Shown here: positions 1 through 64,000 of the stretch, piece by piece | Layout of the letters: the number at the start of each line of letters is the position of its first letter | Position numbering within the stretch: the first letter of the stretch is position 1 | Assembly (NCBI GenBank): GCA_001662655.1 | Contig: KV460291.1 | DNA: 64,000 nt | Source of the DNA: Pseudogymnoascus verrucosus | Lineage: Eukaryota | Reading direction: 5' to 3' (one strand) | Notes under the pieces: model-generated | What the model was told of the DNA's origin: nothing | The model's database searches: none | The model's input: the letters and a program-made list of their open reading frames with translations, nothing else | Program-made: the position numbers and the translations under genes

Positions 1-106
1 GAGTAGTACTCGGGCAACACTGCCAAGATCTAGCTTATGAGGATTTGAATTTCCTTGCTGATGCCATCTAGTGAAGTGAGGTACATATATAAAAGTATTT
101 ATTTAT

Positions 107-1958
107 CTACGACCTGAACAGCATCAACGCTTCCTCCGCCAGAGGCGCCTCCTCATCATCGCTCTCGTCCTCTTCTCCCAGGTTCATTTTCTGGCCCAGG
201 AGGGTGCCGAAGAACCGATCAATGGCCTCCGGCTCCCACAGCCCCCTATCTTCCGGTGCCATGAAATTCTGCAACTTCTCGTGCACCGTAAACTTCATCT
301 TACGTCCCTTGCTAGCTCTGGTATCTACGTTCTTCTTCGTCCTCGCCTCCTTGGCCGCAGCCCACTGAGCAATCGGCTGGCCGCCGGCTCCCATAGATGG
401 GGCGGATGAAGAATCTACCATGCGCTGGTCGACCAGCTCTTTGAGGAGGAGCTGATAGAAGTCCGCATCGTCATAAATGTTCTCATCTTCAGTGATCTTA
501 GCCTTGACCTGAATGGGAGCGCAGGAGCGCGGCATTCTCGTGCGCTTGATGAGGCGCTCTGCGTTGGAACCAGAGAGCTGCTCAGAGAGGACGTCGACAA
601 TAGATTGCTCGGCAACGTTGTTAAGCTTGCGAGAAATTGGAGCAGCGGTTGTACCGCGAACCCTCGCAGACCACTTTGCGAGTGTTGCCTGGCGTTTCGG
701 AACAGATTGGGACTCGGAGGCTTGGATAGCAGCCCAGATGTCAGAGTTAGATGTTGTGATATCGACAGCAGTGTGCTTGCGCTTCTTTGAATTCGTTGCT
801 GTCTTGTCAAGCTCAGATCGCATAGCATTCAAAGTGTTCAGAAGCTTGACTGCAGCTTCTTCGGCCGCCTTGTACGGTGTCGAAGTTTCAGAGCTTTGCT
901 CTAAAGACGACATGGAGTTCGTGGCTACAAGCGCCTTTTGGAGGCGTATGCGGACATTTAGCAATGAATCGAATGTCTTGCGTTGAGCCTTGACGGCGTT
1001 GCCCTTCTCAGCATCGGCTTTCGCGGCCTGAGAAATTGTAGCAACGACGGTTTTTTGCTCTTCAGTCATCATCTTTCGTAGTTCAGCACGGCGAGCTTGC
1101 TCGTCGTCTCCTACTTCACTTTCGTCACTATCTTCTTCCGAGTCGTCATTGTCATCTTCCTCCTCTTCGTCCTCGTCATCATCGACCTCGTCCATGTCCT
1201 CATCCTCGTCTTCATCTCCATCCTCTAGCAACTCTTCTTGGCTTTCGGATCCAGACTCGTCGGTTCCATCAATTTTTGCTCCTCCATCCTCGGCGTCCTC
1301 AGAGTCAATCTCATCGACATCTTCGTCCTCACTGCCGGACATAAAATCCGCAGCTGTCTTTCTCTTGCTCTTGCTAGGGCCGCCACCTACTGCATATTTG
1401 GGCTTGCCACTTCCACGGAAGACAAATCCCTTAAGTTTCTCATCATCGCTTTCGCCAAGAGCATCGTCGCTGTTGATTTCTCCATCAAAGTCTTCCGCGT
1501 CTAGATCCACAGTATCAGGGTCAACGATATCCTCCATGTCCTGTTCCTCAGTGGATTCCTCGTCGCCAGAGATATCGGAGTCCTCATCATTGTTCAGTAG
1601 ATCCTTGCGGCTGATTCGAGCTCCGGCGTATTGAGGGCCAAGGGCGACTTGGGCGGGCTTTCGCAGTTTGCTCTTTCTAGAAGAAAAAAACTGTCAGTAC
1701 ACCATGACATTAAGCAAAAACAAGCACAGGTCACTTACCCAACGTTCACATAATGCTCCGTTCCCAAATTCTCGTCTTCTTCCTCAGAACCACTCTCATC
1801 ACTTCGAAGCGGTGCCTCATTTTCTTCGGGATCAAAATCTGGGTTGTATTAGTTTAGAGTCAAATCATTGGGATATAAGTGCATTGCATACCCTTAGGAG
1901 CCTTCACTTCCAGCTCAGCAAGCTGTTTCGCAAGCGAACTGCCCTTTCCTTTTGCCAT
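107..1958 (-). CDS. BFR2: BFR2/AATF (TRAUB) nucleolar rRNA-processing protein, 3 exons
   Basis: Acidic N-terminus; motifs KGNAVKAQRKTFDSLLNVRIRLQK, IYDDADFYQLLLKELVD and VDTRASKGRKMKFTVHEKLQNFMAP. Upstream exons read MAKGKGSSLAKQLAEL.. (ATG at 1958) and DFDPEE..EHYVNVG, with GT..AG introns at about 1839-1891 and 1677-1738. Confidence 0.9.
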
Positions 1959-2141
1959 CCTGATGTTGGCTTTGCGATTTTGCCGTTGCTCCTCCCGCCA
2001 AAAAGTTCTCAAGAAATTCCTCCAAAACCTCGAAATCTTGGCGCTTCTTCCGGCGCTAGCGGCCGCGTACCTCCGACGCAGCCAACGACATGTATCGCAG
2101 TTTATGGCGAAGTCAAGACAATGGCCGGAAATACATAAATC

Positions 2142-3202
2142 ATGAAACCGCGATTATTCTCAACGTTGAGGGCTTTGCAGCATGAAAATCCTTTGGTATG
2201 TAGGGCTAGCTGCGGTACAGCTTCTTAACAATTAACTAACTCGGTAAAAAGGGATTGCCACGCGCTGGGACAATTCCGCGCATGCAGCGAGGACTGCCCG
2301 AACGGAGACGCATCAAAGATGTGAAGAAAGTAATAGCTGTTTCCTCAGCCAAAGGGGGTGTTGGCAAGTCCACCATCGCAGGTATTTTTAAACTACACTT
2401 TTTAAATAAGGTGTCAAATTTTAATTGCAGATTAGTAAACCTTGCGCTTTCATTTGCTCGCAGTGGCCTTCGCAGTGGCATTCTGGATACGGACATCTTT
2501 GGGCCCTCGATACCCACTCTTCTCAATCTCTCTGGGGAGCCACGCCTTTCTTCAAGTATGAATGCCAAGAATTTGATCGGTAAAGAAGAAAAAATCTAAC
2601 AGTTACCAGATAACCAACTCATTCCTCTTTCAAACTATGGCCTTAAGTCAATGTCCATGGGCTACCTCGTTGGGCAAGACGCCCCTGTTGTCTGGCGGGG
2701 ACTGATGGTTATGAAAGCGCTCCAACAGCTTCTCCACGAGGTTGACTGGGGTGGACTCGATGTTCTCGTTCTGGATCTCCCTCCAGGAACCGGGGACACG
2801 CAACTCACCATCACACAGCAAATCGAGCTTGATGGCGCGATCATTATTTCAACGCCGCAAGACATAGCATTAAAAGACGCCATCAAGGGCATCGGCATGT
2901 TTCAGAAAACCAATATCCCTATTCTGGGCATGGTCCAGAACATGTCTCTCTTCATCTGTCCGCATTGTCAGGAAGGCACTCATATCTTTGGCGGCGGTGA
3001 GAATTCAAGCCATGGTATTGGCATTGAGAACACCTGCGCAAAGCACGGTATTGAGTTTCTAGGCGATGTTCCTTTGCATGCTAGCATTTGTGATGATGCC
3101 GATCGGGGAAAGCCCACAGTGGTTAGTGAGCCAGATAGCGATCGTGCGAAGGCGTTTGGAAGGATAGCCGACAGGGTGGGGAAGCAGATTGGTCTTTTTT
3201 GA
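2142..3202 (+). CDS. IND1: Mrp/NBP35-family P-loop Fe-S carrier, mitochondrial Ind1/NUBPL type
   Basis: [10 protein letters not shown] presequence-like start; motifs [45 protein letters not shown] and CPHC. Three short introns join the ORF-track fragments. Confidence 0.9.
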
Positions 3203-3588
3203 GCGAGGAATGATACAGAATGTATGATAGTGTAAAATTAGTGGCATAATAGGTATACAATCAGGATGGAAATGTTTGATCTTTATCATGACTGATGTGG
3301 CGTGTATTTGACGTTGAAGGCTATATATATCTGGTCATTGGAACGATTTGGGCAATGCTTAGATTATATGTAGATGTGGAATATTAAGACTTGATACATT
3401 GACTTCTAATAGTATCAAGCGTAGTTATGTTACACTCAGTTCAGGGGTTCATATGAGGGCCGAACAATAAACAAAAAGGTAGAATTACCAGCACTTCTAT
3501 ATCTATATCTATAATAATCAGAATAATCTTAAAACAACAAGAATCGTCTTTGACTCGCAAAAGCTAAATGTACTTCGTATATGGCACT

Positions 3589-5360
3589 TCAAAAGATGTA
3601 CCTGAAGTTGGGGTTCTCCCGATCCGTCAAATCTTCAAAAGCATGCGTCATGTTATCGTCGGCCGCCTCCCTAATACCAGCCGCAGCCAATTGGTCCTTC
3701 TTCTTGTTCTCTCTGAGAAGCCACCAGCGGAGGAAGGCGATCACAAACATGAGCAGAGTGTAGCATCCAAGATGAGTGGCGAAGGCGATGAAGTATCTCG
3801 GCGCATCCCATTTTAAAAATACTTGTGGGCCGATACTATTGCCCACTGACCAGGCGATAAAATTACAAGCGACCACTGTCGCCTTCTTCGTCTGACCAGC
3901 GATGTTTCGGGAAATCATGGATAAAGCGAGGGTCTGCGCAGACCAGAACGAGAGGGTGAGGTAGTATGAGAACAACAGGCCAACTTTCGTAGCCATGCTC
4001 TTACTTTCGACAGTCATCAAGACGATAGTTCCGATGAATGACCTAGAAGCGGTATATGTCAGTGGCAATCGGGGCAATGTATTCCATGGCGTAACTTACG
4101 GGACAACAAATCCAGCCATCACCAGTAAGTTCTGGTTGGTCTTCTTGACTAGCCAAATGGACGCAAATAAGACGATTATGATGTAGAATCCAAGAACCAT
4201 TGCAAGAAGTTGAACCTGCAGAGTCTCAAAATTGAAACTCTTAATGATAATGTTGGCGAACCCTCCCAGACCACTAGTCGGCAATGTGGTGCAAATGGCA
4301 ATCAAGCAATAGCACCAAGTTTGAGGGTCCTTGAGGCCCTCGATCATCTGCTCTTTTCGGAATACGCGGCTCTGCATTCCCGTCTGGTTGGATCGGACAC
4401 GCTCAATCATCTTACGCTTATCATCCTCGCTGAAACACTTAGCCCGCATAGGAGAATCGGGCATCCACCAGCCAACGAATATGCCCCAGAAGACGGAGAT
4501 AACCCCGTATGCAATGAACAGTGCCTGCCAAGATTTAATGACCTTGTCACGGCCGATGAGGGTGAAGCAATAGGCAAGAAGACCGCCGACGACTTGTTGC
4601 GCGCCCTGTGTGCGTTAGTACTAATAAAACATGGTAATTATTTGGGACGCCCTTACATTCATCATGTACCAGTAGGTAACCCTGGCAGTCTGCTCCTCGC
4701 GCTTGAACCACATGCTGGACAAAATAATGAACGATGGCTGGCAAGCTGCCTCAAAAATTCCGAGGAGAATTCTGCAAACCAAGATGGTAGTAAAGTTTGT
4801 TGCAGCGGCGTGGCATGCCAGAACAGCCCCCCAGCAGATGATGTTGAATGAGAGGTACTTTGCGATGGGAACCTTCGTAATGATCCAATTTGTTGGGTAT
4901 TCTACAATGAGAATTGCGATGTAGACACCAGTGATGAGCCATGAATACTGCGCGGAGTTAGCTACCATCCGTGTTTTGTCTTTAGATCAAGACGATTTCA
5001 TACATCTTGCCCAACTAAGTGGAGGTCTGGTTCTATCCCCATGATAGAGGCAAACGACAGAGTGCCCTTGTCTATTGCCTGGAGGAAGTAGGTGAGAATC
5101 ATGATAACCAGTACACGGCGATCAATAAGTTTCAATAGCCTGTTGCTTTCTTCCTCGCTGATAATCTCTCTGACATCGCTCGTATACTTGGCGACCTCGG
5201 CGTCGATACGGCTAAGATCCATATGATCTTTCAGGTCTTCGTTCCCGGACAGCACACGCTCGACATGTCCGATATCAGCATATTCCTTCCCTGACTTTTC
5301 GTTGACAGTCTGGTCGACAGGGACTTGCTCCAAGCCCGCGATTTCCGGGGCGTTTGCCAT
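3589..5360 (-). CDS. MFS transporter, allantoate permease (DAL5/anion:cation symporter)-like, multi-exon
   Basis: Fragments 4998-5360, 4621-4968, 4096-4464 and 3589-4077 carry family motifs IDRRVL..LQAIDKG, RILLGIFEA, WFKREEQTAR, NIAGQTKK, GPQVF and FEDLTDRENPNFRY. Confidence 0.85.
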
Positions 5361-6098
5361 GACGGTGATTGTATCGATGGGAATAGAATGGTAGAATGAT
5401 AATTGATCCCAATGAAAGCGTCAACTCACACACGGAGCAGAAAACAGAAAGTTGTCGCCGGCGACAGGATATCTATACAAAAGCCACTCCCGCCCCCCCG
5501 GCCACATTCAAGCTTCTCCATAAAAGCTTCCATGTGGAACATGTTAGTAGTTGCTAGCATAATAATTAGCGTAAATTAATTATTCCTCGAATGTGATCCT
5601 ATACTCGCGATATTCTTCCCCGACCCCCGAGCCCATTACTGGTTAGCCACCCCCACCTTACTCCACAGCCCATCCTAGTCATGTCACTCATTACCCCACC
5701 CCCCCTGCGGGGACCCCACGGAGTCAGGGAAACTGCGCGTATTGAATGGATATTGCAGCGCCATTCCTACTCTAGCTTCGTGCGGGCCAAGGGAAATAAC
5801 TTTGAAGAGATCCAGATACAGCGCACGCGTTGTAGTTTGGGAGGCCCACGCTGTAATCCCGCTATTGGTGCCCACCCTTGGCGTCGGTGCATCTCGGTGC
5901 TCGCTATGATACCCCGCGACGAAATTCCCCCAAAACGAAAGTTGCCCGAGGCTTGTGATGATTGAAATGCTGTTCCTGTCATCTTCATCCGAGTGAACCG
6001 TGCTGTCCTTGCAAAGTTGAAAGATTAGGATTCAGATCATCCAATTGACAGGCGACAGTAGCATCTAGAGAATCGCAATATCCCTCAAGTCCCCAAAA

Positions 6099-7217
6099 AT
6101 GCCTTTAACAGCTCACGCCGTTGATGCGGCCGACGTGCACAAAGCCGTCAAGCTCCTCATCAACAACCTCGTGAACATTACAGACACCACCGGCGAGTTT
6201 CTTCTCCGCCTTCCAGATGGCCGCGTTATCGACACCAAGGGCTGGAACGACTGGGAATGGACGCACGGCGTCGGTCTCTACGGTATCTGGAAGTACTACG
6301 AGCTGACCGGCGAAGAGGAGTACCTCCAGATCATCGAGGCATGGTTCAAGAACCGCTTCGAGGCCGGCGGCACCACCAAGAACATCAACACCATGGCCGT
6401 CTTCCTCACTCTTGCCTACGTCTACGAGAAAACCGGCAACCCAATTTACCTCCCATGGCTCGACGCCTGGGCTGAGTGGGCATACCATGATCTCCCCCGC
6501 ACTGAGTTCGGTGGCATGCAACACATGACATATCTCGGTCCCAACACCCAGCAGCTCTGGGACGACACTCTGATGATGACCGTCCTACCTCTCGCTAAAA
6601 TCGGAAAAGTCCTCAACAGGCCACACTACGTGGACGAGGCGACGCGCCAGTTCCTCATCCACATCAAATACCTCTTTGACACGAAGACGGGGCTCTGGTT
6701 CCACGGCTGGACCTTCGAGGATGGCGGCCACAACTTCGCGGAGGCGCTGTGGGCGAGAGGGAATGCCTGGATCACGATTGTGATCCCGGAGTACATTGAG
6801 CTGCTTGATCTGCCACATGGAGACCCGATCCGCACGCACTTACTAGATACCCTGGTTGCACAGAGCGTGGCGATCAAGAAGGTGCAGACACCTGGGGGTC
6901 TATGGTGCACGCTGTTGAGCGAGGGGGAGGATACTGGGTCATACTTGGAGGCGAGTGCGTCGGCTGGGTTTGCATATGGACTCATGAAGGCAAGGAGGAA
7001 GAGATACATTGGAGGAGAGTATGAGGAGGTTGCTGTCAAGGCCGTCAAGGCCGTCATAGAGAATATTGATGAGGACGGAGAGCTGAAGAATGTGTCGTTT
7101 GGCACTGGGATGGGAGATACGCTGCAGCACTATAAGGATATCCCGCTCACGAGCATGCCGTACGGACAGGCGATGGCGATTATGGCACTGGGAGAGTGGT
7201 TGAGGGTATACATTTAG
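6099..7217 (+). CDS. GH105 unsaturated rhamnogalacturonyl hydrolase (YteR/YesR-like), intronless, no signal peptide
   Basis: Motifs WEWTHGVGLYG, QLWDDTLMM, TGLWFHGW, WARGNAW, YLEASASAGFAYG and YGQAM; strong C-ending codon bias. Confidence 0.88.
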   Translation: MPLTAHAVDAADVHKAVKLLINNLVNITDTTGEFLLRLPDGRVIDTKGWNDWEWTHGVGLYGIWKYYELTGEEEYLQIIEAWFKNRFEAGGTTKNINTMAVFLTLAYVYEKTGNPIYLPWLDAWAEWAYHDLPRTEFGGMQHMTYLGPNTQQLWDDTLMMTVLPLAKIGKVLNRPHYVDEATRQFLIHIKYLFDTKTGLWFHGWTFEDGGHNFAEALWARGNAWITIVIPEYIELLDLPHGDPIRTHLLDTLVAQSVAIKKVQTPGGLWCTLLSEGEDTGSYLEASASAGFAYGLMKARRKRYIGGEYEEVAVKAVKAVIENIDEDGELKNVSFGTGMGDTLQHYKDIPLTSMPYGQAMAIMALGEWLRVYI

Positions 7218-7758
7218 GTCTATTGTATACGAATTACGAAAAAGATATGACAGGCATGATTTCACTTCGTGTGCTTGCTGTAACTTGCGTCTTCGGGCCT
7301 CGCTGGAATTGTAAACTTAGTGGCGCACTGATGGTCCATGAACTGAAACCTGGGTAGCCCATTGTTTGGCTCTGCCGAAACTATTGATTTCAGTAACTGA
7401 GTTGGTCTCCGCGACCCACAGGTAGTCTTCAGCACGCGGCGTGCCGCCATCCGAGGTAGCCCCGTGATGCGGGATTGGTGGGGGGTTCGGCGTGTTTGAC
7501 GTGTCGGCATATGCGGTTCAAAAATCTCGCGGGGAACGAAGGTGGCGACTTGATTACAAAGTAATGTAAAGTGAAATAGTGTAGTAATGGCCGGAATTCA
7601 TTGTTTTCTATGTCGAGAGATTTACTTTATAAAGTTACGGAGGCTAAATTTTATAGCTTAGTTTTAAGATTATTTTTGTGCACAATTGTAAATTATTATA
7701 TGACAGCAATAATATATTTTCCAAAAATATATTTCTACCTGGCATACGGCTGATTACT

Positions 7759-9543
7759 CTAGGCGTAGTCTAGGGCGACAGCGTCCCACATAAATCCATG
7801 CCAGAGCGTCTCTCTCGTAACTTGGAAGTCCAAAGTATTCCAACCCCTCTTCAGAGCCCCGTTTTCAACCGGGAACTCGTAGTAATGCCACTCTCCCGCC
7901 AAGGTACCAGACCGATACATACACGGGTCAGTCAGTATATTGGCGCTCGTAAGGTTCCCCACAGTCGTAGCGCCGTTCACAACGATCGTAGAGCTGACGC
8001 CACTGGAATACCCGGCAAGCGAGACGGAGAGCACGGCGGACGAGTCGTTCGGGAGCTTCGGGACATTGAATTTGACGGTCCAGTTCCCCTTAGCGGATTG
8101 GCCGAAGCACCAGTCTGAGGTTTTACTGGTGCCAACAGTGTAGGTAAGGTTTGCGGGGCAGTTGACCACAAGTGCGTGTTGGTGGGGTGCCCCTCCGTAG
8201 GCGAACCCCAACGACGTCCTGTCGAAATCCCCGATTTGGAAGATATTCCTCCTGTCTTGAGTCTTCCAAGTGAGGTGCCCTAGATTGGTACCCTTTTTCT
8301 TAGTTACTACAACATCGTTCTTTATGAAAGTCGTCGAAACATCACCAATGGCACCGCCGTTGGACCAGGCTTGAAATGCATAGCTTGCGGTGCGGACATT
8401 CTTGAACTGGAAGTTGCCGGCCTTGTCAGTGTAGGCCGTATAGTAGTAGTAGCGACCCATATCGAGAGTGGTCTCATTGGGGTGGTTGTCGCCAAGGAAG
8501 ACGGCAGCATTAGAAGCAGGGCGACCGTCTGAGAGGATAAGTTTTCCAGATACGGAGCCGCGCGACTGGTAAGCATCGTTGTCAAACCAAGGATATGGGT
8601 AGGTAGAGATTTCCTTCTTCGCTTTGTGAGATGCATCATTGAGGCTGCCATCGTTCTGTATTATGTGTTAGCGGAATAATTATTAGATGTTTGTCGGCAA
8701 ACTCACCAAATACCAGAGCCATGGCCCCCAGACCTTGCCAACTGGGAAAGCATCAGAGGCCGATGCCATGAAGTGTGTCCCGTGAAGCATGTTTAGCTGA
8801 ACAACATCTCCTGTTGCAGTCTCTCGGTGCACCATCAGTTCTTGCTTTAGATGGTCTCCATTGTATTCATCCTTTCCCGCATTGATGTACCAGCTGCCAA
8901 ACCCAGGACCGTACACGCCATAATACTCCTGGTCTCGGAGTAAGGCCTGCCAGTCATACTTGGTGATATATGTGCCATCCTCCTTCACCCATGTCTCATC
9001 TTGGACCTTGGTTGCGGCAGCAATATCGGCTGAAGTTGGCAAAGCCTCATCCTTGATCGACGTATGACCATTGAAGAAGGTCGTGTTGTCAAGACGCCAG
9101 AGAGTTCTAAACTCTCCAAGGATCGGAAGAGCGCGGTTAACAAAGTATTGATATGCCCCAGCAAGCTCAGGTTGGATAACCCAATGAAGTTCTCCTTCAG
9201 CAGCTTCAAAGGAAATATCCAAGTAGTCTTTGGTCTGCTTATGGATAGATACGGTAGTCCAACTCAGATCTGATGCTGCGCCATCTGTAATTATGTTAGT
9301 TACTGGGGAGGTGATGTGATAAGGATAGTTGAACTAACTGTAGCTCGCATAGTGCCCAACTGCGTTACCCACTATATCCCTGTTCTTATAGAAGAGCTTC
9401 GTGCCATATTGCTTGCCAATAGTGACGTTCCAGATATCATTGCCAATGATGTGCTCTTCGGGACCAATTGTCTTCAGGAAAGGGCCTTTGGCATGAACTT
9501 GGGTGGCAACTGCCAGGGCAGATGCCAAGATGCTGAGTCTCAT
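7759..9543 (-). CDS. Polysaccharide lyase family 4 rhamnogalacturonan lyase, secreted, 3 exons
   Basis: Signal peptide MRLSILASALAVATQVHA; motifs GEFRTLWRLD, KVQDETW, TKYDW, NGDHLKQELMVH, GPWLWY and IGDFDRT; C-terminal MWDAVAL. Confidence 0.85.
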
Positions 9544-10556
9544 TTTGAAATAAGGTATAAATTTGCCAAGCTGCTATGGAAGGATACGAAACACCCAGAA
9601 AACGAGATCTACCGTACCTTTTTTATACAACCAACCGCGCGTCCGTCATGCTCATCATCCCTCGAGCATGCTTGGGACGGCAGGCTTAGCTGCAACTGCA
9701 TATATTAAACTCGGCATTCCGGAACGATTTATAGCGAGTTATAGAGGCGGTAGATTACCCCAAATGCACTACATGTTATGATATTCACGGCAGACCTTCA
9801 CAAGCGCTACCCCTTGAGCCGTGATGACATATGTCACGGGGAGGGGCTTTGACAATTTGCTTATGAACCGTCGGCTCTTAGAATAAAGCTACCATTACCC
9901 TATTACCCTTGCGGAGATTGTTGCGGTTGGTAGAGAACGACGCTATTCAAGTTTATTGCTGGGTTATGTTAGTAGTATGCGGGCTCTATGCGTGTTGCAT
10001 GGGGGGATAGACGATCGACGGAGAAATTGACTCCGTCCATCAAAACAACCTAGAGTAATACTCCAATCAGTTCGGGGCACTTACGCGCTTCGTTCGACAC
10101 TCCACTGTACCTGGCTGGCTAACATACCCCGAAAGCGCGGGGAAATATAATATTACTATACTATACTGTCATGGTATGATATTGCTGAACCGAGGGCAAA
10201 CAACGGCGGCGTACTTTGACAGGCAATCTCGTTCATGGAAAGCTACTCTATTAACGCCTCCAAAGTGCTTCCCCGCCTTTCTCCGCAATCTAGCTCATTT
10301 ATCCCCACAAACTGACAAAATAACCATGTCGCAATTCGGGCACGTCGGGGTATCATACCCCAGATCAGAAGCATTCCATAGTGATCTGCCTCTTTTTCTC
10401 TTTTCCCCAGAAAAATGCAATCTGACTGCGTCATTAGGCGCAGTAGCCGGCCATGGCAAGCTGGGGAGTGCGAGAACTACAAAACCATGGAGTTTACCCA
10501 TTTGTGAGTGGTTCAGCGATCAAGGCGAGTTCTGAATTCCCTATCCGTCAGTCATC

Positions 10557-12765
10557 ATGGCAAAATCAAAGTCAGTTTTGGCGATTGTTCCGCTCTTCGT
10601 TTGTCTCTCGAATCTTGTTGCCCCTACTCGGGCATTCCTTACTGCAAAGGATACAGGCCCTCAATTGGTCATCGCCAACGACAGACTCTATGCTGCCGTC
10701 AACAAAACGACTGGCGCAATCCAGAATCTGAGCTTAGATGGACAAGATTTGCTTGGTGCCCCTGGATATGAAAACCCAACACCAGGAGGCGCTACCGGGA
10801 ATGGAGCAAGCGGCCTTGGGCCATATCTCGACTGTTACTGCACCCCGTCGGGCTTCTATACTCCCGGGCACCTCGCTCCTAGGTATCAGTTGATCAATGG
10901 CACCGACTCATCCAAAACTAAGTACGGAGGCATTGTGATGAGCGAGACCTATCCAGCAACTGGTCAGGTTCTTGAGCAGTATTGGTTCCTGAGAGAAGGA
11001 GAGACCGGCCTGCACACTTTCAGCCGACTTACTTATAACAACAAGACCACTCCCTTTTTGAGAAATCTACAGGAGTTCCGCACTCTGTTCCGCCCGAACA
11101 CAGCTCTGTGGACCGATCTCTCCACAAATGAGAAGCAATACGCACCCTTGCCGTCCACAGAGGCCAAGGCGAAGCAGGTTACTGTTCAGGATGCAACCTG
11201 GTACCTCGGCAACACACCGGATGATCCATACGTGCAGCAGGAGGGTGATTATTTCACCAAGTACACTTTCCAGGATACCTGGAGAGACCATGATGTCCAC
11301 GGAATGTACGCGGACGGCAAGTACAGTAACGATGGCAGCACTTTTGGTGCCTGGCTCGTTATGGGTGTCAAAGATACTTACTTCGGAGGACCATTGCATT
11401 CGGATCTGGTCGTAGATGGTATTGTGTATAATTACATGGGTAAGTCAAATACACCAATCTGAACCCATCAACTACTGATTCTTAGAAAGTGAGCAACCAC
11501 CATGGTGATGGCACTCCCAACATCACTGATGGATTCGACCGCACATTCGGCCCAGTGAGTGTCCTGCAATTGCCATTAATCACACTCATATTCTAACCAC
11601 CCACAGTCATATTTCCATTATAACAAGGGTTCCCCAACGACAACACTGCAAGAGCTCCGCCAGGACGCTCTGCAGTACGCCTCACCAGACTGGAACGCTG
11701 ACTTCTACGACGACATTGCCAAGTACGTGCCAAACTATGTCCCAACCACCAAGCGTGGAACCTGGAAGGGACACGTCAAGCTCCCCAAGGGTGCCACCAA
11801 GCCGCTCGCTGTCTTGGCTCAGAACGGTGTCGACTTCCAAGACAATGACCAAGATACGAAAGCGTACCAGTATTGGGCCGACATTAACCCGAAGACTGGC
11901 AACGTCGAGATCCCCCGCGTCAAGGAAGGCACCTACAGACTGACCATCTACGCCGACGGTATCTTCGGGCAGTACACCCAAGACAACATTGTGGTCAAGG
12001 CCCGCAAGACGCAGAACACACACGTGAACTGGAGCGAGGAGAGCGCCGGCAAGGAAATCTGGCGCATCGGCACGCCCGACAAGTCCGCGGGCGAGTATAA
12101 GCACGGATACGAGCTGAACCTGGAAAAACCATTACAGCCTGAGCAATATCGCAACTACTGGGCCGCATATGACTTTCCCACCGAGTTCCCCAACGGCGTC
12201 GTGTACAAGGTGGGCGAGAGCGATGCCGGCAAGGACCTGAACTACATTCACTGGAGTGTCTTCGGAGGCTACGGGAACTCGGTGCGCACGGAACCCTACT
12301 ACGAGAATGTAAATAACTGGACCATCCAGTTCGATCTGACCAAGAAGGAGCTCAATCACAAGAAGAAGGCAACCTTCACGGTGCAGCTTGCGGGCGCGAA
12401 GACTGCGGCGGGAAACACGGATGTGTATAACGCGTCGGAGCCCTTTGCGAATCTCCCATACACCGTTGCGGTTAATGGGCGCGACCTGAAGCCTTGGGTT
12501 ATTCCGTAAGTTTTGTCAGTATTGGATAGGGGTTACAGAAAGCTAACTTGGTCATAGGTACTACCACAGCAGTTCTTGCGGTGTGCGGTCGGCTGTTATC
12601 TGCTACAACATCGACAACAAATTCGCGTTTGATACGTCGCTGTTGGTCGAGGGTCTTAATGAGTTCACTCTCAGTCTGCCATATAACGCTATTGACTACG
12701 AGAGCGCGGTGTTGGCACAATCCACGTATGTGCAGTACGATGCGATGCGGTTGGAGATTGAGTAG
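10557..12765 (+). CDS. Polysaccharide lyase family 4 rhamnogalacturonan lyase (RglB-like), secreted, multi-exon
   Basis: Motifs GPYLDCYC, LQEFRTLFRP, VQDATW, YFTKY, GGPLHSDLVVDGIVYNY, SNHHG, IWRIGTPDKS and VQYDAMRLE. Introns at about 11439-11488, 11554-11606 and 12506-12557. Confidence 0.88.
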
Positions 12766-13111
12766 GGCTGCCTTTGACGATAGTCAGAAGCTGGCGCGTG
12801 GAAGATATCTCTCCTGCGGATAGACCTGTTATTACAGGTTCTAGATAGCCATACTATAGCTTCCATATAATAATCCTCTATTTTTAAATACGGGAGTATA
12901 TAAAAACCAATTGTTGGACTCCAAACGTTTCAGGATGAGCGGATGTGAGACCTTGAAATTAAATATATCTCTGTTATTTCCATCGATTCAATTCAAAATA
13001 ATATTCTCATATAGGAGTGCAACTACAGCGTATCGGATTACAGTGCCACACTAAGCACCTATCCCCAATTACAAGAGTCCAACTTAGCATGCAAATCGAA
13101 GACGAGAATAA

Positions 13112-13582
13112 TCATCCACATCTACATCTATATCCGCACCCACGCCCCATTCTTCTCGGCTCCGCAATGCAGATCTCCGCGCATGTCATCGCTAATATAG
13201 ATATAATCATTTTGAAGTCATGAGTTCCATGATAGAACGCAATCATCTCGGCCGTCATGATAAAAATACTGCACATAAATAGAGTAATCGCAAAGACCAT
13301 GGTCGCAATAATTCTGATGGATCCTGCTTCATTTGCGACACTCTTAAGAAATTGTAAAAACTTTTTGGCTCTTGTTTGTATGCTGTTGTCCAGATATCGA
13401 GGTGGGCCAGAAGAGAGATCTTGGCCTATAGTATCCTGATTCCCGTCGTCCACAGCTTCGGGATGCTCGCTGGCGTCGTCTGAAAGTTCAGAGATATCAA
13501 TTCTTGTCTTCGAGATATTCATTTCCATATCGGCGAGGAGTTGTGGTAATGGAAGGTATGGATAGATAGGTAGTTTTGGCAC
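13112..13582 (-). CDS. Hypothetical membrane protein, divergent from the cassette array
   Basis: 156-aa ORF starting at GTG (first ATG gives MEMNISK). Acidic N-terminus followed by two hydrophobic segments. No family recognised. Confidence 0.35.
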   Translation of the reverse strand: MPKLPIYPYLPLPQLLADMEMNISKTRIDISELSDDASEHPEAVDDGNQDTIGQDLSSGPPRYLDNSIQTRAKKFLQFLKSVANEAGSIRIIATMVFAITLFMCSIFIMTAEMIAFYHGTHDFKMIISILAMTCAEICIAEPRRMGRGCGYRCRCG

Positions 13583-13843
13583 GTTAGAAAATATTCGAGA
13601 AGGGAGGGAGCTTAAGTCGCAAGATGTATCGTATGATGATGATGATCATGTTGCCGGATAGCTTCATTTATCATTAGACCACGCAATTTCGAGCTAGCTA
13701 TCACACTTGGTCCTTCCGTTCTTGGATATGAAACTAAGTCACCACTTACCCACCTTCTATCTGAACTACCTCCTGCCACAGTATACCTCCAAAAAAATCG
13801 CTACCATGATTTCCCATCTCTCAGACACCCACAGAGAATAGCA

Positions 13844-14154
13844 ATGCATAACGTCGAAGCCACCAATAACAACCATGAACCCACCATGCGCCGAGCCTCA
13901 CCATCAACCTACAGGCACAAACTCACCTAAACAGCCCCGATCCCGCCACAGAAGCGTCCTCCCATCAGCTGGTTGGATTCCCTAAAGCAGCTCCACGCAA
14001 AGTTAAGCGCGTTCTTCCTGATCTTCGCTGAAACACTAGGGTTAATATGTTCGGCATATTGCTCGTGTCCGCAATGGCGCTCTTCGTCGTTTGGGGGCTT
14101 ATGGTTTTAGCGGGGTCTTTGCTGCTCGATGGGCTGAAGGCATGCGTCCGTTGA
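13844..14154 (+). pseudogene. Array cassette 1, frameshifted
   Basis: MHNVEA start, then PPQKRPPISWLDSLKQLHAKL in another frame, then MFGILLVSAMALFVVWGLMVLAGSLLLDGLKACVR* after a further frameshift. Confidence 0.7.
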
Positions 14155-14404
14155 TCGAAAGGAGGAGGGTGTTGCCCGACGCGCTTGGGGAACACGGCAC
14201 GGAGAGACAAACACCTGTTAGGAAAGTACGGGATGGGCGATAGTAGGAAAAAAGGAGAAACGTACGATGATAATGAAACCGCTTCTATGACTACTCTTAT
14301 ACATGAATACAAGCCACCGCACCCCCCACCTTCCATAAAAACCACCCATTACGATAATTTCCCCTACGCATATCCTCAACTCAAAATCCACCATTTCTAT
14401 ATTC

Positions 14405-14734
14405 TTGACGACAGCAACACCCGCTCAAAATAACAATGCACAACACCGAAGCCAACCCCCTCCTATCCAAACCTCCCCAGCGAGACACGCAACTCCCCGA
14501 GCCTACCCCGTGCCGCAGCTACCCAAAATGCCGCCTATTAGTCGCCTGGAGAAACTCAAGAAGCTTGACGCAACTTTAAAGGCATATACCCCAGTACTCA
14601 TGGAGCTATTCGGCTTCGTGCTTGGCACAATAGGGTTGGTAACGGTCGCATTGGTTGCCTTGGGGGTGGCGGTGGGGCTGCTGGGACTTGTGTTGCACGT
14701 ACTGATCCTGGGGGCGAAGGCAGTTTTTCATTAA
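14405..14734 (+). CDS. Array cassette 2 small membrane protein (likely start ATG 14528; ancestral MHNTEA ATG at 14436 is out of frame)
   Basis: MPPISRLEKLKKLDATLKAYTPVLMELFGF followed by a ~35-aa hydrophobic stretch and GAKAVFH*. Confidence 0.7.
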   Translation: MTTATPAQNNNAQHRSQPPPIQTSPARHATPRAYPVPQLPKMPPISRLEKLKKLDATLKAYTPVLMELFGFVLGTIGLVTVALVALGVAVGLLGLVLHVLILGAKAVFH

Positions 14735-15021
14735 TCAAATGGTAGAGGGTTGCCCAACGGATCAAGGAGCGCAGAGATGAACAGTTGTCTAGAAACAGAG
14801 AAGCGACCGATAATTTAAAAGTAGTACAATAGTACGACCATGTGCCCCTAGATCATGCCGCTTCCAACTATCACCTCATTTCTTGCTTTCTAGGAAATGA
14901 ATACAGACTACCGCCTTCCACCTCCTAGCACAATATATATTCCCATCCATAGTCCAAGATAAAAAACCACCACCTCCAACTCCTAGACGACATCGACCTA
15001 CCACCCAGAAATAAAACAGCA

Positions 15022-15364
15022 ATGCATGACCTCGAATCCGCTATGCACAACTCTAATACCTAGTCTAACTCGTCTCCCCCTCTCTACCCACCAATGCCAA
15101 GGTCGGCCCAAACTTCTCCAGCCAGCAGCACACCAATGATGCCACCCTCGCGTCAGAAATCTTAGATCAGCCGCCTGAATAACTCAAGAGCAGCTCAACA
15201 AAACTTTGAGCGAGTACAGCCCAGAGCTGGAGGATCTGGCCGGACACGTGGTCCACACGTTGATGATATGTCTTGGGGTGATAGTTGCAGTTGTAGTTGC
15301 GATGGAATTGATTGGCGGATTATTGTATCTATTTTTCCTAGGGGTGAAGGCGATTTTCTTTTGA
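15022..15364 (+). pseudogene. Array cassette 3, two in-frame TAG stops plus a frameshift
   Basis: MHDLESAMHNSNT*(15061)..PPLYPP..RQKS*(15163)ISRL, then a frameshift to QLNKTLSEYSPEL..LICLGVIVAVVVA..LFFLGVKAIFF*. Confidence 0.75.
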
Positions 15365-15626
15365 TGTAAGTGAAGGTTAGTTCCTTGTGCGCTCTGAATT
15401 TTAGAAAAGGATGGGGCAGTCGATAGTCGGAAGGAAGAAATATCGTATGATCATTATGCTCCTTTAGACCATGCCGCTTCTAGCTATCACCTCATTCCTT
15501 CCCTTCCTAGAAATGAATATAAAGAATTACACCACCTACTTCTTGTCCAAACCACCACGTACCAATGATAATTATTACTAGTACAATGCTAAGAAGAAAT
15601 ACTCAAGCATCCTGAACGTTATCAAA

Positions 15627-15977
15627 ATGCATCACCTTGAAACAGCAATGAATAACCTCGAAATGGCAATGAGTAACCTCGAAGCAGCAATTGATAACTT
15701 CGAAACAGCAAAACACAACTCTGGGGTCCAACTCCCCTCGCCTTTTTCTTCCTACCCAGAGGCAAGCTACACGTACCACAGCACTCAAACGAACCCCCCT
15801 CCTTTACAGGGGACTCCTGATATCTCAATGAGATTCAAGCAATATGACGCATTTTTTGGCGGGTACGGCCCAGACCTCGGATTTGAGATTGGAGTGATAG
15901 CATTCTGGACGAGCAGGCTGGTTGTTGTAGGATTGGTGGTAGTGTTGGTGTGGAATGTGTTGTACTTGTTATTTTAG
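15627..15977 (+). CDS. Array cassette 4 small membrane protein with N-terminal heptad duplication
   Basis: MHHLETA-MNNLEMA-MSNLEAA-IDNFETA 21-bp repeats; HSTQT; YGP; hydrophobic C-terminus. The usual LGAKAI ending is frameshifted off. Confidence 0.65.
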   Translation: MHHLETAMNNLEMAMSNLEAAIDNFETAKHNSGVQLPSPFSSYPEASYTYHSTQTNPPPLQGTPDISMRFKQYDAFFGGYGPDLGFEIGVIAFWTSRLVVVGLVVVLVWNVLYLLF

Positions 15978-16280
15978 GAGCGAAGGCCATTTCCTGTGAT
16001 CGAAGGCGGGGTCAGCACCTCATGCGCTCTAGGTGCATGAAGTTAAACAGTTGTCGGGAAGGGATGAAGAGTGTGACATTATCATACGACGATTATATGC
16101 CCTTGGGCGATGTGGCTTCTAGATATGATCTCATTCGTTCCTTTCTTAAAAATATAAACCATCACACTTCCCACAACTCTTCACCACCTCCTATCACGAT
16201 AACTATACCAATCCACATCGCACACCGCCCCAAATAAACACACACAAACCCAAACCGTCAAACGCCACCAACCTCCCAAA

Positions 16281-16526
16281 ATGGCCCTACCAAAGCTCGA
16301 AACCGCATCCATCGCCCCTCGACCACCCCCAACCCTCCTGGAGAAACTCAGCCGCCTTGACGCAAGCTTTCAGACATACGGCCCCATCCTCGTGAGATGC
16401 TTTGAATTCATAACGCTCACATCTTTGGGGGCGCTGGCGATAATAGCCCTGGTTACTGCCTTACTAGGAGGCATAGGACTTGCGTTATTCTTGTTGGTTC
16501 AGGGCGTAAAGCTGGTTCTCACTTAA
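16281..16526 (+). CDS. Array cassette 5 small membrane protein
   Basis: caaaATG context; MALPKLETAS..PPTLLEKLSRLDASFQTYGP, hydrophobic stretch, GVKLVLT*. Confidence 0.75.
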   Translation: MALPKLETASIAPRPPPTLLEKLSRLDASFQTYGPILVRCFEFITLTSLGALAIIALVTALLGGIGLALFLLVQGVKLVLT

Positions 16527-16793
16527 TCGAAGGAGGAGATGTTGCCCGATGGGTCCTTGAGGACGTGGAGATATGGACAGCTTTTATGAAGGGGGGGACT
16601 AGGTGATATGAGAAGCGGTATCGTACGAAGTTAATTCCAGGTCGGACCATGTTGCTTTTATCACCTCATTATTTCCGTTCTTAGAAATGAATATAAACCA
16701 CCACACTACCCATCACTCTACTTTCAAACCCCCACCTCGAAAAATAATCATCACGCCTACAGTAAAGTCTCAAAACACCAACGAACCCACAAA

Positions 16794-16988
16794 ATGGCAC
16801 TTCCAAGGCTTGAAACCGCATCCATCGCGCCCCGGCCCCCCGCCCTACAGAACATCTTCGTATTCGTGCTTGGCGCGTCACTGGCGACGGTGGTAATGGT
16901 AGGCGCGGTACCGCTGGTGCTATTTAGCGTAGGAGCGGCGTTGTTCGCGTTGTACCAGGGGGGGAAGACAGCTATGGAGAACTCATAG
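16794..16988 (+). CDS. Array cassette 6 small membrane protein, internally deleted
   Basis: MALPRLETASIAPRPP is nearly identical to cassette 5. The LEKL helix is missing and the hydrophobic tail is kept. Confidence 0.6.
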   Translation: MALPRLETASIAPRPPALQNIFVFVLGASLATVVMVGAVPLVLFSVGAALFALYQGGKTAMENS

Positions 16989-17294
16989 CTGTCTTCATCT
17001 CCTAGACTGGTAGCTGCAGCTTGCTCGGTGAAAGGTTTCCGGGCATGGAGGGACTAATGATTCTCGGAAAAGATGGGGGTTGGGGTGTCAAAGGAAGTAG
17101 CATCATACGACCACTCCGGAACGTACGACTTCTAGTTATCACCTCACTCTTTCCTTTCCTGGAAATAAATATAAGGAACCACACTACCCACGTCCACTCC
17201 CACTACCTCCGCCAGAATAACCTTATTACCGCCTTTAAACTAAAAATCCACAACACCAAACATCCAAACACCGCAGTGTCCAAAAACCAGAAAA

Positions 17295-17624
17295 ATGCAC
17301 ACCCCAAAAACCGCCGCGCACAATTTCAAGCCCCCCCCTTCCGTACTTCCACCACCATGCCCACCTCCCTGCTTGTTATGCCGCAAAACCCCGCCCGCCC
17401 CAGCAGAGCCCGCCACCAGTCTGCTCGTAAAACTTGAGCGCCTCGAGGAAACACTAAAGGCGTATGGGCCGGTCTGTGTAAGACTATTCGAACTGGGGTT
17501 GCACGCGGGGTTAATGGTGATCTTGGGGACGGTGATGGCGACGCTCGTGGTGTTAACTGTGGGGGGTGCATCGGCCCTGTTGCTGTGCCTGTTGGTTGAG
17601 GGATTGAAGGCTATTATGGGCTGA
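17295..17624 (+). CDS. Array cassette 7 small membrane protein
   Basis: MHTPKTAAHN, Pro-rich stretch, SLLVKLERLEETLKAYGPVCVRLFEL, hydrophobic stretch, GLKAIMG*. Confidence 0.75.
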   Translation: MHTPKTAAHNFKPPPSVLPPPCPPPCLLCRKTPPAPAEPATSLLVKLERLEETLKAYGPVCVRLFELGLHAGLMVILGTVMATLVVLTVGGASALLLCLLVEGLKAIMG

Positions 17625-17789
17625 TCGGAAGACGGAGGAAGAAGGAAGGGGTATCGTATGAGGATTATGTGTCGTCAGATCAGACATCACCTCATTCTTT
17701 CCCTACCTAGAAATCAATATAAGCCACCACCATATCACGCAACCCATCTCCTACAACTACCAATTACCACCACCAAACAAAAAACAAAC

Positions 17790-17950
17790 CACAACGCCAA
17801 AACACCAGTCTGTGTAAGACTATTCGAATTCGTGATGGATAAATTGTATCTATTTATCTCGGGGTTGGCAACGGGGGCGGCCGTGGGACTAGTCGTGGTG
17901 GCGGTGGTGGTCCTGTCGGTTCAAGGGTGGAAGTTGGTTAGGGGTTATCG
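17790..17950 (+). pseudogene. Array cassette 8, 5'-deleted and stop codon lost
   Basis: PVCVRLFEF matches cassette 7 at the DNA level (gtctgtgtaagactattcgaa). No ATG at the expected position. The usual TRA-TCGAA ending reads TTA-TCGAA. Confidence 0.65.
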
Positions 17951-18158
17951 AAAGAGGGACGAGGAAGGGGTGCTGTATGAGGATTGTCAGTACTCGAACC
18001 ATGTGTCGTCGCAGCAGGAATCACCTCATTCCCCCCTCTCCCGGGAATGAATATAAAGAACCATCGCACCACACAGCTCTCCTCCCACCACCACCGCCTA
18101 CCACGAACCGCAAGCGCACCACCCCCAACCTCTCAACCTACCATCAAACCCATCAAAT

Positions 18159-18461
18159 ATGGCCCCTCCAAAGCTTGAAACAGATTCCCTTGCGGCACTA
18201 TCTCTTAAATACGCCAAACCAGTCAAACCCGTCAAACCTGTCAAACGCACAAAACCCCCCCTCACCGTCCTCGAGAAACGAGAGCGCCTGGAGAGAACTC
18301 TGAAATTGTACTCGCCTGTCTGTGAAAAGCTATTTGTATTCGTGGTTTGCGGGTCGCTTATGTTGATCACCGCGTTGATGGTGGTGTCGCTCTTGGTGTT
18401 TTGCATTTGGGTTGCAGTGTATTTCTTGTCGAGGGGGTGGCGATGGCCGTGGTCTGGTTAA
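18159..18461 (+). CDS. Array cassette 9 small membrane protein
   Basis: MAPPKLETDS, (KPV)3, PPLTVLEKRERLERTLKLYSPVCEKLF, hydrophobic stretch, GWRW. Confidence 0.75.
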   Translation: MAPPKLETDSLAALSLKYAKPVKPVKPVKRTKPPLTVLEKRERLERTLKLYSPVCEKLFVFVVCGSLMLITALMVVSLLVFCIWVAVYFLSRGWRWPWSG

Positions 18462-18685
18462 AGGGGGGGTAAAGGGGAGGGTATCGTATGAGGATTATGT
18501 CTCGTCAACAGACCATGTGTTAGAGTATTAGTTATCGCCCCATTCCTTCTGTTCCTGGAAATAGATATAAATCACCACACCACCGACTTGTTCTTACAAC
18601 CTCCTTAAAAATACCACTCACTATCCCAAAATCCGCCACTTCCCTCTGAACTCTCAAATACAACCAACCCGATAAACAAGCTACA

Positions 18686-18994
18686 ATGCACAACCCTCCA
18701 GCCACCACCGGCACTCAACCCCTCGCACCTCCTCCCTACCAACTATCATCTCGCCAGACGCATAGCCGCGGGACCCAAACCGACTCCCCTCTACCACAAG
18801 CAGCCCCTCGCAAACGCCCCACCACCCTCCTAGAAAAAATAAATTTGTGCAACAACATACTGGATGAGTACCTTCCGGCCTTAATGGAACTTATGATGCG
18901 CACAATGGTTGGGCTCTTGATGCTGGCGTTTGCGGCCATTCCGCTTGTGATCGCGTTTATGGCGGTGTTCGGGTTTGGGGCGTGGAGGAGATGA
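18686..18994 (+). CDS. Array cassette 10 small membrane protein
   Basis: MHNPPATTGTQPLAPPPY..RGTQTD..PTTLLEKINLCNNILDEYLP, hydrophobic stretch, GAWRR*. Confidence 0.75.
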   Translation: MHNPPATTGTQPLAPPPYQLSSRQTHSRGTQTDSPLPQAAPRKRPTTLLEKINLCNNILDEYLPALMELMMRTMVGLLMLAFAAIPLVIAFMAVFGFGAWRR

Positions 18995-19379
18995 GGCGGT
19001 GGGTAGTATGGAGTCTGTGATTGTTTGGTTCTAGGGTGGAAGGTGGTCGTGGGGTGATGGAAAAGGGGGGGGAGGGGGGGTGTCGTACGAGGGTTCGGCG
19101 TCCTCGAACCACGCGCCGAAGGAGTAGCTAGATATCTCCTCATTATTCCCTTTCATAGAACTGATAAGTGATAATTAACCACCCACCCATATCACCAACT
19201 TCTTCTTCTTCCTACCTCCACTACAAATACCCATTACCAACACACCCCAAACCCACCACTTCCATCTATCCAACGCCAACCAGCAGCCCTCATAAATAAC
19301 GCACCAGTGAATCCCCCAACCGCCCTCTACAACTCCTCCGCCCAATACCCCGCCCCTACACCCCTCTTAAACAAGCACA

Positions 19380-19770
19380 ATGATCAACCCCTCTGCAACC
19401 ACCAGTGCCCAACTCCCCCCACCTCCTCCTTACGACTCACGTTCTCCCTACAACCCACATCCTCAATACAGCCCACGTCCTCCCTACAACCCACATCCTC
19501 CCTACAACTCACGTCCTCCCTCCAACCGACCTCCTCCCCACAACCCATCACCCCACAAAACGCACCAAGGCACCCAACCCAGCCCCTGCATCTGCATCTA
19601 CACCGCACCCGCGCCCTCTCTCGCGCCACCCCCCCCTTCACTTTTCTCCAAAACCCCAAGAAGAAGAAGAAGCTCGACTGCTGTTGCCCGGATTTACTCT
19701 TGTCCTCATCGTGCTGCTGATTGGGAGGATGGTTTTCACTGCTGTTTGGTGTGGTTTGGGGAAGGGGTGA
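19380..19770 (+). pseudogene. Array cassette 11, frameshifted, with internal 18-bp repeats
   Basis: MINPSATTSAQLPPPPPY followed by PYNPHP/PYNSRP repeats and THQGTQP. The helix (PPFTFLQ..KL) and the hydrophobic tail (LLLPGFTLVLIVLLIGRMVFTAVWCGLGKG*) lie in other frames. Confidence 0.65.
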
Positions 19771-19976
19771 GGTGGGATGGGGGTATCGTATGAGGATTGT
19801 GGATGGACTGATTAGGGGTATCACCTCATTATTTCCTTGCTTAGAAAGGGATATATAGATAGAACTATGCAACCCCCATCTCTGAACCCATCACCACCTA
19901 CCTACAACCCAAAATCCAGCACCCTCCCTCTAGACTCTCAAAAATCCAACAAACAACGCCCTTCAACCCACCAAAA

Positions 19977-20315
19977 ATGCACAGCCCCTCGACCATCACC
20001 ACCACCACCACCGGCGCCCAACCCACGCCTCCTCCCTCCCACCCACCATTCCGCCAAACACATCAAGGCACCCAAACCACCCCCTCTGCCTTTACCCGCC
20101 CACCCCCCCCTCCTCCCACACCAACCCCCATCCCAAAGCCCCCCTCCACCACCTTACCTGAAAAACTCCAGAAGGTCGATGCGAACCTCAAGGAGCTCGC
20201 CCCGGTCGTGGGGAGTATATTGGAGACGCTATCTCCTGTGATGGAGGTTGGGTTTATGGCGCTGATGGCGGGGGGGTTTTTTGCGCTTGTTTGGTATGGG
20301 ATTCGGCTAGGGTGA
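19977..20315 (+). CDS. Array cassette 12 small membrane protein
   Basis: MHSPST..TGAQPTPPP..RQTHQGTQT..TTLPEKLQKVDANLKELAP, hydrophobic stretch, GIRLG*. Confidence 0.75.
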   Translation: MHSPSTITTTTTGAQPTPPPSHPPFRQTHQGTQTTPSAFTRPPPPPPTPTPIPKPPSTTLPEKLQKVDANLKELAPVVGSILETLSPVMEVGFMALMAGGFFALVWYGIRLG

Positions 20316-20545
20316 GGTGGAGGGGTGGTATGAGAGTTGTGTTGTTGTGAGGATTGTGGGTGTCGTATGAGGATTAGCTGGAGTCGGATCAGGGGGGTAT
20401 CACCTCATTATTTCCTTTCTTAGAAAAAGGATATAAACAACCATACCACCACATACTTTTCTAAACCAATCACCACCCACCAATCCCAAACCCAGCACCT
20501 CGAACCTCTCAAACACCACCAACCCCTTAACCACCAAAACCAAAA

Positions 20546-20870
20546 ATGCACAACCCCTCAACCACCACGGGCGCCCAACCCCTCCCACCACCTCAGCAGA
20601 CACACCGAGGCACACAAACCCTCCCCATCTCCGCCCAACCCTCTCCTCCTCCCCCCTGCGCCCCTACAAAACCTCCCCCCCCCCCCAACCCGCCTCGAGA
20701 AACTCGAGGCCCTCCACAGAACTCTCGAACAGTACGTGATGGTGGGCATGGACTTTGGGTTCCTCGCATTCTGCGCGATGACGATGGGGTTCATGATGTT
20801 GTTGGTGGTGGGGGCGTTTGTGGTGGGGCCTGTTGTGGTGGGGTGGAGGGCTTGGAGGGGGGAGTCGTGA
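20546..20870 (+). pseudogene. Array cassette 13, frameshift at a C12 run (or a sequencing error)
   Basis: MHNPSTTTGAQPLPPP..THRGTQT. After the poly-C at 20675-20686 another frame gives TRLEKLEALHRTLEQYV..FLAFCAMTMGFMMLLVVGAFVVGPVVVGWRAWRGES*. Confidence 0.7.
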
Positions 20871-22192
20871 TGGTGGGTGGGTGGGTGGTTGCTTGAGTGA
20901 TGGGGATGCGTGGAGGGTGATGGGTAAGAGTCTTATTTTTCAAGATTTATGAATGCGGAAAAGGAGATTAATGACCTTCCCCGACCGTAGGGCGAAAATG
21001 CGTAGCCGTCGCATCCAAAGACGGAGTGCTCGTCCACGATATCGACTAAGTCTGCTAGACCGGGAATTTTGTGTTGGATTTGAGCAGGGAACTCCGCTGC
21101 CATGTTTGTATACTAGTTCGCACTATCCGATCTATGTTAAATGAAAAACTAAGGACTTTGAAATCACGCAAGTCTTTGTTTAACAGCAGGTTACTAGTAG
21201 AATTGATTAATGCTACAGTCGCTAGATAACTTGATTGTGGTGCATAATATGAAGACACTACAGGACTTCGAATGCGCAATGTTAACGGGGCTGCTGCTAT
21301 ACACGCGTTAACATCATATGTCCTCTTGCTAGTGAAAGTCGTACGTAGGCATAGAGTAGATTCTAAAGTTCTTCTTCATTGTTTATAGCATAACTTCGTA
21401 TAACATTCTCTTAGGAAAGGGGGGGGGATAGCTTCACTAATTGAGCGAGCGTCATTAGCAACTACTCTACGAACGAGAACTGTATCTTTGAAGCGTTAAA
21501 GGCGACTAAGGAAGGTGTGCTGAAGTCTAGAGATGTCAAGGCTCTGGATTCACTTAAGGCTCACCTTGAGGCTGACACGTCGATCAGCAAGTTGGGCTGC
21601 TGACAAGGCCTGGCTGGATGCCTTGTTCGTTTCACCAGTTGAGGAAAACCGCACCAACAAAGGGGGCGCTAATGTTAACTTTGTTAATTCTTGTTTGCGT
21701 GGGAAATGATGAGGGAAGTTGGGGGGGGGGACTGTAGGTTAGAAGTAGATTAAGTGATTACAGCATTTTCTCTCATCACTGAATAAAAACGAAAGACATG
21801 CAAAAACACGGCAATTGAAGAAAGGTCTTAATATTATCTCTCCCAACCCCATCTAAGATTCCCTCACCCGCTCATGAACGAGTTACATGGACATCCCATC
21901 TCTCAAAAGCATGCAATGCGGCCGAAACGCAAAACGCAATGCAGTAGCAGGTACCTCGCGATCTCTCTTCCTCTCTATCCTTCCTTCCTCGTGAATCACC
22001 CTCTCAGGGAGACACGGCAGCAAACTTTAAAAAAAGAAAAGCTTTCACTTCCAATCTTGTTTTTCTTCTCAACGCCCTAAAATTCCCAAAAACACAAATA
22101 TCAAAAGCCATGGACATCAAGACATTAACAACTACCACTCAAAATCCCTTAAAATAGGAAAACAATGCGACCACGTCTCTAAAACACGGCGC

Positions 22193-24514
22193 TTAAGTCG
22201 TTTTCGGGCCAGCAGCGATAACATCCTCAGTCGCCTCATCAGAGTACTTCTTGAAGTTCTCATTGAACAGAACACCAAGCTTGTTGACCTCAGCCTTGAA
22301 GCTCTCATCACCCGCAGTCCACGCGTTGCGGGGGTTAAGCAGCTCCGATGGGACGTTAGGGCAAGTCTTGGGGACGGACAGGTTGAAGGTATCGTAGACC
22401 TCGTACTCGACGTTCTGGAGCTCACCAGAGTGGATAGCATCGAGGATAGCACGAGTGTACTTGAGCGGGCAGCGCTTGCCACCGGTGGCGGCACCGGCAC
22501 CAACCCATCCGGTGTTGAGGAGCCAGGCGTTGGCCTTGTGCTCCTCGATCTTGGAGGCCAGCATCTTGGCGTAGCGCATGGGGTGGAGGGCGAGGAAGGG
22601 CTGGGCGAAGCACGAGGAGAAGGTGGCTTGGGGCTCGGTGACGCCCTCTTCGGTGCCGGCCATCTTGGAGGTGTAGCCGGAGATGAAGTGGAACATGGTC
22701 TGGGCGGAGTTGAGCTTCGAGATGGGGGGGAGGACACCGCGCGCGTCGCAGGTGAGGAGGATGATGTTGGTGGGGTGGCTGGAGGAGACGCAGGGGATCT
22801 TGGCGTTCTGGATGTACTCGATGGGGTAGGCGCAGCGGGTGTTCTCGGTGAGGGTGATGTCGTCGTAGTCGACGTGGCGGGTATCTTGGTTGAACACGAC
22901 GTTCTCGAGGACGGAGCCGTACTTGATGGCGCCGTAAATATCGGGCTCCTTCTCGGCGGACAGGCCGACGCACTTGGCGTAGCAGCCACCCTCGATGTTG
23001 AAGACACCACGGTCGGACCAGCAGTGCTCGTCATCACCGATCAGCTGGCGGTTGGGGTCAGCAGACAGAGTGGTCTTTCCGGTACCAGAGAGACCGAAGA
23101 AAACGGTGACATCGCCATCCTTGCCCTCGTTGGCGGAGGAGTGCAGGGTGAGCACGTTGTGCTTGACCGGCATCTCGTAGAAGAGAACTGTGAAAACACC
23201 CTTCTTCATCTCACCAGCGTACTCGGTACCGAGGATAACCATCTCCTTGTCGGCGAAGTTGATGGCAACCGAAGTGGCGGAGGTCATGCCCTCAGTGAAT
23301 CTGTTTGCTGGGAAAGAACCGGCGTTGTAGATGGTGTAATCGGGGTGGAAGTGCTCAAGCTCAGATCTCTCCGGGCGGATAAGCATGTTGCGCATGAACA
23401 GAGCGTGGTAGGCACGCGCGCAGACGACGCGGACCTTGATTTGGTACTTCTTGTCCCATCCTGCGTAACCGTCGATAACGTAGATGCGGTTCCTTGTGTT
23501 GAGGTAATCAATGGCTCTCTCGCGGTTAATCTTCCAGACCTTTGATAATATAGAGTTAGCAAACGCTCAATGTTTGTGTGGTGGCATAATGTGATAAACT
23601 GTGAAGAGTGCACGTGATGGTGGGGAAATTTTGGGGGATGTTGTCTTGGCGAGCTACGGTTGTCGGTAACGCCAACGGCAGTCAAAACCAGAAGGCGGGG
23701 TAACAGGGCAGTGATGTCAGGTCGGAATTGGCACCCGAGGAAAGCCGAAACATCACCCTCGCGCATTATCGTAATGCGACGACAACAAGACGTAAGCGTG
23801 CCAATGCAGACGCATTGAGGTCTTGGGAGCACGGGATCCGGGGTAGGGATACAAAATGTAGACATGTAGATATTCGCAAAAAAAGGTTCTCTTACCTCAG
23901 TAGTCATTGGCTTGTTAACAGGGCCCCACCAGATCTCGTTCTCAGAAGATGGCTCCTTGACAATACGCTTGTCGAGAGGAGATCTGCCGGTCTTCTTTCC
24001 GGAGTATGCAGTAAGAGCACCGCTCGATGTGATGGCTGAACCGGTCTCGTAAACTAAGGCATCTTCGTAGAGGGCAGCGACTGAGGGGTTGGGGACCTGA
24101 GAGAGCATATGTCAGTGGGGTTAGATTTTCAGAGAGTGGCAGGCAGGACATACGATGGCAACGCGGTCATAGTCGAGGTTGGCCTTCTCGTGGAGCTCCT
24201 CCTCGAGCTCAGTGTGCTCGAAAGAAGGTCTAAGACACGCATGTAGTCAGTATATTGATCCGAGGCAGGTAGACAGGCAACGACGACGAGGTCTGAGGGA
24301 CAGGCAGGAGCAAGTGGGAAACTCACGCAACACCACCCGGGTGCAGGGCGGTCTTGTTGACGGTGTTGGAAACCATGGTGCGCAGTGAAGTGGAGTGGTA
24401 GTTCAGATTTCCAGATGCAAGTTGTTTAGATCGAGGGCCAAGGTGTGATGGATCGGGAGTAGGGGTCATAGGACGACGAGTTGGGCCATCGCCTTCTTTA
24501 AGTACAGGAGCCAT
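22193..24514 (-). CDS. PCK1: Phosphoenolpyruvate carboxykinase (ATP), multi-exon
   Basis: Motifs [49 protein letters not shown] and [10 protein letters not shown]. Start is either 24514 (MAPV) or 24376 ([15 protein letters not shown]). Confidence 0.95.
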
Positions 24515-24859
24515 GGAGGGACGATGATTGTATCTTCGGGAGAGAAACGGGTAACTCTTTGGAATGGAAGGTCTAGTCTCGGGACCGTGAGGCTGCTAAG
24601 AGATGAGAGTGTGGAGTAAGAGTGGTGAGAGGACAAACAGATGTGTGATGATGTGGGTGACTTGTGGGTGAGAAGAGGTGAATGGACCAATGGCAGGAGT
24701 GGGATATTTGTAGTTGGTCAAGGAGAGGTTCCGAGCCGAGTTTTATAAGGCGCAGGTATAGAAAGAGCAAGGAGAAAGTCGGAAGAAGGAGGAAAGAAGA
24801 GACGTGATGTTACGGAAGTTACGATGTTTAGGAAGTGTTAGGGGCAGTGAGTGAAGTTA

Positions 24860-25325
24860 GGCAGGTACAGTGGACAAAGAGTGGACTGGTGAGTGGACTG
24901 TAGTGGACAATAGGCAGGTCAGTGGTTTAGAAGTTGGTGTAGAGTGGTGTTTGAGTGGTGTGTAGGAGTGGCATTTCGGAGCGGGCAGAATAATGAGCCG
25001 GAGGAAGTCGGAGATGTTTTAATGGGCTTGTATGGGCTTGTATGGGCTTAGATGGGCTGGATGGGGTTTGGGATGGGGATTGAAGGGGGCGTGACAAAGA
25101 CCAGATGGGGAGAAATGTGGTGAACGGGGTAGGTAGAGCCAATGACGTCTATCCAAAACAGTGGGTCCAACCTGATTTTGCGTGTTTTTGCGTGTTTTTG
25201 TGTATTTTTGTGGTATTTTGCGTGGTTTGCGTGGTTTGCGTGGTATTTGCAGGTCAGCCTGACCTGGTACGGGGTGTACAGCCTTGGTTTCATGGGCTGG
25301 GATGGGCTGGGATGGGCTAAAATAG
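24860..25325. repeat. Cluster of short degenerate tandem repeats upstream of PCK1
   Basis: GTGGAC units at about 24870-24910, ATGGGCTTGT x3 at about 25022-25060, TTTTGCGTG/GTGGTTTGC units at 25176-25250, and ATGGGCTGGG x3 at 25292-25318. Confidence 0.7.
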
Positions 25326-28278
25326 GTACTTGATCGATGGTAGTCCATGCCACTGTGACTAAAGTAGCGCTCCTAACCAGCCACTTCAGCCACTCAGGAC
25401 CCAGTCTATGGTAATCCTTGCCGAGCCGGTTCTCATCGTAGCTTCATATTTACAGAAAGCGGCAGTAAGTATCCTACCAAGTATGGAGTACATACCACGA
25501 TAGTCTGATCAGGCATGTACGATTATCAGTTTCTTCACTTTTGCAGGCATTCAATGGCTTGGAATCTACATGGTAAAGAAAGTAAACCCAGCACCGTAGA
25601 ATGCCCAGCATTGTAGAATGCATCATGCCAGCAGGGCTGGCTGGAAGGAAGTCTTCGGTCTTGGGTCTCGGGTCTTGGGCCTTGGGTCTCACAGTCCCCG
25701 GTCTTGGTGATGATGCAGAGAGAAAAGAAATCGAGACACAGAACAGCATGCCAAACACTTGCATCCAAAAACCCGTACCATCACCATTCTAGGCCTCGCC
25801 CGCATCACCGCCACCACCACCAAAAATACTCCTCTCCCGCCACGCAAGCTACCCCTTGGCACACGACCACCGCCGACCAAACACCGCCAGCGAGGCTCTG
25901 TATGGCTCCCTCTCGTGTCCCAAAACAGCACTTACCTACGAACTGTACGACCAGGTGATCAACCCAGCGATCCTGGCCCCCCGCCGTCCGCCAAACAAAT
26001 AAAAATTCAGGCACGAGCATGACCGCGCCCGGCCCTCACCGACCGGGCTTCACCGTCCCATTGAGCAATATCTCATCTCTTTTTAAGTCGCAAGTCAGAC
26101 AGGGCGTGAATGTCATCGCTCATCACATCACATTACCACTTCCAGCCCAGCCCAGCATACCCTGTAGAGAGAGGTCCAGACCGCGAGTCTCGCAAGCGCC
26201 AATCATCACCGGCACCGCCGATGGATTAATGCGGGGTGTGCCAATGCGGTGCCAATGGAGCGCCAATACCTCCCGTACCCGTCTCCCATCCTATCCCCCA
26301 ACCCAGCCCAACTGGTATGTGCCGAGAACCCCCCAAGGTCGATTATTTACCTACCTACTGAGTGAGTGAAAAGTGCGGAGAAAACTTACGCCAACCAGCC
26401 AGCCAGCTACCCAGAACAGGCAGCCAGGCAAACAAACCAGCAAGACCAACTGACCAGCCCACCGACTCATGGCCCTGCGTACGCCGTAAGGTACCAAGTA
26501 CCCCATGCCTCACGCATAGTACACACGGCTATCTTCCAGAACGAAAACACGGGAACTAAGCGGCAAATCACTTTCCCCCCCCTTCCGAGAAGCCTCGCTC
26601 TAATAACTAGCGAAGCTCCTTGATGCCGAAACGCTCCAAAAACGAACGTCACTGGACTGGCCCCGGCGGAATTGGGGCGAAGTGCATGGTTTGGTATGTA
26701 CTCGATGTTTTGTTACAAAGGGGGAATACATCCCTGTTCCGAATTGGGGAATCAGGCGATTTTTTCACGATAATTGGCGTCGGACAAAATATGTGAGGCT
26801 GGTGGTGGCCGAGGGAAGCCGCGGGATGGCGAATCGCTGTGTGACCTTCCAGCCGCCGCTGCGTCGGCAGTGATAGATCATCTTCAGCTCAGCTTGGGAG
26901 GCAGTAGTGAAGATAGATGCCGTTATGCTTCATGGCTGCTCCCATTCATGAGGGGGACGGAGGTTCATTTTCTATAGAGCTTCCTTCCCCATACTCCCAT
27001 ACCTATAAACCCCCATCCCACCCATCCATCCCACCCCCACAAACCCTCCAAGGTTGCTCTCCCCTCCCTCCCTCCCTCCCTCACCACCCACCACCCACCA
27101 CCCACCACCCCCATCTCTCATCCCCCCCTAATCCCGAGCAATCAGATAAAAAAATAATCCGTTCTATAATTAATCCCGCACCCGTCCCATTCTCCCGATT
27201 ACCGAATATTCGCCCAGGCGTAGCAAGTAGGCCCCCCGGACCCGACATTTCCCTAAGGCGTTGCAGGCGTTGCAAGCGGTTGCGTGGATGGTGGGTCCAA
27301 GTTTGCACGTGAAAACGTTTGTGGTGGGGATGGTGGGGCAGGGGCGAAGGGAAGTTGGGATTGATCGGATGGTTGTACCGATCGAATTTGTACGTGAGGA
27401 CACGATAATGTATGTGATGTGGTGTAGAAAGAGGGGTGAGGGAGCACTGTTGTAACACCGAGCTGTGCTCGCTGGTGCGAAGGTGATGGAGTGGAGGAAG
27501 GTGGTTGTCGTGGGTAGCTTCGTTGTGGTGGTGTGTGATAAGAGCTTCCCCCGTCCTTATCTGCATCTCACCCCTTCCAGCACCAAATTCGGGGAAATGG
27601 GAGTGTAGCGGCGGTAGTAGGGGTAGGGGGGGACGGACAGGGCGGATAAGACATCTGCAGATAGGGATACCGAGATAGGATACGTCATTGAGGGCGGGAA
27701 TGGTCCGTATCTCCTCCTCCTTGGAGGGGTGATAGGGGGGTTATGGTGACGATGGTGTGGTGAGGGAGGGGCTTGGCGGTTGGCGGGATGGGAGCCGAGG
27801 ATGGATGAGGGAGGTTGGGGTTGGGGTTTATTAGGGGATTATGCAGTCGTCGTCCCCAAGTTTATTTCTGATTCTACAGCGGCTGAGGCATTTGCAGTAA
27901 TTCCTGCGAGAAGTTGCCATGCTTCTAGTATGTGAAGTGCGATGACCTACAGTCTTGGCTGCGCGCGGGCAGCTGTGCGTGATACAGCAGCATCATGCAA
28001 TGCATTGAGATCCGACAGACATGCTCACGTGGAGTCTCAAACTGCATCTTGGCCAGCAGCGGTATGATGTCTCAAAGCATCTTGGCCAGCGATCGTATGG
28101 TGGTGAAGGTGATGATGATATGTTCATTACTCTATCTAACTTCCTCCTCCTCGCAAACACCCGCGGGAGGCGCAAATAAATCGATCTTGAAATGGGGCGG
28201 GTCTGCGTGAAATTCCAAAGATGGCGGTGGTGAATGGTAAGATGTTTACGTTGGGTGGACGGGGCACACGATAAGTGT

Positions 28279-29817
28279 TTACATGATGACTTCGTTGGCG
28301 ACGTCCTGGAATCTTGTTAGCACTCGTTCACTCAACTCACACACATCCCCAGAAACCCCGTGATCTTGTAGATGACGGGTAGTAAGGGGAAGGGGAAAAA
28401 AGACTCACCCTCTTCAGCTCCTTGTACGGCAAACAAACACAATTCTGCACCCTCACCTCCTCCCCCACCCCACACTCCTTCCCCAAAATCGTAATACTCT
28501 GCACCTTAACCCCATTCTTGATGATGCTCGTCGTATGGCTATTCACGGGAGTCGGCGTGCCCTCCACACGCGCCCACGCACCAATGCGGCTGTTCCACCC
28601 GAGAATCGAGTAAAGCACACACGCATCGTGCTTAACCTCGCAGTTCTCGAGGACGATGCTCTCCTTAATACGCACACCGGCACCAATGACCGCGCGGGGA
28701 CCAATCGACACATTCGGGCCCAGCTTGGCGGTTGGGTCGACCTGGGCGGTTGGGTGGATGAAGACGGGTGGCAGGATGTTGGCGGACGGCTTTGCGAGCT
28801 CGGCCGGGTTGGTCTGCCAGGCCTTCTGGAGGTAGAGGGCGTTTGCGGGGACGGCAGAGCCGGCGGTTTTGATCTGGCGCCAGAAATCCTTGGTCTCGTG
28901 CACGAAGAACTGTCTGCTGTCTGCGAGGTCGGCGAGGATGTCCTGCTCGAGGCGGAGGACCTCGTTCTTGGCCTCGTCGTCGTCGTTGAAGTAGGACGAG
29001 GAGAGGTTCTCAGAGGAGGGGTAGGTGTACAGGCGTGGACGGTCGGAGCGGCGCTTGATGGCGCTGCGGATGGAGGGGAAGATGGTCTCGGTCGAGAAGA
29101 GGTACACGCCGCAGTTGATGAGGTTGGAGATGTGGGACTCGGGCTTCTCGACGTAGTGGAGTACGCGCTTCGAGTGAGGGTCGGAGACGATGCAGCCGAA
29201 GTTCGAGGCGGCGTCCTCGCTCACGCGGGTCCCGAGGATGACGGCCTCGGCGTCGCGCTCCTCGAAGAGCTTGAGCATGTCGTTGAGGGGGAAGGAGCAG
29301 CAGACGTCGGCGTTGAGGACGAAGAAGCGCTCGGGCTTGCCCTTAAGGATGGCGTCGCGGAAGTGGTAGAGCCCGCCGGCGGTGCCGAGGGCTTCGTACT
29401 CGCGCAGGTATTTGATGGTCAGCTCGGGGAACTCGTGGCTGGCGTCTTTGATGAAGTCGCGGAAGACGGTCTCGTCGTAGTAGCCGATCATGCACACTTC
29501 TTGGATGTCGGGCACTTTGGCAATGGCGGTCAGGCAGTGCCAGATGATGGGGTGGCCGGCGATGTCGAACAAGGGCTGTTGAGGGCGAGTTAGAATTGAG
29601 ACCTCGTAGATAGGGATGGAGGAGGGGGAATTACCTTTGGGACGTCAAGAGAAAGAGGTCTGAATCTGGTTCCCCTGGAGGGGCCGCCAACCTGTAAAAG
29701 TATCAATTACCTCGAACGGACACCGTATTTGCTGCGTGAGCTCACCAAGATGACGGCCTTGGTGTTGTGGCCACCAGCACCATTCTGCTTCTCTCTGTGT
29801 GGGACCTGGAGAGACAT
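28279..29817 (-). CDS. Mannose-1-phosphate guanylyltransferase alpha-type (GMPPA/Psa2-like), multi-exon
   Basis: TKAVIL|VGGPSRGTRFRPLSLDVPK|PLFDIAG, LGTAGGLYHFRD, YVEKPE, INCGVYLF and a left-handed beta-helix tail. The last exon encodes DVANEVIM*. Confidence 0.9.
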
Positions 29818-31414
29818 ATTTGCTATGTGATCGTAGCTGCGCGCAAGGAGTTCCTGGCTTGTGTGAACAGATATTATCGGTCGCCTTGTTGTCTGGAACA
29901 TCCCACTGAGGCACAAGGGGCAGCTGGAAAAATGATGTTCCGACCAAGTACGAGTTCACGTGATGGGTTTATTTCATCGTGTCCCATTGTTGACCAGCCA
30001 TTGGGTAAATTAGCCATGGCGGCCATTTGTACCAGTTTGGAGGTTTAGATTTCGGTTTTTAATTGACTATGTATCTCTCGCGGCAATTATTTCTATGATA
30101 CTGGCCCGAACCAGTACTGACTCGCCTTCGACGAAATTATTGTGCGCACAGCAATTCCGACAAAGACAGGAAAGCAAAAAAAGTGACTTGTACGACAGAG
30201 GTGTTTTCACCGCCAGTCACGGCCTCATCACTTTCCACAGCAAAAATTGGTAGGGGAACCTGTGCGACCGTGAATTCCTATGAAAAAATAGCCCCTGTGT
30301 TGCCTAATCAATACTTGGCTGCAGTAGCTGAGACAGATCGGGCAACAGACGGCAAGTTGGAATGATAGCCCCTTTGTATCTGTTCACTGATTAAGGACGG
30401 AGGTGCTCACTCTCAAGATAGCCGAGACGCATAATTCTGGTGGTAATCGTATCAGCCGCGTGCGTTTGTCCGTGGATGACAAGTTAAGCTTAAATAAGCG
30501 CAGAACATCAAATCTCCCACGACAGTGCGGGGAGCGTCGTCTCCATTCTTCTCTCCGTAGTTATTGGACAGGATGCATTCTCTTCCTTGTATGACTTACG
30601 ATACCCCTCACATATTTGAGATAAGTGTTGCAATGGCGACTCTTTTGCGAAATATGATAGGCTTTCGAATCTCTTTCGAATCTCCGTCTGTTCCGAAGCA
30701 TCCTGCAATGCTCGGGGGGCTGGTATTCTCGCGTTGTGCTCATGCAAATATAAATTGAGTGCATCTTCCTTCGATTGGACTTGCTTTACTTCTCTTACCA
30801 ATTGCTATTCTGTATTCGTATTTCTCCGACAAAGCGGTCCTCGTTGTGCAATCCATTCCGTTCAAGTCAAGCCCACAAGCCAAGTCAAATTCACTTCAGC
30901 TTCAGGTTGTTGAGACGTATTATTGTACTATACACCTACTAGTAGTTGGTTGTATGATACTCTGACAAGGACTGAAGAACCTGGCCGAATTTTATTTTGT
31001 TCACTTTATTTCGCTCCAGAAATTATATCATCCATACATTTACCATCTTTTTACGCCTTGTATTCTATGCAGTAGGCAGTGGTGAAAAGACCCACGTTGC
31101 CTTTGTATATTATATGCTGTGATACCTTGCTACGGCTCTTTACCTCGCGTCTTTTTTCCACAGACCTGTTCTTTTAGGTACGCAGTTTCCCTTTACTTCA
31201 GTTGTTAGTTTACCTGCTCGGGACTCGACGTGAAAGCTCCAACAACAAAACTCCACGCTAAATGGGAGTTCCCTTTCTAACTTTTGTTTATTTCACCCAC
31301 TACATGGGACTTTCTGGCTCACACAACTTATTTCTTCCACCTTTATACCGTATGGCACAAAACTACTGAAGGAAGCTAATCCCCCGCAGAACAAGTCTGT
31401 ATTTTGCAACTTCC

Positions 31415-34359
31415 ATGAACAGTCTCAAGGCAGAATCTGTTCCTAGGTTACACCGCATTCCCAAGATGCCTCCTGCGAGATCAAATTACCAGAAGGCCAT
31501 GGTGGATGATGTCAACATGGATGATTTTAATTCATCTTTCGAAGCTCATGGCCTACCAGTGCCATCCAGTGATACTTTCAGGTTCACTGGAAATGGATCC
31601 ATCACACCGGCGGCCTCTGAGTTTTCTCAGACCCTCCCTGGTATGTTCTACTCAACGCGTGGCACCGACCTATTGCTTACTATTTAGTTCTTCCACCTAT
31701 GCAGCGATCATCTGCTCCCTCCCAGGAATCTGGGCTTCACATTGTCGGGCGCCGTGTACAAGTTCTTGTTGATGCTATCAACGACATCCGAGGAATGGGT
31801 GTCGACTATCTTGTTGATCTACCTCAACTTGTCCTCGTTGGTGACCAGAGTGCAGGTGGGTCAAACAAAAACGCTTTGAACCGAGACAAGAACTGACAAC
31901 TGGCATAGGAAAGTCAAGCTTGATGGGAGCTCTCACCGAAATTCATCTCCCTCAAGACTCGGGATGCTGCACAAGATGTCCTACCCACATCAAGACAGGC
32001 CATGCAGAGACATGGAGCTGCAAGATCTCATTGCACCTTTCATATAATTACGCGCCGCGAGATCCCAACCGCCCAATTCAAGCGAATGAAGTCACCAAAA
32101 ACAACCCCTTCCCGCCGTGGAAGGAGATGCCCATGGTGACAAAAGAGTTTGTTGTCATCACTGATAAGAGTGAGCTTGAGGACGCCTTGAGATGGGCTCA
32201 AATCGCGATTCTGAACCCCTCCAAGTCGCACAAATACTATATGCCTAGTGCCCAGATCAAGATGTCTCCAGGTAGGAATATGACAACTGAGGCTAAATTC
32301 TCGCCAAATGTGGTATCGGTCGAGATGTCTGGCCCAGGCCTTCCTCCTCTATCCTTCTTTGATCTTCCCGGGATATTTCAAAATCCTAGCCAAAAGGAAG
32401 ATGACTACCTGGTGAAGGTTGTGGAGAATCTCGCAAAGAAGTACATCAAGCACCAACAGGCGCTTGTTATCCATGCCCTACCAATGTCGGCGGATCCTAC
32501 GACCTCGAGAGCTGGAAAGGTCATACGTGATCTGAAAGCCGAAAACCGAACACTTGGTGTTCTTACCAAGGCAGATTGTCTTCAGGTTGGCCATTCTGAC
32601 TCCCAGTTTAAGGAACTTTTGGACGGGCATACTCATAAGGTCGAGCATGGGTACTATGTTACCAAACAGATGCAGACTTCGTCGGACTCTGGCTATCCAA
32701 GTCGTGACGGAGGATACCATGCTAGATCGAGGAAGAGTGAAGAGGACTTTTTCGACAAGCAGACTCCTTGGTCTAAAGGATGGAACGGATACCGCAATCG
32801 ATGCGGAACCGAAAACCTGCAGCGCGCTCTTTCGCAGAAGTTTGCTGCTCAGATAATAGCAAGGTACGTGAAATATGATCGCAGCTATCGGGGGTTTATT
32901 TTTGTAATATCAGCTAACATAAGGACTAGCATCCCCCAGATCGAAGAGACCGTCCGCGCACGCTCCGAGGAGATCGAGGAAGAGCTTGCGAGGCTGCCTG
33001 AGCTGCCAACACATAACATAAGCCAAGTTGTGCTCCAAGAACTCGCCAGGTTCAGCCAGCAAATGCAGGCACTCGTGGATGGGACAGACTTTACTCTTCA
33101 TAGCGCGTGGAATACGTTAAACAACCAACTCTACGAAGCTTTCCATGAGCACCTACAGCCAACATTCAAGGTCGGGGAGCCTCGGGGTTTGCCCCCTCCT
33201 CCCAACCAAATGGAGATCGATGGCCTTGAGATCATCAGCATAGACGGCGACAGCACTGTTCTTGACAGAGCTGGATTTGATTCGCCGCCTAATGTTCGTG
33301 CTGCAGCCAAAGAGGAGCAACAGATTAGATCTCCGAAGAGGTTTGCGAATGGAGCTGAGAAGTATCCCAGTATTCCAGCAAACCCGAAGAACCCATTCCT
33401 AGCTTATAGGCAGAATAAGCTGATAGCCAGCATTGGTAAGATTCGAGAAACCTTGGCAAAGTACAGCAAGCCAGGATCTCTAGGCCACGTCGACTTCAAG
33501 GTTAAAGATGAGCTCTGCATGAGGGCCGTCAGAGTATGGGAGCTCCCTATGGAGCTGTACATTGACCGTGTCCTTGAAATGTTGAAGGAGCATGCTCAAA
33601 AGATCTTGGGTCAAGTCCTCTCGAAGTGGAGCCAGACAGAACTGTACAAGCAGGCATTTCAGGAACTCGAAGGTTTTGTTAATAACTTCGAGGGCAGCAT
33701 GAGAACAACGTGCCAGGATATCCTGAATGTTGAGTTTTACAGGTTCTTTACAATCAACAGGAGATCATTTGATCACTACGTGGAAGTGGAGTCGAAGAAG
33801 ATCAAGGATGTTCGCAGGAAGCAACGCGCTATGGCCCTGGCGGAGCAGATGATGGTTGGCGTCAATATTAGAGGAGACCAGAATCAAAGAATGCAAATGC
33901 TTCAGCATAAATTGAAGGGCATCAAGGACGAGGACCTGGGCGAAGACCCGTTCAAGATCGAGATTGAGGTTGCCGCCTTCGTTAGAGGCTACTATCTCAC
34001 GGCCGCAGACCGCGTCTGCGATCAAATTTGTCTCACCATACACAGCGATCTCTTCAAGCAGGTTCATGAAAACATCTTTCTCTACTTGGAAGGCAAACTC
34101 GGTCTGTACGAGGGAAATAGTAAGTAGCCTACCTGCTGTGCTTTATGTGCGACATACTGACGAGATACTAGCCGAAGAGCGTTGCCGCGAGCTTATGGAG
34201 GAGGACCCCCACAGCGCACGACGCCGCCGCAGCCTTCAACAGGAGAAGGCGAAGCTCCAGGAGCTCACGGCTCGTCTGGTGAAACTCGCTGAGGACGACA
34301 GAAGCGCTTCGGTCTTCGAGGAGCGCATGGAGACCCCAGAAGCCACCATGAGCATGTGA
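31415..34359 (+). CDS. Dynamin-related GTPase, fungal Mx-like clade, multi-exon
   Basis: G1 LPQLVLVGDQSAG|KSS, G2 CCTRCP, G3 DLPG, G4 TKAD; helical middle region; GED-like tail ELMEEDPHSARRRRSLQQEKAKL. Confidence 0.85.
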
Positions 34360-35443
34360 TGTTATTGACGATACTGTTGATTCGCTGCCTCGAGTTGTTT
34401 TTTTCTTACTTCTTTCTTTCTGTTTGCCAACATCTTCGGCGCACACACGGTAAAAGCAGTGGTTCGGCGTTCGCCTGGTCTTGTTACAGGAAAGCCAACA
34501 ATAATTGTGCAACAGTACGGCCAGGCCGGCTTGTCTGAAAAAAACCGCGGCGGCGTATGGGTTTCAGAATAGGCGTACATGCACCCAGACTAGTTAACCT
34601 GTCATAATAAATGCAAAACATCATGAAAACGAGGTTTTTTTCTTCTTCCTTTTCCTGCCCCGATCCCATCGTGCATGCGTACGTCGTTGTCACCGGTGGC
34701 TACCAATCACCACAACCCGCAGTCAAGCCACACCTGCACAGCCTCACCTGTCGAGCGGAGTCTCCTCCCGCAGACCCCTGACCAGCTCAACTCTTGGATT
34801 ACAAAGTACCACCACTACCACTCATACTGAACTGTACGCGCATGCCTCTAAAGTAAACCAACCTGCATCGGCCCCTCCCATCCACTCCTACCGCAAGTCC
34901 CAGGGCACTCAATCAGCAAGCGCCAGCACTGCGACTGTGCCCTGTTCTCCGACTCCAGGCTCGTCCTGACCTGACCAAACTGACGTCTCGCTGCCCCAGA
35001 GTGGGCCGCGCGTTAACTTTTGGGTAACTTGTACCTCAATTATAACCCGTAGCTTACAGGGCTACGGGGACATCGCCAGGGAGAGATCCGTGCAATCGGC
35101 CAATCGCGATAAGACAGCAGAGGCCTGACCTGTTTCGGGCCTGGGCGGGTATTTTGGGGCTTCGATCTTTCTTTATTGCTTTGCGTGTCCCCGGTGGACT
35201 TTTTTTGTAGAGCTTCAAACTACCTTTTTGTTGACGAGGCAGTATCTGTGATTGCTTCTTGATCTACGCTGTGAAAGGATACCTTGTTGTGTATTCACAG
35301 CTTCTTGGAGTCGGTGAGAGCTTGCCGCTCATATTACTACACCGCAACTTTCCGGCCAGACTAGACCAGCATCTCCCAACAGCATTTTGGGTGAATGAAG
35401 CTGGTCCTCAGCCCGGACCACTAGCACCTGGAATTTACACATC

Positions 35444-37010
35444 ATGGAGACAATAACGATCGTGAACAAGTCTGGGAAGATCGTGGGCACAGTACGAATA
35501 AAGCTCCCTCCCTCAGAGCCACCTCAAGGAGCTAACTAGTCCACAGAGCAAGCACCTCCTCAACATATTCAAAGAAGCGAAATACGCCTACCAAGAGAAG
35601 AAAGCCGAGATCCGAGCAGAGATACACGGCAAGAATGAGGACAAGCTGGCGAGGAGGCTCGAGAATGTCCGCCTCGAAGAGTCCAGATCCGTAGCTTCGT
35701 CGAGGCGCTCACATCGCAGTCATAAAAGTCGTCGGCCGAAGCATGAAGGCGAGTCGTCGAGGAGACCAGCCACAGCCCTTACGGAACGGAACTTAGCTGC
35801 CGCATCAGAAGCAAGCGGAAGCGTCGCGGGCTCAAGATATGGTGGCTCTAGACCTGCGACTTCGCATCGATCGCCAACGGTCTACCAAGCGCCGTATCAA
35901 GCTCCAACGGTCTACCAAGCGCCATACACCGAAGACTACAATGCCTCGAGACCTACCCTCGTCCGACACCACACGGATTTCCCTCCTCGATACGAGCCCG
36001 CGCCTATGGGCTACAACTATCACGACTACCCACCTCCGCCTCCCCTTCAGCGTTCCATGACCTCCCCGAATCCCAACCATGACGATGGTATCGATATGAA
36101 TATGGCATATGGCGAACTCCCGCCCGACCTGGCTATGCAAGTCTACCCACGACAGCAGGAGGAGCAAAAACAGGAGTTAAATGGCCTCATGTCCAAGCTC
36201 GATCACCTAATGGTTGAAGCGCACTGCGTGCAACACACCGCTACTACGATTATCGCCTCGTTACAAAAGAACCCCGAGGCCATGGCAGCGGTGGCTCTCA
36301 CACTCGCAGAGATCTCTAACATCCTCACGAAGATGGGCCCTGGCTTCCTGGCTGCGATCAAGAGCTCCTCGCCAGCTGCATTTGCACTACTCTGCTCGCC
36401 GCAATTCCTCATCGCCGGCGGTGTCGCAGTGGGCGTCACGATCGTCATGTTCGGCGGATACAAGATCATTAAGAAGATCCAGAAGGAGATCAGCGACAAG
36501 AAGGAAGTGGACGAGAGCTACCGCGTGGACGAAGCTATGGTTTTTAACGCAGACAACTACAGTATCGAGTCTTGGCGCCAGGGTATTGCGGAGGTTGGGG
36601 GGGAGAGTGTCTCGACCAGCGTGGATGGGGAGTACATAACCCCTAAAGCGGAGATACTGCGCAAGCAGCGGATCAGGGACAGAGCTATGGAGGAGCGGAG
36701 TGGTGCGCCACGGTCGCCATCGGTGGGCGCGAGTAGTAACGCGAGCACGGTCAGGAGGAAGCCGGTGCCGGTGTATATGGATTCGAGTCGGACGGTTGTG
36801 ACGGAGAGTGCGCGGACGGAGAGGTCGAGTCGGACGTCTAAGACGACTAAGAGTCGGCGGACGTCGAAGTCGGAGACGGGGAGGTCGGAGAGCACGGTGA
36901 AGCCGAAGAAGGAGAAAGAGGGGAAGGAGAAGAAACCGAAGAAGCAGTCCGCGATTAGTGTCCTGTTTAAGGGGTCATCGTCGATTAAGAAGGATAAGAG
37001 TGTCGTTTGA
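35444..37010 (+). CDS. Conserved-looking fungal hypothetical protein with one predicted TM segment, 2 exons
   Basis: METITIVNKSGKIVGT|SKHLLNIFKEAK (intron about 35492-35546) continues in frame into ORF 36006-37010. Hydrophobic segment PQFLIAGGVAVGVTIVMFGGYKIIK. Confidence 0.65.
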
Positions 37011-37710
37011 GAGTAAATGAGCGTGCGATACCAGTGCCAGCAAAAATACAGCGGAAATACACAGTTGGGAATCCTTTTTGGGGGTGTTCTTGGAGCGAGT
37101 TTTTATACGCATGGTTGCGAGACCATCCACCTCATCTATACAGATGCCTTTTTTATATAGAGGTAGAATATTTTGTAATAATTACAGGAAGTTAAATCCA
37201 AAAGCTTGCTTGAAAAGGGTGTAGATGAGAGAGTAGAGTACTTTACTCCTGACAATATGATAAGGATAATGGAACCCTGAATGCCGAGCCAGTCCCCACC
37301 GATAAGCCAGCCCCAAATGTCAATCGCTCCCCATGCTCATGCTTCGATCTCCATATTCATAGTCCAGTGCACAATCTTCTCTGCACAAACCTTCCCTGAC
37401 TCTAAGAAAAACAAATGAATAGTCACTGCCAGCCGATTTAGATTCTGTAATGCTATATAAATGCCATCATTTCCCTTTTTCCCCTGCCCAAGTTATCGTT
37501 CCTCACCCCAATAATAGAACTAGAGCCGCATCGCTACGAACCTCGGCCCGCCTGCACCTCAAATCCGGGGAAACCATCACAACCTACAATTTTTGCCCAT
37601 AACCCATTTCCTCCACGACAACCCGATATTTCTTTCGCCGACACGGGTACAGGAATGCGCCTGTAGCTACAAAACCCACAGTGCGCACAACTCCTTCCTC
37701 CTTGCCCAGC

Positions 37711-38325
37711 ATGTCCTTCGACCCCTCCCAATGCGTGGGCGACTGCCCATTCTGCACCATCAGCACAACCTTCGCCGCGACGCCCCCCTCCGCACCCATA
37801 GCCTTCAACGCGGACCTCGTCTCACCGGCCGCATTCGTGGTGCTCAGCACGCCGCTGGTGATGGCGTTTTTGGATATCATGCCGTTGTCGCCGGGGCACT
37901 TGCTGGTTACGACGAGGGCGCATCATGAGAAGGTGTCGGATGTGACGGAGGAGGAGGCGAGGGAGTTGGGGTATTGGTTGCCGGTGTTGAGTAGGACGTT
38001 GGCGAAGGCGACGGGGGTGTGGGATTGGAATATTGTGCAGAATAATGGTAGGTTTTGGACCGGCGGCGTGTTGAAGGGGGGGGGAGGGGGTGTATGGGGC
38101 AAATGGCTAATGTGTGTGTGTTTAGGCGCTGCTGCTGCACAGGTTGTGCCGCATGTTCACTTCCATATTATTCCTCGACCGGCTTTGACTCCGGAACTTC
38201 GCAATAAGAGCTTTACTATGTTTGGGAGAGGGCAGAGAACGGACCTCGATGAGGAGGAAGCGGCCGAGCTGGTGGAGAAGCTCAGACAGGAACTGGCGAG
38301 GGAAACTGGGAAGCCGAAGATATGA
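37711..38325 (+). CDS. HIT (histidine triad) family protein, 2 exons
   Basis: CPFC, AFLDIMPLSPGHLLV, NIVQNNG|AAAAQVVPHVHFHIIPR; intron about 38049-38125. Start codon uncertain. Confidence 0.85.
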   Translation: MSFDPSQCVGDCPFCTISTTFAATPPSAPIAFNADLVSPAAFVVLSTPLVMAFLDIMPLSPGHLLVTTRAHHEKVSDVTEEEARELGYWLPVLSRTLAKATGVWDWNIVQNNGRFWTGGVLKGGGGGVWGKWLMCVCLGAAAAQVVPHVHFHIIPRPALTPELRNKSFTMFGRGQRTDLDEEEAAELVEKLRQELARETGKPKI

Positions 38326-38809
38326 CTGCCATGTCGGCTTTGCCTGGTATAATAAGATGGGCGGATGGGATTGTACAACATAATGCCTCTCGACGAGTAT
38401 CATTTATACGATAGTTTGCGTTGAAGTTGCGGGGTGGGCGGTGATTGGCGGATTAAGCATGGATCTACAAGCGGATGTTGTATGTTTTGGAAGGTTAGAG
38501 ATGAGATTTGGGATACCGCGAGAGTTTATTTAGAATATTTGATAGCGATATTAGATACTTTTCAACTTCATCTTTTGTTGGCGTGAACAGAGACACAATA
38601 TGGTACCTGGTTGTTGCCGCCACCACTAGCTTCCGTCGTAACCACAGAGCTGCCTCTTTGGGACTGAATCTATCTCACTTCCACAACGTAACCACCTAGT
38701 CCCCACAGCCTTTCTTTTAGACATATATCTACCTCATCTCCATAACATAGACACCGAATAGTATTTACACCGTTTCTTTTAGACTACTTCCTACCTCTCA
38801 ACAACCACA

Positions 38810-40216
38810 ATGCCCAAAATGACCTACACCTCCCCCAGCTCCTCCCCCCACCCCATCCGCCCCCGCCTCATCATCCACGGGGGCGCAGGCAACATCCTCC
38901 CCTCCAACCTCCCCCCCTCCGACCACCACGCCTTCACCACCGCCCTCCTCCACATCCTAGCCCGCACGCACGCCTACCAAACCACCACCCCGCTCCCCAC
39001 CGCCCTCGACGCCGCAACCCACGCCGTCACCCTCCTCGAGAACTGTCCGCTCTTCAACTCAGGGCACGGCGCGGTATTCACCCGCGATGGGACGAATGAG
39101 CTCGAGGCTTCGGTTATGGTGTCGAGGGGGCTGAAGAAGAGGGGTGTGGGGGTTATGGGGTTGAGTAGGGTGAGGAACCCAGTGCAGCTTGCAAGACAGA
39201 TGTTGTTGAGAGGGGAGACGGATTTGGATTCTGGGAACGGGGAACACCGCGGCCCTATGGTCGCAGACGAAGAGGGGGTATTGATGAAAGCCAGCGGCGC
39301 ACAAGGGCACTCCCAACTCTTCGGCCCCGCCGCCGAGCGTCTGGCCAAAGAATGGGGTGTTGACCTCGTCGAGACTTCGTACTTCTTCACGCAGAAGCGG
39401 TGGGATGAACACGTCGCCGGACTAGACCGTGAAAAGCGCGGCGGCTGCGCGACATGGGATGCGGAGTCGTTTGTGAGCCAGGGGACGTGTGGGGCAGTGG
39501 CGCTAGATGCGGAGGGGGTGGTTTGCGCGGCTACGAGTACGGGGGGGATGACGAATAAACTCGCCGGGAGGGTGGGGGATACGCCGACGCTGGGGGCGGG
39601 GTTTTGGGCGGAGGAGTGGGAGGGAGTTGTTAGAGGCGGTGGGGGGGGAGGGGCGGTGGTGGAGTTGGAGGGGGCGTTGAGGGGGGTGTTGGCGGATTGT
39701 TTTCCAGGGTGGGGGGGGTATGGGTATTTGCCTTTGGGTAGTGAGGGGGTGGTGGAGAGGAGGGGGGATACGGTGGTGAGGGCGATGGGGATGTCGGGGA
39801 CGGGGAATGGGGATTCGTTTTTGAGGGTTAATGCTGTTAGGACTGTGTCTGCTATTGCGAAGTATAGGGGGGATGGATCGACGACGTCGTTGGGTGAGGC
39901 GTTGAGGGAGGTTACGGGGCCTGGGGGGGAGTTGCAGAAGAGTGCTGGGAAGAGGTGGAAGAAGACGGGAGAGGGTGAGGGGGGTATGATTGGGATTGAG
40001 TGTGCTGTTGTTAAGGGCCCTGATGGGGAGGTTAGGGGGACGAAGGCGTATGTGGCGGCGGAGTATAATTGTGGTGGGATGTTTAGGGCGACGGTGAATG
40101 AGGACGGGAAGGCTGTTGCGAGGGTTTGGAATGAAGGCCAGTATGGGGGCCTGGAAGGGTATGAGAATGAAGGGAAAGAGCATGACCCAAGGGATTTGAA
40201 AGGGGAGAAAGCTTGA
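38810..40216 (+). CDS. Isoaspartyl peptidase/L-asparaginase (asparaginase type 2, Ntn hydrolase)
   Basis: IHGGAG, FNSGHG, ELEASVM, autocleavage site G|TCGAVALD, ATSTGG, GRVGDTP, GTGNGD. Confidence 0.88.
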   Translation: MPKMTYTSPSSSPHPIRPRLIIHGGAGNILPSNLPPSDHHAFTTALLHILARTHAYQTTTPLPTALDAATHAVTLLENCPLFNSGHGAVFTRDGTNELEASVMVSRGLKKRGVGVMGLSRVRNPVQLARQMLLRGETDLDSGNGEHRGPMVADEEGVLMKASGAQGHSQLFGPAAERLAKEWGVDLVETSYFFTQKRWDEHVAGLDREKRGGCATWDAESFVSQGTCGAVALDAEGVVCAATSTGGMTNKLAGRVGDTPTLGAGFWAEEWEGVVRGGGGGGAVVELEGALRGVLADCFPGWGGYGYLPLGSEGVVERRGDTVVRAMGMSGTGNGDSFLRVNAVRTVSAIAKYRGDGSTTSLGEALREVTGPGGELQKSAGKRWKKTGEGEGGMIGIECAVVKGPDGEVRGTKAYVAAEYNCGGMFRATVNEDGKAVARVWNEGQYGGLEGYENEGKEHDPRDLKGEKA

Positions 40217-40485
40217 AAGAGAACTGCATGTCACGCCGGTTGAAACTATGCTATACATAGATGCCATAGATATAAGTTTCGAATCTGATTTCATTATCTT
40301 TTTAGCACAAGTATCCTTCTACACATATATATAATACACCGTTCCCACCACCTATGCAAACAAACACGTTTTAAAAAAAGTTCCCAGTCCAGTATCTCGC
40401 AGATATGCAACAATCCTTGCCACTGTTGGCGAGGATATAGAAGAGTTGAGAGGCGGTACGCGTTCGAAGCGTATCGGAAGAAAGC

Positions 40486-41176
40486 TTAAGCCAGGGCTGG
40501 CATAGCCTTGCTGTCGGAAGGAGGAGGAGGTGGTGGTGGCAACTGTAAAAAGAAGTATTAGCAAAAGTCGAGGCGAAAGGGGAATCGTCAAATACGAACA
40601 TCTAATCTCGTGTTCTCCGCCATCATCCTCTGGAATCCGATTCCGACACCCTCGATAACCGCGAGCAGGCAGGCACATCCTATCGCCGAGTTCCTCGCCG
40701 CCTTCATGCCGCCTCTGACAGCCAACGCTCCACCCGTGAAAAATCCAGCAATAACTGCGAACGTGTTAGCACAACTCATCCTCCCAATCTCCACCGTGCC
40801 AGAAGCACAGCACAGCACTCATCGGCATCGAGAACATACTAGCATTATACGGATCCTCCTTCTTGCGAATCCCCTTCACCGCGCAGTCGAAAGTCGAGAA
40901 CAAGCCACCCCAGACACCGAAGTTTCCACCCAGCACAGGCGCTCGCGCCTTGATAGCCGTGAGCGCACCAATCCTACGCTCACCATACGGCGAGTTCCTG
41001 AAGCCCTTGACACCGTGCCACACAGCGCCTCCGATGGCCTGGTCGGCGAGTCAGCAAAATTTCGATTATCAAGGGGGACGGACGGGGGGCGTCAGGGCGA
41101 GTCTTACTCCCATGGAAAAGGCACCGCCGAAATCATTGAGTGCCACCCACGGACATGGGTCTCGGGTGTGATCCAT
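40486..41176 (-). CDS. TIM17: Mitochondrial inner-membrane translocase subunit Tim17, 4 exons
   Basis: [67 protein letters not shown]. The last exon encodes [18 protein letters not shown]. Confidence 0.93.
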
Positions 41177-42988
41177 CTTCTATAATGGCTGTATATGTCC
41201 CGCTTTCTCAAATCCCCCCAAACTCCTCAAGGCCCGTTGATGGACGGAAAGTTGCGAGGCTGGCCGGTTCGGTCGGCGTCGTTGAGGCGTTGGCTCCGTT
41301 CGGATTCGCGAAGGAGAGGCTGTGGTGGGTATTACGTGGTATAGCGGCCCTGGTGATGAGAGATGGGGCCCAAGGGTTGTCGTCGTTCGGCGGAGCGTGG
41401 GAAATTGTTAGATTGGCCCTTTTCTCGATGGAAGGCAAGATGATGCGCTTAGAATTTACTAGCGCGGTCGGAATGGGTGCCGGTAGGTTCCGCGGCTGTA
41501 AAAAGCTACCGACATTTCGGACATGGGGGCGAGGAACACTCGTTTTTTTGGTGTACTATGGTTGAAATAAGCAAAAATGGTGGCTATAAAAAGACAAATT
41601 GTATTATATCGCTGCCTCTGAGGCTTTTATAGAGAAAGAAGTCGAAGTTATAAATATTTCTTAATTATAGGCGCCATATTCATGGTGCCAGCGACGCGCC
41701 ATTATGGCGCAAAGTCCCAATGAGTCACGTGCTCAGGGATAGGAGGGCGATCAAATTTGATAACTGCCTTCCCTGTTGTGTTCGAGACATCGGAGACCGT
41801 ATACCGTATATTGCTGGTTACTCATACTCTCCAGAGATCACGAATTTGAGACTTCCAAGATCTATCACAGACTCACCGCCCCCAGTCCTACCCATCCTCC
41901 ATTCCCAACAGTTGAAAAACCCAGCACCAACAATGAGAAACTGTCAACGCTAGTAGGTATTCCATTGGGCACTTATCCAGCTGATCGTGTGCCTTTCGAG
42001 GCCTTGCATATGCGCCTTACCATTAGGAACCGCCTTGAACCGCCCTGTGTGGTTTGACAGGGCGAGGTGCGCAGGATAAAAACAAAAATTATCGGTTTCT
42101 CTCCACGATGGCCACGTCTTTTCGACGTGGCACTTGACCTTGAAGTGTCATCCCCCATACTATTCAAACTAAACAAGGCCATTCCACGATCCATTGCAGT
42201 TAGCCAATACATATGTAGCAATGTTCCTGACGATCCTCAAACAATTACTTGGTAGCAACTTCCTTTATCCAGTTATGATAGGTAGTATACGTGGGGAGAG
42301 TCATACCGGCTCTGCCGCGCCGTGTGAAACCAAAATAAACATGGAGCAAACGGACGGGAGAATCGCTCCTGTCAAATGAACATGAGTTAGTCTGTCACTC
42401 TCTCTTTCCTCAAGAGATTCTGTATATAAATTGAGACATTTCGCCATTGGCCCTGGTTCTTGCGCCATAAGGGTCCAGTGTCGAGCGTCCGTGATGCCAG
42501 ATATGGGAGAAAGCTCTGAATTATGCCAACTCAAGCCACTACCCCCCAAGAATATCGTCGCTTTGAGCGGTGGAACGCCTGCGCAAGAACTAGCAGCTTC
42601 AGAGATTCTGTAATCGCTAGTCTGATGCCTCTGCAATATCGTAGTGTAGAGGGTCTGGTGGATCATGGACCTTCACTCGACTCACTCCGCCGCTACTGGA
42701 GCAGCTCCAACACTAGTAGTAGTGATCAAGACAGTGGTAAGCAAGCTCCTTATATATTTCCTTTCGCCGCTTTTGTGGGAAAATATAGCTTCTTTCATGA
42801 TCCAGTCAATCTCCGAAGATTGAAGCATTCACATTTGTGATCAAGTTGGCACGTGTGTGTTGAGTCGGTGAGCGTTGCTTGATGTTTGTTGGTGGGGATA
42901 GATAGTCCAAAAACCAATCGAGGCTCGCTACCTTGCAAACTACCATCACCGAGAACCGACGTGGGGTTGAAACCTCAACTCTACACAA

Positions 42989-45895
42989 ATGGAACATCAA
43001 GGAGCGAGCTCCAAGAGAGGAGAACGCTCTCAGGGGCGCAATGTTTCTAACATAGCTGCAGAAGAAGCTCTAAATACCCCATCCAGCGAAGATGGCGACC
43101 GACACATCACAGCGGACCGATCGACTCTAGCCCAGAGCGCAGACGGAGACGACTCATCGCCAGAGCTCTTCCACCGGGTCCAACACGACAGCTCGATCCT
43201 CGCATTGACGGTGTCCGACAAATTCATATACGCCGGAACACAAGATGGCGACATTCTGGCGTGGTCGCTGGCCTCCTACGAGCTCGTCGCCCGGATAAAA
43301 GCACACAAACGAGCTGTCCTCTGCCTCACTCTGTCGCAAGACGGCCAGCTCCTCTTCTCTGGCGCAGGAGACGCCATTGTCAATGCATGGTGTCCCTACA
43401 GCTTGAAGCGCAAATACCACATCTACAGCACATACGATGTTGGCGACATCTTCAGTGTGGCGTACTCGACCCAATTCCAAACCATATATCTCGGAGCACA
43501 GAACACAAGCATTCAATGGTGCAGCCTGAAAGATTCGGATTCCAGGCAGACGCCGAATGAAGAGGGACACCCAGATAAGCGGAACCACAGGTTCTTTGAC
43601 TCCAAGCAGGCTGGAGCGAAAGCGCCAACTCGCTCTGCTTCGCCTGGGCGCTCTGCTCAGTTGGCAACTGGAGGCGATATTCTCGAGATTGATCAGGCGC
43701 ATATGAAGCACTACGCACATTTTGGATATGTGTACTGCATGCTCATGGTGCGTGGTGCTAGCAGGCTGATCGAGGCGGATGAGGACATGCTTATTTCTGG
43801 TGGGGGTGATGGGTCGATCAAGCTTTGGAAGCTCAGCGATGATCCAAATGATGTGATTGAGGAAATTGCTTGCCTCGGTGAAGATGATGCAGAGTCTGTA
43901 TTATCCCTCGCCTTGGATGGATCGTTCCTGTACAGCGGAAAGCTTCGAGGCGTTATTGAGCTGTGGGATTTGGACACCAAGCAAAAGCTCCGTGTTATCA
44001 AGGCCCACAATGGTGATGTGATGGCTCTCCAGATGGGCTGGGGTTTCCTATTCAGTGCTGGGGCTACCGGGTTTTCCAGGGTAAGTGTGGCTTGTCTCGT
44101 CCATTGGCAACTATACTGACAGAAATTCTAGAAATACAGTACGGTGCAGTATGGCCAGTACAATCGGAGCTCTGAAAACTTCTCCCAGAAGTATCAGTGC
44201 ATGAACCGCTGGAAGAGTCATGAAGGCAAGGTTATGGCATCCGCGACAACTAACTACAACGGCCAGCGCTTCTACATTACCGGTGCTAGCGATAGCTCAG
44301 TATCGATTTGGAACTTCAGCGAAACCCACCCCAGGGCCAACAGTGTTGGGGAATTCCAAGAAGACGTCCTCATCAAGTCACTGCAGGAATTCGTGTCTTA
44401 CAAGACCATTTCATCCAGGCCGGATCACGCTGAGGATTGCCGCCGTGGTGCCACTTTCTTACGAAAGCTTTTCAAGAAGTACGGTGCGGAGACTGAGATG
44501 CTGAACACTGATAACCACCACAACCCGGTGGTTTTTGCAAGATTCAGCGGTAAACAGGCCACATCCGCCAAGCGCAAGAAGATTCTGTTCTATGGGCATT
44601 ACGATGTTGTGGGTGCCGATGATAAGAAAGGGAATTGGATTATCGACCCCTTCCAGATGAAGGGTATCAATGGATACCTGTATGGTAGAGGGGTGTCTGA
44701 TAACAAGGGCCCTATAATGGCGGCATTATACGCCGTTGTCGACTGCAAAAACGAAGGGTTACTTGACTCGGATGTTGTGTTCCTTATCGAAGGTGAAGAG
44801 GAATCTGGGTCAAGAGGGTTCATGGAGGCGGTCAAGCGCAACAAGGAGCTCATTGGAGACATTGACTACATCTTGCTTGCGAACAGTTACTGGCTCGATG
44901 ACGACGTTCCCTGCTTGACATATGGTCTCAGAGGTGTCCTCCACGCCACCATCAGCGTTGACAGCAACCACCCTGATGTCCACAGTGGTGTTGATGGAAG
45001 TTTCATGATGGACGAGCCGCTCTTCGATTTGACGTCGATCCTCTCAGAATTGAAGGGCCGCCATAACCACATCAAAATCCCAGGATTCTACGATAACATC
45101 CTACCAGTGACGGAAGCCGAAGAAGCCCGCTACGACGATATTACCGACACCCTAATCCGCCGCAACCCCGAGCTAGGACCAGCCTCGGCGCTCAAGGCAT
45201 CGCTAATGGCCAGATGGCGCCAGCCCAACCTAACAGTCCACCGCTACAAAGTCTCCGGCCCCGAAGGTTCCCTCGTATCTTGCCACGCCAGCGCCGCCAT
45301 CTCCCTGCGCCTGGTGCCAAACCAAGAAGTAGAAGATGTCATCGAGTCACTCAAGACTTACCTCAACGCCGCCTTCCAAGAGCTAGACACCCACAACCAC
45401 CTCACGATCACCATCGACAACCAGGCCGAACCTTGGCTCGGTAACCCCGATAACGCCATCTTCCAGACCCTCGAAAAGGCAATCATGGAAGTCTGGGGTC
45501 CCATCGATCCTCCCACTCGCCTCGCTCCCCGGAAGGACGCCCCAAAACCACAGAACGCCTTACCAGCCAGCCCAAGCCTCAAACCCACGCCCGCAACCGC
45601 CAACCTCCTCACCAACGGCAGCGATCACACCTCTCTCGCTAACATGCGCGAGCCTGCCCTCCCCGTTGATGGTGATGAGGCACCAAAGGGAAGGAAGCCC
45701 CTGTATATCAGGGAGGGAGGCAGTATTCCCAGCATCCGCTTTTTGGAGAAGGAGTTCGGAGCACCCGCGGCGCATCTGCCGTGCGGGCAGGCGAGTGATA
45801 GCGCGCATTTGGATAATGAGCGGTTGAGGTTGACGAATCTGTTTAAGAGTCGGGAGATCTTTAGGAAGGTGTTTGTCGAGCTGCCTAAGAAATAA
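42989..45895 (+). CDS. DUG2: Dug2-like WD40 + M20 peptidase (glutathione degradosome subunit), 2 exons
   Basis: N-terminal WD40 repeats; M20 motifs YGHYDVV, GRGVSDNKGP, EGEEESGS, HSG, REGGSIP and AHLDNER. Intron about 44081-44131. Confidence 0.88.
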
Positions 45896-46529
45896 AGATG
45901 GGAGGAAGGGGTAGGACATTTGTTTGGATTTCTTTAGGGGCTTTGTTTAGTGTGCAAGGCGGGTGGGGGTCTTTGTGTTCCACCGGGTCTGGTGTGGCGC
46001 TTTTAGATAGGGCTTTGTGGTTGGATCTGGATATGCCGTTTGGAGTTTTCAGGCTGGCGGACTTGTTTTCAGCGGGTAGGGCCGGTGGGGTGTATGTTCT
46101 CGGGTTAATGTAATATTAGATTGGCAGGGTATTGTAGGTGGCTCAATCTCAATGGAAAAAGGAACAATGAAACCTTGCCCGCGGTTCTCTTTCAATAGAG
46201 GCATTATAATGGAGTGCCACGCTGACAAAATTGCAGCGGCACATATTGTTAAAATCAGCTTTATTTGCTCATTCGTAAACACTTCGTCAAATAGAAATCG
46301 TAACAATCAGTTATCTCCCATAATCCCCAACCTTTCCCCAGCCTTTCTTAGCTGTATGTAACAATCTTCCCCCGCCAATCCCCAGATCCCCCGATTCTCG
46401 CAGCCGAAGTCCACGGGTATCAATTTCCCCCACCAACCCCCACCAACCCCAGATCCTCAGATCCTCAAATCCTCACACCCAAAGCCTCAGATATGAATCC
46501 TTTCCCTCCTCTTCATCAATCCAGCTCCT

Positions 46530-46694
46530 TTACATCACAGAGCACGGTATCGGGATGCAACAGCAGTCATATCCATCGCAAGAAATACAGCTTTTTTTGG
46601 GTGCCTCAGGCTTCACAATGCTCGAGATGGTGCTCGCAGCTGCCGAGCCGGGACCGTTGCGGTTGACGAACGATGGGGCGGAGGATTGGCACAT
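46530..46694 (-). CDS. 54-aa Cys-rich microprotein ending in a CaaX box (CSVM)
   Basis: caaaATG context; protein MCQSS...KKSCISCDGYDCCCIPIPCSVM*. A putative 5'-UTR intron has a GTAAG donor at about 46855, a GCTAAC branch point and a TAG acceptor at about 46761. Confidence 0.7.
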   Translation of the reverse strand: MCQSSAPSFVNRNGPGSAAASTISSIVKPEAPKKSCISCDGYDCCCIPIPCSVM

Positions 46695-46722
46695 TTTGTC
46701 GGTGGTTTGGGTGGTTGTGGTT

Positions 46723-46762
46723 GATGCTGGATGCTGGATGCTGGATGCTGGATGCTGGATGC
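46723..46762. repeat. (GGATGCT)n heptanucleotide tandem repeat, about 5.5 copies
   Basis: gatgctggatgctggatgctggatgctggatgctggatgct seen directly. Confidence 0.9.
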
Positions 46763-48575
46763 TAGGGGGGTTGTTAGCTTGCGTCCAGGAACGGCGGTCA
46801 CAGGTACGGTATTGCCTTGTAAGGGCCAGTCGGATCCAGAGGTTGGTCGGCTTACCTTCGTGTGTGACTGACTTCGGAGAAAGCGATTTAAGACTTGCAG
46901 ATAGATGCACTGAATATGTCTTTCGAGGGTTCACAAAACACAAAAGAGAAAGTTGGGTATGCTTGCTGTTGGGTTGGCAAGGTTGGCAGTTGGCAGGTTA
47001 TACTTCTGGAGTGGGGACCGAGGGGATCGGGGGATTTATGCGTGTATGACGTTGCGTGCGAGGCACGGGTTTGATTCGTGGGTGCGACATGGGCGCTATT
47101 CTGGATGAGACGCGGGGATGTATGGGGGTCTCCGATAGGGGAGAGCGCCCGCCAAGAGTACCTTAATAGCTCTAGCGTTCCTGCCGCTTGAACACACCGC
47201 ATCGTACCCGCACGCTACGGATATAAAGTCAGCCTCCAGCCTCAGCTCAGCGCTGGAGAGAGATAAACCAATCAAGATATGATGGGGGAAACATATGTTT
47301 GAGGGAGAAGCATGATGCATTGTCACGACTTGCAGGTTCTGTATCTGGATACCCGGACGAGACTTGGCTTTTGCTCTCAGCTTGATTCAGCTCGCTGACC
47401 AGCTAGGAGACTTCCTGATCCGCCATATGTCGTCCCACCATGCAAGCATTTTTTTCTTTGATGTTTCAGTCGGCGACCCCTAATACGGCAGTGGTTTTCG
47501 TTTGTCTGAACTTCTGTAGTCTATCAGGTGCATATTTGGCTCAGCTCAATGCAGTAGATGCTGTTACTAAGCACGCTCGGATCCCGTGCATTTCCTCATA
47601 TGGTCGGTTTGTAAATTCCTCCACCGGTTCCCCCACCCCCCGGCCCGACCCGGCGCAGCCTGGACGCATTTGGAAATATTTTTCGTGATTCAGTAATGAA
47701 AGCCAACTCTAATCAGCTGCAGACCCGTGTATAGCGAGAAAGCATCAGATCCCGAGCTAGAATAGGGTTCTTGAGAAGCTCGCTCCTTTAGAAGCTCTGT
47801 CCTAAGCATTACTCTTCGGACACGATCTATTAGGGGGGGTTCGAAAGAGCCGCGGAGTCTAACTTTTTCCTGACATCTCCTACTTGCTAGAGAAAAAATG
47901 CAATGACGGGCTGAGCATCTCCTTTCGGTCTTTAGAGAGACATTTCTGCGTATTTTTCTCAAGCAAACAAGCACATCATATGTAGCAGGAGTGAGAAGCG
48001 GGGCTGTAGTTCCACTTTCAGCTCAAGTTTTGCTAAACAAATAGCTTATTTAGGTAGACCCGTATACAGTTAACCATTTTAAGAGGGTTCGAGTTAGTCA
48101 TGTCCCCTACATAAGGGCTTATATCTGGAGCATCTCCCGATTGTAGCATGCATAGGAAAGACATCGGGGATGGGGGTCTCAATGGTTTATGATGTAGATT
48201 ATCCCGTCACAAGACGATAATCCATCTGAAGGTTTCACAAAAAATATGTTTGAGTTTACGAGCCTCCATAGGATCGTTGAATCGTGTAGGATTGCCTAGC
48301 TGTGTCTTACCCAACTCCGGCGCTCTCCAGTTATTTACGCATGCACGATAACTGCTTTGGCTATGCTGCTGCATTTTCAGCTAGCCACAAAATGCTGATC
48401 TCGATCTTCAACTCAGTCGTAGTGTCTTAGCAGCAACTGTAAGCCGTCACCGTTGCAATATGCAAACAATATATATAGAGAGCTGAAATCAGCTATTTAA
48501 ATTCTCTACAACAAGCAGACAGTCCTAAACGGCAAAGCTTTACCAACACCTTAAAGAACTCCATTTTATATCAAA

Positions 48576-49297
48576 ATGAAGTTATCCAACTTCCTCATTC
48601 CTCTTGTGGCGATTGCCCCAACCGTCCTTGCATCTCGCCGCATTAGTCGGGGCCCTGACGTTTCTCTCCAGTTGCGCATAAACTCGGTAGGGGAGCATTA
48701 TTACTTGACAGGAGCAGCATCTTACTGACTGATTTCCAGCCTGCCACTGACTATCCCGCATACGACGATAGCCGCATCCAACACTTTCACGACAAGGTAC
48801 TGTTGGCGCGCATGAAGGAATACTTTATCTCTTTCGTGGCTGGCAACTTCACTGGAATGTACGATTTGCAGGCTGACGACTTTCACATCACTGATATCCG
48901 TAAGATCTCTCCTCCATTCTTTATGAACACCCTTCTAACAAATTATTCCACTACAGCTCTTGCGATCGTCAGGGCAGATAGAAATCAATGGCTCGGAGCG
49001 AACAGTGGGTTTAGTTCTCTCATGACAGATGTCAAAGTCCAAGCCATTTCCATCGATGGCGGCTCCGGACCCTGCGAATTCGGCATTATGGAGAATGTGG
49101 TGTGGTTTACGCTTGCGGTTGACCCCCCGGAGGAGGCTAAGCCGGGACTTCCCCCGGGAATCAAGAAGGGTGATACGGCGGGTATGATCATGCTGTCTAC
49201 GATTTGGTGGAATGAGGAAGGAAAGGTCAAGCGCGAACTCGAGTACGGAAAGCTGTTGTGGCCGGGCTTTGATATCGATGCCTTCAAGACTTGGTAA
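48576..49297 (+). CDS. Small secreted protein, possibly SnoaL/NTF2-like fold, 3 exons
   Basis: Signal peptide MKLSNFLIPLVAIAPTVLA; introns at about 48688-48739 and 48900-48955; tail WWNEEGKVKRELEY resembles NTF2-like C-termini; TATA-like atatatag at about 48472. Confidence 0.6.
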
Positions 49298-49989
49298 AGA
49301 AACACAACGGTTGCTTAAGGAGGGGTTTCTGGTAGTTGGGAGGCTTGGAGGCAGATGCAGCATGGGGGGAAGGAGAGTAGTGCTGAATCCTCGTCTAGCT
49401 GTTACGATCATTGCTAGATGCTAGGGTAACTGGGACTCTCGGATACAGATGTGGCATTGGGGGAAGGATAGTAGGACAGAACGCTCGTCTAGCCGTTACA
49501 ATATTTGCTAGATGTTTGGGTTCCCATTGTTGCCGTGATTCCAGACGCGATTTTCATACATGTCAATTCCTACATCAATTTCCTTTGCTAACACTGGCAT
49601 GATCCCCTGGATATCTCACCGTCACGATTCTTCCTATAGATCCTATTCTCACGCTCATTCCTTGCACATTATGCTTCCTATTCATATGTTGTGATCATTC
49701 CTCAAGGTCCTTAACTACACATATCATAGAATCAAAGTCCGTAAAGCCCTTCCAGAGGCCTCCTTGCTGGGAGAACCTCGAGTGAATCTGACTGCCCTTT
49801 ATTATCGTAATCTTCGACTGGTCTCGAAAGATGAAAATGCACAAGGCCAACAATATCTCACTCCGTTAATAGTAGGAAGCCCTTGAAAGGTATTTAAAAC
49901 TAATGCCAGTCTCGGGAATCATGCAAGTCCAGTGTCCAATTTCCCTGCCGTTAATATCGCTCGCCAGCGTTCGACGGCAAATATAGCGA

Positions 49990-52125
49990 CTAAGACTCTA
50001 GGCAAGAAGTAGGCTTAGTGTTTCTAAATGCGTCGTCTAGCGCACGACAATAGATAAAAACAATGGTAACATATCTCACCATCCTCGAAACATACGTTGT
50101 ATATAATTGTTGATATATTTCCTTCAATTGTTAGTGAACCGAATAGTTATAACATAGCATAATAATGTAACTTACCATATTTCCATACATCCACTACCAT
50201 CTTGAAAGCTAAGCGACACCTCTATACCCCTATCATCTGTCCATATAAGAAGGGTTTCTAGAAAGGGTTGTAAGATTGTCTCTAATAGTAAACGTACGAT
50301 GTTTTCTTTACCTCCCTGTTTCGCTATACTTTGACTCCGTCCAATCTGCAATTGCAGCAATTGTCGACCAGGGTTTATTTCACATTCAACATGTAGGGTT
50401 GGTATCCATTGTCCATCCTGTTTTATTTGTATTAGTAATTCCTTTGGAGTTCGTTCTTAAAAGTATTTGCAAGCAAGGAAGATAAGCTGATCTGATATAC
50501 CTTGGGTTCTAGCCTAATATTGACATGTCCCGTCCCTTGATCAGACCAATCATTATTCCTAAATTCGTATACTTTTGTTCGATAATCCAAGTCCGAACGC
50601 AGTATATTTGGTGGGGTCGAACGATGGATATTATTGTAGATGCGTACACGTCGGAAGAGTGAAACCTGGTCTATTTCCTCTTGATTTCCGCCGCGTTTGC
50701 GTTTGAGAGAGTCCATAGGCAGAGAAGGACCGAGCATATGAGGGGACTTTACCAAACCAGGTTCGTTATTTGTAAGATTAATGTCGCTGATATTATCTGA
50801 AACATCCTTTAAATCCAGTACTCGGCGAAAATTCAATCCACAATTTGGACTTTAGCAATTTTATTAGCTTTCCTCTTTAGAAGCACCTTGCAATGAATAG
50901 TACCTACCACACGGTATCTTCTTCAGTAGATTTACCACAATCCGTTTTGCAAGTTGGACAGTTATTTGTTGGTCTAATTCGCCGCTTGAATACCATGCTC
51001 ATTTCCACTCGCTGGCCCGGAGAAAAACAGAGGTCCCACTCCATTCCGAGATTGACATCCTTCTTCGTAGCAGAATCTTGTATGACAAACTCTCCCCTTT
51101 CAATCATATCTGATGCATGGCCTACCTTTTTGAAGTTGATCTTGAGAATCGAAACCAGAGCCTACCTGTGTCCTTAGCAACGCAGCACGAAGCCATATTT
51201 AAGCACGATGACTTGCCTCAGGAGAGCGCACAAACTCTAAATGAAAAGGAGAACTCCTCCCAAGAGCGTCAATAAAATAGATTGGCTGCTGCCGGTCTAT
51301 TTGGCCTGGTATTGTCGTGATAATCCTTTGGATGTCTAGGACGACTTGAAACACTTTGATATTTGTCTGCCTGTGACAAGTCAATCGATGGCTATGGGCT
51401 TTAGCTAACTGAGGGAACTGACATCACCTTGGTCGTCATTACCAACAACTTCTTCCCCTCCTCAAGTGCACTTTTCAATAGTTAGCGTACATTTTCTGCA
51501 ATATAAAGCCAGGAGGGATTATACTTCTGGATGCTTTCGGCTATGCTTGATAGACGCTGCATACACCCAAAATACGAATCCTGAACCCTTCCAACGATGC
51601 TCTGGGCTTGTTGTTCGTGGCGTTTCTCATGTAGGGTTGCCGAAGCCCTGTTTTGAGGAAATTAGCCATGGATCTATTTGTCAACCTGGAAACTCGTTCG
51701 TACATTTGCATCGCCATAAGCAGCAATTGGATAGACTCCGTGTGTCCAACTAAATCGGCCTTAAATCTCGCCACATCCTCTTTCTTACACATCGCCCATT
51801 GGATTTTCATCCAGCCATCCTTCAGCCTTGAACTAGAACCTCCAGCTCTCAGATGAGGCTGGTACTTCTGTACTTTCTTCCAGAAGCTGTCGATCGTCAG
51901 CTGACACTGCGCCGCTGCTTGCTGAAGCGAAACAAGCTCAGCATTCTGTGCTGGATCGACTTCAAGTCTTTTTACGCTAATGAGAGCCGTTTCAAGTGAG
52001 TATAGTTGTCGTATAATTTCTCGATACTCCGAGCTGGCACCTCCGCTCTCGCGCAGGGCGTCGATGACTGTAGCGACAAGCTCAAGAGCTGTGATGAAAT
52101 CACCAACTGAGAACCCGAAACTCAT
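49990..52125 (-). CDS. SesA/HeLo-like fungal N-terminal helical domain + ubiquitin-like domain + C-terminal PP4R3/Psy2-like EVH1 domain, multi-exon
   Basis: MSFGFSVGDFITALEL..GGASSEY..KIQWAMCKKEDVARFKADL; QQPIYFIDALGRSSPFHLEF..IERGEFVIQD..PGQRVEMSMVF..CPTC; RTKVYEFRNNDWSDQGTG..ETLLIWTD..SLSFQDGSGCMEIW. The 3' end is approximate. Confidence 0.65.
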
Positions 52126-52520
52126 AGTTATCTCAGGGGGTATCGTACTAGATTCATCGAGTTTGTCAGTATGATGTCGTTGTCGAAAAGATTTGGGGGC
52201 GGATCTGCACCTTGATGAGGCTGAGCACAACTGTACTATGCATTGATTAATTAGTCCTTACGTACAACAGTATGCATATGCAGCCACAAGCAGTAGGGTA
52301 AATCGCCAACATGTATTTTATAGTAGTAGTAAATGTTTAGTTCGTAGGTTTTAATGATGGTGAATAATAATCGCAGCTTTGTATTTGGTATGATATTGTC
52401 TGAAAAATCAACTGTTCAAGCCCAGAAGAAATGATGTATATCTGTTTGCTACCCCCCACGCGCCATTCAATATGCATAATGATGATATATAAAACGCCGT
52501 TCCAATGCCGCCAAACTAAA

Positions 52521-55469
52521 TCACCAAATGCGCTTAGCAACCATTTCGTATCTCGTAACCTTGTCAAAATCCGTCTGTTGCTTCGCCTGTTCAGCCCATT
52601 TCTTTTCCCTATCTTTCAGCTGTTTAGCGCCCTCCGGGTCATCTTCATATATGATATTCCTCTTCTCTTCCCCCAGCTCCACCATGCCGAGCCCGCCCAA
52701 CCGCTTGCCTTTCGTGTCCAGGCCCATATTCTCGCGTATATTCATGGTCTCGTAGCGGCGGCGAGAATATCGAAGTAAGAGCATCCCGAGAACAAGTTTG
52801 CAACTTAGAAGCGCGAGGAAGGCTCCGAGGAAGAAAGCTGCCATGGCAATGAATGAAATAATATCGTCAGAGTCAAAGAACTGCCACGTCCGTTCCACTG
52901 ATGCGCCGGTGACATATGTCGACCGGCCTAGAGCTTTGCGAATAAGTATATCGAGGTGCTCCATTGCAGCCGTTGTTGCGGGTGAAGCAGTAGCCTCAGA
53001 TTCAAGGGATATTGACGTCGCGGTAGATGCCAGTGGTGGTGGGAAATGAGTGGCGACGAACATGTGGTAAGTCTGGACAGACGCGCGGATAAAGAGGCAA
53101 GACAGTGGGATAACTGGGAGGCCGAGCCGTTTCGTGAGATTTTGGTTAACAAATGCGTTGGTATAGTAGTCCTTTGAGAGGATATCAAGAAACTTCTTGT
53201 AGATAACAGGCTTGACATTGTTGAATTTTCCGACATAGCAGTGTTTGATCCAGTCGACGAGAACTTCGCTGCCGAGAACGAGAAGGAATGGTGAGAGAAC
53301 CTCTCCAGACCAACTTGGGATGATCTTGAAGCTGTTTGGGATAATGGAACTGCGGAGTGGAATCGTGGCATTTCGCAACGTATCTGCAGCCCCATTGGCG
53401 GACTGTGGATTGCTGAGGATACTGAGCCCGCCAACTTCGACAATGTTTCGAAGTCCGATAATGATAAGCATCAGCCATAGCTGAAAGCGCTCCACAACGT
53501 CGGCACAAAAAAGCTGAAAGAGATTTTGCTTCTCAACTCGCTTGAAGACCGTCCCTTTGATTTCCACAAACTGGTTGCTGAGAAGCAGTGTGAATAAAGA
53601 GTTAGAGTAGGAATTCACGGCCACATTTAGGGTGATGACTTGGTAGAACAGTGCGGTGGCATGTATGACATTGTACACCAACGTCAAAACGAACATCCCT
53701 AGCGGTTGAAGAAGCTTGGATCGACCATCCAATCCTCGCTCCAATGTCTCATCACACACCAGGCATTCAAGAATATCTTGTCCAACAGCAGCGAGCAACC
53801 GGTCGCCAACCTAAAGATATTTAGTTCAATCCGCAACCATATGATTCGAATAGCTTACCTCCAAAACGTTGTATATAACATACAATTTCATAGCTGCCTG
53901 CCCTCTGATGCTATGATACATGCGGCTAGCATCTAGTTGCATCAAAATGATACAGCTAAAGATAATAACTAGCCCCTGAAGAATATCGGCCTTATGATAC
54001 GGTGATAATGTCGACGGAACAGATCTGGTTCTTCTGTGCCTTCTGCCCCATTCAAGCTTCGTCCTTTTCTCTCCAGAGCGACGGCCTTCCGTCTCCAGGC
54101 CACTGGCGCCGCTAGTATCGGAAAACCTCCCATTTTCACGAGGTCTTGGCGACAATATCTGCGACTGAACGCCGTCCTGACCGCCTTGAATCGGGGGCGC
54201 ATGAGGGATATCAGCGCTGGAGCTATAGCCTCTGCGGCGATGCCACAGCCGCGGTGATCCATGATAAATAAACAATGCCACGAAGCGCGCCTCTGCCGCC
54301 AGCGACTTGGCCCACCAAGATACCAAAATACCAATGGCTTTTATGAAACGCAGAGGAAGAATTGTGAATGTATAAAGCCAGGCATCAAGGCATGCCAACG
54401 TTCCAAACAGAAGAGCAGGTTCTAAACACAAAGGTACAAGTAGAAAGTTCAAAAGCCGTTCAAACTTAACCTTTGCTGACTCGTAGGGGTATTCCTGGCC
54501 ACGAGACCGATGTATATATAACGGCGATGGCCGGGATGACGCTAGTTCTAATTCGAGGTATGTGCTCAACAGCGGAGGGAGAGGGATCTCTTCGCTGGTC
54601 TGCGGTAGCGCGGACTCAGAGGGTAACGGTGTTACTCGTGGGCGTCCATTGCTAGCCGATAACTTGACGGAGGTATTTGGATCAAACCCATCGGATCCCC
54701 GCATCGAAGGGGTTTGTCTTCGCACCGGTGACATATTCCTCGAGCTTCTTTCTTGCCAGTTTTCACGGCGGCCAACTTGTGGGCTAGAAATCACACGGGA
54801 ACTTGTGCCGGGGCGTTGGCTTCCAGACGAGAATCCCGATGTGCGAGCAGATGGTGATCGGATTTGCTTAGATTCGAAATCTTCGAATGTCAATGGATTT
54901 TGAAGGGTTGTCCCTCTTTTTCTGGAATCCGGTTGCATAGAAGCTGGTAAAGGAAGCGATTCAGGCTGAGATATCAAGTTCTCAATTTCAGAGGATGACA
55001 GTTTCCGGACTCCTTCATTGGCCGTATCGTTGGCCGTGGAGGCATCTCTTTGTTTCTTGACCGTTTCGCCCTGGGCTTTGGGCAGTTTTGGACTCCGCAA
55101 TGCCGCAGCGTCATTGACTGGTGGGATGGGAGCTTCTAAATAAGAATCATCCTTCCATACATTATGTAGAGCGGGCGTCGGTAACCGGCTGACAATATTG
55201 TTGCTTCGCTCTTTGCCGAAACCTCCATCGAATTCGGTCTCTGGCGTCGCTGGCGAAATGAGGGACGGCGACGTGCTTCTTGGTGACGGAGAAGGTGACG
55301 GCGAAGGAAGCTGGTGACCTTCTAGAGCTTGGTCGCGCTGCTGGGGATTCGATGTGAGGTATTCCCCTCTCAAGTCGTTATTTCGAGCGGTGGTTTCGGC
55401 ATGATTCATCGATTCCATCAGTCGGCTTAATTCCTCCCCGCAGTCTGTGGCTGGGATATTAACAGGCAT
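52521..55469 (-). CDS. EMP65: Emp65/TAPT1 (DUF747) ER membrane protein, 2 exons
   Basis: FGTLACLDAWLYTFTILPLR, DASRMYHSIRGQAAMKLYVIYNVLE, TLNVAVNSYSNSLFTLLLSNQFVEIKGTVFK, DVVERFQL, VDWIKH; ends RYEMVAKRIW. Confidence 0.88.
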
Positions 55470-55924
55470 GGCGCTCTATGAGCGGTACACAATAGGTGGC
55501 CACATCTATGGCCTTTAAGCAAGGGATATAAGTATACAGGCGTGCTCCGTTGAAACGTAGGTCGTGGACGAGGCTGAGAGATGTTGATGATGAAATGTGG
55601 TGTCTGGTGGCACTCCACTTTGTAGACAAGGTAGCCTCGCCTCGCTCGGCCCGCCCCCAGTATTATTTTTAGCGGATGTTAAACAGCGCAACGAACCTAA
55701 CAAAACTATACAATATTATGAGAGGTGCTATCCATTATCGAGAACTCAGATTTAAATTGAGCAAGCCAGAATCAAGTGACTCTCTTTTAAAAGAGTGATC
55801 CGGCTACATTTATTTAATTCATCATTTCTTATCAAGTCTGTCTATGAAGAGGATATACGCGATAGTCATCTAGCTTGGGTCACCGCGAACGGTTCCCATA
55901 TTCATGTTCATTCATCTCTCCCTC

Positions 55925-58900
55925 CTATTCGCTGTCTGAAATAACAATCGGCTCTTTGCTTGCCCAGCCGTCATCCGGTTTGGTATCTTTCATTTCAACA
56001 TCATCATCGAACCCCTCAAACTCATCACTATCGCCAGGATCTACTGCTGGAAACGTTTCTTCGCCATTTGCTGCTTTTTCAGATTCCCATTGGGCGTAGA
56101 GAGCATTGAAAAGCTCCTTTCCAAGAGCCCTTCCGTGTTGCAGAGAGACAGCATTGCCAATCTGCTTGTACATGGCACTTGGAGGCTGGGTGTTGGGATC
56201 CCATGTAAACGTGTCCAGAAACCCTTGGGCCCTGGCAAACTCTCTGACCGTAAGAATTCGGCGTTGGGTTGGATGTAAGATCTGCAATAATTATATTAGT
56301 CCGCTGAAAGTACGGGATCAACCAGTTAAGGATTGTATTTACCTTGCCATTCTCGCCGCCTGGGTCAACGTTTGTCAGGCAAGTCTGAAATTGCTCTTTA
56401 AAGTCCAACCGATAATAGCGATTCGGGTAGAAGTTACTCTTTGAAGCTCTTTTATTACGCAAGCATGCCATATCGTGCTCAAGGGGCAAATCGTTATGGT
56501 TTGCTTGCGGTCTCATTGGAATACGGGCGAGCCGCAACATTGTCTGAGAGCCCCATTGGCGAGTAACGTGGTTCTTGACAATATCCCCCTTGACATAACG
56601 GCGTACTTCTCGTTGAAATTCTGCAATCGGTCCATAGGCGTACACAGCTCTGTTATCCCCAATTGGCGCCTTTCCATCTGAAGGCACCTCAATTGTTGGT
56701 ATCCCCAATTCCCGTTGGCGTCGAGCTTGACGGTCTTCGCCAGGCACTTTAATTCTCCAATCAAAAGCTGGCAAGTCGAAAATTGCATCTCCAACTGTGA
56801 CTGGATTATGAGGCGCAGTTCTTCCCATGGTGAACGTATTGGTTGGAGCTGAAAGACCTTTGCAAACATGGGTTGGCTGCGGATATAAAGGCAATTTACG
56901 GCCCAACAAGGCACCCCAGAAAAATACTCGTCGCCGGGATTGGGGCGCGCCATGTTCTGCGGCTTGCAGCATATGAAACTGAGCTGAGTAACCCAGAGAT
57001 GTAAGTGCTCGGAGAATGAACTTCACGCTACCTTGTTGGATGCCCCCCTGGACACCGGGGCCGGACTTTTTCTGGGTACTACCCAGTCGATGTTGTAGTA
57101 GCCCACGGACATTCTCCAGCAGGAAGTATTTCGGTCCATAGTGGTCCACATAGGATAAGAATGTCGTCAGTAATGAATTCTTGATCGAATTTGCCTTGGG
57201 ACATCGATTGCACCCTGAGAAATCCTGGCAAGGTGGACCACCGTACAAGAAGTCACTGGGAAATGTTAGAAACATCTCCTCTGGCAATAATACATATCGA
57301 CCCCCTCTAGGTTACTGGTAACTCACATATCGCCACGTTTGGGCATAGGGGGCATCGGCTTTCCCTGGAGGTCTTTCATGACGCCAGTTGCTGTTCCTCG
57401 TTCTTCCTGGATAGCTCTCTGTAGCAACGTGTTCGCATTCTCATTGTATACTTTCATACGTGGAAAGTTTCTCTTGAGAGTTCGACTGGCATCGATATCC
57501 CATTCAATGCCGTAAAGTGTCTCCACAGCGCCACCTTCATGCAGCCCAGAAGAGAGGCCGCCACAACCGGCAAACACATCCATCGCTCGGAGCTTGAGGC
57601 CAGCTTTTGAGAATGCCTCCTGTCGCTTCTCCTCCGTTCCAACCATTACGTTTCCGTCGACGGAATCATGAAAATCCTCAGCATTAAGCGGCTGAAGGTC
57701 TTCGATATCAAATGCTCTTCTCGTCGTTGTTCCATCGAAACAATCAGGCTCTCTGTCGGTCACATAGAATGTATCTTCCAGGTCCTTATATTTCGCGAGA
57801 TTATTAACTCTGCTTGGATGCACAACTTGGCACTTTCCAAGCAGCTTATCGTCGACGTCGATCGTTTTCCTCCTATTAGTGAGATACAGTCTGCGACTGT
57901 CCCGAATGGCGTGTTTTTCGCCACTCTTGAATTCAGTCCGATAATCGCTGTTGAAGTCATCATACCTTCTGAGTATCTGTATGGTGATATGGATACCTTG
58001 CACTGAGTCTCGAAGTTTAGAAGGATCTTTCACAGCCCAATTAAATCCCCCTGTGCATTTGATGTGAATGATTTGACCGATCGTATGAGGCTCGTCGGAC
58101 GCCCTTGGGAGCATATAGACACAATCATTGAGCTTGTATTCAATACCGTCGTGTGAGAAGCTGGTTGCTGAGCGGTCTTCGTCGATTGTGCCTGTTACCC
58201 TCGTAGAGAGCTCATGTTGTATCTCTTCGCGTCTGGCGCAGCAGAAGCAAAGTTGAGAGTGCTCTGTGCCTGCAAGCTTGATATTTTCTTCGTGGAAACT
58301 AGCATCTTCAAATCTTACGGGCGTGGTTTCGTCATCATCATAGAAGAATCGATAGAAATAGCAGTTTGGCTTCTTAAAATGGTCGCTTTCTTCTGAAGGA
58401 CCAATTTGAGTGCATCTCTCCACATTTACTTTGCCAGCAATTGTGCTCTGTAAGGTTATCAGTGGGGTCCACGAATATACACGTGCCCTCTGAAAAACTC
58501 ACCATATCAATATCATCGCAGCGGTCGAGTAGGAATAGCTCTTTTGGGCCGGCAGTTTCATCAAGAAATGTGTCACCTCCATGAGAAAACCATCGGACAT
58601 GAGCCATGGGGTCCCCACTCTTATTGGCGAATATGTTGACAATTCGTGCAAACCAGACCCTCGCAGCTGTCTCCTTAATATTCTGTTTCAGTTTGCCGTT
58701 GGCAGTGAGGTGATCTCGATCATCAATCCCTGCACTGTTTGAGACTTAACAACCATATTGACCTGCCGAGAGGAAGTATATCTTACCGCACCGTAATACA
58801 ATCCCCGGGGAGAAACCGATCTTTGTCAATGAAAGCAGCTCCATAAAACTTCGATAGTTTCTTGTCAACCCACTTAACTGGGGGTATCAGCTCGACTTTG

Positions 58901-59893
58901 TCAGTATAATCCCTCCCCGTCCAGCCTTGTTCCCGTAGCTTGTCTCTATTGACGGTCATATCAATAAGACCACCCAACTTGCCTTTCTGAACGTATGATT
59001 CCATGAGACCTCCTTTCTGATTCAGAGCATCATCTCCATTGCAAACCAGTAGCGTCTTCACATATAATCCGCCAACCAATCTTCCGATCCATCTGGTCAC
59101 GGTTGTATGTTCGGTGGCTTTGTCATCTCCTGAAGGGCGCTGGTGGGGTGCACGAACCCTTGATACTCTCGGCGTTCGGACACGAACGAATGGCTCATCG
59201 TCATCCTCTAAAGAACTGTTCTCCGAGGAATTTTCGTAACCAAGTATATTAGACTTTCCCTCACCTCGGTAGTGTTCGCCATCTGAGCTGTCATCGTCGA
59301 TGACTATCGGGCTTCGAACACCTGGGGGTTCTCCATTCAGATTCTCCGTACTTCCATTATGTCCAATGGTTGCACTACTTGCACTTGGAGCTAAACCGGG
59401 GTCGGAATCGAGTGTTCTTGTGGGCAAACGGTTTTTCGAAGGGCATGGGTCATATCCATTTCTGAGTTCGTATACTTTTCGAAGCGTAACCCTCTCATTC
59501 CAGCCAGAACCTTTGAGGATGTTGACCAACTCATCTGAATTGATCAGTCAATTATATAATAGACTTTGTGGGTGCTCACATACCTGGTTTCAAGTCTGGA
59601 TGAATGCTGAAAAACAGCTGAAAACGCTCTCGAATGCCGTCGTCGGTGACTGTCTCCATTCCATCATCGGCAACATCTTCCATCCCATCATCGGCAACAG
59701 TTTCCATATAATCATCAGTGGCATCTCCCATGCCCTCATCAGAGACAGCTTCCATGCCATCGGCGTCCACAATCTCCATGTCATCATCACAGGTGATATA
59801 TCCCTTGGATATTACGATATATTCTCTCTCGTCAAGGAGAGCCTCTTCAAAGCCACCCATAGACTCTGCATCTTCTTCCGTGGCAGGTTCCAT
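55925..59893 (-). CDS. DNA (cytosine-5) methyltransferase with BAH domains, DNMT1/Masc2-like, multi-exon
   Basis: Motif I DVFAGCGGLS, IV GGPPCQDFS, VI LLENVRG, VIII QSRRRVFF, IX TVREFARAQGF, X YKQIGNAV. BAH segments HVRWFSHGGDTFLDETAGPKELFLLDRCDDI and YKLNDCVY..LLGKCQV. Confidence 0.88.
59640..59790 (-). repeat. About six 24-bp coding repeats (DDGMExVA-like acidic octapeptide) at the methyltransferase N-terminus
   Basis: DDDMEIVD-ADGMEAVS-DEGMGDAT-DDYMETVA-DDGMEDVA-DDGMETVT-DDG. Confidence 0.8.
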
Positions 59894-60525
59894 CCCAGTT
59901 TTATGAGGGAGCCTCCGTCACTCTGTCGGGTTCGTCGCTAGGCCTAGTGGACTCTTATCAACATAAAGTTGGATTGTTCGTTGTAGAGACCGTGTGTGCT
60001 CGGATCCAAAGTGCGAAATCCAAAATCCGAAAGTCGAAATTCCGCTATGGAAAGGGGGTAGGGTGAAGTTATCTGAAAAAGTGAAGCTCTAACAAAGGTA
60101 GCTGCGGGCCAAGAAAACTATAGAAAAGATCTAGAAATGGTGTGCAACTATCCGAATTTGCTTTTTATCAGCATAAAGCGAAAGGTGATTATCTGGCAAA
60201 CATTGGAGGTGATGTAAGATAAACGTGGATTAAAAGGGACGGCGACAAGGAGTGGTTGTAAGTCTATGTCTGTTCCAAGTGAATTTGAGTGTTGACAACA
60301 CCGCGTTGGGGGGGGGGGGTAAAAGCACAATAAACACAAATCTTCTTCGGTATAATTCCGTTACAACAGTCACCTACAAAATTGATTCCAAAACGAAAGG
60401 AGTCCTTCCAAGTAGACGAAGACAAAAAAATTCAGGAATAGACAGGCAAAACTATAGAGAATTGTTATTATCTTATTCATGTGAGAGTGTCAAAGACCAC
60501 TCTGGGGTCGTTAAGGGCAGGATTA

Positions 60526-61360
60526 TTAGGATTTTCCAGGCTCAACTAAGCCATACTCGCGGTGTAGCTCATCCCATACATCCTTCGCACCATCATACTC
60601 TTCAAGATCCTTCTTGATGTCTTTATACTCCTCAGCTTCTTCTGGGGCAATGTTCACTTGACCCAAGCCCGCCAGGATCCCTTCCACCTTTGTTTTCATA
60701 TTTTCAATGCCGTTCGTTTCTGCCTTTGACCTTGCTAATTGAGCCTCCATCATTAATATCAGACTCTCTCTCGCCTGATGAGGCCTATATTCGTTCAATA
60801 AGTGGTGGAAGTTTATGAATAGTGTCCGTAAATCTTGAATCTTCTCTGCATATTGTTCAGGGTTGACGCTCATGATGCCCATGAGTTCAAGAAAGTTCAA
60901 TAGTAAAGACTTCGCAATTCGTTTTAAGATCAACGTGCGATCTGAATGTGATTGTGGGTCTGATCCTGCGCCAGAGCCTGATGGGGTGGCAGGAGGGGAG
61001 TAGAGTTGTTCTATTCCTTGCTCGGTAAGGGACGGTAGGATGTCGTTCAACTGGTAGAATATTAGTTTAACATTCTCCATATCACCAAACAGCAGCTAGG
61101 CATAGGAAACCACATACATTGTAAAGGTCGCCAAAGCTCCTGTACGTTCCTTCGGCAGGAGGCTCTGGCGGTTGAAGGTATTGGAGATCGCCTCGCAACT
61201 CAGGTTCTTTGGGTGAATCATCTTTTTGGCTTGAGTCGGACTCCCTCCCAGCGCGTAATATGGCTACACGGGCGAGGTTTTCTTCGGTGAAGTGCTGGTA
61301 AAACGGAGGTGGGCTTGGAAAGGCCGATGCCTGAACATTCCCTTGTTGTTGGTCTGCCAT
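60526..61360 (-). CDS. MED7: Mediator subunit 7, 2 exons
   Basis: SAFPSPPPFYQHFT, PPEPP..YRSFG, LPSLTEQGIEQLY, SLLLNFLEL, NFHHLLNEYRPHQARESL. Confidence 0.93.
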
Positions 61361-61768
61361 TGAGACAGCACACGCGGCACAGCCGCTCAGAACCAGGCAA
61401 GGTTGTTAATCGAGATATCCAGTATTTATTTCATCGCGTCGTGGTCTATCGTTGGAGCTTTTTGCGATAGGTCCTGCGGTTAAAACGTTGCGACGCGGTA
61501 GTTGAGGAGTGAGGAGGGGCGCATACGCGGGATCGGCAGGGAAGGTCAATTTAAAGCTTGGGGTGGAGCAACGCGGCTTTGGTGGCAGGGATCGCAGTTC
61601 GACCCTGTGGGGTACCACCGCCAGATACGACACACGACAACGTCCGTCAGCAGAGAGTTGAACGCCAAATCTCAGTCGATAAAGGCCACCGCATCATGGT
61701 GTAAGAGCATAATAACATCTCATCGGTGCCTACAAACTGTACCAACTATCTGGGTTCCAAAAGCGACA

Positions 61769-62979
61769 ATGGCGCAATCGAAGGGGAAGGGTCGGGCTAC
61801 CAACGGTCTTACAAGCAAACCAGGCGTAATCGGGGCGGTTGCCAGATTTTGGCAGAAGACATATGCCCCGGATTATGTTGGCCTAGCAGTCCTTATAGCT
61901 GCTTATATTGTGGTATGAACCTCGTCATGACTTCTAAATGACTTTGGCTGACATGTTGCGTGTGGATGAAGCTCGAGTTCAACACCACACCATTCCATAG
62001 ATTATTCGAACTGGGCAACATCGACCTTGCCTACCCTCATGCGGAACATGAAAGGGTTCCAGTCTGTGAGTCTCAGTCTTTAGATTACTCCACCTCTATA
62101 CTCGTACGGCCCCAGGGTGTTCGTAAGGCGTGTGCGAAGCAACGAGCAAGATGTCACCAGTTATCCATTCATACGGAGAATCTAGAACTTTCAGCGGCTA
62201 CTTCAGCACAGCCCCTATGAATACTTCCGAGCCACACAGGCGCCTTTCAGAGCACTGGCTAACTATAGTTAGCAATGATGTTCCTCTACGGTGGCGGCGT
62301 CCCCCTCATCGTAATGGCTCTCTGGCTCGCCATCTCCCGCGCCGGGTTCCACAAGTCCCACGTTACCATACTCTCATTCTTCATTGGCATGCTGTTAACG
62401 GCTGTCATTACCGACCTTATCAAAAATGCCGTCGGCCGGCCACGGCCTGACCTCATTTCCCGCTGCAAAGCGAAGGCGGGCACACCTCTTCATACACTCG
62501 TCTCATGGGAAGTTTGCACAGAGACTGACCACCACCGTCTCCATGATGGATGGCGCTCTTTCCCTAGCGGGCACTCCAGCTTCTCATTCTCTGGCTTGGG
62601 CTTCCTGGCGTTGTTCCTCTCCGGTCAGATGCACGTTTTCCGTCGCGAGGGTGACTTGGCAAGGGGCCTATTAGCCTTGGCACCGCTGGTGCTTGCAGGC
62701 TGGGTTGCAATTTCGCGATGCGAGGACTACCGCCACGATGTGTATGATGTTACTATTGGCAGTGCTTTGGGGATGATTGTTGCTCATTGGAGCTACCGAC
62801 GATTTTATCCGCGTCTGAGGAATGTGAATTGCGATGCTCCGTATGCATCGCGGACGTCAGCTGCATCTGGAGGTGGATTTGCGAAGGTCGGAACCGATGA
62901 GGAGGCGGCAGTTATGCATGAAGGGACTGGGCCGAGTGCGTTCAATCTCGGTGAGATTGATAGCGGAGACTCAGACTGA
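61769..62979 (+). CDS. DPP1: PAP2-family diacylglycerol pyrophosphate/lipid phosphate phosphatase, 3 exons
   Basis: Catalytic motifs KNAVGRPRPD, SFPSGHSS and SRCEDYRHDVYDV; multiple TM segments. Confidence 0.85.
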
Positions 62980-63262
62980 AAGGCCAATTCTTCATGGGTT
63001 TTCGGGGTGATTGAGCACTTTTGATTTAGCACCTGAGCGAAAGGAGTGAATCATGTATGAATATTTTGCGGGGAGCTTTAGGGCTCTTATGAAGATGGGT
63101 GTATATATCTACGGATTATGAGCTACACTGGATGTTTATAAATGGACATAGCATGAGCACAAATGACGATACGAAGGAAGCATTGAATTGTTCAAAGTTC
63201 TTGTCATTTCTCTCGCTCTAGCATAAAAGTACAATGGTTACTCAGCCAACTTTCGTGATATT

Positions 63263-64000
63263 CTAGGTGACAACTCTATCGCCGTCGCTGGTATCTTCCT
63301 TCGCTAAGTCGTTCTCCTTCAGTAGCGTTTCGATCTCCTCCGCGCTCCATAAGTGATGGTATATCTTGCCCTCCTTCGTCTTGCCAACAGTTGCAAACTC
63401 GACTGTAAAATATGTTAGTTTCCTTGATTAGAAATCAAAGCGCACACAGGAGACTTACTCTTCTCGCTGCTAAGCTTTGTCGCATCCATCGTCTTGCTCA
63501 GCACCTTCACGGCCATCACGCACGCCTCCTTGAGGTTGCAATCCTCCTTGTAATCCTGCTTCAGCAAGCTTTGGGCGCTTGCGTTATTTGCTCCCACGCT
63601 TGTTGCCTTCCACCCGCCGTAGTTGCCACTGGGGTTGCTCTGGTACAGCTGGAACTGCCTTTGGGGGTCGTAACCTGCGTAAATGAACGAAACACCGAAT
63701 GGGCGCAGACCACCGTGCTGCGTGTAGCCTTGCTTGAGATCGCATAACCTCCTCACAAGCTGTTCGCATGGGATATCTTCGTTGTAGGTAAGGAGGTAGC
63801 GCTGGGCGGCTTGACGGGCGTAGTTGATGAGGATGTTTGCGTCGGAGACCATGCCTGCTACTGCGCAGATCATGTTGCTATAGAGAGTTTAGAATTCATC
63901 CTGCTGAACAGAGTATCTGGCCACGTACTCGTTCAAGATGTAGAGCTTCTCAGCTGAGGTATCTTGCTCCAGGAGCTTGCTGGTAACCTTCCTCTCGGCC
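63263..64000 (-). CDS. PRE9: 20S proteasome alpha-3 subunit, 5' part outside the window
   Basis: [65 protein letters not shown]. Confidence 0.93.

What the first reader, a model, noticed from the sequence alone, without database searches (positions are those of the whole stretch)
13626..20870. Array of 13 leader-plus-ORF cassettes encoding a hypervariable family of small membrane-anchored proteins
Seen: 13 head-to-tail units of about 330-690 bp, all on the + strand and intronless, between a PL4 gene and PCK1. The ORFs share one layout: MHN/MAxP start, Pro-rich disordered region, (T/S)xLEKLxxLDxxLxxYxP helix, a 30-40-aa hydrophobic segment and a G(x)K/GWR ending. The proteins diverge strongly, while the non-coding leader stays recognisable. 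About half the copies carry frameshifts, stops or deletions. Inference: this is a birth-and-death gene family under diversifying pressure. Such patterns suit allorecognition, poison-antidote (spore-killer) or antagonism/immunity loci. I recognise no described family, and standard gene callers would miss most copies.
Basis: partly seen in the sequence, partly recalled or inferred. Interest (0 to 1): 0.92.

Follow-up and report, generated by a model that had tools for sequence, protein, structure and literature searches.

The report
Tandem array of tail-anchored protein genes
A Pseudogymnoascus-type fungus carries thirteen head-to-tail copies of a small gene, each with its own conserved upstream control block, encoding an undescribed family of tiny membrane-anchored proteins named only in that genus; about half the copies are broken and the function is still unknown.

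Summary
Between a PL4 lyase gene and PCK1 lie 13 + strand units of 334-686 bp. Each unit has two conserved upstream blocks, the second ending in a TATA-like element. A G-poor leader and a small intronless ORF follow.

The ORF layout is a Pro-rich disordered N-tail, an LEKLxxLDxxLKxYxP helix, and a hydrophobic segment ending about 5 residues from the C-terminus, which is a tail-anchored layout. Seven units are open, and one of these has an in-frame deletion. Six are broken, but U2's break is private to this assembly.

No Pfam, PDB, Rfam or Atlas match was found, and no paper in the held library. Every named homolog is from Pseudogymnoascus, including P. destructans.

Birth-and-death evolution is supported. 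Paralogs are old, each has its own orthologs, and close strains appear to carry one or two extra units. Diversifying selection is not supported.

An ancestral PPPY motif in the N-tail suggests recruitment of an Rsp5-type ligase; this is inferred, not shown. Expression could not be tested.

The parts
13626..20870 (+). Whole array: 13 head-to-tail units (U1-U13)
   Evidence: D1 with 13 copies, D4 with 8 copies; family profile hits only here; upstream block only here
13626..14154 (+). U1, broken. Block A at 13626, block B at 13701 (no TATA-like element), ATG at 13844, in-frame TAA at 13928-13930, then a frame change before the hydrophobic part
   Evidence: Runs X3 and X5 lack 2 nt at 14045, which removes the frame change
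14276..14734 (+). U2. Degenerate block B, ATG at 14436, frame lost near 14524. The C-terminal 68 codons (14528-14734) are open
   Evidence: All 4 laid runs carry an extra A behind 14524. With it the ORF is 99 codons, like P0003
14870..15364 (+). U3, pseudogene: ATG near 15022, two in-frame stops and a frame change; helix and membrane part at 15179-15361
   Evidence: E=2.2e-13. Intact relatives are P0020 and P0026
15486..15977 (+). U4, open ORF 15627-15977 (116 aa). Its N-terminus is extended by 21-nt repeats that give NLExA heptads
   Evidence: orthologs P0008 (111/116) and P0010 (87/109)
16125..16526 (+). U5, open ORF 16281-16526 (81 aa), MALPKLETAS-type start
   Evidence: P0015 72/81, P0018 54/81
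16660..16988 (+). U6, ORF 16794-16988 (64 aa), open but lacking the helix
   Evidence: P0014 and P0007 keep the helix. X3 and X5 carry about 625 and 1130 extra letters at 16837-16840
17138..17624 (+). U7, open ORF 17295-17624 (109 aa)
   Evidence: P0013 107/109, P0017 56/109
17686..18019 (+). U8, truncated 334-bp unit: the upstream block joins directly to the membrane part (about 17793-17948); no family ATG, N-tail or helix
   Evidence: E=1.7e-4
18020..18461 (+). U9, open ORF 18159-18461 (100 aa)
   Evidence: P0001 99/100, P0016 52/90
18534..18994 (+). U10, open ORF 18686-18994 (102 aa); the only open unit in the window that keeps PPPY
   Evidence: AlphaFold2: residues 1-47 without structure, 48-101 one helix
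19134..19793 (+). U11, pseudogene: no TATA-like element, ATG at 19380, an 18-nt repeat (7 copies) encoding a PY-rich tail, helix region replaced by an AAG run, frame lost near a C run at about 19628
   Evidence: Not found by the family profile. Still closed with X2's indels
19820..20315 (+). U12, open ORF 19977-20315 (112 aa)
   Evidence: P0011 59/91
20399..20870 (+). U13: ATG at 20546, one frame change inside a C12 run (about 20674-20685), then helix and membrane part to the stop at 20870
   Evidence: E=7e-17; printed run
11580..12509 (+). Upstream flank: last part of a PL4 rhamnogalacturonan-lyase gene
   Evidence: PF14686 1.2e-27, PF14683 1.2e-13
13112..13528 (-). Neighbouring 138-aa ORF on the other strand; not a family member
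   Evidence: hhalign probability 0.3%; 3 unnamed homologs at 99, 72 and 58%
22193..23566 (-). Downstream flank: PEP carboxykinase (PCK1)
   Evidence: PF01293, 1.3e-172

Best explanation
This is an old tandem family of independent small genes, so far named only in Pseudogymnoascus.

Unit anatomy. Each unit carries its own control region. This is a GTATCGTATGAGGATT-like block, then about 35 nt later a CACCTCATT...TTC-N3-GAA...ATATAAA block whose TATA-like end lies about 100-130 nt before the ATG. A G-poor leader follows, with a purine at -3 of the ATG.

Product. The protein is 64-116 aa. It has a disordered Pro-rich N-tail and one long helix. The first 16-19 residues of the helix are amphipathic (LEKLxxLDxxLKxY) and the rest is a very hydrophobic segment that ends a few residues before the C-terminus.

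Inferred mechanism.
- The proteins are tail-anchored. They would be inserted after translation, with the N-tail left in the cytosol.
- The shared upstream blocks would make all live units respond to the same transcription factor(s).
- The N-tail would act through short linear motifs. The clearest is an ancestral PPPY, the class of motif that binds WW domains of Rsp5/NEDD4 ligases. PPPY-bearing members would be membrane-embedded Rsp5 recruiters, or Rsp5-sorted proteins themselves.
- The fast-changing membrane helix would set the partner or the location.

Array dynamics. The array changes by unequal exchange and decay, under weak purifying rather than diversifying selection.

My odds. A real expressed gene family: about 0.8. 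Tail-anchored topology: about 0.75. The blocks are a promoter: about 0.6. A PPPY-Rsp5 link: about 0.3.
For: Shown:
- Anatomy and 13-fold repetition. TATA-like element in 9 of 13 units, TTC-N3-GAA in 7 of 13, CACCTCAYT in 8 of 13.
- All 7 open units keep the TATA-like element. The three multi-lesion pseudogenes U1, U3 and U11 do not.
- Block A precedes U1 and is absent after U13, so it belongs to the 5' side of each unit.
- The blocks are conserved across genomes. Mis-called N-terminal extensions of P0018, P0023 and P0037 translate them: 77% over 26 aa and 65% over 40 aa against the window.
- A purine sits at -3 in 12 of 12 ATGs, and it is A in 10.
- ORFs are kept open across genomes. Each open unit has a far closer database ortholog (48-99% identity) than its best window paralog (35-49%). 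The tree has two clades at 100/99 support.
- The one listed strain indel inside an open ORF is in frame (9 nt, U10).
- Differences by codon position follow 2nd < 1st < 3rd: 0.464, 0.549, 0.593.
- AlphaFold2 gives a disordered tail and one helix with pLDDT above 90 in the P0003 model and about 84-94 in the U10 model: P0003 residues 37-98, U10 residues 48-101.
- In 44 members the median uncharged segment is 34 aa, the best 19-residue hydropathy is 2.65, the C-terminal tail is 5 aa, and no full-length member has an N-terminal hydrophobic stretch.
- PPPY occurs at one aligned place in 13 of 44 members, spread over both clades. Shuffled tails give a mean of 2.0 and a maximum of 9 in 2000.
- Among orthologs the N-tail is the best conserved part: 69%, against 64% for the helix and 59% for the membrane part, over 16 pairs.

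From the literature: PY motifs bind the Rsp5 WW domains, and integral-membrane PY adaptors exist, namely Bsd2, Tre1/2, Sna3, Ear1 and Ssh4 (PMC6314561, passages read).
Against: - No transcript or protein evidence of any kind could be obtained.
- Selection is poorly measured. There are 6 non-synonymous and 4 synonymous changes, giving dN/dS of about 0.5, which is not distinguishable from 1.
- In run X2 the array diverges 0.67% against about 0.2% in the flanking coding sequence, close to what unconstrained DNA would show.
- Databases hold only called ORFs, so broken orthologs are invisible and the retention of open ORFs is biased upward.
- PPPY is absent from 6 of the 7 open units of this window and from 31 of 44 members. 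It cannot be the function of the whole family. The members are related, so the shuffle figure is not a probability.
- Upstream ATGs are not depleted in the leader: 4 against 5.5 expected.
- The two blocks could also be read as a 54-nt intron (GTATGA ... CTCAT ... TAG).
- The TTC-N3-GAA spacing is not that of a canonical heat-shock element (recalled), and no fungal factor for it was found.
- A hydrophobic stretch of about 34 residues is long for a single pass. AlphaFold2 on a monomer cannot tell a tilted helix from a hairpin.
Confidence: 0.6

Rival explanations
1. Poison-antidote or self/non-self system. The membrane helix would be toxic or would mark identity. The N-tail would neutralise it by Rsp5-dependent sorting, as in fission-yeast wtf drivers. 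Copy content would differ between strains, causing incompatibility or drive.
For: - wtf antidotes use N-tail PY motifs to bind Rsp5/NEDD4 ligases and are toxic without them (PMC10721834, abstract read).
- Here PPPY sits in the N-tail of 13 of 44 members.
- N-terminally shortened forms exist: P0026 and P0035, and U2 in this window.
- Close strains appear to differ in unit number.
- Many copies are decayed.
Against: - Alleles of close strains are 95.8-99.3% identical with no hypervariable unit.
- pN/pS is below 1 in 28 of 28 paralog pairs.
- No conserved internal Met or second start was seen.
- The proteins have one helix, whereas wtf proteins are multi-pass.
- There was no Pfam match at E<=1 to any toxin or wtf family.
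- Orthologs persist across species, as ordinary genes do.
Confidence: 0.08
2. Mostly dead DNA. An old burst of tandem duplication of one small gene is now decaying. The open ORFs and conserved blocks survive by chance or low mutation, and at most one or two units still work.
For: - Six of 13 units are broken and one is internally deleted.
- Array divergence in X2 (0.67%) lies between flanking coding sequence (about 0.2%) and the intergenic stretch at 20710-21730 (1.6%).
- dN/dS of about 0.5 rests on 10 changes.
- No RNA evidence is available.
Against: - Paralogs are saturated at silent sites (pS 0.49-0.78), yet 7 ORFs of 64-116 codons stay open and keep the same layout.
- Orthologs at 48-80% identity are also open.
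- Block B is kept across genomes.
- Loss of the TATA-like element goes with ORF decay in U1, U3 and U11.
- The ATG context is kept in 12 of 12 units.
Confidence: 0.15
3. The conserved blocks are not a promoter but a short intron of the 5' leader. The 5' site would be GTATGA in block A, the branch CTCAT, and the 3' site the TAG in block B, about 54 nt apart. Transcription would start further upstream, possibly running through several units.
For: Read directly from the sequence. GTATGA or GTACGA is kept in most units. A pyrimidine tract and TAG lie 16 nt after CTCAT. The distance between the two sites is typical of fungal introns (recalled knowledge).
Against: - Conservation runs well beyond splice signals, into ...GAAATGAATATAAA after the putative 3' site.
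- The retained exon would start with an ATG that opens an out-of-frame upstream ORF, for example 16687-16896 over U6's start.
- Only about 27-100 nt separate the previous stop from block A, which leaves no room for another promoter.
- CTCAT is a poor match to the CTRAY branch consensus (recalled).
Confidence: 0.15
4. Stress-protective small hydrophobic proteins, working like the PMP3/RCI2 or Sna type. They would be co-induced through the GAA-repeat dyad by a heat-shock-factor-type regulator and would act on membrane properties rather than through Rsp5.
For: - The TTCnnTTCnnnGAAnnGAA dyad is built of GAA units.
- The segment is very hydrophobic and rich in small residues.
- The genus is cold-adapted (recalled).
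- Most members lack PPPY.
Against: - There is no similarity to PMP3 or any Pfam family.
- The dyad spacing is not canonical, and TTC-N3-GAA is intact in only 7 of 13 units.
- The N-tail, not the membrane part, is the best conserved region among orthologs.
Confidence: 0.12

Closest known systems
Tail-anchored membrane proteins as a structural class (examples recalled: Sbh1/Sec61-beta, Fis1, SNAREs)
   Same: No N-terminal signal, a single hydrophobic segment at the extreme C-terminus with a median 5-residue tail, and the rest predicted cytosolic.
   Different: There is no sequence relation to any of them. The uncharged segment is unusually long, median 34 aa. The genes sit in a 13-unit tandem array with a shared upstream block.
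Integral-membrane PY-motif adaptors of Rsp5: Bsd2, Tre1/Tre2, Sna3, Ear1, Ssh4 (PMC6314561, passages read)
   Same: Small membrane-embedded proteins whose cytosolic part carries PPxY. PPPY lies at a fixed place in the N-tail of 13 of 44 members.
   Different: No homology was found. These proteins have one C-terminal helix instead of multi-pass or SPRY-bearing architectures. PPPY is lost in most members, including 6 of the 7 open units here. Binding to Rsp5 is untested.
wtf poison-antidote drivers of fission yeast (PMC10721834, abstract read)
   Same: A fast-evolving, multi-copy, lineage-restricted family of membrane proteins with PY motifs in an N-terminal cytosolic tail. Many copies are decayed.
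   Different: wtf proteins are multi-pass and make two products from alternative starts. Here there is one helix, no conserved second start, a tandem array rather than dispersed copies, and no sequence similarity.
PMP3/Sna-type small hydrophobic proteins (recalled)
   Same: Very small, very hydrophobic fungal membrane proteins.
   Different: Those have two membrane helices and almost no soluble part. Here a 15-65-residue Pro-rich tail and an amphipathic helix precede the anchor. There is no Pfam match.

Membership tests
Tail-anchored proteins (structural class) | A single hydrophobic segment close to the C-terminus | tested here: met
   in 44 members the median uncharged segment is 34 aa and the median C-terminal tail is 5 aa; one helix running to the C-terminus.
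Tail-anchored proteins (structural class) | No N-terminal signal or other membrane segment | tested here: met
   an N-terminal hydrophobic window appears only in the two truncated forms (P0035, U6). N-tail disordered. This was a hydropathy scan, not a dedicated predictor.
Tail-anchored proteins (structural class) | Post-translational insertion (GET or related pathway) with the N-terminus in the cytosol | not testable with these tools
   Needs localisation and insertion assays.
PY-motif Rsp5/NEDD4 adaptors | [L/P]PxY in a cytosolic region | tested here: inconclusive
   Present in 13 of 44 members against a shuffle mean of 2.0. In the window it is found only in U10 and in the broken U11.
PY-motif Rsp5/NEDD4 adaptors | Physical binding to Rsp5 WW domains and Rsp5-dependent ubiquitination | not testable with these tools
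PY-motif Rsp5/NEDD4 adaptors | Homology to a known adaptor family (Bsd2, Sna3, Ear1/Ssh4, arrestin-like) | tested here: not met
   no such Pfam family at E<=1 for 8 units; nothing in PDB sequences.
wtf meiotic drivers | Multi-pass membrane protein | tested here: not met
   a single C-terminal helix.
wtf meiotic drivers | Two products from alternative transcription starts | tested here: inconclusive
   No conserved internal Met in alignments A1, A2 or A4. No RNA data.
wtf meiotic drivers | Sequence membership in the wtf family | tested here: not met
   no Pfam hit to a wtf family at E<=1.
Transposon or satellite fragment | Similarity to transposase or other mobile-element proteins, copies elsewhere, terminal repeats | tested here: not met
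   no such domains; no copy outside 13626-20870 in 64 kb; no RIP-like composition. No repeat library was available, so known fungal repeats were not searched.
Known RNA families (for example snoRNA clusters) | A match to an Rfam model | tested here: not met
   only two chance-level hits (E=0.22 and 0.7), far below the gathering scores.

The most novel reading that the evidence does not exclude
The array would be a fungal toxin-antidote or self-recognition battery that works like wtf but is built from single-helix tail-anchored proteins. The membrane helix would be the harmful or identity-bearing part. The PPPY-bearing N-tail would send the protein, and any partner it binds, to Rsp5-dependent degradation. 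Loss of PPPY, N-terminal truncation and unit gain or loss between strains would then create incompatibilities.
Probability: 0.07. Interest if true: 0.85.

Novelty: new variant of a known kind. Interest (0 to 1): 0.45.

Why it matters
Three reasons.

1. It defines an unnamed protein family. At least 31 clusters at 50% identity match it, and every named source is Pseudogymnoascus. That genus includes the bat white-nose fungus P. destructans, which has at least one annotated member, VC83_09292. Genus-restricted membrane proteins are candidates for genus-specific biology, and current annotation calls them only partly.

2. The locus is a clean natural experiment. Thirteen old paralogs keep one upstream control block while their coding parts have diverged to 35-49% identity. 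Loss of the TATA-like element goes together with ORF decay. This makes both the cis-element and its factor directly testable.

3. If the PPPY tail does recruit Rsp5, this would be the first tail-anchored, tandemly expanded form of the membrane-embedded Rsp5 adaptor or substrate. It would also be a possible stepping stone to wtf-like toxin-antidote logic.

Tried and rejected
- Whole genome: none is held for this window. Family size and other loci in this genome are unknown.
- RNA evidence: no RNA holder is listed among 16 runs. All four runs laid were contigs. Run X10 holds a 1,055-bp contig over 13743-14796 at a depth like that of the PCK1 3' end. I read it as low-coverage DNA of a relative, not as a transcript.
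Two metagenome scans with A3 and P0010 found no relative. Only the visible part's difference table could be used; 779 rows were not shown. I took the X2 rows up to 17549 as complete for that run, which is an assumption.
- Pfam gave only sub-threshold chance hits: Avr2, PRA1, RAMP4, SapB_2, all below their cut-offs. PDB sequences gave designed coiled coils at E>=0.019. The Atlas gave best scores of 0.79 and 0.77, below lead level. Rfam gave nothing.
- The sigma-70 and terminator scan is irrelevant for a fungus.
- Papers: 0 hits for VC83_09292. Nothing on the family among 15 listed titles. TTCNNNGAA gave only STAT papers.
- The neighbouring minus-strand ORF is not a family member.
- RIP as the cause of divergence is not supported: composite index -0.32 for the array against -0.52 and -0.54 for the flanks (thresholds recalled).
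- Upstream-ATG depletion in the leader is not significant.
Self-association stays open.
- The apparent 6.2-kb 'insertion' in X2 between 19089 and 19992 rests on two 21-nt matches. I reject it as spurious, because X2's 7,190-bp contig is collinear over 12954-20097.
- Earlier findings of this scan: nothing for this genome or sequence. The word search returned only bacterial arrays.

Full report
WHAT IS THERE

The repeat finder returns 13 in-register copies of a 45-nt motif on the + strand. They run from 13701 to 20399, with start-to-start spacings of 334-686 bp (family D1). A second conserved block (GTATCGTATGAGGATT-like) lies about 45 nt upstream of the first in 8 units (D4).

The first copy of that second block is at 13626, before U1, and there is none after U13. 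It therefore belongs to the 5' side of each unit and not to the 3' end of the preceding one.

A strict form of the main motif is expected 0.00 times in shuffles and occurs 4 times, all in the array. A profile of the 13 copies finds no further copy in the 64 kb; the next best hit has E=2.1.

An alignment of the 13 upstream regions shows the order of elements. Block A comes first, then a poorly conserved spacer with a GACCATG..CTTC remnant. Block B follows, reading (T)ATCACCTCATT-(C/A)TTTCC-TTTC-TTA-GAA-ATGAATATAAA-ccACCAC. After it comes a leader with only 2-10% G.

Mean pairwise identities over the 78 pairs are 0.61 for block A, 0.37 for the spacer, 0.58 for block B and 0.36 for the leader. 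What stays recognisable is therefore the pair of upstream blocks. The transcribed leader is alike only in composition.

Within block B, a TATA-like element is present in 9 of 13 units, TTC-N3-GAA in 7 of 13 and CACCTCAYT in 8 of 13. The dyad reads TTCnnTTCnnnGAAnnGAA in the best copies.

THE ORFS

On the + strand there are open family ORFs in U4 (116 aa), U5 (81), U6 (64), U7 (109), U9 (100), U10 (102) and U12 (112). U2 has an open C-terminal 68 codons.

Three-frame reading of every unit shows the lesions of the rest:
- U1 has an in-frame TAA and a frame change.
- U2 loses frame near 14524.
- U3 has two stops and a frame change.
- U8 is a 334-bp unit in which block B runs straight into the membrane part, with no ATG, tail or helix.
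- U11 is degenerate. It has an expanded 18-nt repeat, its helix is replaced by an AAG run, and its frame is lost at a C run.
- U13 changes frame inside a C12 run.
- U6 is open but lacks the helix.

A family profile (A2) searched over all six frames gives 13 fragments with E<=6e-4. All are on the + strand within 13931-20867, and they cover every unit except U11. Nothing outside the array scores better than E=0.29. Five window units were part of the profile; U1, U3, U4, U6, U8 and U13 were not.

Every one of the 12 family ATGs has a purine at -3, and it is A in 10.

PL4 domains lie at 11580-12509 and PEP carboxykinase at 22193-23566. An unrelated 138-aa minus-strand ORF sits in between.

THE PROTEINS

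Alignments A1, A2 and A4 show a common plan:
- A start of the MH(N)xxET(A) or MALPKLETAS type.
- A Pro/Thr/Gln-rich tail of very variable length.
- A (T/S)xLEKLxxLDxxLKxYxP stretch.
- A hydrophobic run.
- An ending in G-x-K-xxxx (clade A) or (A/V)W-x-G (clade B).

AlphaFold2 with these alignments predicts a disordered tail and one uninterrupted helix. For P0003, the intact form of U2, it spans residues 37-98 (pLDDT block means 82-98, above 90 from residue 41). For U10 it spans residues 48-101 (pLDDT 84-94 over residues 51-100).

In 44 members the longest uncharged segment has a median of 34 residues. The best 19-residue Kyte-Doolittle window has a median of 2.65, and the tail behind the segment a median of 5 residues. 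No full-length member has an N-terminal hydrophobic stretch. These are the defining features of tail-anchored proteins. Insertion pathway and orientation are inferred from that class and were not tested.

RELATIVES

Pfam gives nothing at or above its cut-offs for eight units. The PDB sequence search, the Atlas and Rfam give nothing usable.

The word-indexed protein search found 12 proteins at E<=0.01. The exhaustive profile search of 1.84 billion representatives found 31 at E<=0.001, of which 12 are at E<=1e-10. All are 60-311 aa except one 2,678-aa protein matched only on a 19-residue stretch.

Every named source is Pseudogymnoascus. The named proteins are V501_03375, VF21_06626, VF21_06628, VE00_02653, VE00_02654 and P. 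destructans VC83_09292. The others come from unnamed assemblies. I therefore place the window in or very near that genus.

Three paper searches found no description of the family. Supplementary tables of Pseudogymnoascus transcriptome papers were not searched and could hold expression values.

HISTORY OF THE ARRAY

Each open unit has a database ortholog that is much closer than any paralog in the window. Examples are U7 with P0013 (107/109) and P0017 (56/109), U9 with P0016 (52/90), U10 with P0027 (47/98), and U5 with P0018 (54/81). The best paralogs reach only 35-49%.

A maximum-likelihood tree of 48 rows splits into two clades at 100/99 support. Clade A holds U2-U9. Clade B holds U10-U13 and the P. 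destructans protein. The ten window rows need ten changes on the tree, so they never cluster with each other. Rows left out were P0029, P0033, P0034, P0039 and the neighbour-ORF homologs P0043-P0045.

The duplications are therefore old, neighbours in the array are the closest kin, and there is no sign of recent homogenisation.

Laying contigs of four runs on 11500-23500 shows the array in close relatives.
- X2 is collinear over 12954-20097 with 48 substitutions (0.67%). Its flanking coding stretches show about 0.2%, and the intergenic stretch 20710-21730 shows 1.6%.
- X3 and X5 differ by 1.7-4.2%.
- At the U6 site the collinear pieces of X3 and X5 are separated by about 625 and 1130 extra letters. 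These include a diverged second copy of the U6 membrane part and a second copy of the U5/U6 start.
- I read this as 14 and 15 units there. The window's helix-less U6 would then be a deletion product; this is an inference from lengths.
- All four runs carry an extra A behind 14524. With it, U2 becomes a 99-codon ORF like P0003. U2's break is therefore private to this assembly and may be an error.
- X3 and X5 lack 2 nt at 14045, which removes U1's frame change but not its TAA.
- X2's indels do not reopen U11.

SELECTION

Data are thin. Of the 29 visible X2 differences, 10 fall in open ORFs: 6 non-synonymous and 4 synonymous, over 994 and 338 sites. That gives dN/dS of about 0.5.

Five of the six replacements lie in the N-tail. 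Three of the four silent changes lie in the membrane part.

Among the 28 pairs of open paralogs, pS is 0.49-0.78, which is saturated, and pN/pS is 0.60-0.97. Differences by codon position are 0.549, 0.464 and 0.593. That is the order expected for coding sequence under some constraint, though the pairs are not independent.

Over 16 ortholog pairs, identity is 69% in the N-tail, 64% in the helix and 59% in the membrane part. The fastest-changing part is thus the anchor. The 'disordered' tail is the slowest, which points to linear motifs in it.

Nothing here supports diversifying selection. Weak purifying selection is the best reading, and neutrality cannot be excluded from these counts.

The loss of the TATA-like element in exactly the three multi-lesion pseudogenes (U1, U3, U11), and its presence in all 7 open units, suggests that promoter and ORF decay together.

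The mis-called N-terminal extensions of P0018, P0023 and P0037 translate blocks A and B of other genomes. They match the window at 65-77% over 26-40 residues, so the blocks are kept across species.

HOW IT MOST LIKELY WORKS

Shown: the anatomy, the family, its age and turnover, and the tail-anchor features.

Inferred:
(i) Block B is a core promoter with a factor-binding dyad directly upstream of the TATA-like element, and block A is a second site. All live units would then be co-regulated.
(ii) The proteins insert post-translationally with the tail in the cytosol.
(iii) The tail works through short motifs.

The clearest motif is PPPY(Q)PP at one aligned position. It is present in 13 of 44 members, in both clades and in several ortholog groups. 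Composition-preserving shuffles give a mean of 2.0 and a maximum of 9 in 2000. In other members it is replaced by single-base changes of the Tyr codon.

PPxY is the ligand of the WW domains of Rsp5. Yeast has integral-membrane PY adaptors that bring Rsp5 to membrane cargo (PMC6314561, passages). I therefore propose that the PPPY-bearing members recruit, or are sorted by, the Rsp5-type ligase. The variable helix would choose the partner or the membrane.

This step has perhaps a 0.3 chance. It cannot hold for the whole family, because most members, including 6 of the 7 open units here, lack the motif.

RIVALS

The poison-antidote reading gains one real parallel. wtf antidotes use N-tail PY motifs to bind Rsp5/NEDD4 ligases and become toxic without them (PMC10721834, abstract). 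But the proteins here are single-helix, no second start is conserved, alleles of close strains are nearly identical, and orthologs persist like ordinary genes.

A 'mostly dead array' reading fits the many lesions and the near-neutral divergence. It does not fit the open, layout-preserving ORFs at saturated silent divergence.

The blocks can also be read as a 54-nt leader intron. Conservation beyond the splice signals and an out-of-frame upstream ATG in the would-be exon argue against that. Only RNA data can settle it.

A stress-protection role through an HSF-type factor is possible, but the dyad spacing is not canonical.

RIP does not explain the divergence.

VERDICT

It is an orphan, apparently genus-restricted family of tail-anchored proteins in a promoter-conserved tandem array. 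I rate it a new variant of a known kind, of moderate interest. What limits it is the lack of any expression or functional evidence.

Noticed in passing
window 13112-13528 (-): A 138-aa ORF with two hydrophobic stretches lies between PL4 and the array. It has three unnamed homologs (99, 72 and 58% identity), no Pfam family and no relation to the array family.
   Followed up: partly
window 7759-9333 (-) and 10059-12509 (+): Two divergently oriented PL4 (rhamnogalacturonan lyase) genes lie next to each other upstream of the array (PF14683 and PF14686 hits in both).
   Followed up: partly
window 19418-19547: An 18-nt repeat with 7.2 copies in the tail of the pseudogene U11 encodes a run of P-Y-N-P-H-P-like units. 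Run X5 lacks 72 nt (four repeats) here, so the repeat number varies between strains.
   Followed up: partly
window 15626-15720: A 21-nt repeat (about 4 copies) multiplies the N-terminal MHxLETA start of U4 into NLExA heptads. Relatives P0021, P0023, P0025 and P0038 have the same extension, so one subfamily has grown a short coiled-coil-like N-terminus.
   Followed up: partly
window about 14524, 14045, 19628 and 20674-20685: Several frame-breaking lesions sit at single-base or homopolymer sites (C8 and C12 runs), and two are absent from all or some related runs. Some 'pseudogenes' may be assembly errors or slippage-prone sites.
   Followed up: partly
window 12826-12970: Run X3 lacks 145 nt of the intergenic DNA between PL4 and the minus-strand ORF (joint 12825 to 12971).
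   Followed up: no
window 22159-23500 in run X10: Run X10 (kind not on record) holds many diverged PCK1 contigs from other organisms, plus low-depth contigs nearly identical to the window. It looks like a mixed community sample that contains a close relative.
   Followed up: no

Follow-up and report, generated by a model that had tools for sequence, protein, structure and literature searches.

Tandemly amplified arrays of a small gene in which every repeat has its own promoter are exemplified by yeast CUP1, whose repeats are nearly identical. The array described here resembles CUP1 in its head-to-tail units, each with a putative promoter and a short ORF, and in a copy number that shifts between strains by unequal homologous recombination, run X15 having one unit more. 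It differs from CUP1 in the divergence of the encoded proteins, which are 23-40% identical to one another (protein alignment) against 0.70-0.77 for the putative promoter core, and in that about half of its units are pseudogenes.

The attC sites of bacterial integrons are likewise short repeated elements between small ORFs, and the consensus of the element in the array shares with them an imperfect inverted repeat, unpaired bases and a variable middle. Here, however, the chromosome is eukaryotic and the pairing is not conserved. The cassettes of attC arrays are unrelated and mostly promoterless, whereas those of this array are paralogues, about 10 of 13 with a TATA box; no integrase (tyrosine recombinase) was found in the 42 window ORFs scanned, and the copy-number change did not occur at an element.

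At the level of single sites, a TTCN3GAA palindrome, perfect in 7 of the 13 element copies, is of the same form as the GAS sites of metazoan STAT factors; STATs are not known from fungi. Papers listed under TTCNNNGAA concern animal STAT factors. The heat-shock element TTCnnGAA has a spacer of 2 nt, as opposed to 3 in the array palindrome.

Layout of the array and its repeated element

The window (the whole 64-kb stretch of DNA that was analysed), which is fungal (Pseudogymnoascus), contains 13 head-to-tail units, each of 334-686 bp, that span 13624..20960 on the + strand (repeat search and unit alignment). The repeat that the initial annotation had placed at 15440..20450 was confirmed, and the array reaches further on both sides. 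All 13 units are paralogues along their whole length (unit alignment) and have the order element, TATA-like box, C/A-rich leader, small ORF and G-rich 3′ spacer. The 13 copies of the element are in register, with a spacing of 334-686 bp (repeat search):

13624..13745, + strand, copy 1: decayed, without TATA and with an extra 24-nt insert; held-out profile match
14258..14320, + strand, copy 2: most decayed, without TATA, missed by the profile
14832..14912, + strand, copy 3: TATA changed to ATACAG
15438..15528, + strand, copy 4: top profile score; TTCCTAGAA palindrome; ATATAA at 15517
16077..16162, + strand, copy 5: box A has ATACGA; half of the palindrome lost; ATATAA at 16152
16616..16702, + strand, copy 6: TTCTTAGAA palindrome; ATATAA at 16691
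17099..17180, + strand, copy 7: 2 of 6 stem pairs; TTCCTGGAA palindrome; ATATAA at 17169; intact ORF downstream
17649..17728, + strand, copy 8: full stem; ATATAA at 17717; coding part downstream 5′-truncated
17968..18062, + strand, copy 9: full stem; ATATAA at 18051
18479..18576, + strand, copy 10: TTCCTGGAA palindrome; ATATAA at 18565
19078..19176, + strand, copy 11: TATA lost; ORF downstream broken
19781..19862, + strand, copy 12: full stem; TATATA at 19852
20358..20442, + strand, copy 13: full stem; TTCTTAGAA palindrome; ATATAA at 20431

A conserved repeat of about 90 bp had been claimed from inspection, and matches to it were indeed far above chance. With up to 3 mismatches allowed, GTATCGTATGAGGATT matched 9 times against 0.53 expected, a count reached by none of 100 shuffles, and 8 of the 9 matches were in the array and on the + strand. 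With up to 2 mismatches, TTCNNNGAAATNNATATAA gave 8 matches against 0.39 expected, 7 of them within the array. A profile built from 11 copies, whose scores are mostly those of its training copies, recovered these 11 with E values between 1e-15 and 1e-21; it also recovered the copy at 13626, which had been held out, with an E value of 3.7e-5. Searched against the whole 64 kb, the profile returned nothing beyond those 12 copies at E<1, and the most decayed copy (14258) was missed. Within the 64-kb window the element was found on the + strand only, in the array only and always 5′ of a gene, and the five example coordinates given initially were all correct.

The element comprises three boxes, A (TCGTAYGAGGAT), B (GAYCATG, a weaker motif) and C (TATCACCTCATT), followed 3′ of box C by the TTCN3GAA palindrome and then by an ATATAAA TATA box. 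Spacing is fixed among box C, the palindrome and the TATA box, and box A lies at a variable distance of 30-71 bp on the upstream side of box C. In addition to the seven perfect palindromes, four copies carry one mismatch (by eye, element alignment). The half-sites are kept while the centre varies (CTA, TTA, CTG, TAG, ATA), as would be expected of a site bound by a dimer. The second motif reported for the array, stop-TCGAARGG, has three exact occurrences, at 14152, 15997 and 16524, and two that are one mismatch off, at 17622 and 17945, but over the whole window its 17 matches are not above chance (14.7 expected).

The protein encoded by the array ORFs is rich in proline and has a membrane anchor at its C terminus. 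The family proteins matched no family in Pfam, and none of the relatives among the database hits was tied to an NCBI-annotated protein. The coding parts of the units are as follows:

13845..14154, + strand: broken copy; N-terminal frame without a listed ORF of at least 40 aa, membrane-anchor part downstream in the unit alignment
14436..14734, + strand: broken copy; a frameshift separates 47-aa N-terminal and 68-aa C-terminal ORFs
15023..15364, + strand: broken copy; spanned by no ORF of at least 40 aa
15627..15977, + strand: intact family ORF, 116 aa; relatives P0023 and P0024
16281..16526, + strand: intact family ORF, 81 aa; relative P0026
16794..16988, + strand: short family ORF, 64 aa, a fusion of two adjacent paralogues; relatives P0020, P0022 and P0025
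17295..17624, + strand: intact family ORF, 109 aa; P0017 98% and P0019 87% identical
18159..18461, + strand: intact family ORF, 100 aa; relative P0016
18686..18994, + strand: intact family ORF, 102 aa, with a PPPY motif; relative P0018
19380..19793, + strand: broken copy, or one that has diverged strongly, with six repeats of 18 bp; it has lost the helix region, and its membrane anchor is out of frame
19977..20315, + strand: intact family ORF, 112 aa (ORF list, protein alignment)
20546..20896, + strand: frameshifted copy, the shift in or near a C run and the C-terminal part in frame from 20739; this frameshift may be an assembly error

The 42 flanking ORFs of the window (Pfam scan) are ordinary eukaryotic genes, and proteins in many Pseudogymnoascus genomes match the neighbouring GH88 ORF at full identity or at 90% or more. 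Run X1, the only one guessed to be RNA, covers the neighbouring PEPCK gene and not the array.

Position of the element relative to the flanking genes

The element is best read as a promoter with several putative factor sites that was passed on in tandem duplications and maintained by selection. Specifically, it is probably the compact proximal promoter carried by every gene of a family for small membrane proteins, a family that has been duplicated in tandem and is restricted to its lineage. Of the duplicated promoter with a dimeric site proposed in the initial annotation, the promoter fits the 5′ position, the single strand, the TATA distance, the conservation and the co-decay of the element, and the bulged repeat as dimer site was not sustained.

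A TATA-like box (ATATAA or TATATA) is present in about 10 of 13 units. The distance from ATATAA to the ATG, previously estimated at about 105-130 bp, was 103-129 bp in all 9 units having both; ATATAA is also retained in unit 17686, which has lost its ATG, and is absent in four units (13701, 14276, 14870 and 19134). The leaders contain 2-11% G and are ATG-free in 7 of 9, and units that retain an ATG have an A at position -3 relative to it (by eye, unit alignment).

One alternative, quite unlikely, is a short spliceosomal intron, located in a 5′ UTR or else in a precursor that is polycistronic or arises by read-through. Its 5′ splice site would be GTAYGA, its body the variable stretch, its branch site CTCAT, its polypyrimidine tract the pyrimidine run, and its 3′ splice site the YAG of TTCYTAG. 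The layout and size of the element (about 60-95 nt) do resemble a fungal intron, judged by typical intron features; 11 of 13 copies have GTAYGA, with T or C at the fourth position, and CTCAT is followed by a run rich in pyrimidines. The GT...AG boundaries, however, are not retained in all functional copies. The copies at 16077 and 17099, both upstream of intact ORFs, have ATACGA and not GT, and just 7 of 13 copies show an aligned AG, which is lacking upstream of the four intact ORFs 16281, 17295, 18159 and 18686, where TTCN3GAA is kept (CTGGAA, CCGGGAA). Conservation also extends well past the splice signals, to 12 nt of box C and to GAAATGAATATAAA beyond the proposed 3′ site. A spliced transcript would still contain AAATGAATATAAA, whose conserved ATG would be an upstream start codon, and the stretch upstream of the element, which would then be needed as the promoter, is poorly conserved (0.49). 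No skipping joint appeared in the array, to which no RNA contig aligned.

It is quite unlikely that the element mainly signals the 3′ end (polyadenylation or termination) of the gene before it, or that it combines a terminator with a promoter. Because it starts only 27-130 bp past the upstream stop codon, it must overlap the 3′-end region of the upstream gene, which leaves some room for a dual role, and upstream transcripts must end in or near it; its TATG- and AATATAAA-like strings resemble the efficiency and positioning elements of yeast. However, the distance to the upstream stop is variable whereas that to the downstream ATG is constant. Moreover, no family gene precedes the first element (13624) at the 5′ end of the array and no element follows the last array gene, and the element thus belongs to the 5′ side of the unit, as the flank of its own gene and not the 3′ flank of its neighbour. 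Loss of TATA also tracked the downstream ORF. All four TATA-less units have a broken downstream ORF and none of the seven intact-ORF units lacks TATA (Fisher p = 0.021, which overstates independence because the 13 units share ancestry and three of the four TATA-less units adjoin at the left end), whereas the equivalent test against breakage of the upstream ORF gave p = 0.36.

Conservation of the core

The core was defined as TATCACCTCATT to TATAAA, corresponding to 41-44 columns of the whole-unit alignment. Mean pairwise identity of the core was 0.70 in all 13 units and 0.77 in the 8 live units. Elsewhere in the same units it was 0.51-0.54 in the leader, 0.51-0.52 in the N-terminal coding part, 0.51-0.52 in the helix and 0.43 in the membrane anchor, and the top window of equal size outside the core, box A plus loop, reached 0.58. 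No other part of the unit is conserved as well as the core (0.70-0.77 for the core against 0.43-0.54 in the rest of the unit). Fourteen columns of the element are at least 90% invariant, and variation recurs at the same columns in many copies; no two copies have identical cores (core identity at most 0.93). The shared variable columns and the lack of an identical pair fit motif constraint and not recent homogenisation.

These data bear on the possibility, which we regard as very unlikely, that the element is functionless and its copies are alike through short gene-conversion tracts or recent duplications. Unequal recombination does happen in the array, and the four perfect-stem copies with the most similar box A are all in its right half, which suggests shared recent ancestry. 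With the flanks of the core at 0.43-0.54, however, conversion would have to strike the same 45-90 bp in every unit while sparing the flanks, differences between cores fall at the same few columns, and the element is decayed in units with dead ORFs.

If the element is a promoter, one or a few sequence-specific factors would occupy the palindrome and boxes A to C, and the bound factors would bring TBP/TFIID to the TATA box. No box could be attributed to a known fungal factor. Transcripts would begin downstream of TATA, in the G-poor, C/A-rich tract, and each would be a monocistronic mRNA whose 5′ UTR measures roughly 50-90 nt. Since each unit bears the same module, the array would be co-regulated. 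We infer these start sites, the factor binding and the co-regulation from the sequence. If correct, the promoter reading would supply a fungal genus that has been little studied with a compact cis-regulatory module, about 90 bp long and ready for use, and would point to a whole family of small membrane-protein genes. A promoter better kept than its proteins suggests tight co-regulation of fast-evolving products, and would be a lead toward the regulator of the family and its inducing condition. General concepts would be unchanged, as tandem gene families with inherited promoters are common.

Transcript processing, base pairing and related loci

Transcription of the array as one or a few long precursors, in which GTAYGA...CTCAT...Y-tract...YAG would be spliced or cut to give separate messages, is likewise very improbable and was weakened by the sequence tests. 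If true, the element would be the processing signal of a polycistronic fungal transcript for rapidly diversifying orphan membrane-anchored proteins.

The initial annotation had further proposed an ATGAGG/CCTCAT stem. The consensus is indeed complementary and holds an imperfect inverted repeat of 6+2 bp on the two sides of a variable loop, but the 6 core pairs are complete in just 4 of 13 copies, and the G-C pair of columns 14/90 is broken in 7 of 13. None of 8 pairs showed any compensatory change. Paired cells amounted to 80.6% against 81.2% in shuffles, and 500 of 500 shuffles reached the observed value. RNAalifold predicted no consensus pair in the element, folding z-scores were no better than shuffled in all 9 copies folded (-0.89 to +1.40), and the proposed stem appeared in the minimum-energy fold of 3 of these 9. 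The element therefore has no conserved hairpin. The covariance models of Rfam 15 matched none of the elements; two chance-level matches at 16951-17014 (E 0.23 and 0.74) were far below the gathering scores. As the arms of the bulged repeat are 30-71 bp apart, vary independently and show no compensatory change, a dimeric factor site formed by them is not supported; the TTCN3GAA palindrome by the TATA box would be the better candidate.

One unit is deleted in the window, at the 16794..16988 ORF, relative to runs X15 and X16. An attC-like recombination site parting mobile cassettes, or a structured RNA-processing hairpin, had also been suggested and is barely credible: beyond the inverted repeat of the consensus there is neither conserved structure nor an Rfam match in the element, the cassettes are paralogues with TATA boxes and putative promoters of their own in a eukaryotic genome, the 42 ORFs scanned in Pfam include no recombinase (as initially observed) and no transposase, and the breakpoint of the missing unit (16837-16840) is within coding sequence and not in the element.

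Indirectly, in translation, the element was also recognised beyond the window, in other genomes. Four over-extended ORFs on other contigs (P0029, P0035, P0049 and P0019) contain the same peptide strings as the elements of the window, for example ITSFLPFLEMNINHH, and in these protein translations the element-derived peptides sit directly upstream of family genes. A fifth extension, that of P0051, had no match in the array. P0035 was 65% identical to 15407-15526 over 40 residues.

Architecture and conservation of the repeated element

The array comprises 13 units arranged head-to-tail on the + strand from 13624 to approximately 20960, with a spacing of 334-686 bp. Each unit carried, in order, an element of approximately 90 bp, a TATA-like box, a leader, an ATG, a small ORF and a G-rich spacer. 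The leader was 100-125 nt long, C/A-rich and poor in G (2-11%), and the length of the 3′ spacer ranged from 27 to 130 nt. Seven ORFs of the array were intact, and the other six units were broken by stops, frameshifts or truncation.

Intact family ORFs of the array
15627-15977, +, intact family ORF
16281-16526, +, intact family ORF
16794-16988, +, intact family ORF of 64 aa
17295-17624, +, intact family ORF
18159-18461, +, intact family ORF
18686-18994, +, intact family ORF with PPPY
19977-20315, +, intact family ORF

The initial annotation gave the coordinates and consensus of the element correctly, and its two motifs were strongly over-represented (9 matches where 0.53 were expected, and 8 where 0.39 were). 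The range it assigned (15440-20450) does contain the repeat, but the array is larger, extending over 13624-20960. From 5′ to 3′ the element contains box A (with GTAYGA), box B (GAYCATG), box C (with TATCACC), a TTCN3GAA palindrome and an ATATAAA box. Between box C and the TATA box the length was constant except for one additional base in the last copy, and box A floated 30-71 bp 5′ of box C. In the alignment, inspected by eye, the palindrome was perfect in 7 of the 13 copies and had one mismatch in another 4, and its centre varied freely; the string CATTCY was present in some copies only. A profile trained on 11 copies, from which the copy at 13626 was kept out, recovered that copy and missed the most decayed one (14258); beyond the array copies it found nothing at E<1 in the 64-kb window.

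Conservation was measured as mean pairwise identity on a MAFFT alignment of the 13 entire units. The core from TATCACC to TATAAA had an identity of 0.70 across all units and 0.77 across the eight with live or nearly live ORFs, and box A had 0.63. Identity was 0.51-0.54 in the leader, 0.43-0.52 in the coding sequence and 0.49-0.52 in the 3′ spacer, and the highest-scoring window of the same length outside the core (0.58) was box A plus the loop. Within the element, 14 columns were at least 90% invariant, and its variable columns recurred across many copies. The element clearly exceeds the surrounding coding and flanking DNA in conservation, a comparison on which the initial annotation had staked its reading.

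Two other accounts of these sequences were rejected. Repeat-induced point mutation as a source of the divergence was discarded on dinucleotide indices that were near the whole-window values (TpA/ApT, 0.82 in the array and 0.73 in the window; (CpA+TpG)/(ApC+GpT), 1.14 and 1.23). Because the open frames within the element differ between copies (ITSFLPF... in one, YHLIPS... in another), they were regarded as chance and the element as non-coding.

The second motif of the 3′ flank, a stop followed by TCGAARGG, was present after several ORFs as annotated, exactly at 14152, 15997 and 16524 and with one mismatch at 17622 and 17945. It occupied the equivalent place in 5 of 8 left units and in 0 of 5 right units and was not enriched over the whole window (17 occurrences, 14.7 expected); it looks like leftover paralogy of the 3′ flank.

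Assignment of the element to the downstream gene

Both ends of the array, the spacing to the ATG and the pattern of decay bear on which gene the element serves. No family gene lies upstream of the first element, where the nearest ORF (13112-13528) is on the other strand, and the last gene of the array is followed by its G-rich spacer without an element. In all nine units with both features the TATA box precedes the ATG by 103-129 bp, in agreement with the initial placement of ATATAA, whereas the distance from the element to the upstream stop varies widely. The downstream ORF was broken in all four TATA-less units (13701, 14276, 14870 and 19134), and none of the seven units with an intact ORF lacked a TATA box (Fisher p = 0.021, a value that is indicative only, the units not being independent); for the state of the upstream ORF, p was 0.36. 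Because of the array ends, the constant distance to the ATG and this co-decay, the element is placed 5′ of the gene it accompanies, as a promoter would be. The proposal of a duplicated promoter is thereby supported to the extent that sequence can show, through the motif architecture, phasing, position and orientation of the element, its conservation and its decay alongside the gene.

Under a promoter model, sequence-specific factors would recognise box A, box C and the TTCN3GAA palindrome, TBP would join them at ATATAAA, and transcription would start within the C/A-rich tract, each unit yielding its own mRNA under regulation common to the family. A palindrome with a freely varying centre is as expected of a dimer site. 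TTCN3GAA is the type of site used by animal STATs; the TATC cores in boxes A and C could serve GATA factors, and CATTCY is a candidate TEA/AbaA-type site. Literature searches at the level of listings and opening lines of abstracts turned up nothing on the element, the gene family or TTCNNNGAA in fungi, and the matches to motif strings were primers or unrelated sequences. Sequencing run X1, guessed to be RNA, gave coverage of the PEPCK gene, where it showed a spliced intron; it left 13652-22099 uncovered and is uninformative on expression of the array.

The element was also encountered in other genomes, where the ORF calls of several database relatives over-extend upstream and so translate it. 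In relative P0029, ITSFLPFLEMNINHH immediately precedes the MALPKL start; the extension of P0035, ISYDPYGPLDHAASNYHLIPSFHSNKYKE, shares 65% identity with translated 15407-15526 across 40 residues; and those of P0049 and P0019 likewise translate the element. A fifth extension compared with the array, that of P0051, did not match. As read from these translations, the element holds the same place in genomes with family proteins of different 50% clusters. Metagenome scans gave 0 loci for a degenerate DNA motif and, for relative P0024, 130 pattern matches of which 0 were confirmed.

The proposed stem and rival functions

The initial annotation had built its dimeric site on a bulged inverted repeat of eight pairs (ATGAGG/CCTCAT, a 2-nt bulge, then AT/AT). 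No conserved stem was found, leaving that form of the site unsupported. Two-sided changes occurred in 0 of the 8 pairs, and the stem cells were paired in 80.6% of cases, compared with 81.2% in shuffles, with 500 of 500 shuffles reaching the observed value. Seven of 13 copies break the G-C pair at alignment columns 14/90, owing to variation in the 5′ arm against a constant 3′ arm. RNAalifold predicted no consensus pairing for the element alignment, and none of nine copies folded singly was stabler than its shuffles (z -0.89 to +1.40), the stem forming part of the minimum-energy fold in only three of them. All six core pairs were complete in 4 of 13 copies, each of them in the right-hand half of the array; the elements preceding the intact genes at 15627, 16281 and 17295 had only 4, 4 and 2 of the six. 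An Rfam search gave no relevant match. The arms are best regarded as two distinct boxes with ATGAGG in common, by chance and in opposite orientation.

The most serious rival to the promoter is a short intron, whose layout the element resembles in having GTAYGA, a variable body, CTCAT, a pyrimidine run and YAG. However, AT replaces GT in two copies preceding intact genes, and AG is missing in six copies, four of them preceding intact genes and retaining the TTCN3GAA symmetry. Conservation moreover reaches far past the splice signals, a conserved upstream ATG would remain after splicing, and the stretch that would then be needed for a promoter is poorly conserved. Formation of the 3′ end of the upstream gene, whose stop lies very close to the element, is possible as a second function; as the main role it is opposed by the end-of-array and co-decay tests. 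Gene conversion alone might keep the copies alike, but leaves unexplained why the tract retained spans only 45-90 bp and why dead units decay. The attC-like site offered as an alternative in the initial annotation fails each defining feature tested. As a promoter, the element would be ordinary in kind, the gene family that it accompanies being unannotated and lineage-specific.

The gene family, its genomic setting and strain variation

The family proteins, mutually 23-40% identical, start with MHNxE or MALPKLE and continue with a proline-rich stretch, a helix (LLEKLxxLDxxLKxYxPV), a C-terminal hydrophobic segment and a short tail. A word-indexed search returned 10 relatives and an exhaustive profile search 31 representatives at 50% identity, at least two of them (2678 aa and 311 aa) being likely spurious. 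In all 29 representatives examined the C-terminus carried a strongly hydrophobic stretch, and C-terminal membrane anchoring is predicted for the family. PPPY was located near the N-terminus in 8 of the 29 (P0018, P0028, P0030, P0034, P0039, P0040, P0049 and P0052) and, in the array, in 18686-18994 and 19380-19793; the PPxY motif of small membrane proteins recruits Rsp5/Nedd4-type ubiquitin ligases. Pfam searches with four window proteins and nine family representatives gave only sub-threshold chance matches (Avr2, PRA1, CCDC53, PRIMA1), and the ESM Atlas gave no cluster match, the best score (0.77) being below a meaningful level. All relatives came from Logan, ENA or JGI contigs. None of the 31 representatives had NCBI annotation as its source, whereas the neighbouring GH88 gene was found in at least 14 annotated Pseudogymnoascus genomes. 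These proteins appear to form a genuine, unannotated family restricted to the lineage. The frameshift of the last family ORF in the array (20640-20700) lies in or near a C run and may be a sequencing or assembly error, in which case this unit would not be a true pseudogene.

By window ORFs and Pfam, the array has ordinary eukaryotic neighbours. The window encodes AATF/Che1, GH88, two polysaccharide lyases of family 4, an ATP-dependent PEPCK, dynamin, asparaginase, an M20 peptidase, a BAH-containing cytosine methyltransferase, MED7 and a proteasome subunit. Because of these genes, and because the GH88 ORF (372 aa, 6099-7217) belongs to a cluster at 90% identity in which every named member is from a Pseudogymnoascus species, the window is assigned to the chromosomal DNA of a Pseudogymnoascus fungus (Leotiomycetes). 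At 56079-58423 (- strand), one ORF encodes BAH together with the beginning of a C-5 cytosine methyltransferase domain, the remainder of which is encoded by the adjacent ORF; the pair is probably a single DNA methyltransferase gene split by an intron.

Seventeen sequencing runs were listed, each with fewer than half of the sequence words, and four of them (X1, X15, X16 and X17) were compared with the window. Runs X15, X16 and X17 behaved as DNA of related strains. A 9771-nt X15 contig spanned the entire array at about 2-3% differences and held approximately 626 extra letters at 16837-16840, equal to one additional unit. At the same position a loose end in X16 read into the missing gene at its helix motif; this matches relative P0022, and the window's 64-aa ORF (16794-16988) matches P0025 and the tail of P0020. 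On the strength of the additional unit in X15 and X16 and these three matches, the 64-aa ORF is taken as a fusion of two adjacent paralogues, the window having lost one unit by recombination between adjacent coding sequences and not at the element. Array copy number accordingly differs from strain to strain through unequal recombination within the coding sequence.

Two further differences were observed. A broken family copy contains six tandem 18-bp repeats at 19418-19561, encoding a proline/tyrosine-rich hexapeptide run, and X15 lacked 54 bp at 19459-19514, equal to three repeats fewer. Just 3′ of the array, a 308-bp segment (21290-21597) had the opposite orientation in the X15 and X16 contigs. 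No long inverted repeat was found flanking this segment; GGGCTGCTG was located near both of its ends in direct orientation.

What the first reader, a model, noticed from the sequence alone, without database searches (positions are those of the whole stretch)
18728..20620. Array proteins carry PPxY and (R/K)xTQT short linear motifs in only some copies
Seen: PPPY in cassette 10 (18728) and cassette 11 (plus repeated PPY), and PPLY in pseudogene 3. RGTQT occurs in cassettes 10 (18767) and 13 (20606), QGTQT in 12 and HSTQT in 4. Cassettes 5, 6, 7 and 9 lack both motifs. Established: PPxY binds WW domains of Rsp5/NEDD4 ligases, and (K/R)xTQT binds the dynein light chain LC8. In fission-yeast wtf drivers, PY motifs distinguish the antidote from the poison. 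Metazoan Bim combines a TQT motif, an amphipathic helix and a tail anchor. Inference by analogy only, not homology: PY-bearing and PY-less paralogues could act as antidote and poison, or as regulated membrane-active peptides.
Basis: partly seen in the sequence, partly recalled or inferred. Interest (0 to 1): 0.7.

Follow-up and report, generated by a model that had tools for sequence, protein, structure and literature searches.

The report
Fungal membrane-protein array with LC8 motif
A cold-loving soil fungus carries a row of 13 related small membrane-protein genes, many of which keep a near-ideal docking site for the cell's pairing protein LC8 and sometimes a tag for disposal, but nothing found supports the idea that the copies act as poison and antidote.

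Summary
The array is 13 cassettes of a family of small proteins with no significant Pfam, PDB, Foldseek or Atlas match; every named homologue is from Pseudogymnoascus. Each has a Pro-rich tail, an amphipathic helix and a hydrophobic C-terminus.

The TQT motif is stronger than claimed. It is in 22 of 29 long-tailed members (1.7 expected by shuffling) and 0 of 18 short ones. Its codons vary silently but not in meaning (pS 0.64, pN 0 among five copies). Cassette 10's HSRGTQTD matches 6 of 8 residues of the phage-selected LC8 optimum VSRGTQTE. A model docks it on fungal LC8 (0.82, best control 0.15), possibly from memory of solved complexes. PY is real but labile (13 of 29).

Most likely these are membrane-anchored LC8 clients: LC8 pairs them, Rsp5 turns over the PY-bearing ones, and the family evolves by birth and death. 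The wtf-like poison/antidote reading fails where it can be tested: PY-bearing and short motif-less members share at most 38% of their membrane part, and no second start codon gives a motif-less isoform. No binding or phenotype has been shown.

The parts
13620..20900 (+). Tandem array of 13 cassettes, spacing 334-686 nt, each a conserved upstream block plus one small ORF
   Evidence: own-genome searches found significant matches only here
13629..20440 (+). Repeated upstream block: palindromic TCRTAYGA, then ATCACCTCATT, TTC-N3-GAA and a TATA-like box 104-130 nt before the ATG; promoter role inferred
   Evidence: TCRTAYGA before 10 of 13 cassettes (10 of 12 hits in the window); exact TTC-N3-GAA in 7 of 13
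13844..14154 (+). c1: broken here (stop at 13928, frameshift near 14045); the stop sits at the Gln position of the TQT
   Evidence: a Gln codon and an open frame in 3 of 3 relatives, which carry Pro at -2; a distant c1-type homologue P0049 has PPTY and KSTQT
14436..14734 (+). c2: frameshifted here near 14524; RDTQL remnant
   Evidence: in frame in 3 of 3 relatives; homologue P0023 has PPPY
15022..15364 (+). c3: pseudogene (stops at 15061 and 15163, frameshift); PPLY at 15076, RSAQT at 15100
   Evidence: first stop shared with 3 of 3 relatives, second not
15627..15977 (+). c4: intact, 116 aa, 21-nt repeats at the start, HSTQT at 15777, no PY
   Evidence: closest homologue P0034 has RSTQT
16281..16526 (+). 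c5: intact short-class member, 81 aa, no motifs
16794..16988 (+). c6: short class, 64 aa, lacks the amphipathic helix present in P0005 and P0008; relatives carry extra cassette sequence here
   Evidence: joints at 16349, 16837, 16999
17295..17624 (+). c7: intact, 109 aa, Pro/Cys tail without motifs
   Evidence: its tree neighbour P0024 has PPPY
17790..17950 (+). c8: 5'-deleted copy, hydrophobic part only
18159..18461 (+). c9: intact, 100 aa, short-class start, no motifs
18686..18994 (+). c10: intact, 102 aa; residues 1-47 without secondary structure in the model, helix from 48, hydrophobic 65-101, Lys43 and Lys51
18728..18739 (+). PPPY, candidate Rsp5 WW-binding site of c10
   Evidence: kept in 6 of 6 hits; Tyr column 56% pairwise identity against 30% for the rest of the tail
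18761..18784 (+). HSRGTQTD, candidate LC8 site of c10
   Evidence: 6 of 8 identical to VSRGTQTE, shuffle P=4e-5; modelled interface is residues 23-33
19380..19770 (+). c11: frame broken in a C run near 19628; PPPY at 19422, 18-nt repeats 19418-19561, QGTQP at 19566
   Evidence: repeat tract 54 and 72 nt shorter in two relatives
19977..20315 (+). c12: intact, 112 aa; PPPS where c10 has PPPY; QGTQT at 20064
20546..20870 (+). c13: frameshift in a C run near 20687; RGTQT at 20606; PY deleted
   Evidence: in frame in 2 of 2 relatives that cover the place

Best explanation
The array encodes a Pseudogymnoascus family of small membrane-anchored proteins whose cytosolic, disordered tail is a docking platform. 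Shown here: the architecture, the two classes (long tail with motifs, short tail without), selective retention of TQT, and copy gain and loss. Predicted: an LC8 dimer binds the (H/S)RGTQT segment. Inferred from known LC8 biology: LC8 holds two tails in parallel and so promotes pairing of the amphipathic helix about 16 residues downstream, giving a dimer or oligomer on a membrane. Inferred from known Rsp5 biology: members with PPxY are ubiquitinated on nearby lysines and sent to the vacuole, which sets how long they last. Short-class members lost the tail and escape both controls. The family evolves by tandem duplication and decay and is probably used in a special condition or stage rather than in ordinary growth. 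My odds by step: LC8 binds c10-type members 0.8; PY engages Rsp5 0.55; LC8-driven pairing matters for function 0.5.
For: TQT in 22 of 29 long-tailed rows (shuffle mean 1.7, maximum 7), [KR]xTQT in 12 of 29 (mean 0.13), PY in 13 of 29 (mean 1.9, maximum 9); 0 of 18 short rows have either. In 16 c10-type rows, mean non-Pro identity is 84% at TQT, 56% at the PY tyrosine, 30% in the rest of the tail and 32% in the helix plus membrane part. TQT codons among c1, c4, c10, c12, c13: pS 0.64, pN 0.00, against pN 0.43-0.59 elsewhere. Pro at positions -5 to -2 in 1 of 22 sites although window tails are 25% Pro; such prolines disfavour LC8 binding (PMC6607443). SRGTQTE-type peptides bind DYNLL at 15 to 0.08 uM as monomers and below 7 nM as dimers, and motifs often flank coiled coils (PMC3078936). 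Model with Pseudogymnoascus LC8: 0.82, best of 3 controls 0.15, runs agree in at least 84% of contacts, partner pLDDT 56; the mark was reached by 51 of 78 solved and 2 of 108 mismatched pairs. PY and TQT carriers are each rejected as one clade on the core tree (p-AU 3.6e-8 and 0.003), which fits old motifs lost repeatedly. LC8 and a three-WW HECT gene are in the genome.
Against: No binding, localisation or phenotype was measured. Many TQT peptides do not bind LC8. The model may pass from memory, since SRGTQTE-DYNLL2 structures exist; peptides and disordered chains are outside the tool's calibration, and the LC8 came from another Pseudogymnoascus. The search profiles contained the motif columns, which favours motif-bearing hits. 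Rows are related and some are near-identical alleles. I drew the classes after seeing the sequences; counting the 3 c7-type rows as long gives TQT 22 of 32 and PY 13 of 32. The codon test left out c3 (AQT), c11 (TQP) and c2 (deleted Thr), and its proportions are uncorrected and near saturation. c1 in three relatives has Pro at -2. Position +2 is mostly Thr (10 of 22), not the favoured D/E/P. Helix pairing was not modelled. Five of 13 copies are broken and one is truncated in this isolate. The P. destructans homologue has 0.4-7.4 normalised counts in 21 culture samples and was not found in a proteome table.
Confidence: 0.55

Rival explanations
1. One reading: PY-bearing paralogues are antidotes that co-assemble with PY-less paralogous poisons, as in wtf drivers.
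For: As in wtf, the N-terminal motifs are the best-kept part while the membrane part diverges. Two classes differ by the motif-bearing tail. Copy number and broken copies vary between isolates. Spk-1 shows that a 134-aa, two-TM fungal protein can kill spores and its family carries a conserved PY.
Against: Cores of PY-bearing and short-class members are at most 38% identical, whereas wtf rescue needs matching sequences. The short class forms its own branch rather than pairing with PY-bearing partners. No internal start gives a motif-less isoform. PY is less conserved than TQT, and LC8 is not part of the wtf passages read. No homology to Wtf was found.
Confidence: 0.07
2. A conflict or self/non-self locus of another design: each copy is a latent membrane-active protein held in check by its own tail (Rsp5 turnover, LC8 clamping), and array content differs between strains, giving incompatibility or drive.
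For: Hydrophobic part with pN/pS 0.92-1.09 among paralogues; M0 omega 0.653 for the orthogroup; presence/absence and repeat-length variation; low counts in vegetative culture; genus-limited range.
Against: No significant positive selection in the published test (M1/M2 1, M7/M8 0.82). One locus only in this genome. High pN/pS at saturation also fits relaxed constraint on hydrophobic residues. No phenotype is known.
Confidence: 0.15
3. The proteins are adaptors rather than substrates: the membrane part recognises a cargo or organelle, PY brings Rsp5 to it (as Bsd2, Ear1 or NDFIP do; recalled) and LC8 organises the scaffold.
For: Both motifs at a fixed distance of 12-13 residues in 7 of 7 rows checked, on an exposed tail ahead of a diversified membrane part.
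Against: Only 10 of 29 long-tailed rows have both motifs; a single PY per protein; no Pfam match to known adaptors.
Confidence: 0.13
4. The motifs are neutral leftovers of a Pro/Thr-rich ancestor, shared only by descent; the proteins do little and the array is decaying.
For: Six of 13 copies are damaged here; c11's PY is expected by chance (0.53); low expression in culture.
Against: Silent sites in TQT are as diverged as elsewhere while replacement changes are absent. The lesions in c1 and c2 are absent from 3 of 3 relatives, that in c13 from 2 of 2. TQT columns far exceed their flanks. This rival remains more plausible for PY (about 0.3) than for TQT (about 0.05).
Confidence: 0.08
5. The cassettes are structured-RNA units and the protein pattern is a by-product of C-rich and G-rich halves.
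For: C-rich and G-rich halves give weak inverted repeats.
Against: Folding z-scores of 7 of 13 cassettes range from -1.0 to +2.3 (12 shuffles each); no Rfam match near its threshold; relatives' indels keep the reading frames open.
Confidence: 0.02

Closest known systems
LC8/DYNLL clients with a TQT motif beside a dimerising helix (EML3, Swallow, Bmf; PMC3078936, PMC6607443)
   Same: An 8-residue motif in a disordered region next to a helix; c10 matches the selected optimum at 6 of 8 positions; modelled on LC8.
   Different: A very small membrane-anchored fungal protein in a 13-copy array with motif-less siblings; no sequence homology to known clients; binding not measured.
Fission-yeast wtf poison-antidote genes (PMC10721834, PMC11892871)
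   Same: PY in a cytosolic N-terminal tail of a membrane protein; fast-diverging multicopy family; tail motifs are the best-kept part.
   Different: No homology found; single-exon ORFs of 64-116 aa with one hydrophobic block; one tandem locus; no dual isoforms evident; PY-bearing and motif-less forms have unlike cores; an LC8 site is the dominant motif.
Neurospora Spk-1 family (PMC8092558; PY noted in PMC10721834)
   Same: Small (134 aa), genus-restricted, diverse membrane proteins with a PY motif.
   Different: No Neurospora-named hit among the named homologues; two separated TM segments in Spk-1; killing is shown there and untested here. Not compared directly.
Rsp5/NEDD4 PY-motif substrates and adaptors (Bsd2, Ear1, NDFIP; recalled)
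   Same: PPxY on a membrane protein with lysines nearby.
   Different: Single, often lost PY; no Pfam match; combined with an LC8 site.
Bim (BH3-only protein; recalled)
   Same: TQT motif, amphipathic helix and C-terminal hydrophobic anchor in the same order.
   Different: No conserved BH3 pattern; fungi have no Bcl-2 family (recalled); resemblance of layout only.

Membership tests
LC8 client | TQT-type anchor with compatible flanks (large or basic -3, no pre-anchor Pro) | tested here: met
   TQT 22 of 29; -3 Arg/Lys 12 of 22; pre-anchor Pro 1 of 22; +2 mostly Thr rather than D/E/P
LC8 client | Motif lies in a disordered region | tested here: met
   Residues 1-47 without secondary structure, low pLDDT in the first 40; a prediction from a 16-row alignment
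LC8 client | Motif conserved above its flanks | tested here: met
   84% against 30%; pN 0 at pS 0.64
LC8 client | Physical binding to LC8 | tested here: inconclusive
   Model passes (0.82 against 0.15) but may be from memory of solved complexes; no measurement
LC8 client | Adjacent dimerising coiled coil | tested here: inconclusive
   Amphipathic helix follows the tail; pairing not modelled
Rsp5/NEDD4 substrate or adaptor | [LP]PxY in a cytosolic tail, conserved | tested here: inconclusive
   13 of 29 long-tailed rows (shuffle mean 1.9); Tyr column 56%; lost in c12 and c13; topology inferred
Rsp5/NEDD4 substrate or adaptor | Lysines near the motif and a ligase in the genome | tested here: met
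   Lys43 and Lys51 in c10; three-WW HECT ORF
Rsp5/NEDD4 substrate or adaptor | PY-dependent binding and ubiquitination | not testable with these tools
   needs pull-down and ubiquitination assay
wtf drivers | Sequence homology to Wtf proteins | tested here: not met
   No Pfam family over cut-off for 10 window ORFs or 22 aligned members; the 34 profile hits look like this family
wtf drivers | Poison and antidote isoforms from one gene by alternative starts | tested here: not met
   No in-frame Met between TQT and helix in the TQT-bearing rows; transcript starts themselves not seen
wtf drivers | Antidote and poison share a near-identical membrane part | tested here: not met
   At most 38% between PY-bearing and short-class rows; 9-41% among window copies
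wtf drivers | Spore killing and rescue | not testable with these tools
   needs crosses or heterologous expression
Spk-1 family | Homology to SPK-1 | not tested
   No SPK-1 sequence at hand; no Neurospora name among the named hits
BH3-only proteins (Bim) | Conserved BH3 motif with Gly-Asp | tested here: not met
   By inspection of the alignment; pattern recalled

The most novel reading that the evidence does not exclude
A new kind of fungal conflict or incompatibility locus: an array of small membrane-active proteins whose activity is switched by the hub protein LC8 (pairing or clamping) as well as by Rsp5, with tail-less copies acting as unrestrained forms and tailed copies as restrained forms. 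It would be a toxin control run through LC8, which I did not find described in the papers listed.
Probability: 0.15. Interest if true: 0.85.

Novelty: new variant of a known kind. Interest (0 to 1): 0.58.

Why it matters
The family has no Pfam, PDB or Atlas match, and four literature searches (listings only) showed no description of it. Its best-kept feature is an LC8 site close to the tightest laboratory-selected one. That gives a direct handle on orphan genes: two point mutants (TQT, PY) test the mechanism in yeast or in vitro. The natural series with both, one or neither motif is a ready-made experiment on how short motifs are kept and lost after tandem duplication. If tail-less copies prove toxic, it would be a new spore-killer or incompatibility design in a genus that includes the bat white-nose fungus.

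Tried and rejected
Rfam: 3 weak matches, all far below their thresholds. Pfam: nothing over cut-off; the Avr2, PRA1, RAMP4 and SapB_2 hits are weak and were rejected. PDB sequences: best E 0.13; a caveolin row at E 6.8 is not significant. Foldseek: no PDB match, no viral match under E 0.001. ESM Atlas: one unnamed hit at 0.79 for c10, no usable hit for P0019. Metagenome scans by promoter pattern and by short-class profile found nothing. None of 10 window proteins is in the 15-billion set letter for letter. No RNA holder listed for the array; this is no evidence on expression. Earlier scan findings: none. Assembly error as the cause of the broken copies: the possible source run's contigs show no differences or gaps over the array, so the lesions look real, though that run is not independent. 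RNA hairpin reading rejected. The divergent 138-aa ORF is not detectably homologous to the family (hhalign probability 0.3%). VC83_09292 was not found in the supplements of PMC5810475 (file searched, no hit), PMC7549942 (file cut when stored) or PMC13208438; 13 of 25 supplements of PMC5750222 were not searched. Only 40 of 436 substitution rows (up to 15206) and 12 of 64 indel rows were shown, so relatives' alleles at the c10-c13 motifs were not read from DNA.
Full report
Setting. The window is fungal. The array lies between a polysaccharide-lyase region (Pfam PL4 domains at 7762-8460) and PEP carboxykinase (Pfam PEPCK_ATP at 22196-23395). All named homologues are Pseudogymnoascus proteins, and the main LC8 exon of this genome is identical to Pseudogymnoascus LC8 over 43 residues. 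Thirteen cassettes follow each other at 334-686 nt. Each has a conserved upstream block and one short ORF. Searches of the own genome with c10, c5 and the promoter pattern found significant matches only in this array.

Observation. c11 holds one canonical PY. c3's PPLY lies behind a stop shared with three relatives. An unguided DNA alignment and codon reading show remnants at the TQT position in c1 (T-stop-T), c2, c3 and c11. I predicted that c1's stop replaced a Gln codon; 3 of 3 relatives have that codon, along with a Pro two residues before it. Shuffle tests give P=5e-4 for [KR]xTQT and 0.017 for PY over 12 tails; the copies are not independent.

Family. Profile searches returned 15 hits, 6 hits (only 8000 candidates scored) and 34 hits at E up to 0.001 among 1.84 billion representatives. 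I aligned 53 rows: 10 of 13 window copies (c3, c8 and c11 left out) and 43 of 53 fetched proteins (six cluster members and four mis-called models dropped: P0015, P0020, P0029, P0048; P0020 has both motifs and P0029 has RGTQT). I sorted them after seeing them into 29 long-tailed, 18 short-class, 3 c7-type and 3 truncated rows. TQT is in 22 of 29, [KR]xTQT in 12, PY in 13, both in 10 and neither in 4. The short, c7-type and truncated rows have none. The profiles contained the motif columns, so these fractions lean upward. Adjacent locus tags in one published orthogroup (VE00_02653/4, VF21_06627/8, with VC83_09292) point to tandem copies in other species; its M0 omega is 0.653 with no significant positive selection (PMC5750222, one supplement row and passages).

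Anatomy. The c10 model has no secondary structure in residues 1-47 and one helix from 48 to 101 (pTM 0.35). The first part of that helix is amphipathic. A hydrophobic stretch of 23-51 residues ends 0-10 residues from the C-terminus; it could be one long segment or a hairpin, which I could not decide. No signal-peptide-like hydrophobic stretch is at the N-terminus, so a cytosolic tail is inferred.

Selection on the motifs. In 16 c10-type rows (120 pairs), non-proline identity is 84% at TQT, 56% at the PY tyrosine, 30% in the rest of the tail and 32% in the core. Among c1, c4, c10, c12 and c13, TQT codons show pS 0.64 and pN 0.00; the rest of the tail shows 0.57 and 0.43, the helix 0.68 and 0.52, the hydrophobic part 0.62 and 0.59. 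c3, c11 and c2, where the triplet has changed, were not in this test, and the stop codon of c1 was skipped. On a tree of the core alone (41 of 53 rows), PY carriers and TQT carriers are each rejected as one clade; the short class is not rejected (p-AU 3.6e-8, 0.003, 0.25). Old motifs with repeated loss is the simplest reading, though gene conversion could mimic it and the tree rests on few columns.

LC8. Phage display gave VSRGTQTE as the best LC8 binder; SRGTQTE, GSRGTQTE and VSRGTQTE bind at 15.2, 1.64 and 0.08 uM, and dimerised forms below 7 nM (PMC3078936, passages). c10 has HSRGTQTD, 6 of 8 identical (shuffle P=4e-5); P0006, P0016 and P0018 also score 6. Prolines before the anchor, which disfavour binding, occur in 1 of 22 sites, but +2 is usually Thr, and many TQT peptides do not bind (PMC6607443, passages). 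A model of c10 residues 14-47 with a dimer of Pseudogymnoascus LC8 (P0057) scored 0.82 against a best control of 0.15; runs agree in at least 84% of contacts, partner pLDDT is 56, and the interface is residues 23-33. The mark was reached by 51 of 78 solved and 2 of 108 mismatched microbial pairs, and by 39 of 65 novel solved and 2 of 126 unrelated eukaryotic pairs; peptides and disordered chains are untested. Similar complexes are solved, so the pass shows likeness, not binding. AlphaFold-type screens separate LC8 binders from non-binders only partly (PMC12057147, passages).

PY. The motif is kept in 6 of 6 hits, 12-13 residues before the Gln, and turns up in c1-, c2- and c7-type homologues whose window counterparts lack it. 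It is lost in c12 (Tyr to Ser) and c13 (deletion). One relative lacks 72 nt of c11; if that were its only change, no canonical PY would remain, but its substitutions there were not shown. A three-WW HECT ligase gene is present. An Rsp5 role is plausible and weaker than the LC8 case.

Turnover of copies. The possible source run matches the window without differences. The lesions in c1 and c2 are absent from 3 of 3 relatives, that in c13 from 2 of 2 covering it, and all three relatives carry extra cassette sequence around c5-c6. The array gains and loses copies, and this isolate has lost several recently.

Expression. The P. destructans homologue VC83_09292 has 0.4-7.4 normalised counts in 21 culture samples, against 554-3075 for VC83_09290 (PMC12113139, supplement rows). 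It was not found in a proteome table (PMC13208438, supplement). The neighbouring tag VC83_09291 has high counts on bat lesions (PMC7549942, one supplement row) and no row in the culture table as held, but I could not see its sequence, so its membership is unknown.

Poison and antidote. In wtf, both products come from one gene, share identical membrane domains, and the PY-bearing form carries its matching partner to the vacuole (PMC10721834 and PMC11892871, passages). Here cores of PY-bearing and short-class rows are at most 38% identical, the short class branches apart from PY-bearing rows, and no internal Met offers a motif-less isoform. The family is not wtf, and the trans version of the idea is unlikely (0.07). 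A looser conflict role remains open (0.15), since the pattern of kept tail motifs, divergent membrane part and variable copy number resembles wtf and Spk-1 (PMC8092558, passages).

Verdict. The best reading is a family of small membrane-anchored LC8 clients, some also under Rsp5 control, evolving by birth and death (0.55). Four searches (listings only) showed no paper on it; most subscription journals are not in that library. Interest 0.58.

Noticed in passing
window 13112-13528 (-): A 138-aa ORF head-to-head with cassette 1 has PPRY followed by LDNSIQTR (IQT is an LC8 anchor variant), a basic amphipathic stretch and two hydrophobic segments: the same order of parts as the array proteins, yet no detectable homology, no Pfam family and one copy in the genome. 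Conservation not checked.
   Followed up: partly
window 13629-20440, upstream of each cassette: Palindromic TCRTAYGA before 10 of 13 cassettes (10 of 12 hits in the window) and TTC-N3-GAA just ahead of a TATA-like box; a shared regulator is likely but unidentified.
   Followed up: partly
window 13600-21000 against runs X3, X5, X7: The window has T where relatives have C more often than the reverse (43:21, 44:26, 58:39; p 0.008, 0.04, 0.07) with no matching A/G bias; two stops arose from Gln codons. Could be RIP-like or methylation-driven change; the runs are related.
   Followed up: partly
run X3, record 10: A second 6.6-kb contig carries pieces like the c5 start and the c7 upstream block: a second array or a second related organism in that run.
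   Followed up: no
window 19418-19561: 18-nt coding repeat in c11, 54 and 72 nt shorter in two relatives; c4 has 21-nt coding repeats at 15619-15722.
   Followed up: partly
P. destructans locus tag VC83_09291: Hypothetical gene next to the family member VC83_09292, with high counts on bat lesions and no row in the culture table as held; sequence not seen.
   Followed up: no
window 56079-58114 (-): ORFs that look like a cytosine DNA methyltransferase (recalled motifs); not examined.
   Followed up: no
window 6099-12765: A pectin-degrading cluster next to the array: a PL4-domain gene, a second similar-looking lyase gene and a glycoside hydrolase-like ORF (the last two by recall).
   Followed up: no
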